A DNA stretch of 32,000 nt from Candidatus Jordarchaeales archaeon (GTDB taxonomy: Archaea > Asgardarchaeota > Jordiarchaeia > Jordiarchaeales > Freyrarchaeaceae), in NCBI GenBank assembly GCA_038889235.1, contig JAWAHN010000001.1, positions 1,034,499 to 1,066,498 of the forward strand. Direction: 5' to 3'. Both the position numbers and the translations under genes were made by a program. Positions 1 through 32,000 of this stretch are shown one piece after another (the stretch's first letter is position 1; each line of letters opens with the position of its first letter). The notes under the pieces were generated by a model. The model saw only the letters and a list, made by a program, of their open reading frames with translations. It ran no database searches and was not told the origin of the DNA.

Positions 1-39
1 CGTGACTTTAAGCAACGGCTTAAAGACCTAACACTGTGA
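1..39 (+). CDS. 3' end of an upstream gene truncated by the window edge (…RDFKQRLKDLTL*)
   Basis: Frame 1 is open from base 1 to TGA at 37-39, immediately before the SD-like GGAGGT (41-46) of the next gene, suggesting an operon. Too short to identify. Confidence 0.5.
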   Translation, partial: RDFKQRLKDLTL

Positions 40-53
40 GGGAGGTCAGCATT

Positions 54-788
54 TTGGGTTTACGCGAAATCCGTGAAAGAATTGAGATGAAGAAAAGTAT
101 GGAAAAAAAGGCTCTCGAACTTAAACTGGAAGAACTAGAGAAGGAGCTTGAAAACGCGATGATGGTCAAAGAGAAGATAGAAAGTATCGCTGAAAAGTAC
201 GGAGTTATCATAGCGGCTAGTCCTAAATTTCAAGAGGAAGTAAAGCTTCTAAGAGAAAAATACGGGATACCCGAAAGCGCGGTCATATCTCAAATAGTGA
301 AAGAGGAAGACGTGTTAAAAGAAAGAATGTTTGGCCTATCTAAGAGCATAGATTACGAAAAACTTGGATTATTGATCTATCAACGTGCACTTTTCAGGCG
401 TAAGGAAACGGGAGGGGTCATGTCCCTTGGGGAAGTGTGCCTCCTGATAGACACAGGCAAGCTCAAAGGTAAAATTAAAATGGATGATGTGAAGCGCGCT
501 CTTAAAGAATTGGAGAAAAAACGTGTAATTCCCGGGTTACGCCAGCTTAAATCAGGAGTGGAAATCGCTATATTTATTCCGGCTGAGTTAAGTGACGATC
601 AAAATGAAGTTCTAAATTTGGCTAGTGAAAAAGGCTTCATCACGTTAGAAGAATTAATGGTGAAGACTGGTTGGACAAAAGAGCGAGCTGAAAGAGTACT
701 AAAATCGTTAGAAGAAAGTGGGATTGCCAGGAAAGAAGAAAGTTATGCATATGGAGAAAAATATTACTTCCCCGGACTAACTCGTTGA
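54..788 (+). CDS. ESCRT-II subunit, Vps22/Snf8 (EAP30/Vps36 family)-like protein
   Basis: Resembles eukaryotic Snf8 along its length: N-terminal helix, ASPKFQEEV..GIP, ETGGVMSLGEV (cf. NGGLITLEEL), IPAELSDDQNEVLNLASEKGFITLEEL..GWTKERAERVLKSLEESG tandem winged helices. Start placed at in-frame TTG 54, 7 nt after GGAGGT; ORF track uses GTG 36. Confidence 0.85.
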   Translation: MGLREIRERIEMKKSMEKKALELKLEELEKELENAMMVKEKIESIAEKYGVIIAASPKFQEEVKLLREKYGIPESAVISQIVKEEDVLKERMFGLSKSIDYEKLGLLIYQRALFRRKETGGVMSLGEVCLLIDTGKLKGKIKMDDVKRALKELEKKRVIPGLRQLKSGVEIAIFIPAELSDDQNEVLNLASEKGFITLEELMVKTGWTKERAERVLKSLEESGIARKEESYAYGEKYYFPGLTR

Positions 789-1561
789 ACTTGTTTTATC
801 TTTTCCTTCCCCTAGTGGTTTTCCATCTATTGTCATCATAGGCCTTGCAGGTATACCCGCCCAAACTTGGTTTGGCGGTATTCTAGTGCCTGATAGTACT
901 AAGGACATCGCCCCAACTACAGAGTTATCTCCTATTTCAACATCTGGGAATATTACGCTGTTTCCGCCTATGACAACATTCTTTCCTATCTTAACTCTTC
1001 CTATGCGCAATTTCCCCCTGTCGAACACATGCCCCGAAATTATGGATCCACCTCCAGCTATAGAACCATCTCCCATTTCCACTAGATATGGGTCTGCTAC
1101 AAACGAAGCCATGGAACCCTTTCCCATTTTAGCTCCAAGTCGTCTTAGCACGTATGCTCCAAGCCCTGGCATGCCAAATGGCCTGTTCCTGGCGAGGGGC
1201 TTCCCTACGCCAGTTCGAACCCTATATAGTGGAGAGCAAGGCATGTTACTAATCCGTTACGAAGCCAGTTCACCACGTTGGGGTTTCTTGGGCTCATCTC
1301 GTGCACTCCCTCCTCTACCGGCCTTATGGATCGTCCTGCCATGAACAGCAACGTTAAATTAAATGTCCACCTCGCGATAACATAGTATGCAGGTGCCAGA
1401 GCTACTAGCAGAAATAATGGTAACCTGAGAACTTCCATCATGAAGTAGACTAAAACCACGACTGGAATTATCCCTACAGTAGATGCGGCCAATAGGTACC
1501 CGACTAATAACCCGAGTAAGTTCGGAACTTTTTCCTCCCTTTTTTCATTGCTCAATTCCAA
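777..1561 (-). CDS. Membrane-anchored left-handed beta-helix (hexapeptide-repeat) acyltransferase-like protein, interrupted by a 32-nt BHB intron; exons 1561..1215 and 1182..777, 250 aa spliced
   Basis: ORF 1205..1561 encodes two hydrophobic segments. ORF 777..1244 encodes hexapeptide repeats (VKIGKNVVIGGNSVIFPDVEIGDNSVVGAMSLV) and VWAGIPARP. Removing 1183..1214 joins them in frame: …LHYIGFE/PFGMPGLGAYVLRRLGAKMGK…. Confidence 0.85.
1183..1214 (-). other. Candidate BHB intron in a protein-coding gene (ACUGGCGUAGGGAAGCCCCUCGCCAGGAACAG)
   Basis: Central helix GUUC/GAAC, 3-nt bulges GA^A and AG^G on opposite strands, inner stem CUGGCG(U)AGGG/CCCUCGCCAG, outer GG/CC. The 32-nt excision removes the TAG at 1205-1207 and restores the frame. 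Confidence 0.85.
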
Positions 1562-2456
1562 CCCCCCAAAGTTATTCTATTATGTTTACTTTTCATCAAA
1601 TAGAGAATAAAAATTCTTTCAGCATTTTCCATTATCATTACAGTTATTCATAACTAGAACACATCCTCTTTTAATTTCAAGAGGAATTTGCTCAGGGCTG
1701 CTGTAATGCCTACTTGTAAGGGTAGCATGCTGTAAAGTAATGGTTCGGTATATGGTGCTATGAGCCAAACGAGTAGGAGTAGTGGTAGGAACATAACGAT
1801 TCCTGCCACTATGGTTACTCTGCTTTCAATTTCTAAATTGTACCTTTGGTAATTTTCTTTGATTTTACTCCTAGCTTCCATTATTGCCAGTCTCCAGTCT
1901 GCATGTAGCTTCGCTGGCTTAAGTAGCATGTAACCCTGCTTTCTAAGTACTTTTAGGGGGGTTTTTTCGATTATGTCCAAAAAAGATTCATCGGCGCTCT
2001 CGCTTCCAAACAAAATATCCTTCAACTTCTTTTTGAAAAAGGATGCTATCACTTGATCTTCAAGTTCCGCTAATATTTCAAACGCATTATGGATGTTTCC
2101 AGTCGCGGCTTCTGAAAACAAGAACGTTTCTAGAATAATATCTGCATACTGGATGTATCTTGTTTTCAAACCTTTCATTTCTCCCAAGAAAAGAAAGATA
2201 GGTAAATTGAATGAGATTAAGAACATGCTAACTGAAATTGTTGTTGCTAATAAGTAGTCTTTCTTGAAAGCTACCGTGCACATGAAAGTGCCCACACTTA
2301 CGATAAGGCCTATAATCAAGCATCCACCGTAGAGTTCTCCTCCACTAATCTTATACTCTTCTAAAACTAACCTAAATTCGTCTTCAAGTTCCTTCTCGAT
2401 TTTCTTTTTTATCCGTGCTGGAACTAGGACTGATAGTGTTCGACACAACTTAATTA

Positions 2457-4694
<2,238 letters not shown>

Positions 4695-4865
4695 AAGATG
4701 CTTAAAGCGCTTACCCGCCCAAAAAGAATTTATACTTTGCACCCATTTTTTTCCTGAAGCCACCGTTACATTAAAAAGTTTTGCATGTAGTAACAAATGC
4801 ATGGAGCGCACTTCTACTAACAGCCTTAATTTGTTTTTAAAGAAATTTCGAATTGAGGTGGATCT

Positions 4866-7800
4866 ATGTCTAATAGTTATCTGACAAATGAGGACAGATG
4901 GGTCCTCGTCGAAGCTTTTATCGAAGAAAAAGGCTTGGTCCGCCAGCACCTTGCATCTTACAATGACTTCGTAGAACATGGCATGCAAGCAGTGGTAAAC
5001 GAAGTTGGCAAGATCGAGATAGAAGGAGAAGACTATTACGTAAAACTGGGAAAGATAGAAGTAGGCTATCCTCCAGCAATAAAGGAAGCTGACGGTTCCC
5101 GCAACTTAATAACCCCCGCCGAGGCAAGGATAAGAAACCTCACATACTCCGCCCCAATATACCTAGAAATGTCGGTAGTCTACAAGGTTGACGGGAGGGA
5201 GGTAGAAGAAGAACCTGTCCAAGTATACATAGGACAGCTGCCAATCATGTTAAAGTCTGTAAAATGCCCCCTGTCAACTATGAGCCGAGAAGAACTTATT
5301 GAAATAGGGGAAGATCCAGACGATCCTGGAGGATACTTCATAATAAATGGTTCAGAAAGGGTTCTCGTTACACAGGAAGACTTGGCTCCCAACAGAATTC
5401 TTGTAGAAGAAATGGATAAAGGAGGCCCTATCACTCACGTAGCTAAAGTTTTCAGTACTGCAAGAGGCTTTAGGGCTCCAGTGACTATGGAACGGAGGCG
5501 AGACGGCACCATAAAAGTGTCGTTCCCAGCAATTCCTGGAAAAATACCTCTTGTGGTTTTGATGCGCGCTTTGGGATTAGTGACCGACCAACAAGTGGCA
5601 AGCACCATAGACTCGAGTGATCCCGAAATTCTGAATGAATTTATCCTCTCAATAGACGAGGCATCTTCAATTTCCACCAGAGAGGATGCACTCGACTACA
5701 TAGGAAAACGTGTTGCTGTAGGTCAAACAAGGGAGTACAGGATAAAGCGCGCAGAGCAAGTCCTAGACAAATACTTACTACCCCACATAGGAACAGATCC
5801 GGAGTCACGTTTGAAAAAAGCGTTTTACTTAGGTCAAATGGCCCAACGACTCATTGAACTTGCACTTAAAAAGCGAGAGCCAGATGACAAGGACCACTAT
5901 GCTAACAAGCGCCTTAAGTTAGCTGGTAGTTTACTGCTGAGCTTGTTTAGAGTTGCGTTCCTAAATCTTTGCAAAGACATAAAATACCAGCTAGAAAGAA
6001 TGGCGACAAGAGGAAAGCGTCGCAGCATAGCGAACGCTGTTCGTGCAGATGTGATAACTGACAGGTTATACCACGCTCTGGCAACCGGGAACTGGGTGGG
6101 CGGCAAGTCCGGTGTAAGCCAACTCCTAGACCGAACAAACTACTTGGCTTCACTAAGCCACTTAAGGCGTGTCGTCTCCCCACTAAGCAGAAGTCAACCA
6201 CATTTCGAAGCAAGAGACTTGCATCCGACTCACTGGGGGAAAGTCTGTCCCAATGAGACTCCTGAAGGACCAAATTGCGGTCTTGTGAAAAACCTCGCCC
6301 TGCTAGCATACATATCAGTAGGGATAGATGAAAGTGAGATCGAAAACAAGCTCATAGAACTAGGTCTCCGCCCAATAGAAGAGCTCGGAAGAATAGCTGG
6401 TGTTGAAGGCGCCAAAGTATTCTTAAACGGAAGGCTTGTCGGCTTCCACAGCGACCCAGAACTGCTTGTTAAACGTATCAGGGAGCTCAGAAGATCGAAT
6501 ATTATACATGACGAAGTAAACGTGGCATATTACGAAGACGCCAATGAAGTTCAAATCAATTGTGATGCAGGACGGGCAAGACGCCCATACATTATAGTTG
6601 AGAACGGGACTCCGAGGCTTAAACCAGAACACGTGGAAAAGCTGAAAAGAAAGGAATGGACGTTTTCAGATCTGGTTAGACGAGGAATAGTTGAATACCT
6701 CGACGCGGAGGAGGAGGAAAACTCCCGCGTAGCTCTAAACTTGGAAGATATTGACGAGGAAACCACTCACCTAGAAATTATGCCGACAACGATTTTAGGA
6801 ATTTCTGCCGGAATAATCCCCTATGCTGAACACAACCAGAGTCCAAGAAACACCTACGAAGCAGGTATGGCCAAGCAAGCCCTAGGACTTTTCGCCTCAA
6901 ACTACAAGCTTAGAATGGATACAAGATCTCATATCTTACACTACCCACAAACCCCAATAGTTACTACTAAGGTCGGCAAGCTATCTGGCTTTGAAAAAAG
7001 GCCTGCAGGGCAGAACTTCATAGTTGCAGTCTTATCCTATGAAGGGTACAACATAGAAGATGCGCTCATAATAAATAAGGCGTCCATAGAGCGCGGCATA
7101 GGCCGCTCATTCTTCTTCAGGTGTTACGAGGCAGAGGAAAGAAAATATCCAGGAGGACAAGAGGACAGGTTTGAAATCCCCGATCAAAGTGTAAGAGGCT
7201 ATAGGCAACCTGAAGTGTACAAGCGCCTATCCGAAGACGGAATAGTAGAGCCCGAAACCGAAGTAGCAGGGGGCGAAGTGATAATAGGTAGGACTAGTCC
7301 ACCGAGGTTCCTTGAAGAGCGAGCCGAATTCGAGGTCCTCTCACCAATAAGGCGAGAAACCTCAGTCAGCATAAGACACGGAGAAAAGGGAACAGTAGAC
7401 ACCGTCATACTCACGGAGACCATAGACGGAAACCGTCTCGTGAAAGTTAAGATACGCGACCAGAGGATACCCGAATTAGGAGATAAGTTTGCGACAAGGC
7501 ATGGGCAAAAAGGAGTCATAGGCATGATAGTCCCACAGGAAGACATGCCTTTCACAGAAGACGGAATAGTCCCTGATTTAATAATAAACCCACATGCATT
7601 TCCGTCAAGGATGACCCTAGGGCAACTAATAGAGTCTCTTGCTGGAAAAGTAGGTTGCCTAGCGGGAAGAAAAGTAGACGGAACAACATTCTGCGGAGAA
7701 AAACCCGAAGACCTATGCGAAGAACTCAAACGCTTAGGATTTAAGTACAACGGGAAGGAAGTAATGTATAACGGTATCACAGGCGAAAAATACGAAGTAG

Positions 7801-8213
7801 ACATATTCATAGGCGTTGTCTACTACCAGAAGTTACACCACATGGTAGCAGACAAAATGCACGCTCGCTCAAGAGGCCCCATACAAATACTGACTAGGCA
7901 GCCAACTGAGGGCAGAGCTAGAGAAGGCGGATTAAGATTCGGAGAAATGGAACGCGACTGCCTTATAGGAATGGGCGCGGCACTACTACTCAAAGAAAAG
8001 CTTGTAGACGAGTCGGACAGGACGGAAATCTACGTCTGTGAAGAATGCGGTGGCCTAGCGGTCCAGACGCAAAACAAGAAGCTCTACTGCCCGCTGTGCG
8101 GCGAAAAAGTCCGCATATCAAAAGCGGTAGTAAGCTACGCGTTCAAACTACTAATCCAGGAAATGATGTCGATGTGCATATTCCCAAGGCTAAAACTAGA
8201 AAGCATAATTTAG
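4866..8213 (+). CDS. rpoB: DNA-directed RNA polymerase subunit B (single fused chain)
   Basis: [49 protein letters not shown] and C-terminal Zn ribbon. SD GAGGTG upstream of the ATG. Confidence 0.99.
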
Positions 8214-8214
8214 C

Positions 8215-8667
8215 CTAGAAGCCGATCTTACTTTTACTTTCTCCAACTATAACTGAACGCACACCCCTAACCCCTTCAAGCATGGCCACTTTATTTTGCA
8301 TAAATGAGAAAAACTCATCAATTCCTTCAGTTCTAACAAACACTACAGCGCACGGCTCCCCCCCAACACCCACAAAAACATCGCTAACTTCAGAAAAAGA
8401 GTAAAGCTTTTCGGAAACATAACTAATTCTTCCAGGGTCAACGTCTATTATGAGAACAGCCAAAAACTCAAAACCCAACTTTTTCCAATCCACCTCAACA
8501 GTAAACTTCCTGATGACCCCTCGCTTCACTAGTTTCTTAATTCTATTCGCAACGGTTCCGGCACTAACCCCAACCATTATGGAGATTTCACTAAAACTCT
8601 TCCTTCCGTCATTAAGAAGGATTGAAATAATCTTACGGTCAACATCATCAATTTTCTCATCTGGCAT
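8215..8667 (-). CDS. Lrp/AsnC family transcriptional regulator
   Basis: IDDVDRKIISILLNDGRKSFSEI..GVSAGTVANRIKKLVKRGVI HTH plus a C-terminal RAM-like domain. Confidence 0.92.
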   Translation of the reverse strand: MPDEKIDDVDRKIISILLNDGRKSFSEISIMVGVSAGTVANRIKKLVKRGVIRKFTVEVDWKKLGFEFLAVLIIDVDPGRISYVSEKLYSFSEVSDVFVGVGGEPCAVVFVRTEGIDEFFSFMQNKVAMLEGVRGVRSVIVGESKSKIGF

Positions 8668-8773
8668 ACCTTAACCCTCTCCGTTAGAAATCTCCTCAAA
8701 ACGACAGAACTAATGTTGATAAAAGGTAATTATATTTCTCTTTTCTCCTAACAAGCTTTTATAAAACTTCAAT

Positions 8774-8799
8774 AACCTTTTTTTAATAAAAAAGAGGTT
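8774..8799 (-). terminator. T-rich/inverted-repeat terminator of tRNA-Lys
   Basis: On the minus strand AAACCTCTTTTTTATTAAAAAAAGGTT follows the tRNA 3' end directly: a T-tract inside an imperfect palindrome. Confidence 0.5.
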
Positions 8800-8844
8800 T
8801 ACGGGCTGGGCGGGATTTGAACCCGCGGCCGCCGGGTTAAAAGC

Positions 8845-8863
8845 TTCGCCCGTTTTTATTTGT
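8845..8863 (-). other. tRNA-Lys intron 3 (19 nt, position 30/31)
   Basis: Central helix CGCC/GGCG, bulges GG^A and AA^G, outer helix AAAG/CUUU; excision completes the anticodon stem CCGGG/CCCGG. Confidence 0.85.
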
Positions 8864-8871
8864 CCGGCGCT

Positions 8872-8894
8872 TTAGGCGAGCCACGACTTTAGCT
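8872..8894 (-). other. tRNA-Lys intron 2 (23 nt, position 22/23)
   Basis: Central helix AGGU/GCCU, bulges AG^A and AA^A; excision gives GGUAGAGC. Confidence 0.75.
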
Positions 8895-8902
8895 CTACCT
8901 AG

Positions 8903-8919
8903 TTCCCCGGCAGCTGCCT
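8903..8919 (-). other. tRNA-Lys intron 1 (17 nt, position 15/16)
   Basis: GCUC AG^A GGC AGCU GCC GGGG AA^C UA. Central helix has one G.G mismatch, so the boundaries may shift by 1-2 nt. Confidence 0.7.
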
Positions 8920-8963
8920 CTGAGCTACCAGCCCACTCGGGTCTAATGTTTACACCTCTCTCC

Positions 8964-8976
8964 CTTATATTTTTCG
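8964..8976 (-). promoter_or_regulatory. BRE/TATA-like element of the tRNA-Lys promoter
   Basis: CGAAAAATATAAG on the minus strand, about 30 nt upstream of the mature tRNA 5' end. Confidence 0.55.
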
Positions 8977-9573
8977 GTGAACCCGCGTTGTCACCTCTCA
9001 GAAAAACTTTTATCCGCATTCGTGTGTCTTGTCTTTCGTCTTTTGGGGGTTTTAGGGTTGCAGGAGACCGAATTAGTTGAGCGGTGGGTCAAAGTCCTAC
9101 TTTCTTGTGTAGTTGCTTCATCTTTCAGTATCACATTTGCGCTTGCTGTTTACTCGCTTGAAGGTTTGTTTTTTTCGTTCCCACAATCCTTCTACGTGCT
9201 GTCATCCATAGGATGCTTTTCGTTCGCCCTCCTCCTGTTAGCATTTGCACACGTTTACTTTAAACGCGTGGAAAGAACCCTGCAAGAAAAAAGTGTTCTA
9301 TTTCGAAGGGTGAAACAAGTTGGTTTGCAAATGCTCAAAATGGGCCTCTCATTTGCAAGCCTTTCTACACTACCCTTGGCATACCTGTTTTTACGTTCCT
9401 TTTTGCTTACCTCCAATTTAATTCAACTTACTGTACTTTACTTGCATCCACTTTACCTTTTACAACTCATACTTCCTATTGACGTTTACATTTCACGCCT
9501 GTTCTTCATTATATGTCTCTGCCCAGCATCTATTCTTCTACTCGAGGGATTAGTCCTCTACAAGAAAATGTAA
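8977..9573 (+). CDS. Hypothetical multi-pass membrane protein
   Basis: 198-codon ORF filling the gap between tRNA-Lys and cdc48, with about 4 hydrophobic segments. No family recognised; start uncertain. Confidence 0.5.
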   Translation: MNPRCHLSEKLLSAFVCLVFRLLGVLGLQETELVERWVKVLLSCVVASSFSITFALAVYSLEGLFFSFPQSFYVLSSIGCFSFALLLLAFAHVYFKRVERTLQEKSVLFRRVKQVGLQMLKMGLSFASLSTLPLAYLFLRSFLLTSNLIQLTVLYLHPLYLLQLILPIDVYISRLFFIICLCPASILLLEGLVLYKKM

Positions 9574-9594
9574 GGAAGCTAAAAAGAGAAAGCC

Positions 9595-11904
<2,310 letters not shown>

Positions 11905-12004
11905 TTAACGTATTGTCTGCCCGCCCAAATAAACGCCGCTAACCTAGATAAGGGTAAACTCTTAAAAATAAGACCTCCAATAACTCTTAATCGAGCTGTT
12001 CGAG

Positions 12005-13030
12005 GTGGAAGGTGACTTTTTGTCTCTCCCCCACTATGATACCTTAAGAAAAGATGCTGAAAGAAACCTTGAGGTAGGTAGATTCCTCAATGCAGCTAGG
12101 GAGTTTCGAGTTCTGTCGCTTGCGGCGGAAAAAGACGGAGTCTATGAGCTTGCAGGAGAGTTCGCAGCCAAATCCGGAGATTGCTGGCTTAAAATGGGTA
12201 AACATGCCGCCGCAGCGACCATGTACGAACATGCAGCAAAAAACTTTCATTTAGCAGGAAAGTTATCGCATGCAAAATCCTATTTCAAAAAAGCTTTTAC
12301 AGAATTCCTTATAGCGTCGAAAATGCCTGAAACTTCCACCTTAGATAAAGTGCTTTTCCTCGTTCGGGCGGCCAGATGCGTTTCCGCTCTCGGAGACCAA
12401 CGTACTGCCAAAACTCTCTTTTCAAAGGCTTGCGATCTCTTAGTCAACTTTGTGCCCTCCTACTTCTCCAACGAGGATTATGCCTCTGCTATGTTACACT
12501 ATCTTATCGTTATAAAGCTTTGTGAAGAGATGGACGACAAAGAAAAAGCTTGTCAAGTTGGTTCCTCCTTACGTGAGCTTTCTATGCGTTTTCTGCGCTT
12601 AATATCTGAAAAATCAGTGGAAGAGCAAGACAAGTTCGTTCAAGACCTCCTAAAAAACTTGCTCAACAATCCTCTGTTAAAGGAAGTTTTGGGACAACTG
12701 CCTGTTTTGTTTCAAACTTTACTTACTATTGCACCCGAGTTTCAAAGTCTAAATGTCATCCAAGTTTTGCTAAACTCTTTGTCACCATATTCAAACCCGA
12801 ACTCTACTACTGTAACGTTACATGAAACGTTTCATGAATCACCCCAACAAGCTTCAGCATCGTATGTTTCTCCACAAAGCGAGCAAATCCTTAATTTACC
12901 CTTGTTACACACTAGAACGCCACCGGAAAAACCCACAGTAAACGGGCAAAGGATGAAATCAGAACAGTTCCCCTCACAAGATTCAACGAGTGGTAATTCG
13001 TTAGATGATTTAAAGCAGGAGGAGGGCTGA
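12005..13030 (+). CDS. TPR/SNAP-like helical-repeat protein with a low-complexity S/T/Q/P-rich C-terminal tail
   Basis: Ala/aromatic helical periodicity (AAKSGDCWLKMGKHAAAATMYEHAAKNFHLAG); the last ~85 aa look disordered. GTG start. Confidence 0.6.
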   Translation: MEGDFLSLPHYDTLRKDAERNLEVGRFLNAAREFRVLSLAAEKDGVYELAGEFAAKSGDCWLKMGKHAAAATMYEHAAKNFHLAGKLSHAKSYFKKAFTEFLIASKMPETSTLDKVLFLVRAARCVSALGDQRTAKTLFSKACDLLVNFVPSYFSNEDYASAMLHYLIVIKLCEEMDDKEKACQVGSSLRELSMRFLRLISEKSVEEQDKFVQDLLKNLLNNPLLKEVLGQLPVLFQTLLTIAPEFQSLNVIQVLLNSLSPYSNPNSTTVTLHETFHESPQQASASYVSPQSEQILNLPLLHTRTPPEKPTVNGQRMKSEQFPSQDSTSGNSLDDLKQEEG

Positions 13031-13037
13031 CTAATTT

Positions 13038-13799
13038 ATGGAGTCTGATGCTTCCCAAAAATCTCTCTCTGTAGCTGAAGCAACAAGGCAAATAATTACA
13101 ACTAAACCTTCAGTGATGGACTGCCTCCGGCAGGGCGTAATAAACTTCTCAGCACTAGCGGAATCCATCAAGAACCAAGTTGCAGCGCTCTGTGGGCGCA
13201 AATCTGTCAACGTCGACTCAATAAAAATGGCGCTAATGCGTTACTCGGAGGAGCTCAAACGCAAGAAGCAGATAATTGAGCAGCAGGTATCTGACATAAT
13301 ATGCAAAAGCATACTTGAATTGAAAAACGATGTAGCCGTCTTAATCATAAGGCCAGCGTCACTTCTCTCATATTTGGACAAAATAGTGAAGCTTGTTGAG
13401 TCATCGCGCTTCCTCCAAGTGACACAAAGCGCGTCAGCGCTCACGGTAGTAACTGACCTGGAAACCAAGTCAAAGATACTTGAAATAGTAGAAAAGAAAA
13501 ATGTGATAGAAATCTTAGACGACCAGTCTGCAATAATTATCATAAGCCCCCCACAAATAATAGAAGTGCCGGGAGTTATCTCTTACATTACCGACTTGTT
13601 AGCCGGCAACAATGTTAACATCACTCAGATAATATCATGTTACACTGACACCATTTTGATTGTAAAAAGGAGTGACGCCCTTAGAGCTTACAAGTTAATT
13701 GAAGATCGCATACTGTTTTTGCGAAAACTAACATCTCACTCTAAAGAAGGTTCTAAGGAACTAACTACTGCCTTGCCCCACAATAACTACAGATCATAA
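13038..13799 (+). CDS. Conserved archaeal ACT-domain-containing protein
   Basis: N-terminal CLRQGVINFSALAE and C-terminal ACT (IEVPGVISYITDLLAGNNVNITQIISCYTDTILIV). Confidence 0.8.
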   Translation: MESDASQKSLSVAEATRQIITTKPSVMDCLRQGVINFSALAESIKNQVAALCGRKSVNVDSIKMALMRYSEELKRKKQIIEQQVSDIICKSILELKNDVAVLIIRPASLLSYLDKIVKLVESSRFLQVTQSASALTVVTDLETKSKILEIVEKKNVIEILDDQSAIIIISPPQIIEVPGVISYITDLLAGNNVNITQIISCYTDTILIVKRSDALRAYKLIEDRILFLRKLTSHSKEGSKELTTALPHNNYRS

Positions 13800-14655
13800 G
13801 ATACTCCGGTATCTCCTCTCCACAGACACCACACCTCTTGTATCCTGGCCTAGTTGGCGCCTTCACATCTTTTTCCTTCAGCGCTGCAAAGAACGTTACC
13901 TTGGTTTCAACTGAACGGGGCTTAGGTGTTATCTGAGTGGCTTGAGATATTACTCCTTCACTTTGAATGTACTCGTCTCCTTCAATTTTCCCTGGGAGCC
14001 TTCCGCTCTGAATTAACGCAGATAAAACTTGCCTTATGCGCTCTGCGCTCTCTCCGACACGCCAGGCAATATCACTAATGCTCATCCTTCCATAAACATT
14101 CTCTGAATCTATTACGGTGATACTTGTACTTTCCCTCACTCCTACACCCTCCTCACTTTTCACTTCTACCGCTTCCCGCTTCACTCCTTCCTCTTCCATT
14201 TGTAATGGCGCCTCTTCCTCAACTATTTCCCAACCTTCCACTTCAACTGTTTCTTGAGACTCCTCACGGACTTTAGTCGCCTTCAAAACCTCAAGTAATT
14301 CCCTAACTAACTGGTCTTCCTCCTCGGTGTATTCCGCTTTTATCTTACTCCACTCCTCTTCAACTTCTTCATACCTTCCTTCAAACATTCGTAGCCCTAT
14401 ATCTGCGAACACCCTCCTATGGTCCGAAACACCGTGTTTCTGACAAATTTCGATAGCTTTTTCGACGTACTTTTTACCCTCCTTGTCTTCGGCGAGCAGA
14501 CTGTACATCCCTGCCAGTGTGTAGAAGTCTACCGCTACATCGTATATTCCTTCCTCCACAAGTATCTTGGCTGTGTCCTCGTAATACGCCACTTTCTTCC
14601 TTGCTTCCTCACTCCTCTCCTCAACCAACTTTACATCTTCCTCCAAGAGAATCAT
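13765..14655 (-). CDS. Helical-repeat + acidic linker + PCI-like winged helix + C-terminal zinc-ribbon protein
   Basis: VYGRMSISDIAWRVGESAERIRQVLSALIQSGRLPGKIEGDEY fits the PCI winged-helix pattern. CGVC…CSYC ribbon at the C-terminus and an E/V-rich linker. Confidence 0.6.
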   Translation of the reverse strand: MILLEEDVKLVEERSEEARKKVAYYEDTAKILVEEGIYDVAVDFYTLAGMYSLLAEDKEGKKYVEKAIEICQKHGVSDHRRVFADIGLRMFEGRYEEVEEEWSKIKAEYTEEEDQLVRELLEVLKATKVREESQETVEVEGWEIVEEEAPLQMEEEGVKREAVEVKSEEGVGVRESTSITVIDSENVYGRMSISDIAWRVGESAERIRQVLSALIQSGRLPGKIEGDEYIQSEGVISQATQITPKPRSVETKVTFFAALKEKDVKAPTRPGYKRCGVCGEEIPEYLMICSYCGARQ

Positions 14656-14813
14656 GCGTTCTTTAGTTTAAAGCTTGTATTACCCCTTATATAAACCATT
14701 TTTGAGCTTAAAATAGGGATTCCAAGCAGTAATTCGTGGTCCTTCGTATTTCTAAGATACGGGAATTTTTTCGTTCGTCTTAACATTTATCTAAAAATAG
14801 AATTAAGACTCCG

Positions 14814-15563
14814 CTATGTTTGCAATAGTATCCCTTTGATTATCCTCTCCTCGGCCTCGTCAAGTTCTGGGGATATTTCTTCAACGAATTCCTCCACTTT
14901 AACCTCCCCGTAGATGAGTTTCCTAGTAACGTTGACAAACTTCTTAGTTTCCTCCTCTATACTCTCCTCCCTAGAAAGGGCGATAACTTTGTTAATCAAC
15001 CCTTTCGCAGCTTCATGCTCTCCCAACGCCATGTAGCAGATAGCCGCCCAGCTCAAGTTTATGGCACCATAGTCGTAGTCTTTTTCGTCGCACCATATTT
15101 CCCCATATTGTTTGAAGTTCTCGGCTGCCAGTGTAAGCATTTCTACGTACTTATCTTTTTCTCTCACTTTCTTGTATATTACTGCAGCGCTGGCGTATGA
15201 AAGGGCGGCTGATCCAAGATTTCCCATTTCCTCAAGTTTTCTCCCCCTTCCGGCGTATATCTCGGCTGCGCTGTAAGCCAAACTCCTGTACTCGTCCTTT
15301 TTCCCCATTTTTTCATAGCATGCCGCCATTTCTTCATAATCCCTCGCCGCTGAAACATCATACCCCAATTTAAGGTGTATTTCCAACGCCCTCGAGTATG
15401 CTTCTATAGCTTTTTCAAGCAAACCATGTTGCTTGTAGCAGTCTCCCGCCTCTTTCAGCGTATCTGCCGCTTTCTCGAGAAACTCCTGTCCTGCAACAGT
15501 GCTCGTAGCTTTTTTCGCATAATCCTCCGCTTTTCTGATCTTTTGTTCACATTCCTCAACCAA
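14814..15563 (-). CDS. Soluble NSF attachment protein (SNAP)-like TPR protein
   Basis: AADTLKEAGDCYKQHG, KAIEAYSRALEIHLKLGYDVSAARDYEEMAACYE resemble alpha/gamma-SNAP repeats (cf. [24 protein letters not shown]). Confidence 0.6.
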   Translation of the reverse strand: MVEECEQKIRKAEDYAKKATSTVAGQEFLEKAADTLKEAGDCYKQHGLLEKAIEAYSRALEIHLKLGYDVSAARDYEEMAACYEKMGKKDEYRSLAYSAAEIYAGRGRKLEEMGNLGSAALSYASAAVIYKKVREKDKYVEMLTLAAENFKQYGEIWCDEKDYDYGAINLSWAAICYMALGEHEAAKGLINKVIALSREESIEEETKKFVNVTRKLIYGEVKVEEFVEEISPELDEAEERIIKGILLQT

Positions 15564-15703
15564 CTATTTTCCCCTCCCAGAGCAACTTTATTTCCGCTAA
15601 ATCCATCCATTAATTTAAAACTTTCACACTTTTGTATCAATTAGAACCACTTCCACATTAAATTGTTTTGTTGGATACGTTATTTTGAAATATAGTCCAC
15701 TTC

Positions 15704-17002
15704 GTGGTGGATTCCCAAAATCTGGGAAGCGAGGGAACTTTGAATTTGCCAACCAAAATTGCGTCTTTCTCCGCGTCACCTGGAGAGGTTAGCCTTTGCG
15801 TCCTACTATACTCTGGAGGATTGGACACGAGTTGCATGTTAAAATGGATCCAAGAATACTATGATGCAGACGTGATCTCTTTAACCCTTAACCTTGGTCA
15901 GTCCAAGGATTTTAGAGCGATAGAGGAGAAAGCCCGCCGGCTTGGAGTCAAAAAGCATTATACGATAGATGCCCGCAAGGAATTTGTAGAAAACTATGTT
16001 TTTCCAGCAATAAAAGCCAATGCACTATACCAAGATGCTTATCCAATAAGTTCATCTCTCTCACGCCCTCTCATCGCGAAGTGGGGGGTAGAAATAGCTC
16101 GAAAAGAAGGAGCTGACGCTATAGCTCATGGCTGTACAGGTAAGGGAAACGATCAAGTCCGCTTTGACGTCACAATTTCAACCTTAGCACCGGACCTAAA
16201 GATAATCGCTCCAGTGGTCGAGTGGAACTTGAGTCGAGATCAAGCAATTGAGTACGCTAAGAAGCACGGGATACCGATCCCTGTCAATGTGGACTCCCCC
16301 TACAGCATAGACGAAAACCTTTGGGGGAGAAGTATAGAGTGCGGTCCGCTCGAGGACCCATCTCTCGAGCCCCCAGAGGAAGTCTACGAGTGGACAGTAC
16401 CCCCTGAAAAAGCACCTTCCTCTCCAGAATACTTGGAAATAGAGTTTAGTGAAGGCGTCCCTGTGGCTCTTAACGGTGAAGAGATGGATGGTGTCTCGCT
16501 AATATCAAAGCTAAACGAAATTGGAGGTGCACACGGGGTTGGGCGGATAGACCACATGGAGGACAGGATTGTAGGCCTGAAATCCCGTGAGGTTTATGAA
16601 GCCCCCGCAGCCACGATACTAATTAAAGCCCATAAGGATCTGGAGAAGATGGTATGCACTAGACATGAAAACCTTTTCAAGAAGATCATTGATGATCAAT
16701 GGACTTTCCTTGCCTATGCGGGGTTATGGATGGACCCGCTAAGAGAGGATTTAGAGGCCTTTATAAACAAGGTTAACGAAAAAGTCAATGGTACGGTGAG
16801 GGTTAAGCTTTTCAAGGGAAACGCTCAGGTAGTAGGAAGGTCGTCACCATACGCCCTTTACGACAAGACTCTAGCAACGTACGGCAAGGAGTCAACATTC
16901 AATCAATACGCCTCGCTGGGGTTCATAGAACTATGGGGCTTGCAATCTAAAATGGCGTACGCTGTGAAAAAGTTGCTTGAAGAGAGGAAAGAGAGGGCAT
17001 GA
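15704..17002 (+). CDS. argG: Argininosuccinate synthase
   Basis: YSGGLDTS, AHGCTGKGNDQVRF, YSIDENLWGRSIECG, GLKSREVYEAP. True start may be a downstream TTG. Confidence 0.98.
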   Translation: MVDSQNLGSEGTLNLPTKIASFSASPGEVSLCVLLYSGGLDTSCMLKWIQEYYDADVISLTLNLGQSKDFRAIEEKARRLGVKKHYTIDARKEFVENYVFPAIKANALYQDAYPISSSLSRPLIAKWGVEIARKEGADAIAHGCTGKGNDQVRFDVTISTLAPDLKIIAPVVEWNLSRDQAIEYAKKHGIPIPVNVDSPYSIDENLWGRSIECGPLEDPSLEPPEEVYEWTVPPEKAPSSPEYLEIEFSEGVPVALNGEEMDGVSLISKLNEIGGAHGVGRIDHMEDRIVGLKSREVYEAPAATILIKAHKDLEKMVCTRHENLFKKIIDDQWTFLAYAGLWMDPLREDLEAFINKVNEKVNGTVRVKLFKGNAQVVGRSSPYALYDKTLATYGKESTFNQYASLGFIELWGLQSKMAYAVKKLLEERKERA

Positions 17003-18483
17003 GCGACAAGCTGTGGGGTGGAATATATAGGGAGAAATCTCTGAAAGATGTCGAGCATTACACTTCCCATGAAAACATACTGCTAGATGAGCGTCTCGTT
17101 GAATACGATATTCTGGGCACGATAGCGCACGACTACATGCTGTGGAAAATAGGTGCTTTGAGCGAAAAGGCTCTCAAAAAAATTATCTCAGCCCTCCTCA
17201 GGATTAGAGAAGAGTTTAGGAAGGGTCTCTTCCGCCTTAAGATGGAGTATGAAGACGTACACATGAACATTGAAAAGCGGGTTGCAGAGCTAGCTGGAGA
17301 AGACGTTGGAGGAATGATGCACCTTGCTAGGTCTAGAAATGACCAAGTGTTGGTCGACATACGAATGTATCTTCGCGATGAAATAAACGAGCTAACTGGT
17401 CTAACTCTCAACTTAGTAAAAGCCTTTCTATTGTTAGCAAAAAAACATGTCAAAACAGTTATGCCTGCATTCACGCACACTCGTCCTGCCCAACCCACAT
17501 CTTTCGCTCATTGGTGTCTTGCAGTTTCAGACTCTCTTTTGAGGTGTGTTAATCGCCTTAGCGAACACTATAGGCGCGTGAACACTTGTCCGTTAGGGGC
17601 AGGAGCCGTTAGTGGTGTCGGGTGGCCCGTTGACAGGAATCTAACCGCATCGCTCTTAGGCTTCGATGAGGTACATGAAAATACATTTGATGCTATTTCT
17701 TCGCGCGGTGAAATAGAGGCCGAAACCATCTTTATACTAACGCTACTCATGATGACCCTAAGTAGGGTTAGCGAAGACCTAATCTGGTGGTCGACGACAG
17801 AGTTTTCCATGATAGAAATAGATGAACGGTATACCACGGGAAGCAGCATAATGCCACAAAAGAAAAATCCCGATGTCCTGGAACTTGTAAGAGGGAGAAG
17901 CAGCCGTGTTCTAGGCAACCTTGTAGGTTTACTTTCCCTCTTAAAGGCGCTTCCATCGGGTTATAACAGGGATCAACAGGAGACGAAGTTCCTCCTCTTT
18001 AACTCAATAGACATAGTTAAAGAGACACTAGCTATAATGGCTCAAGTTATTGAGACGTTAAAAGTCAACGAAGAAAGAATGGCTGAAATAGCTAAGCGGG
18101 GCATGGTTACTGCAACCGATCTCGTAGATCTTCTGGTTAGAAAAGGACTATCCTTCCGTGTTGCACACAGAGTGGTCGGTGAGTACATTAAATTCGCCTC
18201 GCGCGTCGGCCACGACCCCGTGTTGCTCTCTAAGATAGCCTCAGAAACATCGGGATTACACGTCCAAGTATCCGAAGAAGACATACTCCGCGCCTTAGAC
18301 CCGGTTGCAGCGCTAGAACGTCGCTGCCACTTAGGATCCCCTGCTCCAAGCGAGATACTAAGAATGTTGAACGAAAGAGAAAAAATCGTAGAAATTGAGG
18401 AAGAGTCACTAAGCCGTAGAAAAGAAAGGGTGAAACAAGCAATTAGCAGATTAGAAGAAATTGCCTTATCGCTTGCTTCCTAA
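16999..18483 (+). CDS. argH: Argininosuccinate lyase
   Basis: EDVHMNIE, ARSRNDQV, CPLGAGA, TGSSIMPQKKNPDVLELVRG. 4-nt overlap with argG. Confidence 0.98.
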   Translation: MSDKLWGGIYREKSLKDVEHYTSHENILLDERLVEYDILGTIAHDYMLWKIGALSEKALKKIISALLRIREEFRKGLFRLKMEYEDVHMNIEKRVAELAGEDVGGMMHLARSRNDQVLVDIRMYLRDEINELTGLTLNLVKAFLLLAKKHVKTVMPAFTHTRPAQPTSFAHWCLAVSDSLLRCVNRLSEHYRRVNTCPLGAGAVSGVGWPVDRNLTASLLGFDEVHENTFDAISSRGEIEAETIFILTLLMMTLSRVSEDLIWWSTTEFSMIEIDERYTTGSSIMPQKKNPDVLELVRGRSSRVLGNLVGLLSLLKALPSGYNRDQQETKFLLFNSIDIVKETLAIMAQVIETLKVNEERMAEIAKRGMVTATDLVDLLVRKGLSFRVAHRVVGEYIKFASRVGHDPVLLSKIASETSGLHVQVSEEDILRALDPVAALERRCHLGSPAPSEILRMLNEREKIVEIEEESLSRRKERVKQAISRLEEIALSLAS

Positions 18484-18529
18484 GAACTTTCAACAAGCTT
18501 CCTCCTTTGGTTAAAATTAGGTTGAAAAC

Positions 18530-19318
18530 TTAGACTTTGTAGCCCTTCACGAATTTCATGAAGACTCCCATGTACATGCACTCCTCGATTGGTATAGTCA
18601 TTTCTAAATCATCCACCAGTCTCTCGGTAAACACCACCGGCGCATTTCTGACTAAAACTACGGGGGTTTTCTCATTCCTCTCTCCCATTATAATCTCTGC
18701 TGCCGCGGCTATACAGTCCGCGATCGCCCTCCTCGTAATCTTCAGCCTTTCTCCATAGATGTCACTTTTTCCTCTTTCGTCGATCACGGGTTCGAAACCG
18801 GCGACTCCTAACGCTATACCTGTGTTACCAAGTCTCAAAGGTTGCACTCTGCTATCTACGATGAGCACGGCAACCTTTTTACCTGTCTTTTCTATCACTT
18901 TTTTCCTAATTTTTCTCGCACTTTCCGTTGGGTCCTTTGGTGGAAGTATGACGTATCCAGGAGGGGCATTAGACCTGTCAACGCCAGCATTAGCCTGCAA
19001 AACCCCTTTTCTGAGAGTTAATAGTGCTCCATAAACACAACCATACACTTCGTCTGCCTCTTTAAGAACGACTTCTACGAATTCCGGGGGAAGCCCGCAC
19101 TGCTCGGAAAGTTTTACCGCTTTCTCGGATGGTTTAACTTCCTTTAGGGAAACTATACGCCCCTCACTAACAGAAACCACCTTAGACGTTATGACTAATA
19201 TATCGTGGTCCCTAAGTTTGATCCTCGCTCTCCTAATTCCGTCTAAAATCACTTCGACTAAATCGTCCCCTACTTCCACCACTTTTGTCTTAATTCCTTT
19301 CAAAATCATCGTCATCAA
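18530..19318 (-). CDS. cofE: Coenzyme F420-0:L-glutamate ligase
   Basis: DILVITSKVVSVSEGR, ANAGVDRSN, VLIVDS..PLRLG..GIALGVAG, IAAAAEIIMGE. Confidence 0.9.
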   Translation of the reverse strand: MMTMILKGIKTKVVEVGDDLVEVILDGIRRARIKLRDHDILVITSKVVSVSEGRIVSLKEVKPSEKAVKLSEQCGLPPEFVEVVLKEADEVYGCVYGALLTLRKGVLQANAGVDRSNAPPGYVILPPKDPTESARKIRKKVIEKTGKKVAVLIVDSRVQPLRLGNTGIALGVAGFEPVIDERGKSDIYGERLKITRRAIADCIAAAAEIIMGERNEKTPVVLVRNAPVVFTERLVDDLEMTIPIEECMYMGVFMKFVKGYKV

Positions 19319-19713
19319 CTCGGCGTTATCGCTTTCAACCCGTATTTCTCGACAACTTCAACGATATCTCTCCTTTTAGTAACTATCTTATCGCAGTTTT
19401 TGAGAAGGGCGGTGGCTATAACCGCTCCCCCCTCCATGTCGCTTTTTGCAAGGTGCATGAACCGGCCTGCGTCTAACGCTATCTTAACATCAAGGAGAAC
19501 CACGCTTACACTTAACACTTGTTTTAGTGCAGCAACTAGGAGGTCCACCTGCCACCCCCTACCGTCTCTCCATAAACTCATAGAAGCCGCTGCTAGTGAT
19601 ACCGTTGAAATGTAGACTCGCTCCCCCTTTTTCACGTTCTCCCAGAATTCCTCCGCCCACTTCTCCCCGTCCAAAAGCGCTATGAGAAACGATGAATCCG
19701 CAACCGCTGCCAT
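19315..19713 (-). CDS. PIN-domain protein (degenerate active site)
   Basis: VADSSFLIALL, VYISTVSL, AVIATAL, KIVT PIN pattern. ATG at 19713 preceded by AGGGGG. Confidence 0.75.
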   Translation of the reverse strand: MAAVADSSFLIALLDGEKWAEEFWENVKKGERVYISTVSLAAASMSLWRDGRGWQVDLLVAALKQVLSVSVVLLDVKIALDAGRFMHLAKSDMEGGAVIATALLKNCDKIVTKRRDIVEVVEKYGLKAITPS

Positions 19714-19723
19714 ACGTTCCCCC

Positions 19724-20473
19724 CTAGAGATTGTCTCCGCAAACGCAGAAAACCTCGTGCAATAATTCAAATAGCTCTTCGTGCCCTTCCATAGTCACAG
19801 AAGATGTGGATATGATACGCTTTGCTGGCCTAATTTTGCTCAAAACTTCCAACGCGATTGACGCCACGTCTGCAATGACCCCTGTTTCCTTCATGAGTTC
19901 TAGTTTCAGAAGCTTATCGTCGCTTATAAGCTTCCTAATACGTCCGTCTGTATCCATATCTGACTTATGCAAAACCGTTATGGTCTCGACACCCAGGCTT
20001 AGCTGAACCGCCAACCCCACGAATATTGCAACAATAAACTTACTTAGCGTTGAAGCCAAGTCACATCCTATAAGGAAAACTCCGCAAACGCGTGCAAACT
20101 CTCGCAAACGGCGCATGAACTCGCCGCCAGCCTCCCTGAAAGCAAATATTTCAAGCTGTCCCGGCGTATCTACTAATACGAACTCGCATCCCCTTCCTCT
20201 TATCTCAGAAACTATGTGATCGTAATGTGCAAGGATTCTTTCGCTGGCTCTAAGCATAGCTAAGTTTGGCCCAATGCCTTCCTCCCGCATTATGTCGGAG
20301 ATTGTAAAAATGCTACGTACATCGAAATCTGGTTCATATGGTAACTCTTCTACTCCAGGATCTAAATTAACGAGCATAACGCTATACCCTTTCTCATTTA
20401 AGAAGCGACCAAAGGTTTTAGTTAAGCTTGTTTTCCCTGAGCCAGCGAACCCAAAGAATGGGACGATAAACAA
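19724..20473 (-). CDS. GPN-loop GTPase
   Basis: GFAGSGKT, VNLDPG, GIGPNL (GPN loop), VDTPGQLEIF, HKSD. Confidence 0.93.
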   Translation of the reverse strand: MFIVPFFGFAGSGKTSLTKTFGRFLNEKGYSVMLVNLDPGVEELPYEPDFDVRSIFTISDIMREEGIGPNLAMLRASERILAHYDHIVSEIRGRGCEFVLVDTPGQLEIFAFREAGGEFMRRLREFARVCGVFLIGCDLASTLSKFIVAIFVGLAVQLSLGVETITVLHKSDMDTDGRIRKLISDDKLLKLELMKETGVIADVASIALEVLSKIRPAKRIISTSSVTMEGHEELFELLHEVFCVCGDNL

Positions 20474-20497
20474 AACCAGCCGCTTCCTCCCTAAAAT

Positions 20498-20785
20498 TTA
20501 GGAAATTATGAGGGGCTCAGCAAGTTTAACTGTTGTTCCTAAAGCCTCTCCAGGGAGCCCCTTCCTAAATTTTGCCCTAACAGCGCCGCCGCTTCCATGA
20601 CATGAAACTATCTTCCCCCTCAATTCTTTTCCTTTGTGGTTAACCCAAATAACAGTTCGTCCAATTAGTTTAGCAGCTTTTTCATCAGAATCTATCCCAT
20701 CAAACCGTATTACTATGTCTTTGGGGTGTTGCAAATGCTTGCTCAACACGTAGTTAATGATCCTCCCTTCCGTGACAACTTTCAT
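20498..20785 (-). CDS. rpl35ae: 50S ribosomal protein L35Ae
   Basis: QHPKDIVIRFDGIDS..AAKLIGRTVIW, GKIVSCHGSGGAVRAKFRKGLPGEALG. Confidence 0.92.
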   Translation of the reverse strand: MKVVTEGRIINYVLSKHLQHPKDIVIRFDGIDSDEKAAKLIGRTVIWVNHKGKELRGKIVSCHGSGGAVRAKFRKGLPGEALGTTVKLAEPLIIS

Positions 20786-20990
20786 TACGACCCTCCTAAA
20801 CTCTTTTCCACTGTCAACGAGAGGATAAAGTTGTGTACGTCATAAATTTTTCGTGCATTTGGCGTACAAAAATGAGCCTAACAGTACTTTACAATTTTAA
20901 CTATTCGGGAAAATTTATTTAATTGTTCTGAGACGTAGAGACATGAGCTTTTGTCAAAAAGTGTAAATAACAGTTGCGGCGGGAGGAAAA

Positions 20991-21638
20991 ATGCTTAACA
21001 TTGACAGTAACAGAGAAAGAGTTGTTTTCGACATAATGCAAGAGCACATCAGGGTCATCGTCTTTGCTGTTAAGGAGTTTGAACTATCTTTTGAGGACTG
21101 GATGCAGGGTAACATGAAGGCGGTTGAGGAAAGACTGAGCAAAATCTCAAATTATGCTAAAGAAGCGGATAAAATTAAGCGCAATATAATAGACGAGCTC
21201 TCTCTAGCAGCATCTCTTCTCCAGAGAGAAGACTTCATGCGCTTTGCTTTAATCGTTGATAAAATAGCTGACTTCACTGAGGGAATGTGTTTCCGCTTGT
21301 CTGGTATACGCAACTGGAAGCCGAGAGGAGTTATAGCTGAAGACATGCGAAACATGGTTTCTACATTCGCTCATGCTGTTGAAAAGCTGAGAGAAGCTGT
21401 GAACGTGTTGTCTGAGGACGCTGAACGCGCATTGAACGCTATACTTGAAGTGGACGCCGCGGAAAGACTTGCCGATCAAATACACAGAACCATCGAACAA
21501 TCCTTGTTCGAGTTGAATGTAGACCACAGAACGCTAATTCGCCTCCTAAATTTGATTTCACACATGGAAGACGCGGTGGATGTGACTCAAGAAGCAGCTG
21601 AAGCGCTAAGGATAATTGCTATGTTCAAGCTAGGATAA
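20991..21638 (+). CDS. DUF47/PhoU-like phosphate transport regulator family protein
   Basis: Two helical repeats (EADKIKRNI…LLQREDF…DKIAD; ERLADQIHR…MEDAVD). SD GGAGG. Confidence 0.85.
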   Translation: MLNIDSNRERVVFDIMQEHIRVIVFAVKEFELSFEDWMQGNMKAVEERLSKISNYAKEADKIKRNIIDELSLAASLLQREDFMRFALIVDKIADFTEGMCFRLSGIRNWKPRGVIAEDMRNMVSTFAHAVEKLREAVNVLSEDAERALNAILEVDAAERLADQIHRTIEQSLFELNVDHRTLIRLLNLISHMEDAVDVTQEAAEALRIIAMFKLG

Positions 21639-21665
21639 AACTTCCTGAAAAGGGGGGTCGAAAGG

Positions 21666-22256
21666 ATGTCTGCTGAATCAACCCCTCAATCGACAGTCCT
21701 TCGCTCAAAGAAAGTCGCTGAGCTCATAGAAGGTAATAGAATCATAGTTTGGGATCCAGAGGAAGGATCTAAACTGTACGGCGAAGGGTTCTACGGACAA
21801 CCTCTAGGTATACGGAAGCCCAAGACCCCCCAATTCAACAAACCATTAGAACTCTCACTTCTTGAAGCACTCTATTTGCTAGAAAAGGGGCGCATCGAAA
21901 TATACGACATGAACGACGGCCATCTCATCACGAGGAAAGAATTAGAAGAAAAAGCAGAGAAAACATACATAGACTTCAAGACAAAGTACATTGTCTACAA
22001 GGACCTAAGGGAAAAAGGATACGTGGTTAGACCGGGGCTAAAGTTCGGTGCGGACTTCTCGGTTTACGAGCATGGTCCAGGAATAGACCATGCCCCCTTG
22101 ATCGTTAGCGTAGTTCCGCTAGGAACCCAGTTAAGCCCAATAGACATAGTTAGAGCCGGCCGTCTTGCAACGTCAGTAAGGAAAAAGTTCGTGATAGCCA
22201 CTGTTGAACAGACAGGGGAACCAAAGTACTACATTTTCTCGTGGTTTAAACCGTAA
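21666..22256 (+). CDS. endA: tRNA-intron endonuclease, catalytic subunit
   Basis: RPGLKFGADFSVYEHGPGIDHA (catalytic Tyr, His), GRLATSVRK (Lys), N-domain LELSLLEALYL. Confidence 0.96.
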   Translation: MSAESTPQSTVLRSKKVAELIEGNRIIVWDPEEGSKLYGEGFYGQPLGIRKPKTPQFNKPLELSLLEALYLLEKGRIEIYDMNDGHLITRKELEEKAEKTYIDFKTKYIVYKDLREKGYVVRPGLKFGADFSVYEHGPGIDHAPLIVSVVPLGTQLSPIDIVRAGRLATSVRKKFVIATVEQTGEPKYYIFSWFKP

Positions 22257-22287
22257 AGCACCTTCTCTTAAATCCCGTCTATCTGTT

Positions 22288-22593
22288 CTATGTTGGAACG
22301 AAAAGTATTGCGAGAACAAGCAAGACTAATCCTAAGAGTAGTAATACAATCCACGTCCTAAAGTGTTTCTTCCACTCTGTTGCCTCTTTCTCAATTTGCT
22401 TCTTTGTCCCCCACGCTGTTATAGCGATGAAGAGAACCATTAAGATTATTGATGCAGCTTCGTTATCCAAACTTACTGTTTTAAGTGTGACGACAAGTAA
22501 AACTGTAAGTGCCACACTCACTAGTCCCCCCCACCAGACCCATTCCAGTAACACTTCAGCAACGCTTTTAAGGTTCTTTGCCTCGCTCTCCAT
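22288..22593 (-). CDS. Small three-TM hypothetical membrane protein
   Basis: 101-aa ORF with three hydrophobic stretches filling the endA-map gap. Confidence 0.6.
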   Translation of the reverse strand: MESEAKNLKSVAEVLLEWVWWGGLVSVALTVLLVVTLKTVSLDNEAASIILMVLFIAITAWGTKKQIEKEATEWKKHFRTWIVLLLLGLVLLVLAILFVPT

Positions 22594-22732
22594 AGATCCT
22601 CCCTTCCCTGTTTTTCAAATCATTTAAAAGTGTTAAGTTTCAACACAACGTTTCAGCTCGTTACTACGCCAAAATTCATTATAAAAAGTTTTTCCGGTAT
22701 CAAAATCGTAGGCTAAAAGAGGTGTTCTCTAC

Positions 22733-23611
22733 GTGGCTCTACCTGAAGGAGAAATAGATGCATACAAAAAAGCAGGCATTATTGTTGAACGCGCTATTCA
22801 CAAGGGTGAAAAACTTGTTAAGCCAGGTACTCTGCTTTTAGACATTTGCGAAACTGTGGAATCCTACATACTTGACGAGGGAGCCAATCTAGCATTTCCA
22901 TGCAACATTTCCGTCAACGAAGTTGCTGCGCACTACACACCCCCATCCGGAGATGACACCGTCGTGCCGCATCGCGCCATAGTTAAGATAGATGCTGGGG
23001 CACACATAGACGGGTGTATAGTCGACAAAGCTGTTTCAGTCGCAACGACACAAGACTTGAAAGAACTGGTTCATGCAGCTGAAGAAGCGCTCAGAAATGC
23101 TTTGAAAATTATTAAACCAGGGATGTATGTTTCCCTCATAGGTAAAGTCATAGAGTCAACCATAAGGCTACATGGTTTCAAACCTATAATTAACCTTTCA
23201 GGCCACCAGATCAAAAAATATCAACTCCACGCAGGAAGAACCATACCAAACTTTGACACTCGAAACCTCGTGGACAAAGTACTACCAGGTGAAGTTTATG
23301 CCATCGAGCCCTTTGCTACAAATGGCGCCGGGCTAGTCACAGCCACCAGAAAAGCTTACATATACAGGGTTTTAAAAGCACCCCTCCTCCCGCAGCAGCT
23401 TGCTGACCAACTGAAAAACTACGGCTCACTACCCTTCGCTGCGAGATGGATAAAAAACTTTGAGAGAGCACGTCTCGAAAAACTTCTAGATGGCTTAGTA
23501 AAGAGAGGAATCTTGGCGGCCTATCCCGTTCTTGTTGAAAAAGCTAAAGGCATGGTGGCGCAGTTTGAAACAACAGTCATCGTCACCGACGATCTTTGCC
23601 TCGCTCTTTAG
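22733..23611 (+). CDS. map: Methionine aminopeptidase type II
   Basis: AFPCNISVNEVAAHYTP, KIDAGAHIDGCIVD, NLSGH, YAIEPF, QFE metal ligands. GTG start after GAGGTG. Confidence 0.97.
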   Translation: MALPEGEIDAYKKAGIIVERAIHKGEKLVKPGTLLLDICETVESYILDEGANLAFPCNISVNEVAAHYTPPSGDDTVVPHRAIVKIDAGAHIDGCIVDKAVSVATTQDLKELVHAAEEALRNALKIIKPGMYVSLIGKVIESTIRLHGFKPIINLSGHQIKKYQLHAGRTIPNFDTRNLVDKVLPGEVYAIEPFATNGAGLVTATRKAYIYRVLKAPLLPQQLADQLKNYGSLPFAARWIKNFERARLEKLLDGLVKRGILAAYPVLVEKAKGMVAQFETTVIVTDDLCLAL

Positions 23612-23999
23612 CCTTTCTTAGAGGGGTTTCGAAAATGCTTTCTATAAAGTAGTTTCCAGCATTGCACTTGTTGCACTCTCCCTCTTTTTTAAACACGTAG
23701 TCCCCTATTTCAAACTCTCTAACGATGTACGCCCCGCAATTATTGCAGCGTAGCACACTGATCGTTTTAGTCCCAAACTGTAGCTTTCTCTCTCTAGGCA
23801 GAGCTAAAAACACGTAGATGAGCAATATAAAAACCAGAACGCCGTATGAAAAGTAAACCCCTCGCTGAAAGTCAAGCCACTGAGTCAAACCGTAATAGAT
23901 CAAGTAGCCTCCAATTAACGCAACAACAATCCCGACAAGGATTAGCGCCAACCGCGTAAGTCTCTCCCCTTTCCTAACACTTTTCTGCAAAGCCCTCAC
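23583..23999 (-). CDS. Two-TM membrane protein with a C-terminal zinc ribbon
   Basis: Two TM helices, then CNNC…GDYVF…CNKC. Directly follows the DUF1512 gene. Confidence 0.7.
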   Translation of the reverse strand: MRALQKSVRKGERLTRLALILVGIVVALIGGYLIYYGLTQWLDFQRGVYFSYGVLVFILLIYVFLALPRERKLQFGTKTISVLRCNNCGAYIVREFEIGDYVFKKEGECNKCNAGNYFIESIFETPLRKAKERGKDRR

Positions 24000-24003
24000 T
24001 CTC

Positions 24004-25128
24004 CTAATTTCCTATACCAATACAATTCCCAACCCCGACCACGACTACTGCGTCCCCTTCACTTGTAAACCTCTCAATAATCTCTTTAACCCTTTCCTTT
24101 GCCTCCATAACCCCCTTAACAATCTCCTTCTTCATAGTGGTCAATGCCTCCTCGAGAGACATCTTGATAACTACTGCGTCAATAGCCACCTCCTCTTCCA
24201 CCGCTCCAACCTCAATCTTGTACTTATCAACCCCAGGGCCGCCTATAGCAGCCCCCACTCCTTCCACTACTTTCCCTGTGTCTTCCCCTTCAAACTTAAG
24301 TCCAGCATCGATCATAATTATTCTCCTAACTTTACCCCTTTTCTCCTTAAGAACTCGTAAGACCCCGTCGCCAGGTTTGCCAACCCTGCCGCCCGGTCCC
24401 TTTGCCCTCAAAATCACAACTTCTCTGCCCTTATACATTGCATCTGCTCGCACAAGTTCACCGTTGAAGTCCCTAAAACCTTCCTCTCCTTTAAGCTCTC
24501 TCACCAAAAGGGATGCTACTAGGGCTCCCGCGCCGTCGCCGATGGGTTTTCCATGATAGAAGGCGTTTAGAGCTTCACGGTAAGCCAGAGCTATTCTGCT
24601 GAGGAACGGAATCATAACCTGCAGTTGGGAGACCAATGCAATGTTCCCGCTCTCCCTGCTCATAATATAGTAGTGTCTCAAAATGAAAAATAACTGTCGT
24701 AATGCCGAAGCAGCTTCCAAAACCATTTCAAGGTTGGCGATACGTTCAGCGTCAGCCTGCAGGGCCACCTCTTCAATTAAGCCTCTAAACCTTATCCTTC
24801 TAACGTCCAAAAGGTGCTCCAGCCTCTTCAAAACTCCTACAGGATCTCTCTCTACTGGTTCAATGAAAACAAAGTCAAGCATTCTCTCGACAAATGCAGC
24901 CACCTCCTTATCTCCCCCAGATTCTCTAACTGCCCTAACAGCGATCTTTTTCCCTTCTTCACTCCACGCCTCAATCTGCCGCACGAAATCTCCAATCTGA
25001 AGAAGCCAAACTCGAACCTGAATTCTCGTGCCTCCTAAGATGAAGACCAAAAAGAACAACACGTAGATTAGGGTAATCAAAAGGAAAAGCGTTGGGTTTT
25101 GCTCACCGAGAAGTTGCAGCTGCAACAT
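24004..25128 (-). CDS. DUF1512 family protein
   Basis: N-terminal TM, IEPVERDPVGVLKRLEHLLD, KPIGDGAG, KGPGGRVGKPG, IDAGLKFEGE, GVGNCIGIG. Start moved to ATG 25128 (AGGTG SD) because the longer ORF runs through the tRNA. Confidence 0.85.
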   Translation of the reverse strand: MLQLQLLGEQNPTLFLLITLIYVLFFLVFILGGTRIQVRVWLLQIGDFVRQIEAWSEEGKKIAVRAVRESGGDKEVAAFVERMLDFVFIEPVERDPVGVLKRLEHLLDVRRIRFRGLIEEVALQADAERIANLEMVLEAASALRQLFFILRHYYIMSRESGNIALVSQLQVMIPFLSRIALAYREALNAFYHGKPIGDGAGALVASLLVRELKGEEGFRDFNGELVRADAMYKGREVVILRAKGPGGRVGKPGDGVLRVLKEKRGKVRRIIMIDAGLKFEGEDTGKVVEGVGAAIGGPGVDKYKIEVGAVEEEVAIDAVVIKMSLEEALTTMKKEIVKGVMEAKERVKEIIERFTSEGDAVVVVGVGNCIGIGN

Positions 25129-25255
25129 AGACTGACACCTGGAACCAAAAAGGAAAAGCATGCATTTTAAAATATCGGTTTCGGTGAGAAATAGCAGGAA
25201 AATTCGCCGAAAAAAGAGTAAGTATATCCCCCCGCCCGGATTTGAACCGGGGACC

Positions 25256-25277
25256 TTAGGCTGAAACTCACTAACTA
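25256..25277 (-). other. tRNA-Tyr intron 3 (22 nt, 44/45)
   Basis: Central GGGU/GCCU (two G-U pairs), bulges AU^U and AA^G, outer GAC/GUC. The 5' strand lies inside intron 2. Confidence 0.55.
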
Positions 25278-25278
25278 A

Positions 25279-25304
25279 TACCCGTCTCCGGTTTTTCCGG
25301 AGTT
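25279..25304 (-). other. tRNA-Tyr intron 2 (26 nt, 43/44)
   Basis: Inner hairpin CUCCGG-AAAAA-CCGGAG, central ACCG/CGGG (one A.G mismatch), bulges AG^A and UA^U. Confidence 0.65.
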
Positions 25305-25310
25305 CTCGGT

Positions 25311-25356
25311 GTCTGTGCAAGCGCCGGCTGGGCTCGCCGCGCCTGAGGGCACAGCG
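25311..25356 (-). other. tRNA-Tyr intron 1 (46 nt, canonical 37/38)
   Basis: Strict BHB: CUGU/ACAG central helix, bulges AG^C and AC^A, outer CUCGG/CCGAG. Confidence 0.9.
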
Positions 25357-25506
25357 CTACAGCCGAGCGCTCTACCACTAAGCTACGGGGGGATGCCATT
25401 ATCATCACTTATGTTCCTGTTATTTATTTTTTTCGAGCTCGAAAGGTTATTATTTTTATACCATAAATTTCACTTAGAACGTTTTCCGTGTCATTTGGGT
25501 GGTATT

Positions 25507-26601
25507 TTGCCGTCTGTCGAGCTAGTTAATGTTTCTAAACGCTTTGGAAGGATAGTTGCTGTTGATAACGTTAGTTTGAGGATAGAAGATGGCGAGTATG
25601 TTGCCCTAGTGGGCCCGAGTGGTTGTGGTAAAACAACAACCTTGCGTATAATTGCTGGATTGGTGAAACCCGACGAAGGTAAAGTTTTAATAGACGGCGT
25701 GGATGTTAGCAACCTCCCCCCAGAGGAAAGGGGGATTGGGTTTGTTTTCCAGAACTACGCGCTGTTTCCCCACATGACTGTTTGGGAAAACGTGACCTAT
25801 GGACCGTGGGTTAGAGGGTGGGACGAGCAAAAGATGAGTGACGTTGCAAACGAAGTGCTGTCTCTCGTTAATTTACGCGGCCGTGAAGACGCTTACCCTA
25901 GAGAGTTAAGTGGGGGAATGCAGCAGCGTGTGGCCTTATCGAGAGCACTAGCAACCGAAACCCGCCTTCTCTTGCTAGATGAACCACTTGGAGCACTAGA
26001 CGCTAGGATAAGAGTTGAGTTAAGGCGTGAGATTAGGCGGCTTGTTAAAGACCTAGAAGTAACAGCTATTCACGTTACTCACGATACAGAAGAAGCCCTG
26101 ATGGTTAGCGATAAGATAGTTGTTATGAGGCGGGGAAAGATTGAGCAGGTAGGCTCTCCAAAAGAAATTTACCTTAGGCCGAAAACGCTATTCGTGGCGG
26201 GTTTTGTGGGTGAAATGAACTTCCTCAGCGGGATTGTTATCGAGAAAACCAGTGGTTTAGCCACCGTTAAGTTGGAAGGGAGTAAAGACTGTGTTGTCGC
26301 AAAAGACGAAAATGATGCGTTTAAAAAAGGTAGCAGAGTGGTCGTCGCTATAAGGCCAGAAAATGTCACTATAGGAAACGTTGAAGAGGCCTCCCCGAAG
26401 GGCGAAATTGAAGACCTATTCTTTTTAGGCTCATTCATCAAAGCAGTGGTACTACTCACCAACAATGTGAGAGTGGCAGCATACGTTTCTCCCAACGCCT
26501 CGATAAAAGTCGGCGACCGTGTCTCAATATTCTTTGACCCTATGGATTGCATACTTTTTGCGCATCCAGGCATCCCGTTGGAGGAAGCCCTGAAGGGCTA
26601 A
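25507..26601 (+). CDS. ABC transporter ATP-binding protein (PotA/MalK/CysA-like, C-terminal TOBE)
   Basis: GPSGCGKTT, FQNYALFPH, LSGGMQQR, LLLLDEP, HVTHD. Start moved to TTG 25507 because the longer ORF overlaps the tRNA. Confidence 0.92.
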   Translation: MPSVELVNVSKRFGRIVAVDNVSLRIEDGEYVALVGPSGCGKTTTLRIIAGLVKPDEGKVLIDGVDVSNLPPEERGIGFVFQNYALFPHMTVWENVTYGPWVRGWDEQKMSDVANEVLSLVNLRGREDAYPRELSGGMQQRVALSRALATETRLLLLDEPLGALDARIRVELRREIRRLVKDLEVTAIHVTHDTEEALMVSDKIVVMRRGKIEQVGSPKEIYLRPKTLFVAGFVGEMNFLSGIVIEKTSGLATVKLEGSKDCVVAKDENDAFKKGSRVVVAIRPENVTIGNVEEASPKGEIEDLFFLGSFIKAVVLLTNNVRVAAYVSPNASIKVGDRVSIFFDPMDCILFAHPGIPLEEALKG

Positions 26602-26604
26602 CTA

Positions 26605-27510
26605 TCACTTTAGTGTTTTCCTGAAAAGGAGGGTCCCAATCGCCAAGAAAGTGCCTGTAAACACCGAGATCGCTGTTAAGTCCTTTAAAAGTCTCGGTGC
26701 TATATCTGCGAGGGAGTACGGGTAACCCAAGACGGAATATGGTCCCCCGAGCAGGCAAAGTCTCAATGCATCGACAAGGTATGTGAGCGGATTCCCATAG
26801 GCAATCAACTGGAGCCAGCCGGGCATCGCTTCTACAGGCATGAATGCGCCGCTAGAGATGAATAATGGAAGCGTTATCATGTTTATTATTCCAAATAACG
26901 CTTCTTGGTCTGCTAACTTAATTCCTAGGGACATAGAGAAGGCTCCAAGGCCGAGACTTAAAAGGAATATAAAGAACAATGCTAGCAATACCCCAATTAT
27001 CCCTGTCCTTACCTTTGCTCCAATGAGAAAGCTCAAGCCAAGTATTATAACTCCTTGAATAACGCCTCTTATCGTTGCGTACATTGTTTTCCCGAGCAGT
27101 ATCGATAGTCTGGGAATTGGGGCTACGAGGAGTTTGTTAAGAAAACCAAAGCGCTTATCCCATATTATCGATAGCCCGCTGAAAATACATGCGAACATCA
27201 CCGTTACCCCAACCACACCAGAGTAGAAGAAGTCTAAGTATGAGATTCCCAGAAGACTGTTGACGACGATGCTTTGCAACGGATCAAGGTTTAAGCTTGA
27301 AGTCAGGAGTGAAAGAAAGAGTGCTCTTTCCCCGCCGATCACAATGTTCAAAATACTTATTCCTCCAAACCCGGAGGACATCAAGTTCATTGAATAGCCA
27401 AAAAAGACAAGCCATATTATTGGTGTAACTATACTTGACACTATCTGTACTCTCATCCTGATGAAGTGTTTAAGTTCCCGTTCGCACACATACAACGCTT
27501 CCATTAACAT
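26605..27510 (-). CDS. ABC-2 type exporter permease (DrrB-like)
   Basis: WDKRFGFLNKLLVAPIPR, LFISSGAFMPVEAMPGWLQ, NPLTYLVDALR. Confidence 0.92.
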   Translation of the reverse strand: MLMEALYVCERELKHFIRMRVQIVSSIVTPIIWLVFFGYSMNLMSSGFGGISILNIVIGGERALFLSLLTSSLNLDPLQSIVVNSLLGISYLDFFYSGVVGVTVMFACIFSGLSIIWDKRFGFLNKLLVAPIPRLSILLGKTMYATIRGVIQGVIILGLSFLIGAKVRTGIIGVLLALFFIFLLSLGLGAFSMSLGIKLADQEALFGIINMITLPLFISSGAFMPVEAMPGWLQLIAYGNPLTYLVDALRLCLLGGPYSVLGYPYSLADIAPRLLKDLTAISVFTGTFLAIGTLLFRKTLK

Positions 27511-27511
27511 G

Positions 27512-28504
27512 CTACCTTCTCCTCCTTTTCATCAGCATGTGCTGTTTATATCTTTCAATCCAGTCGGTTTTCTCGCTCCCCAAGCTTCTCCCCGTGTATT
27601 TAATGAAGACGTCGTCAAGCGTAGGTCTGCTTAAAAAGATGGACTCTATGCTCACTCCAAGCTTTTGCGCTTCCTCAAATATCAACGGTATTGTTTTTTC
27701 GCCGTTTTTAACTGTTATTCTCAACGTACCGTTTTGACTAGATACATTGCTTACAAAAGGAAGGCTGAGCAGTCTTTCCGAAAACCTTGCCGTGTCATCC
27801 GTCCTTATGATCAGTATATCGCCCCCCACTCCCTCCTTAAGCTCGTTAGGTTTGCCTACAACTCTGATCTCACCAGCGTCAATAATTGCTATCCTGTTGC
27901 AGAGCCTGTCAGCTTCATCCATGTAGTGCGTCGTTAGAAAAATCGTCACTCCTTCTTTGTTCAGCTCCCTTAACTGCTCCCATATCAAAATCCTGCTCGC
28001 CGGATCCAGTCCTATAGTCGGTTCATCTAGAAACAGTACTTCAGGATTGTGAAGCAGTCCCTCTGCGATTTCCAACCTGCGTCTCATTCCACCAGAAAAC
28101 GTCTTAACAAGACTATCTGCTCTCTCTTGCAGTCCGACGAGCTCTAGCAGCTCCTCAATTCTTTTCTCTCTGACAGCTTTTGGTATATGGTACAACTTGG
28201 CATGCAGCTCTAAGTTCTCTCTGGCCGTCAGATCATCGTCAACACTTATATCCTGAGGAACGAAGCCTATCTTCCTTCTAACATCATCGGGTCTCTCTAC
28301 AACGTCGAACCCACATACTTTAGCTGAGCCACTTGTCGGAGCAGTCAATGTGCATAAAATGTGAACCGTTGTAGTTTTCCCTGCTCCGTTCGGACCGAGA
28401 AAGCCGAAAATTTCCCCTTCCTCCACCTCAAAGCTTATTCCCTTTAAAGCAACAACATTCGCGTTATACACCTTTCTGAGGTTTTTCACTTCAATAATAG
28501 GCAC
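27512..28504 (-). CDS. ABC exporter ATP-binding protein (DrrA-like)
   Basis: GPNGAGKTT, FSGGMRRRLEIA, LFLDEPTIGLDP, TTHYMDEA, RPTLDDVFIKYTG. Confidence 0.95.
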   Translation of the reverse strand: MPIIEVKNLRKVYNANVVALKGISFEVEEGEIFGFLGPNGAGKTTTVHILCTLTAPTSGSAKVCGFDVVERPDDVRRKIGFVPQDISVDDDLTARENLELHAKLYHIPKAVREKRIEELLELVGLQERADSLVKTFSGGMRRRLEIAEGLLHNPEVLFLDEPTIGLDPASRILIWEQLRELNKEGVTIFLTTHYMDEADRLCNRIAIIDAGEIRVVGKPNELKEGVGGDILIIRTDDTARFSERLLSLPFVSNVSSQNGTLRITVKNGEKTIPLIFEEAQKLGVSIESIFLSRPTLDDVFIKYTGRSLGSEKTDWIERYKQHMLMKRRRR

Positions 28505-28689
28505 CTAGATCCCCTCAAATCTGCATTACTTTTAAGAGAGCAGGTCATGAAACCCCGTTCCCCCCAGCTCCCTATATAGTTTTTCTACCCCCTTTTGGTC
28601 ATCAAAAATTCTCTTTTTCTGTCGCCTGGTGCCTAACATTAAAAAGAACGAGCATGTAAGGATATCTGGACAGCTTCACAAACTTAAAG

Positions 28690-29787
28690 GTGAAAGAAGA
28701 AATGTTTAACTACTCAAGTCAAACTATAATTTATATTGTAAGCTACATTCTCATTTTAGTGTTGTGTTTCCTAATAAGCTACAGGCAAGAGTTAATTTTT
28801 ACATTAGAATTTAGAAAGGTAAAACATTTTCTAAACAAATTAGGAAAAATGGAAAACTCTCTTAAGGAGCTCTTCGAGAAAGAATTTGCCCGCTTTGCCC
28901 CTCCTGATCGTGTAAAGCAAATCTACGAGCAAGTGTCCAACTTCTTCGTAATACTTCCCGAAGAATCGGATCCTGTGGGATCGGTTCGCCGGCTTAAACA
29001 CATCCTAGAATCTGTAAGAGAACAAATAGAGAAAGAAGTAAGTTTGTTCACGGCAATAGATAATGAAGAAGATAAGTCCACTATGAAACAAGTGTTCATA
29101 GAATTATCTCGCTTGGGAAGAATACATAAGCTGGTTAAACACCTTTACATAACGGGTTCAAAATCAAAAAACCTGGCGGGGCTTATTCAAGCACTTTTCC
29201 AACTCCCCTTCTTAGAGCTCACAGCAGAAAGGTGCTTCAACATACTAAAGTGCTACCTTCAGGAACCCAAAAAACCCATTGGGTACGGAATAGGCCCTCT
29301 GGTGGCTAAGTCTTTAATGAAAAATGCAGAGAGAATCGATGTTAGAAAAGGCGGAGTGGTTGCAGAAAAAACCCTAAACGGAAAGCGCGTAATAATAGTC
29401 AGGCCGAAAGGTCCTGGCGCAAGAACAGAAGAAGACGTAAGCGAAGTTTTACTGGAGGAAGTACGCAAGTGCAAGAATCCATCAATAATCCTAATATCCG
29501 CTCAACCAAAGCTTAAGGGAGAAAACGGGGTTAAAGTGGTTCAAGGAGTAGGCGTAGCTGCGGTATATGAACCATTAAAATTCGAGCTAGAATCGATAGC
29601 CTCAAGAAAGAAGCTTTCCTTGATCTCAGTTTTAGTAAAGCTATCTGACAAAGAGCTTTCAAGCAAAATTAATGACCATTCAAATTTCATAATCGCGGAA
29701 ACGTTGACGACTGTGGAGGAGCTTGTTAAAAAACTGCCTGAACCGATAATAATTGTTGGGCTAGGTAACTCTTTCATGATCCCGTGA
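28690..29787 (+). CDS. Divergent DUF1512 paralog
   Basis: Collinear with 24004..25128: ILPEESDPVGSVRRLKHILE, KPIGYGIG, KGPGAR, ISAQPKLKGE, GLGNSFMIP. Confidence 0.75.
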   Translation: MKEEMFNYSSQTIIYIVSYILILVLCFLISYRQELIFTLEFRKVKHFLNKLGKMENSLKELFEKEFARFAPPDRVKQIYEQVSNFFVILPEESDPVGSVRRLKHILESVREQIEKEVSLFTAIDNEEDKSTMKQVFIELSRLGRIHKLVKHLYITGSKSKNLAGLIQALFQLPFLELTAERCFNILKCYLQEPKKPIGYGIGPLVAKSLMKNAERIDVRKGGVVAEKTLNGKRVIIVRPKGPGARTEEDVSEVLLEEVRKCKNPSIILISAQPKLKGENGVKVVQGVGVAAVYEPLKFELESIASRKKLSLISVLVKLSDKELSSKINDHSNFIIAETLTTVEELVKKLPEPIIIVGLGNSFMIP

Positions 29788-29823
29788 AAGTCAGTTAATA
29801 ATTTTTCAAAGCAGCTTTCACTG

Positions 29824-30456
29824 TCACTCTTCTCCCTTCAATGCCGCAATCACTCCATCTGGCTTGGCGTGGTTTTTACTCAAGTCTTCCTCTTTCTTCC
29901 CTGTTTTTTCCATCAGTTCTGCAATTAATCCGTCCAGAAACGCTAGGACATTGCTTTCGAAAAGTGTTCCCAATGGAGTTAGGGGAAAGTGTTCACCTTT
30001 TATTTGTCGAGAAAGGTAATCGCCCTCTATGTCGCTTTTTGTCCTTCCCTTTACTACAACAACATGGTCAGCCATTTTGCCAAGGGGTGAGTCTGGATAC
30101 GAAGTGATGGCCACGACTTTTGCTCCTATTTCTTCCTTCGCTATCTTCGTGGTTTCCAGTACAAGTTTTGTAGTGCCAGATCCACTAATTGCTATAAGAA
30201 TATCTCCTTCTCTAACTGCAGGGGTTATTGTTTCCCCAACAACAAAGACTTCGTATCCGAGGTGCATGAGGCGCATTGCAAAAGCGCGCCCCATTAACCC
30301 TGATCTCCCCGCCCCTGCGACAAAAACCCTCTTTTTCTTCCTCCAAACTTCAAGCAAAAGCTCAACTAGTTTATCCACTTCCTCATCATTAATGTTTTCT
30401 ATGCAGTCCGAAATTGACCTACAAATTTCAAGCATAGCCCTTTTTAAAGTTCTCAA
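29824..30456 (-). CDS. hxlB: 6-phospho-3-hexuloisomerase (SIS domain, RuMP pathway)
   Basis: VAGAGRSGLMGRAFAMRLMHLG, VVGETITP, ISGSGTT, PLGTLFE. Start is TTG 30456 or ATG 30435. Confidence 0.92.
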   Translation of the reverse strand: MRTLKRAMLEICRSISDCIENINDEEVDKLVELLLEVWRKKKRVFVAGAGRSGLMGRAFAMRLMHLGYEVFVVGETITPAVREGDILIAISGSGTTKLVLETTKIAKEEIGAKVVAITSYPDSPLGKMADHVVVVKGRTKSDIEGDYLSRQIKGEHFPLTPLGTLFESNVLAFLDGLIAELMEKTGKKEEDLSKNHAKPDGVIAALKGEE

Positions 30457-30494
30457 GGCTATGACGCTCTTCAGCGTTTTTCGACCTCTTATCG

Positions 30495-30538
30495 AGGTAA
30501 TCCCTAATAAAAACTTTTTTATTAAGCAGGTAATCCCT
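30495..30538. repeat. Two 11-bp direct repeats (AGGTAATCCCT) flanking an AT-rich palindrome in the divergent hxlB/osmC intergenic region
   Basis: Copies at 30495-30505 and 30528-30538; TAATAAAAA-CT-TTTTTATTA at 30505-30524. Confidence 0.6.
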
Positions 30539-30586
30539 TCCACGTAGAAGGGGGCCGCCTTCCTACCAATTTCTCGGTGACTGGAT

Positions 30587-31060
30587 ATGGGACGTGGTAA
30601 ATCAAAGTTCTTCGAGGCCGAGCTTAATTGGGTTAAAAACTTCATTTTCGAAATCTCAGTAAACAATTTCCCTAAATTTTACATGGATGAACTTCAACCA
30701 GTTGGAGAAGACTCCGCCCCTAATCCTGCAGATTACTTACTCGTCTCCGTGGGAGGCTGTATAGCGTCTTCTTTCTTATATTCCGCGCTAAAGTTCAGAA
30801 TCCCTCTTAAAAAGTTGCAGATTAAGGTTCGAGGCGAGTACGTTCGAAAGAACAACCTAATACGGGTTGGTAGAATAAACGTTGAATTACATGCAGACTT
30901 AGACGTCGAAAAGACTTCTTTTGAAGATCTAGAGTTTTGTGTAAACTCTTTCAGGAAGTACTGTTTTATTTCAGAATCAGTGAAAGAAGGAATCCCGATA
31001 GATATCTCACTCATAATAGGAGATCGCGTCTTGAAAGTACCTTCTCACGAAGAGGAGTGA
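30587..31060 (+). CDS. OsmC/Ohr family protein
   Basis: PNPADYLLVSVGGCIASS and second Cys YCFISES. SD GGTGA. Confidence 0.85.
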   Translation: MGRGKSKFFEAELNWVKNFIFEISVNNFPKFYMDELQPVGEDSAPNPADYLLVSVGGCIASSFLYSALKFRIPLKKLQIKVRGEYVRKNNLIRVGRINVELHADLDVEKTSFEDLEFCVNSFRKYCFISESVKEGIPIDISLIIGDRVLKVPSHEEE

Positions 31061-31410
31061 ATGATTTCCTTGTAAAGTCTTTTAAGTTTTGGACAAATTT
31101 CCTTTAATTCTCTCCTAGTAACTGTATGGCTGTTCGGACAAAGTTCGTCGCGAATGCACTTCCTTCCATCTTCCGAGAGGACAACCGGGTAGTAACGGCA
31201 TCCTTCTGGCCTGTCCTCATAAACACTGCATAATCCATCTTTCAGAAAGAAGCAAGCTCCATTTACATTCCTCAGTTGGTAGACTCCGCTTGGAAGCCTA
31301 ATAGCGAACTCTTCTCGTTTGAATCCTCTTCGTTCAAGTCTCTTAATATCTCTTATAGAAAGGAGCATTTGTGTGTCGTGGCAACACTTAGCACACTTGC
31401 TACACTTCAT
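31045..31410 (-). CDS. YkgJ family (CxxCxxCC) cysteine-cluster protein
   Basis: CSKCAKCC, CFFL, CSVYEDRPEGCRYYP. Confidence 0.9.
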   Translation of the reverse strand: MKCSKCAKCCHDTQMLLSIRDIKRLERRGFKREEFAIRLPSGVYQLRNVNGACFFLKDGLCSVYEDRPEGCRYYPVVLSEDGRKCIRDELCPNSHTVTRRELKEICPKLKRLYKEIIHSSS

Positions 31411-31422
31411 AGTCTCCCGCCG

Positions 31423-32000
31423 CTAACTCTTCACGCTTCCGTATTTTTCTACAAGCCACCTCACGTATCTCTTTATACCCTCCTCAGTCGACACCTTGGG
31501 TTTCCACCCTGTCTCCTTCAGTTTAGAAATGTCCAAGATTACCAAAGGGACGTCCCCAATCCAACCTCTCTCTCCCCCAGTGTAGCAGAACTCAACGTCA
31601 GTAAGCCCAAGCTCGCTGACGACTATTTTCGCTATCTCTCTCACCGTGGTAACCTCTTCGGAGCCAACATTGTAAACGTCAAACCCGGTAAATCGCTCCG
31701 TTAAGTGAATGGTAGCATCAACGCAGTCAGAAACGTATAGGTATGATTTAGTTTGGCTTCCATCACCCAGTATCTCTAACTTTTTAGGGTTCTTCTTAAG
31801 CTTCCAGTAAAAGTCATAGATGACCCCATGCGTTGATCGCGGCCCTATGATGTTTGCATACCTTAATGATAACGACGAAATACCGTAGCACGCATGGTAG
31901 GCTGAAAGGTACATTTCGCATGCAGCCTTAGCCGCTCCGTATGGACTTATGGGGCGCGGAGTCAGGTTTTCAGGTGTAGGAACTTGTTTCGCGTCGCCAT
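31423..32000 (-). CDS. NAD-dependent epimerase/dehydratase (UDP-glucose 4-epimerase-like), 5' end outside the window
   Basis: Frame open to the window edge: PISPYGAAK (YxxxK), LRYANIIGPR, GDGSQTKSYLYVSDCV, YNVGS. Confidence 0.92.
   Translation of the reverse strand, partial: GDAKQVPTPENLTPRPISPYGAAKAACEMYLSAYHACYGISSLSLRYANIIGPRSTHGVIYDFYWKLKKNPKKLEILGDGSQTKSYLYVSDCVDATIHLTERFTGFDVYNVGSEEVTTVREIAKIVVSELGLTDVEFCYTGGERGWIGDVPLVILDISKLKETGWKPKVSTEEGIKRYVRWLVEKYGSVKS

Follow-up and report, generated by a model that had tools for sequence, protein, structure and literature searches.

In a 32,000-nucleotide stretch of a Candidatus Jordarchaeales genome, hereafter the window, a gene on the minus strand extends from a TTG start codon at position 1561 to a stop codon at 779–777 and is read in two frames. 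This locus raises the question of how the two frames are expressed, and whether they yield one protein or two. On the evidence presented here, positions 1214..1183 are very probably a true intron that the tRNA-splicing endonuclease EndA and the ligase RtcB take out of the mRNA; in vivo cleavage, ligation and the exact cut sites are what we infer from comparing sequences.

A short insert divides a predicted membrane-anchored acyltransferase

The first frame (1561..1205, minus strand) encodes 118 residues with two hydrophobic, predicted transmembrane (TM) segments and terminates ..LHYIGFELA at a TAG codon (1207–1205). The second frame, on the same strand, reads ..PFGMPGLG.. and then enters a hexapeptide-repeat domain of the left-handed β-helix (LbH) type. 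In Pfam searches, exon 2 matched PF00132 (Hexapep; 35 bits, cut-off 27) and PF14602 (Hexapep_2; 31.2 bits, cut-off 27), and exon 1 (1215..1561) matched no family. Exon 1 as we define it runs from the TTG start through both TM segments to ..LHYIGF and the bases GA, the first two of a Glu codon. The candidate intron occupies 1183..1214 (minus strand), and exon 2 (777..1182, minus strand) begins with G1182, which would complete the Glu codon ahead of PFGMPGLG.. and the acyltransferase domain. Removing 1214..1183 yields a single 250-residue protein, ..LHYIGFE|PFGMPGLG..; spliced translation thus confirmed the initial sequence-only reading, in which excision of 32 nt including the stop codon was said to rebuild Glu as GA|G and to give 250 residues. 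The predicted spliced junction, with A1215 joined to G1182, is GGGUUCGA|GCCAUUUGG, and the predicted peptide across it is ..HYIGFEPFGMPGLG... By its sequence, the product would be a putative membrane-anchored hexapeptide-repeat (LbH) acyltransferase.

Converging on the 3′ end of the gene is an ESCRT-II-like gene of the EAP30/Vps36 family (36–788, plus strand); in relatives, Vps28 and UEV/Vps23-like genes come after it. On the strand of the acyltransferase gene, the upstream neighbors are a gene for a 284-residue protein without a Pfam match and a T2SSE-type ATPase gene (1654–2508 and 2457–4157, minus strand), both of which may be co-transcribed with it.

The insert can adopt the layout of a minimal or relaxed bulge–helix–bulge

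A motif of the bulge–helix–bulge (BHB) type consists of two 3-nt bulges on opposite strands around a helix (PMC7714728), and cleavage falls between the second and third bases of each bulge (PMC2738675). The geometry first proposed for this insert, a 4-bp helix with 3-nt bulges and a 10-bp inner stem, is present in the sequence exactly as described. The 5′ strand of the central helix, GUUC (1220–1217), is exonic, belongs to the codons GGG UUC and is invariant in all five variants of the insert described below, synonymous third positions included; its 3′ strand, GAAC (1188–1185), is intronic and reads GAAU in three variants, with a G–U pair kept. The 5′ bulge GAA (1216–1214) has a predicted cut between A1215 and A1214 and carries A, G or U as its third base among relatives, and the 3′ bulge AGG (1184–1182), which is AAA or AAG in relatives, has a predicted cut between G1183 and G1182. 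In the BHB register, both bulges are unpaired in all variants (GAA, GAG or GAU; AGG, AAA or AAG). The inner stem-loop (h′, 1189..1213) comprises 6 bp, a bulged U1207 and 4 bp around the loop AAGC; its successive elements are CUGGCG (1213–1208), U1207, AGGG (1206–1203), AAGC (1202–1199), CCCU (1198–1195) and CGCCAG (1194–1189). In relatives, the 10-bp inner stem is continuous and the loop has 4–5 nt. The predicted intron would therefore contain the third base of the 5′ bulge, the inner stem-loop, the GAAC strand and the first two bases of the 3′ bulge, and the overall order (h, H, bulge, h′, loop, h′, H, bulge, h) is that of the tRNA intron at 37/38.

Outside the bulges, the motif is sparse. 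The outer helix has just two G–C pairs (G1222 and G1221 with C1181 and C1180), which are invariant and also constrained by coding, and the next positions are mismatched, so that the motif is a minimal or relaxed BHB. Farther out, the pairing proposed for the exonic flanks can indeed be drawn, CAUGCC (1245–1240) with GGCAUG (1175–1170) and UGCUC (1238–1234) with GAGCA (1159–1155). When a single 71-nt sequence is folded, the inner stem, the GUUC/GAAC pairing and a 5′ bulge of 3 nt are all recovered, at a z-score of only −1.48, and the GUUC/GAAC helix did not form in a longer 141-nt fold. RNAalifold independently predicts the inner stem and favors another outer register, GGUU with RRCC (alignment A2, columns 15–18 with 53–56). 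This register competes with the BHB register, and covariation does not distinguish the two; we place the outer part in the BHB register because its cut rule gives the conserved Glu in every version. Sliding both cuts by +1 also keeps the frame, with Glu in four versions and Asp in one, and coding arguments alone do not fix the boundaries of the insert to the base. Rfam matched no family at 900..1500. A whole-genome search for copies found the intron to be single-copy, and it is thus no repeated mobile element.

Taken by itself, the shape is about as frequent as in random sequence. We scanned for a 4-bp helix (no more than one G–U pair) with two 3-nt bulges, two Watson–Crick pairs outside and 6 bp or more in the inner stem, at lengths of 20–40 nt. 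The window holds five matches, and 20 random windows of matching first-order composition hold 3.65 on average. As a shape, the motif is thus not significant, and the case therefore rests on position and comparison. What lies beyond chance is the location exactly at the frame break, the gap-free product given by the cut rule and the covariation of five diverged copies. Among the four other matches in the window, the two with the longest inner stems are chance occurrences: one at 6948 (minus strand) is antisense to an uninterrupted 1,118-residue ORF, and one at 12683 (plus strand), whose length is a multiple of 3, sits within an unbroken ORF. The remaining two are at 17114 and 10649. Across the whole genome, we scanned for BHB motifs joining two open frames and repeated this with a codon-usage filter; the true cut rule gave 131 matches at the middle threshold, barely above the 106–120 of shifted controls, and these counts give no estimate of intron number. 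We suspect that matches spanning the borders of adjacent same-strand genes pass its frame test.

Five diverged orthologues carry the insert at the same place

The insert occurs at the same place in five distinct versions, found in independent assemblies (NCBI metagenome-assembled genomes, JGI metagenomes and Logan) and spread over two genera of one family plus metagenome contigs. The relatives that bear it are Candidatus Jordarchaeales and Freyarchaeota, in agreement with the Asgard lineage first thought probable from the sequence, and the runs that hold the window DNA are hot-spring metagenomes. Searches of two genomes from the same genus that are less complete (73% and 83%) gave no orthologue. 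A search with the protein of the C-terminal ORF retrieved close relatives (76–88% identity) that are again C-terminal fragments only, and the protein database held no full-length protein of the spliced type above 80% identity.

Two versions of the insert are 32 nt long, which offsets the frames by 2, and the other three are 31 nt long, with an offset of 1; among all the results, this one weighs most. If each bulge is cut behind its second base, the two halves come into one frame in 5/5 versions, always as ..HYIGFE|PFGMPGLG... The 3′-bulge variants AGG, AAA and AAG are such that the rebuilt junction codon is Glu (GAG or GAA) every time. The exonic flanks, including ATAGGGTTCGA, are near-invariant across the five versions, and the loop of the insert is different in each. 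The stop codon of the first frame (UAG, 1205..1207), which would end translation of the unspliced message after ..GFELA, occupies the same position in all five.

Lengths of 31 and 32 nt in independent assemblies are not explained by a 1-nt assembly error, which the raw sequence, with its two frames, might otherwise bring to mind; the same interruption recurs in NCBI, JGI and Logan assemblies from several studies. Nor do the two frames look like those of a decaying pseudogene. Among the five orthologues, dN/dS is 0.05–0.10 in exon 1 and 0.03–0.08 in exon 2, at a near-saturated synonymous divergence of 0.4–0.8, and both exons are under strong purifying selection. Readings in which the interruption is an assembly or sequencing error, or the mark of a pseudogene, are effectively excluded.

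Base pairing is maintained as the sequence of the insert changes. Over the five versions, 97.5% of cells are paired in the BHB structure, against 35–48% when the 3′ partners are slid by 1–3 columns, and the inner stem alone has 96% of its cells paired. Four inner-stem pairs show double changes (U–A/C–G, G–C/A–U, C–G/U–A and G–C/A–U), the compensatory substitutions that had been suggested as a check in related genomes, and the covariation score was reached by 2 of 500 shuffles. In the central helix, all four pairs can form in 5/5 versions; the only change is one-sided (pair 16–51, GC in two and GU in three), and the other three pairs are invariant. Covariation thus backs the inner stem only, and neither the outer nor the central helix.

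In a protein with 99% identity, encoded on a 543-kb contig, the residue specified by the 3′ bulge is K rather than R. The DNA of that near-identical strain would then read AAG for AGG, which would be a sixth version with its change confined to an unpaired bulge base.

The length difference among orthologues is a natural experiment that separates splicing from frameshifting. A stable hairpin with an in-frame stop at the frame change might suggest programmed ribosomal frameshifting across the hairpin, with about 11 extra residues retained in the protein, and cbf5 introns were at first confused with frameshifting in gene prediction (Yokobori et al. 2009, PMC2738675). However, the 32-nt versions would need a −1 shift and the 31-nt orthologues a +1 shift, and inspection by eye found no slippery heptamer where the shift must occur. 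The residues that would be inserted are also unconserved (GVGKPLARNR, SVDAFYTRNK and RVSCAGNK) between flanks that are near-identical, and homologues lack any such segment. We regard frameshifting as highly improbable.

Translational bypassing, of which phage T4 gene 60 is an example, would have the ribosome hop over the insert, and a stop codon and a hairpin do stand here at the start of a short untranslated gap. The take-off and landing codons are nevertheless unmatched, with UUC and GAN before the gap and AGG, AAA or AAG before exon 2. Bypassing predicts neither the EndA-type geometry nor the recurrence of the same layout in cbf5 (below), and we give it hardly any credence.

In the downstream frame of the 31-nt versions, no start codon precedes PFG and a TAG stands directly ahead of the insert. 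Even so, the base that opens exon 2 (G or A), the third base of Glu, varies only synonymously, as do the codons for Pro, Phe and Gly behind it. This indicates that these codons are translated and hence that the insert must be skipped. This bears on a reading of the locus as a gene fission, in which the insert is an intergenic hairpin and the TM stub and the β-helix domain are separate polypeptides that then associate. Gene callers annotated two ORFs for the split gene in every assembly, and 10 nt beyond the insert there is a conserved ATG, the Met codon of MPGLG, where a second protein might start. That Met, however, is equally conserved in uninterrupted homologues and so is not a new start, and the 10 nt between insert and ATG vary only synonymously in the spliced frame. 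Fission also leaves unexplained the exact fit of both insert lengths to the BHB cut rule, and all 26 of the sampled paralogues and sister-family genes are single chains of ~255 residues. We consider fission very unlikely.

Uninterrupted homologues point to a single gain

If splicing removes the insert, homologues without it should resemble the spliced product, and the sequence-only reading held that they would lack the extra ~11 residues. Full-length homologues of 255–259 residues from Lokiarchaeia and other Asgard archaea do read ..HYVG[x][EQK]PFGMP.. without that segment, and the spliced protein aligns to them free of gaps. An example of the empty site in the neighboring family is GGT TAC GAA CCT.

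A maximum-likelihood tree of 31 family members places the five intron-bearing genes in a single clade (99/99), whose sister is a group of intronless genes from the neighboring family. The paralogues sampled from the same genomes, which make up three further groups, are likewise intronless. At least four further TM-plus-hexapeptide acyltransferase paralogues in this genome are uninterrupted (C1:283365–283724, C3:396405–396767, C2:224369–224725 and C3:425571–425936), and the family is expanded in this Asgard order. The simplest reading of these sequences is that the intron was gained once, in one of several paralogues, in the ancestor of one Jordarchaeales family.

The genome encodes the presumed splicing enzymes and a second split gene

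The gene at 21666..22256 (plus strand) had been named as the source of the EndA, and Pfam together with a structural homologue bears this out. Its 196-residue product matches tRNA_int_endo and tRNA_int_endo_N, and its best solved relative is chain B of 3P1Z from Aeropyrum pernix (E = 4e-47), which is the catalytic subunit of a heterotetramer. Their Tyr, His and Lys residues align, and the loop GIRKPK matches DVEKPR without a gap. These alignments identify the product as a predicted catalytic α subunit of EndA with a broad-specificity loop. A 195-residue paralogue on contig C3 (about 444282–444869, minus strand; L038:1474–2061) carries Val where the catalytic His would be and is nine residues shorter in the lysine loop than the window EndA, and it is probably the structural β subunit of an (αβ)2 enzyme. 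A catalytic α subunit accompanied by a β-like paralogue fits the report that Asgard archaea have (αβ)2 EndA with an L1 loop conferring broad specificity, and relaxed BHB motifs need (αβ)2 or ε2 EndA with the specific loop (PMC5829648). RtcB is also encoded in the genome (contig C1, 704115..705422). ARAGORN found no tRNA gene in the 32-kb window (1–32000), which may be a failure of detection given the multi-intron tRNA genes of this lineage.

The match of cbf5 to TruB_N is split in the same genome, and this gene served as an internal control. Its insert of 29 nt (contig C1, about 835887–835915; L045:1482..1510, plus strand) separates the first base of the catalytic Asp codon from the second, and without it the gene reads GHAGTL-D-PKVTGVLPV. 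Pairing the bases by hand produces a BHB-like arrangement of CACU with GGUG, bulges AGA and AAA and a G+C-rich inner stem, the same layout as in the acyltransferase insert. A verified crenarchaeal cbf5 intron occupies the same Asp-codon site (PMC2738675).

Proposed route from transcript to protein

In the splicing scheme that we propose, the transcript would fold so that exonic GUUC pairs with intronic GAAC, leaving two 3-nt bulges and a stable inner hairpin. A heteromeric (αβ)2 EndA, with α from 21666..22256 and the β-like subunit from contig C3, would cut after the second base of each bulge, and RtcB would join the exons to form the Glu codon GA|G. The ribosome could then read one 250-residue protein. 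On unspliced mRNA, it would stop at the conserved UAG, 7 nt into the intron, and make only the 118-residue stub with two TM segments. The conservation of this UAG may be structural, as it lies in the stem, or it may provide an early stop for unspliced mRNA.

In the unconventional splicing of HAC1/XBP1 in eukaryotes, Ire1 cuts a small intron out of a cytoplasmic mRNA at stem-loops and a tRNA ligase (RtcB in metazoa) seals the exons; as the reading frame changes, so does the protein's C-terminal part, in a regulated stress response. By analogy, splicing might gate the amount of active acyltransferase through EndA and RtcB, a post-transcriptional control in which this gene would be one of a genome-wide set. 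We offer this as a speculative idea that is unlikely to hold; the Ire1 endonuclease and its RNA motif differ from those considered here.

Comparison with known systems

In the literature that we searched, splicing of an archaeal coding region by the tRNA endonuclease has been confirmed only for crenarchaeal cbf5, other cases being predictions (PMC2738675), and a 2020 study names cbf5 as the only other example besides its Haloferax 5′-UTR intron (PMC7714728). Our literature search found nothing on archaeal mRNA splicing newer than these two cases. Crenarchaeal cbf5 (Watanabe 2002; Yoshinari 2006; Yokobori 2009, PMC2738675) is the closest precedent. As proposed for the acyltransferase gene, a short non-spliceosomal intron lies within the coding sequence, adopts a BHB-like fold and is cut between bulge bases 2 and 3; the motif is often relaxed and linked to a hetero-oligomeric EndA, and gene callers see two ORFs. 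The host gene, in contrast, is here a lineage-specific membrane acyltransferase paralogue rather than a universal RNA-modification enzyme, and the lineage is Asgard (Jordarchaeales). The present case is known from sequence, and the cbf5 of this same genome also bears an intron at the classical site.

In Haloferax volcanii, the HVO_1309 mRNA likewise carries a BHB motif, at which the archaeal splicing endonuclease cuts it (PMC7714728). That intron, however, is in the 5′ UTR, has a strict hBHBh′ motif and is served by a homodimeric enzyme, whereas the acyltransferase intron interrupts coding sequence and its excision shifts the frame.

The same broad lineage, with the same presumed enzymes, has been described from the side of its tRNAs. 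In the passages on introns in Valentin-Alvarado et al. (2024, PMC11291895), 92–95% of tRNA genes in Freyarchaeia and Atabeyarchaeia have introns, often at non-canonical positions, which suggests a very active and permissive EndA/ligase system. Those passages deal with tRNA introns and mention no mRNA introns, whereas here the intron is in an mRNA whose frame depends on its excision.

The mechanism proposed here is thus already known, and the host gene and the lineage are new. For annotation the case matters because every gene caller split the acyltransferase gene in two. Together, the acyltransferase and cbf5 introns suggest that tRNA enzymes may splice mRNAs routinely in this lineage, which, if true, has a bearing on the coexistence of intron-bearing messages with translation before there was a nucleus.

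Follow-up and report, generated by a model that had tools for sequence, protein, structure and literature searches.

An apparently single-copy tRNA-Lys(UUU) gene with three non-canonical introns in a hot-spring Jordarchaeales archaeon

How can a cell obtain its AAA-reading lysine tRNA from a gene whose mature letters are scattered over four exons, two of them only 8 nt long? The question is raised by a 133-nt gene on the minus strand (8934→8802) of a 32,000-nt stretch of DNA, referred to here as the window, from a hot-spring Jordarchaeales (Asgard) archaeon. The locus is very probably a functional, single-copy tRNA-Lys(UUU) expressed as one precursor, from which the introns would be cut by an (αβ)2 EndA, the exons joined by RtcB, and CCA added to the product. 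Along the gene, exons of 15, 8, 8 and 43 nt alternate with introns of 17, 23 and 19 nt, giving the order 15/17/8/23/8/19/43 nt, and the gene lies between candidate signals for transcription that are suggested by their sequence:

8964..8977, minus strand: candidate BRE and TATA box (CCGAAAA ATATAAG), the TATA beginning 36 nt upstream of the tRNA
8920..8934, minus strand: exon 1, tRNA positions 1-15, identical across the family orthologs
8903..8919, minus strand: intron 1, 17 nt, at 15/16, with a relaxed BHB motif
8895..8902, minus strand: exon 2, 8 nt, positions 16-22 (with 17a)
8872..8894, minus strand: intron 2, 23 nt, at 22/23, central helix AGGU/GCCU
8864..8871, minus strand: exon 3, 8 nt, positions 23-30
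8845..8863, minus strand: intron 3, 19 nt, at 30/31, central helix CGCC/GGCG
8802..8844, minus strand: exon 4, positions 31-73, with anticodon UUU and discriminator G73, CCA not encoded
8788..8793, minus strand: candidate terminator, a run of six U directly after the gene

Removal of the three introns leaves a 74-mer that ARAGORN recognizes as tRNA-Lys(ttt), with Watson-Crick pairs at 21/21 stem positions, the conserved bases, a cloverleaf and the anticodon UUU; across the exon joins the spliced RNA reads CAG/CUAGGUAG/AGCGCCGG/GCUUUU. An earlier note on this DNA had proposed insertions of these lengths at these sites, two 8-nt internal exons, no intron at 37/38 and a perfectly paired 74-nt product, and the parse holds on each point, the spliced 74-mer bearing out the uninterrupted 37/38. 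The four exons lie in order within 133 nt and no second half was found elsewhere, so that a split or permuted arrangement was not encountered. The spacing of the BRE/TATA candidate equals that of most other tRNA genes here, and the motif is one base short of the strict pattern; a sigma-70 promoter scan was set aside because the host is an archaeon.

BHB-like pairing, also claimed earlier for every insertion, is present with some refinement, as the central helices of introns 1, 2 and 3 contain 3/4, 4/4 and 4/4 pairs. The helix of intron 1 (GCUC/GGGG) carries a mismatch, G10 opposite G, and is accompanied by an inner helix of 4 bp and an outer helix of 2 bp. Intron 2 has one pair on either side, inner and outer, in the BHB register, and intron 3 has only one inner pair in that register, together with a possible outer helix of 4 bp. 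This outer helix can form, as had been noticed, both while intron 2 is present (AAAG/CUUU) and once it is removed (AGAG/CUUU), and it is absent from the predicted lowest-energy fold. When intron letters were shuffled with the exons fixed, the three motifs arose at frequencies of 0.087, 0.009 and 0.0001, a product of ~1e-7 that is slightly optimistic because intron 2 can slide.

Sequence permits no sliding of introns 1 and 3, and the junction of intron 2 slides by 3 nt, the first three bases of the intron repeating those of exon 3. This repeat, together with a conserved hairpin that buries the 22/23 cut site, would favor a non-BHB geometry for the removal of intron 2, or a register shifted into the range 23/24 to 25/26. 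The shifted registers, however, pair only partly in the central helix: 1/4, 3/4 (this one lacking inner and outer pairs) and 2/4. All four central pairs form at 22/23 alone, and the intron is placed there for that reason. Additionally, the genome holds six other 22/23 introns; opening costs were scored for five of these and are low (0.8-2.6 kcal/mol), which leaves removal at any other register, or by another geometry, very improbable.

The earlier note suspected that standard annotation could miss such tRNAs, and the tools behave accordingly. ARAGORN without introns reports no tRNA anywhere in the window, missing the Lys gene, and with the option -i it locates this gene but assigns it one wrong 62-nt intron. 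Rfam likewise misses the gene, returning only an 18-nt T-arm piece in the window, and exceeds its cut-off for only 12 of the genome's tRNA genes. A search of our own, which aligns a profile built from the tRNAs of other Asgard archaea and admits BHB-scored introns, gave the gene scores of 79 (linear) and 96 (with pairing), compared with maxima of 24.9 and 23.5 in a reversed-genome control. Four hot-spring metatranscriptomes mapped on positions 8000-26000 of the window yielded only short, partly matching pieces of other organisms, and the host was not seen.

A census of the host genome (G000), a draft that is 95% complete in 8 contigs, was made with our own BHB-aware tool, with 15 genes curated by hand. 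It comprises 47 tRNA genes with an essentially full anticodon set and ~115 introns, or ~2.4 per gene, the total being only approximate because it is partly hand-curated and includes a few uncertain genes (Ser GGA, His, V-arm introns). Introns number 0 in 1 gene, 1 in 11, 2 in 10, 3 in 17, 4 in 7 and 5 in 1; 46/47 genes are interrupted, 25 carry at least three introns, and three is the commonest number (17/47). The very intron-rich genome inferred from the window is thus what the census finds. Lys(UUU) appears in it as a single gene, within the 95% of the genome that is assembled. An intact Lys(UUU) elsewhere, which the earlier note named as evidence that would speak against its reading, was looked for, and pattern searches of the host genome found no second copy, whether intact or split. 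The codon is in demand: AAA occurs 12,719 times in long open frames, compared with 15,691 for AAG, and by wobble rules a Lys(CUU) tRNA is unable to read AAA.

Comparison of intron positions in related genomes, a check proposed at the outset, drew on syntenic Lys(UUU) orthologs in the rpoB-lrp-tRNA neighbourhood of two related genomes (G003 and G004) and of metagenome contigs. Four distinct sequences of the family keep all three sites; at most two of the 74 exon positions vary among them, and their introns measure 16-17, 21-23 and 12-19 nt, with central pairing constant at 3/4, 4/4 and 4/4. The 15/16 site is found in 9/9 distinct sequences of the class, always with 3/4 pairs and a purine opposite G10. 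In the sister family, represented by five genomes, 15/16 and 30/31 are kept, 22/23 is absent and 53/54 is present instead, and exons 2 and 3 are contiguous, as the parse predicted. A more distant Asgard genome outside the class (L014) is uninterrupted at 15/16, 22/23 and 30/31 and carries only an 18/19 intron. These relatives, which are kin rather than independent samples, show each predicted junction somewhere as contiguous DNA. The sites 15/16 and 30/31 are common to the class, and 22/23 is confined to this family, to which the ortholog series dates it.

The same series bears on the reading of the locus as a pseudogene or decayed copy, with a working Lys(UUU) gene hidden in the unassembled 5% of the genome. 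The draft state of the assembly would allow this, two of the three BHB motifs are imperfect, and the Freyarchaeia ortholog is marked 'possible pseudo' in a published table (PMC11291895); the boundaries listed there, however, differ from those of the present parse, which yields a normal tRNA. Decay is also hard to reconcile with near-invariant exons and fully paired stems, retained at the same locus throughout the orthologs, which span several genera and two families and whose introns vary in length. Further, the pattern used for the search met no intact copy in any of 11 genomes of the order, and in G006, which is complete, the single Lys(UUU) match is the interrupted ortholog. A pseudogene is therefore extremely improbable, and the single copy with its conserved exons is best read as a gene probably under selection as the working copy.

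Which enzymes could process such a precursor? One of them is encoded in the window itself:

21666..22256, plus strand: EndA catalytic (alpha) subunit with a CSL-like loop, assigned by sequence comparison

Proteins from Jordarchaeales/Jordarchaeia MAGs share 94-95% identity with this one, which identifies the host as an Asgard archaeon. It is closest to the EndA alpha subunit of Aeropyrum pernix (E 4e-47), aligning without gaps through the Crenarchaea-specific loop, where its K51-P52-K53 faces K44-P45-R46 of the A. pernix loop. It is this loop, with its lysine, that enables an EndA to cut relaxed introns and introns in the D-loop (PMC3241643; PMC12397907). A second EndA paralog, on contig C3, lacks both the loop and the catalytic His; it would fit a structural (beta) subunit, and the enzyme would then be of the (αβ)2 type. 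The RtcB ligase and the CCA enzyme are both encoded in the genome. Since EndA, RtcB and the CCA enzyme are all present, the pathway is taken to be the known one, and we infer its action on the Lys(UUU) precursor. The gene would be transcribed as a single precursor, (αβ)2 EndA would cut every intron at its BHB or relaxed motif, RtcB would ligate the exons, and the CCA enzyme would complete the 3' end; the preferred order would be intron 3 first, intron 1 next and intron 2 slowest.

Two side observations concern these genes. At 21786-21848 of the window, an Asgard EndA has a loop that had been described as specific to Crenarchaea, and the key lysine is present in it. The EndA beta gene lies within ~2 kb of the gene for the CCA-adding enzyme (G000:C3:444283-446829, L106), and the ORF between them looks by eye like an RNA 2',3'-cyclic phosphodiesterase.

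Is the order of removal imposed by the precursor? Taking out any of the introns leaves the central helices of the others as they were, and a nested obligatory order was not encountered; each helix lies wholly within its own upstream exon, and therefore no intron needs another to be removed first. Predicted folding at 65 C nevertheless suggests a preference, which is plausible without being obligatory. In the precursors of three genomes, the cost of forming the motif is <1 kcal/mol for intron 3, 5-8 for intron 1 and ~6 for intron 2. Intron 1 (GCUGCCGGG) pairs with positions 39-47 as a decoy helix in 4/4 family precursor folds; its high cost comes from this pairing, in which the 3' part of the intron occupies the anticodon stem's 3' strand, and it eases once intron 3 is gone, from 7.8 to 3.5 kcal/mol in the host (G000), from 8.4 to 5.4 in G003 and from 4.8 to 3.2 in G004. 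The hairpin of intron 2 is predicted to pair G22, leaving only A21 bulged, in a register of 6-7 bp in 4/4 family sequences, and the intron is costly in every context because this pairing closes the 5' bulge. Opening it into the BHB shape takes ~6 kcal/mol, the sixth highest value of 74 introns scored (median 2.3); this cost and the central mismatch of intron 1 speak against the reading as a working, spliced gene.

These values lend themselves to a stricter reading, in which the same product arises by a folding switch: intron 1 would be blocked until intron 3 leaves and the anticodon stem forms, and intron 2, whose closed bulge must first open, would leave last. The decoy helix and the closed intron 2 register found in all four family sequences, the fall in the cost of intron 1 and the low cost of intron 3 agree with it. 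The location of each central helix in its own upstream exon, however, sets no removal prerequisite, the inner helix together with a purine-rich strand can give rise to the decoy incidentally, and the introns of the sister family do not co-vary with their anticodon stem. The energies, moreover, come from four related sequences and are nearest-neighbour values that ignore enzyme binding. Strict ordering is accordingly unlikely, and the preferred but not obligatory order is retained. This computed order may itself be a by-product, since the enzyme may simply force the shape. The modeled order 3, 1, 2 is plausible and resembles the stability-linked order in Cyanidioschyzon merolae, where independent BHB motifs are removed in an order following their stability (Soma 2013, PMC3728597); that organism is a eukaryote and its order was shown by RT-PCR, whereas the order for the Asgard Lys(UUU) is computed only. 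It is decidedly doubtful that the closed intron 2 bulge and the intron 1 decoy have been selected to force 3→1→2 and to rate-limit the only AAA-reading tRNA; if true, Lys(UUU) maturation would be tunable by temperature or enzyme level.

Several published systems place the gene in context, and it is a fresh example of a three-intron tRNA state already published for its lineage. Valentin-Alvarado et al. (2024, PMC11291895) reported introns in 92-95% of the tRNA genes of Freyarchaeia and Atabeyarchaeia, over half with several, and their Supplementary Data 4 gives three introns for the tRNA-Lys(TTT) of Freyarchaeia located at 1427332-1427497. That gene is an ortholog of the present one within the same class, and genome G006 matches there. 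By the present parse, the Freyarchaeia ortholog is interrupted at 15/16, 30/31 and 53/54, whereas the host gene is interrupted at 15/16, 22/23 and 30/31; its introns are shorter, and two of its exons have only 8 nt. In a bioRxiv preprint by Goswami, Ghosh and Sinha (2026, 10.64898/2026.10.13.758758), an Asgard census that includes Jordiarchaeaceae counted on average 2.2 intervening sequences in each gene and a maximum of five; tRNAscan-SE missed 30%, mostly in the D-arm, and (αβ)2 EndA is widespread. The intron-richness and the missed annotation inferred in the earlier note had thus already been measured in that preprint, whose text contains no 'Lys', and so leaves the present gene unnamed, and gives in the main text no splicing order and no RNA test. 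The preprint describes little copying of introns between Asgard tRNAs, unlike Thermoproteales. Likeness among 30/31 introns is expected because they pair with the same exon bases.

Thermoproteales tRNA genes carry up to three non-canonical BHB introns each (Sugahara 2007, 2008, as reviewed in PMC4033280 and PMC4090602). The reviews include 22/23 and 30/31 among the listed sites and an (αβ)2 EndA with CSL; Thermoproteales belong to another phylum, however, and 15/16 is absent from the review's partial site list. Taken alone, Lys(UUU) matters little, three introns being the commonest number here and the state being published for the class. The 133-nt precursor is nonetheless a small, clean test substrate, in which a near-canonical motif stands beside a mismatched and a closed one, and it would show what an Asgard EndA can cut and in what order. 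The papers cited here give no RNA-level or enzymatic demonstration that Asgard multi-intron tRNAs are spliced.

Three introns are also parsed in the window's other tRNA, read 25392→25227, in agreement with the earlier count for both:

25227..25392, minus strand: tRNA-Tyr(GUA), three introns (37/38, 43/44, 44/45), with a 1-nt exon, U44, at 25278

Its introns measure 46, 26 and 22 nt. The 44/45 intron has 4/4 central pairs only while the 43/44 intron is present and 1/4 afterwards, and the order here is therefore obligatory. This arrangement is kept in L003 and L004, with a GGGU/GGGC change, and the L003 copy has five introns.

Elsewhere in the genome, tRNA-Arg(GCG) (G000:C1:484986-485157, minus strand, locus L105) has five introns (20a/21, 29/30, 37/38, 50/51, 58/59), all with 4/4 central helices; its relatives have five in G002 and G003, four in G004 and three or four in the sister family. 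Its candidacy as a record was dropped, the published maximum being 'up to five' in the preprint (10.64898/2026.10.13.758758). A hand parse of tRNA-Trp(CCA) (G000:C2:111365-111550, plus strand) gives four introns in all. The one at 37/38 is long and carries C/D-box-like motifs, and a 13-nt BHB intron seems to be nested inside it, whose removal would have to come first. tRNA-His(GUG) (G000:C3:441751-441898, minus strand) seems to need 37/38 and 38/39 introns around a 1-nt exon, and good BHB geometry was not found for the second of these (38/39). The only intron-free tRNA in the assembly is a second Arg(CCG) at G000:C6:391-468, on a 5.7-kb low-GC contig where a 49-nt repeat of its 3' part recurs 4.1 kb away (C6 4576-4624); this contig probably represents either contamination or an element that has integrated.

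The window also encodes eukaryote-like proteins, namely an EAP30/Vps36-family ESCRT-II protein (36-788), Cdc48 (9595-11835) and a SNAP/TPR-like protein (14814-15563). Two DUF1512 paralogs lie 3.4 kb apart (24004-25320, minus strand; 28690-29787, plus strand), and the listed start of the first, which overlaps tRNA-Tyr, is probably too early. Two isoacceptor pairs, Ala(CGC)/Ala(UGC) (C1:481105, 1088321) and Gln(UUG)/Gln(CUG) (C1:359467, 443285), are each identical, introns included, save one anticodon base, which points to gene conversion or duplication.

What the first reader, a model, noticed from the sequence alone, without database searches (positions are those of the whole stretch)
25227..25392. 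tRNA-Tyr with three introns, including a 1-nt exon and obligatorily ordered splicing
Seen: besides the canonical 46-nt 37/38 intron, 49 nt occupy the variable region where one nucleotide belongs. I found no single BHB that removes them correctly. Two successive BHB cuts (22 nt, then 26 nt) leave one U and give the typical archaeal CCGAG-UGGUC-CCCGG. The 22-nt intron's 5' helix strands (GAC, GGGU) lie inside the 26-nt intron, so it would have to be removed first. Established: multi-intron tRNAs at non-canonical sites are known in Thermoproteales. Inference: a single-nucleotide exon and an enforced splicing order in this lineage.
Basis: partly seen in the sequence, partly recalled or inferred. 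Interest (0 to 1): 0.68.

Follow-up and report, generated by a model that had tools for sequence, protein, structure and literature searches.

The report
One-base exon between two tRNA introns
The only tyrosine tRNA gene found in this intron-rich Asgard archaeon has three protein-spliced introns, and two of them sit one base apart and share pairing bases, so they can probably be removed productively in only one order; this is a neat variant of known ordered tRNA splicing, and no RNA data were available to test it.

Summary
Window 25392..25227 (minus strand) is a real tRNA-Tyr(GUA) gene. It has a canonical 46-nt intron and 49 nt where variable-loop position 44 belongs. No single bulge-helix-bulge (BHB) motif removes those 49 nt.

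- A relaxed hBH motif (GAC+GGGU paired with GCCU+GUC) removes 22 nt (25277..25256).
- An HBh'-type motif (CCG/CGG plus the CUCCGG/CCGGAG hairpin) then removes 26 nt (25304..25279).
- U25278 stays, giving UGGUC.

Both motifs, and this register only, are kept in the two other species of the genus, although the 22-nt intron has diverged there to 37 and 29 nt. The same-family ortholog lacks these introns and encodes UGGUC directly. Removing the 26-nt intron first leaves no usable motif.

Weak points:
- There are only three orthologs and no compensatory changes.
- 7% of shuffled inserts give an equally good path.
- The second motif has an A.G mismatch and low predicted occupancy.
- No RNA data were available.

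The lineage is Jordarchaeales/Freyarchaeia (Asgard), not Thermoproteales. Multi-intron tRNAs there, and ordered splicing in Crenarchaeota, are already published. I found no report of a one-base exon between BHB introns. This scan had already noted the same feature, apparently in an ortholog on other DNA.

The parts
25227..25392 (-). tRNA-Tyr(GUA) gene, 166 nt, predicted mature length 72 nt without CCA
   Evidence: Rfam RF00005 46.5 bits; cloverleaf read; the only Tyr gene found in the genome
25357..25392 (-). Exon 1: tRNA positions 1-37 (acceptor 5' strand, D arm, anticodon stem 5' strand, CU-GUA-G)
   Evidence: identical in G001
25311..25356 (-). Canonical 37/38 intron, 46 nt, complete hBHBh' motif
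   Evidence: H CUGU/ACAG 4/4, bulges AG|C and AC|A, h1 5 bp, h2 2 bp
25305..25310 (-). Exon 2: A38 plus the anticodon-stem 3' strand CCGAG (positions 38-43); ACCG also serves as strand H of the second variable-region motif
25279..25304 (-). Intron B, 26 nt, at position 43/44, removed second. Relaxed HBh' motif: H (A)CCG/CGG(G), bulges AG|A and UA|U, h2 CUCCGG/CCGGAG after an A.A mismatch. It carries strands h1 (GAC) and H (GGGU) of intron A's motif.
   Evidence: homologous 27- and 28-nt introns in G001 and G003; an intron of the same build at the same site in Odinarchaeia
25278..25278 (-). Predicted one-base exon, U44 of the mature tRNA
   Evidence: Only the UGGUC register keeps 3 of 4 central pairs in all three species; the same-family ortholog G004 encodes CCGAG-UGGUC-CCCGG directly
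25256..25277 (-). Intron A, 22 nt, at position 44/45, removed first. hBH motif: h1 GAC/GUC, H GGGU/GCCU, bulges AU|U and AA|G.
   Evidence: the interior diverges to 37 and 29 nt in G001/G003 while AGCCUA and its partner GGGY stay
25227..25255 (-). Last exon: G45-G46-U47-C48, T arm, acceptor 3' strand, discriminator A; no encoded CCA
25210..25215 (-). Run of six U, 12 nt after the discriminator; probable transcription stop (inferred)
   Evidence: read
21666..22256 (+). Context: gene for the catalytic-type subunit of the tRNA-splicing endonuclease EndA (196 aa), the enzyme expected to cut all three introns
   Evidence: Pfam PF01974 + PF02778; best solved relatives are the catalytic subunits of crenarchaeal two-subunit EndA, 3p1z_B and 3ajv_B, E 4e-47; second paralog on contig C3

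Best explanation
This is a functional tRNA-Tyr(GUA) gene of a Jordarchaeales/Freyarchaeia (Asgard) archaeon. It has three introns cut by the tRNA-splicing endonuclease EndA and rejoined by the RNA ligase.

The canonical 46-nt intron at 37/38 has its own complete BHB motif.

The other two introns sit at 43/44 (intron B, 26 nt) and 44/45 (intron A, 22 nt), with only U25278 between them. Their motifs overlap. Intron A's motif pairs GAC-GGGU, which lies inside intron B, with GCCU (inside A) and GUC (positions 46-48). Intron B's motif pairs CGG(G), the same G run, with C39-C40-G41 of the anticodon stem, next to its own CUCCGG/CCGGAG hairpin.

In the primary transcript the 7-bp motif of A and the anticodon stem win. 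A is cut out, and U25278 is ligated to G45. This frees the G run, the B motif can form, and B is cut after G43 and after A25279. The result is CCGAG-UGGUC-CCCGG. U25278 is never a free nucleotide: it is first the 3' end of one piece and then the 5' end of the other.

If B were cut first, A would lose its motif and the RNA would be a dead end.

Shown: the gene, the motifs, their conservation, the dead end. Inferred: the cuts themselves, their order, the ligation step between them.
For: - Gene and canonical BHB.
- Intron A motif: H 4/4 and h1 3 bp at exactly the site that leaves GGUC. It is kept in G001 (H 4/4, h1 3) and G003 (H 4/4, h1 2), although the intron interior is not alignable and its length is 22/37/29 nt. 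It shows one one-sided change, U.G to C-G.
- Intron B motif: the UGGUC register gives x||| in all three species. The GGUC register drops to 2/4 in G001 and G003, and the AGGUC register gives 1/4 everywhere.
- Pairing is 95-96% for both motifs and falls to 38-57% when the partners are slid by one column.
- The same-family ortholog G004, with only the canonical intron, has UGGUC. It differs from the predicted mature tRNA at one base, U13/C13.
- B-first leaves no one-step motif that gives a correct loop in any of the three species.
- Relaxed motifs of both kinds are used elsewhere in the same gene family. The G003 D-loop intron has H 4/4, h1 0, h2 7. The Odinarchaeia tRNA-Tyr has an intron at the same 43/44 site with bulge AG|A, h2 7 bp with a compensatory change, and only 2/4 central pairs.
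- Enzyme: two EndA paralogs, the one in the window being closest to the crenarchaeal catalytic subunits of the broad-specificity type (PMC2724299, PMC4033280).
- At 75 C the predicted occupancy of A's central helix is 0.24-0.28, against 0.04-0.05 for B's, in the primary transcript.
Against: - No RNA evidence.
- Only three related sequences and no compensatory change in either motif.
- 7% of shuffled inserts yield a comparable path, and relaxed criteria give 13-17 spurious paths per species.
- Intron B's central helix has an A38.G mismatch and no outer helix h1.
- B's inner helix h2 starts after an A.A mismatch in the window and after a bulged G in G001, where it failed my automatic filter.
- After A is removed, the predicted occupancy of B's central pairs stays at 0.02-0.12, because the anticodon stem and a GAC/GUC mini-hairpin compete.
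- Nothing in B's motif needs A to be gone, so mis-ordered cutting is possible in principle.
Confidence: 0.6

Rival explanations
1. The same two motifs are used, but the U is lost and the mature variable loop is the 4-nt GGUC. This could happen if both introns are cleaved before any ligation, which would release U25278 as a mononucleotide. It could also happen if step 2 uses the shifted register (H ACCG/GGGU, bulge AU|G).
For: In the window the shifted register has 3 of 4 central pairs. It also has a 3-bp outer helix formed with the last three bases (GAC) of the still-unspliced canonical intron. Four-nucleotide variable loops exist in class I tRNAs (general knowledge).
Against: The shifted register falls to 2 of 4 pairs in G001 and G003, and it has no inner helix. 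All intron-free orthologs examined have 5-nt loops. The outer helix would require the canonical BHB to be disrupted.
Confidence: 0.12
2. The product is UGGUC, but there is no obligatory order. The broad-specificity enzyme recognises each splice-site bulge or hairpin loosely, so intron A can still be removed after intron B, or the order is stochastic.
For: The Odinarchaeia intron at the same site has only 2 of 4 central pairs, which suggests Asgard EndA tolerates very weak motifs. B's motif is fully present in the primary transcript.
Against: After B-first, the best candidate for removing A has 1 of 4 central pairs in all three species. The conserved GGGY/GCCU and GAC/GUC pairing would have no purpose if A did not depend on intron B's sequence.
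Confidence: 0.12
3. Position 44 is A25304 (mature AGGUC). The 48 nt would be removed by one excision or by a second step that leaves A instead of U.
For: A44 opposite G26 is common in tRNAs (general knowledge). A distant Asgard ortholog (G039) has AGGUC.
Against: The AGGUC register has 1 of 4 central pairs in all three species. No single-step motif was found. The nearest intron-free ortholog has U44.
Confidence: 0.07
4. The gene is a decaying pseudogene, or the insert is kept as a long variable arm.
For: Standard tRNA finders miss or mis-model it.
Against: The exons are identical in G001 and nearly so in G003 and G004, while the introns diverge. It is the only Tyr tRNA gene found. Synteny is kept within the genus. 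The insert varies from 49 to 65 nt, which a structural arm would not tolerate. Archaeal tRNA-Tyr is class I (PMC4033280 lists long arms for Ser, Leu and bacterial Tyr only).
Confidence: 0.03

Closest known systems
Multiple-intron pre-tRNAs of Crenarchaeota/Thermoproteales with nested introns and sequential splicing (Sugahara et al. 2007; Tocchini-Valentini et al. 2009, as cited in PMC3728597)
   Same: Several BHB introns sit in one tRNA. A later motif becomes available only after an earlier intron is removed, giving cycles of two cuts and one ligation. The enzyme is of the broad-specificity type.
   Different: Here the two introns are side by side, not one inside the other. They are separated by a single exon base. 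They are linked by a shared strand (GGG) that serves as the exon-side strand for one motif and the intron-side strand for the other. The lineage is Asgard. I could not read the two primary papers, which are not held in the library, so I cannot exclude that a similar case is figured there.
Multi-intron tRNA genes of Freyarchaeia (=Jordarchaeia) and Atabeyarchaeia (Valentin-Alvarado et al. 2024, PMC11291895, Supplementary Data 4)
   Same: It is the same class of organisms. In that study 92-95% of tRNA genes contain introns, with up to four introns per gene at non-canonical sites. Atabeyarchaeia tRNA-Tyr is listed with three introns.
   Different: That paper lists coordinates only, with no splice motifs, order or exon sizes. 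Its soil Freyarchaeia tRNA-Tyr has a single intron. The twin variable-region introns are therefore specific to the window's genus, as far as sampled.
Variable-region (43/44) intron of Odinarchaeia tRNA-Tyr (L005:1501-1644, L004:1391-1536)
   Same: It has the same tRNA, the same 5' splice site (AG|A after G43), a 17-nt hairpin next to the bulge and a weak central helix.
   Different: It is a single intron of 24-25 nt. The product is GGGUC. No second intron is inserted behind it.
Single-nucleotide exons in other splicing systems (Arabidopsis PMC4674806; placozoan cox1 PMC5436844; Fusarium CYP621A PMC12940212)
   Same: An exon of one base lies between two introns.
   Different: Those are spliceosomal or organellar self-splicing introns in protein-coding genes. 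Here both introns are protein-spliced BHB introns in a tRNA.

Membership tests
tRNA (Rfam RF00005), tyrosine acceptor | Cloverleaf scoring above the family's gathering score | tested here: met
   46.5 bits against a cut-off of 29, full model 1-71
tRNA (Rfam RF00005), tyrosine acceptor | Anticodon GUA in a 7-nt loop after intron removal; class I variable loop | tested here: met
   CU-GUA-G|intron|A read. The predicted mature sequence folds with anticodon and T arms. It is 71/72 identical to the spliced G004 ortholog.
Canonical archaeal BHB intron (hBHBh') | Two 3-nt bulges separated by a 4-bp helix and flanked by two outer helices (PMC4033280) | tested here: met
   Met by the 37/38 intron: H 4/4, h1 5, h2 2. 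Not met by introns A and B.
Relaxed BHB motifs (hBH / HBh' / BHL) of broad-specificity EndA | A 4-bp central helix plus only one outer helix | tested here: met
   Intron A: H 4/4, h1 3, h2 0 (hBH type) in the window. The same holds in G001, and in G003 with h1 2 and h2 2.
Relaxed BHB motifs (hBH / HBh' / BHL) of broad-specificity EndA | Intron B: a 4-bp central helix plus the inner helix | tested here: inconclusive
   There are 3 of 4 central pairs (A38.G mismatch) in all three species. The inner helix is 6 bp after an A.A mismatch (window), 1 bp + bulged G + 6 bp (G001), or 5 bp (G003). The geometry is plausible but imperfect.
Relaxed BHB motifs (hBH / HBh' / BHL) of broad-specificity EndA | Actual cleavage after the second bulge nucleotide by EndA | not testable with these tools
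   Needs RNA or enzyme data
Ordered (hierarchical) splicing of multiple-intron pre-tRNA | One intron's motif depends on sequence or structure changed by removal of another | tested here: met
   A's strands h1 and H lie inside B, and B-first leaves at most 1/4 central pairs for A. The two motifs share G25283-25281 and are mutually exclusive.
Ordered (hierarchical) splicing of multiple-intron pre-tRNA | Introns nested one inside the other | tested here: not met
   A (25277..25256) and B (25304..25279) are adjacent, separated by U25278, and not nested.
Two-subunit (alpha-beta)2 EndA with broad specificity | Two different EndA genes, one of them catalytic-type and close to the crenarchaeal alpha subunits | tested here: met
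   Two paralogs of 196 and 195 aa, each with both Pfam domains. The window copy is closest to 3p1z_B, 3ajv_B and 2zyz_B.
Two-subunit (alpha-beta)2 EndA with broad specificity | Crenarchaea-specific loop needed for activity | tested here: inconclusive
   The query aligns without a gap to 3p1z_B across GQPLGIRKPKTPQF / GQPLDVEKPRGADF. I did not map the loop on a structure.

The most novel reading that the evidence does not exclude
A true one-base exon exists in a protein-spliced tRNA. U44 would be carried through two successive cut-and-ligate cycles, so the ligation of the first splice must come before the second cleavage. If so, in intron-dense Asgard archaea the endonuclease and the ligase would work as a coupled, ordered cascade on overlapping motifs. 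New introns could also settle into the recognition structure of older ones, using intron sequence as their 'exon' partner.
Probability: 0.5. Interest if true: 0.55.

Novelty: new variant of a known kind. Interest (0 to 1): 0.45.

Why it matters
If the prediction holds, this is the smallest possible exon in the endonuclease/ligase splicing system. It would also be a clean natural test case for how order is imposed when splice motifs overlap. The outcome (UGGUC, GGUC or a dead end) directly reports whether ligation precedes the next cleavage. It also shows how a second intron can be gained next to an older one by pairing with that intron's sequence, which bears on how Asgard tRNA genes became so fragmented. 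In practice, standard tRNA finders miss or mis-model such genes. Only 12-13 tRNA genes are detected in this 2.14-Mb genome, so annotation of these lineages needs multi-step intron models.

Tried and rejected
Only two bacterial tRNAs resembled the target.
- I looked for more orthologs through the syntenic DUF1512 gene.
- G002, the fourth genome of the genus (83% complete), showed no tRNA-Tyr.
- BLAST of introns A, B and the canonical intron against the whole genome gave no other copies, so there is no sign of recent intron transposition.
- A single-step excision, the AGGUC register and the GGUC register were rejected on motif conservation.
- RNAfold occupancies did not support step 2. I kept the model on comparative grounds and flag this as a weakness.
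- The primary papers by Sugahara 2007, Tocchini-Valentini 2009 and 2011, and Marck & Grosjean 2003 are not held in the library. Their content is cited second-hand.

Full report
**What is there.** The Rfam tRNA model matches window 25392..25227 on the minus strand over its full length (46.5 bits, E 4.6e-07). ARAGORN finds nothing with default settings.

Read directly from the sequence, the gene has:
- acceptor stem CCCCCCG/CGGGGGG and discriminator A
- D arm GCUU-AGUGGUA-GAGC
- anticodon stem CUCGG/CCGAG with loop CU-GUA-G|...|A
- T arm CCCGG-UUCAAAU-CCGGG
- no encoded CCA
- a run of six U 12 nt downstream

The canonical intron (25356..25311, 46 nt) has a complete bulge-helix-bulge motif: central helix CUGU/ACAG, bulges AG|C and AC|A, outer helices of 5 and 2 bp.

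Between the anticodon-stem strand CCGAG (25309-25305) and the T-stem strand CCCGG (25251-25247) lie 53 nt where 5 belong.

**Which organism.** The closest homologs of the neighbouring DUF1512 protein are labelled Jordarchaeales and Freyarchaeota (83% and 70% identity), and earlier notes of this scan say the same.

Valentin-Alvarado et al. 2024 (PMC11291895) report that 92-95% of tRNA genes of Freyarchaeia (=Jordarchaeia) and Atabeyarchaeia contain introns. Over half have several, often at non-canonical sites. Their table lists up to four introns per gene, and a single intron in the soil Freyarchaeia tRNA-Tyr.

In this 2.14-Mb genome the Rfam model detects only 12 tRNA genes and ARAGORN only 13, which fits heavy fragmentation.

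The genome has two EndA paralogs (196 and 195 aa, each with both Pfam domains). One lies in the window at 21666-22256, 3 kb from the tRNA. It is closest to the catalytic subunits of the two-subunit crenarchaeal enzymes (3p1z_B, 3ajv_B, 2zyz_B). That is the type known to cut relaxed motifs (PMC4033280, PMC2724299).

**Relatives.**
- *G001 and G003 (same genus).* They carry the gene in the same DUF1512 / tRNA-Tyr / ABC-ATPase synteny. G001 has identical exons. G003 has two further introns: a D-loop intron of 29 nt with H 4/4, h1 0, h2 7, and a T-loop intron of 20 nt with a complete motif.
- *G004 (same family).* It has only the canonical intron and encodes CCGAG-UGGUC-CCCGG. It differs from the window's exons at one base.
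- *Odinarchaeia.* They have one 24-25-nt intron in the same place.

In an alignment of the variable region, the 5' part (intron B) is well conserved. The interior of the 3' part is not alignable (22, 37 and 29 nt). The last six bases, AGCCUA, are invariant.

**The two motifs.** I coded the BHB geometry, checked it on the canonical intron and scanned all cut pairs. The geometry on each strand is: outer helix, 4-nt central strand, 3-nt bulge cut after its second base, other outer helix.

No single excision gives a 4- or 5-nt loop in any of the three species.

*Intron A* (25277..25256, 22 nt):
- central helix GGGU (25283-80) / GCCU (25261-58), 4/4
- outer helix GAC (25286-84) / GUC (25254-52)
- bulges AU|U and AA|G

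This motif is kept in G001 (4/4, h1 3) and G003 (4/4, h1 2), with one U.G to C-G change.

*Intron B* (25304..25279, 26 nt), after A is gone:
- central helix A38-C39-C40-G41 / CGGG (25284-81), with three G-C pairs and an A.G mismatch
- bulges AG|A and UA|U
- inner helix CUCCGG/CCGGAG after an A.A mismatch
- no outer helix

This register gives x||| in all three species. The register that would give GGUC drops to 2/4 in G001 and G003. The register that would give AGGUC has 1/4 everywhere.

The product is therefore CCGAG-U-GGUC, the same as the intron-free ortholog.

**Order.** A's exon-side strands (GAC, GGGU) lie inside B. The two motifs share G25283-25281, so they cannot form together. If B is removed first, the best candidate for removing A has 1 of 4 central pairs in each species, and nothing else gives a correct loop. 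A productive pathway therefore needs A before B.

Two qualifications are needed. First, B's own motif is fully present in the primary transcript, so the order is imposed only by competition. At 75 C the predicted occupancy is 0.24-0.28 for A's central helix and 0.04-0.05 for B's. Second, U25278 survives only if the first ligation precedes the second cleavage. Otherwise it would be released as a mononucleotide and the loop would be GGUC.

**How strong is it.** The gene, the three-intron layout and intron A are solid. Intron B's borders and the U are probable, not proven.

Points against:
- 7% of shuffled inserts give a path of two steps or fewer that scores as well.
- Relaxed criteria produce 13-17 spurious paths per species.
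- There are only three sequences and no compensatory change.
- G001's inner helix has a bulged G and failed my filter.
- After A is removed, folding predictions give B's central pairs only 0.02-0.12.

Points in favour:
- This is the only path shared at homologous positions.
- AGCCUA is conserved next to a diverged interior.
- The outgroup has U44.
- The Odinarchaeia intron has the same build at the same site: AG|A bulge, a 7-bp inner helix with a compensatory C-G to U-A change, and only 2/4 central pairs.

**Compared with what is known.** Ordered removal of nested introns in crenarchaeal pre-tRNAs is established. Soma et al. 2013 (PMC3728597) describe it, citing Sugahara 2007 and Tocchini-Valentini 2009. 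The relaxed hBH and HBh' motifs are also established (PMC4090602, PMC4033280).

This case differs in three ways. The introns are adjacent rather than nested. They are separated by one base. One motif uses the other intron as its 'exon' strand.

A full-text search found single-nucleotide exons only in spliceosomal and organellar systems. The primary tRNA papers were not readable here.

This scan had already reported a one-base exon between two tRNA-Tyr introns in 'another genome' with five introns. That matches the G003 ortholog, which I analysed independently. It had also reported abutting introns in Odinarchaeia tRNA-Val. The feature is thus one point on a continuum in Asgard tRNAs.

**Not done.** No RNA evidence could be obtained.

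Noticed in passing
window 21666-22256 (+); second copy L152:1474-2061 (-): The catalytic-type EndA gene lies 3 kb from the tRNA-Tyr gene. It aligns without a gap to Aeropyrum pernix EndA (3p1z_B) across the GQPLGIRKPKTPQF stretch, where the crenarchaeal extra loop is said to lie. A second, more divergent paralog sits on contig C3, which suggests a two-subunit enzyme.
   Followed up: partly
whole genome G000: Only 12 tRNA genes reach the Rfam cut-off and ARAGORN finds 13 in a 2.14-Mb genome that is 95% complete. Most tRNA genes are probably too fragmented for standard finders.
   Followed up: partly
L007:1452-1676 (+) (G003, same genus): The orthologous tRNA-Tyr has five introns: the three found here plus a 29-nt D-loop intron (H 4/4, h1 0, h2 7) and a 20-nt T-loop intron (H 4/4, h1 5, h2 3). 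Its anticodon stem has a compensatory C27-G43 to G27-C43 change.
   Followed up: yes
L005:1501-1644 (+) and L004:1391-1536 (-) (Odinarchaeia): tRNA-Tyr has a 24-25-nt intron at the same 43/44 site with only 2/4 central pairs. Its strand CGAG is a copy of anticodon-stem positions 40-43 and could pair 4/4 with positions 27-30. The Jordarchaeales strand CGGG could do so too, with one G.U. The meaning is unknown.
   Followed up: partly
L005:1501-1644 (+), tRNA nt 77 and 115: A strong BHB-like motif (H 4/4, h1 3, h2 4) joins a site inside the canonical intron to the 3' end of the variable-region intron. It would delete the anticodon-stem 3' strand. It is weaker in the second Odin species (3/4). It could be a decoy or chance.
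   Followed up: no
L005:934-1063 (-): A neighbouring Odinarchaeia tRNA (anticodon UUU) has a 26-nt variable-region intron. By hand I could fit a motif for it at 46/47 (CGGU/GCCG, bulges GG|A and AA|U) that gives UGGUC.
   Followed up: partly
window 25279-25304 vs 25235-25251: The minimum-energy fold pairs the two CCGG halves of intron B's hairpin with the two CCGG strands of the T stem. This alternative fold would compete with both the T arm and the splice motifs.
   Followed up: no
L002:1521-1600 (-), L007:1564-1636 (+): In G001 and G003 the ends of intron B pair as AUG...CAU, including the first intron base and the exon U. This pairing is absent in the window sequence.
   Followed up: no
window 24004-26601: The order DUF1512 gene / tRNA-Tyr / ABC-transporter ATPase is conserved in the genus (82-87% protein identity in G001 and G003). 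An A/T-rich box (AAAAAAAUAAAUAA, 25433-25420 on the minus strand) lies 28-41 nt upstream of the tRNA 5' end and could be the promoter.
   Followed up: partly
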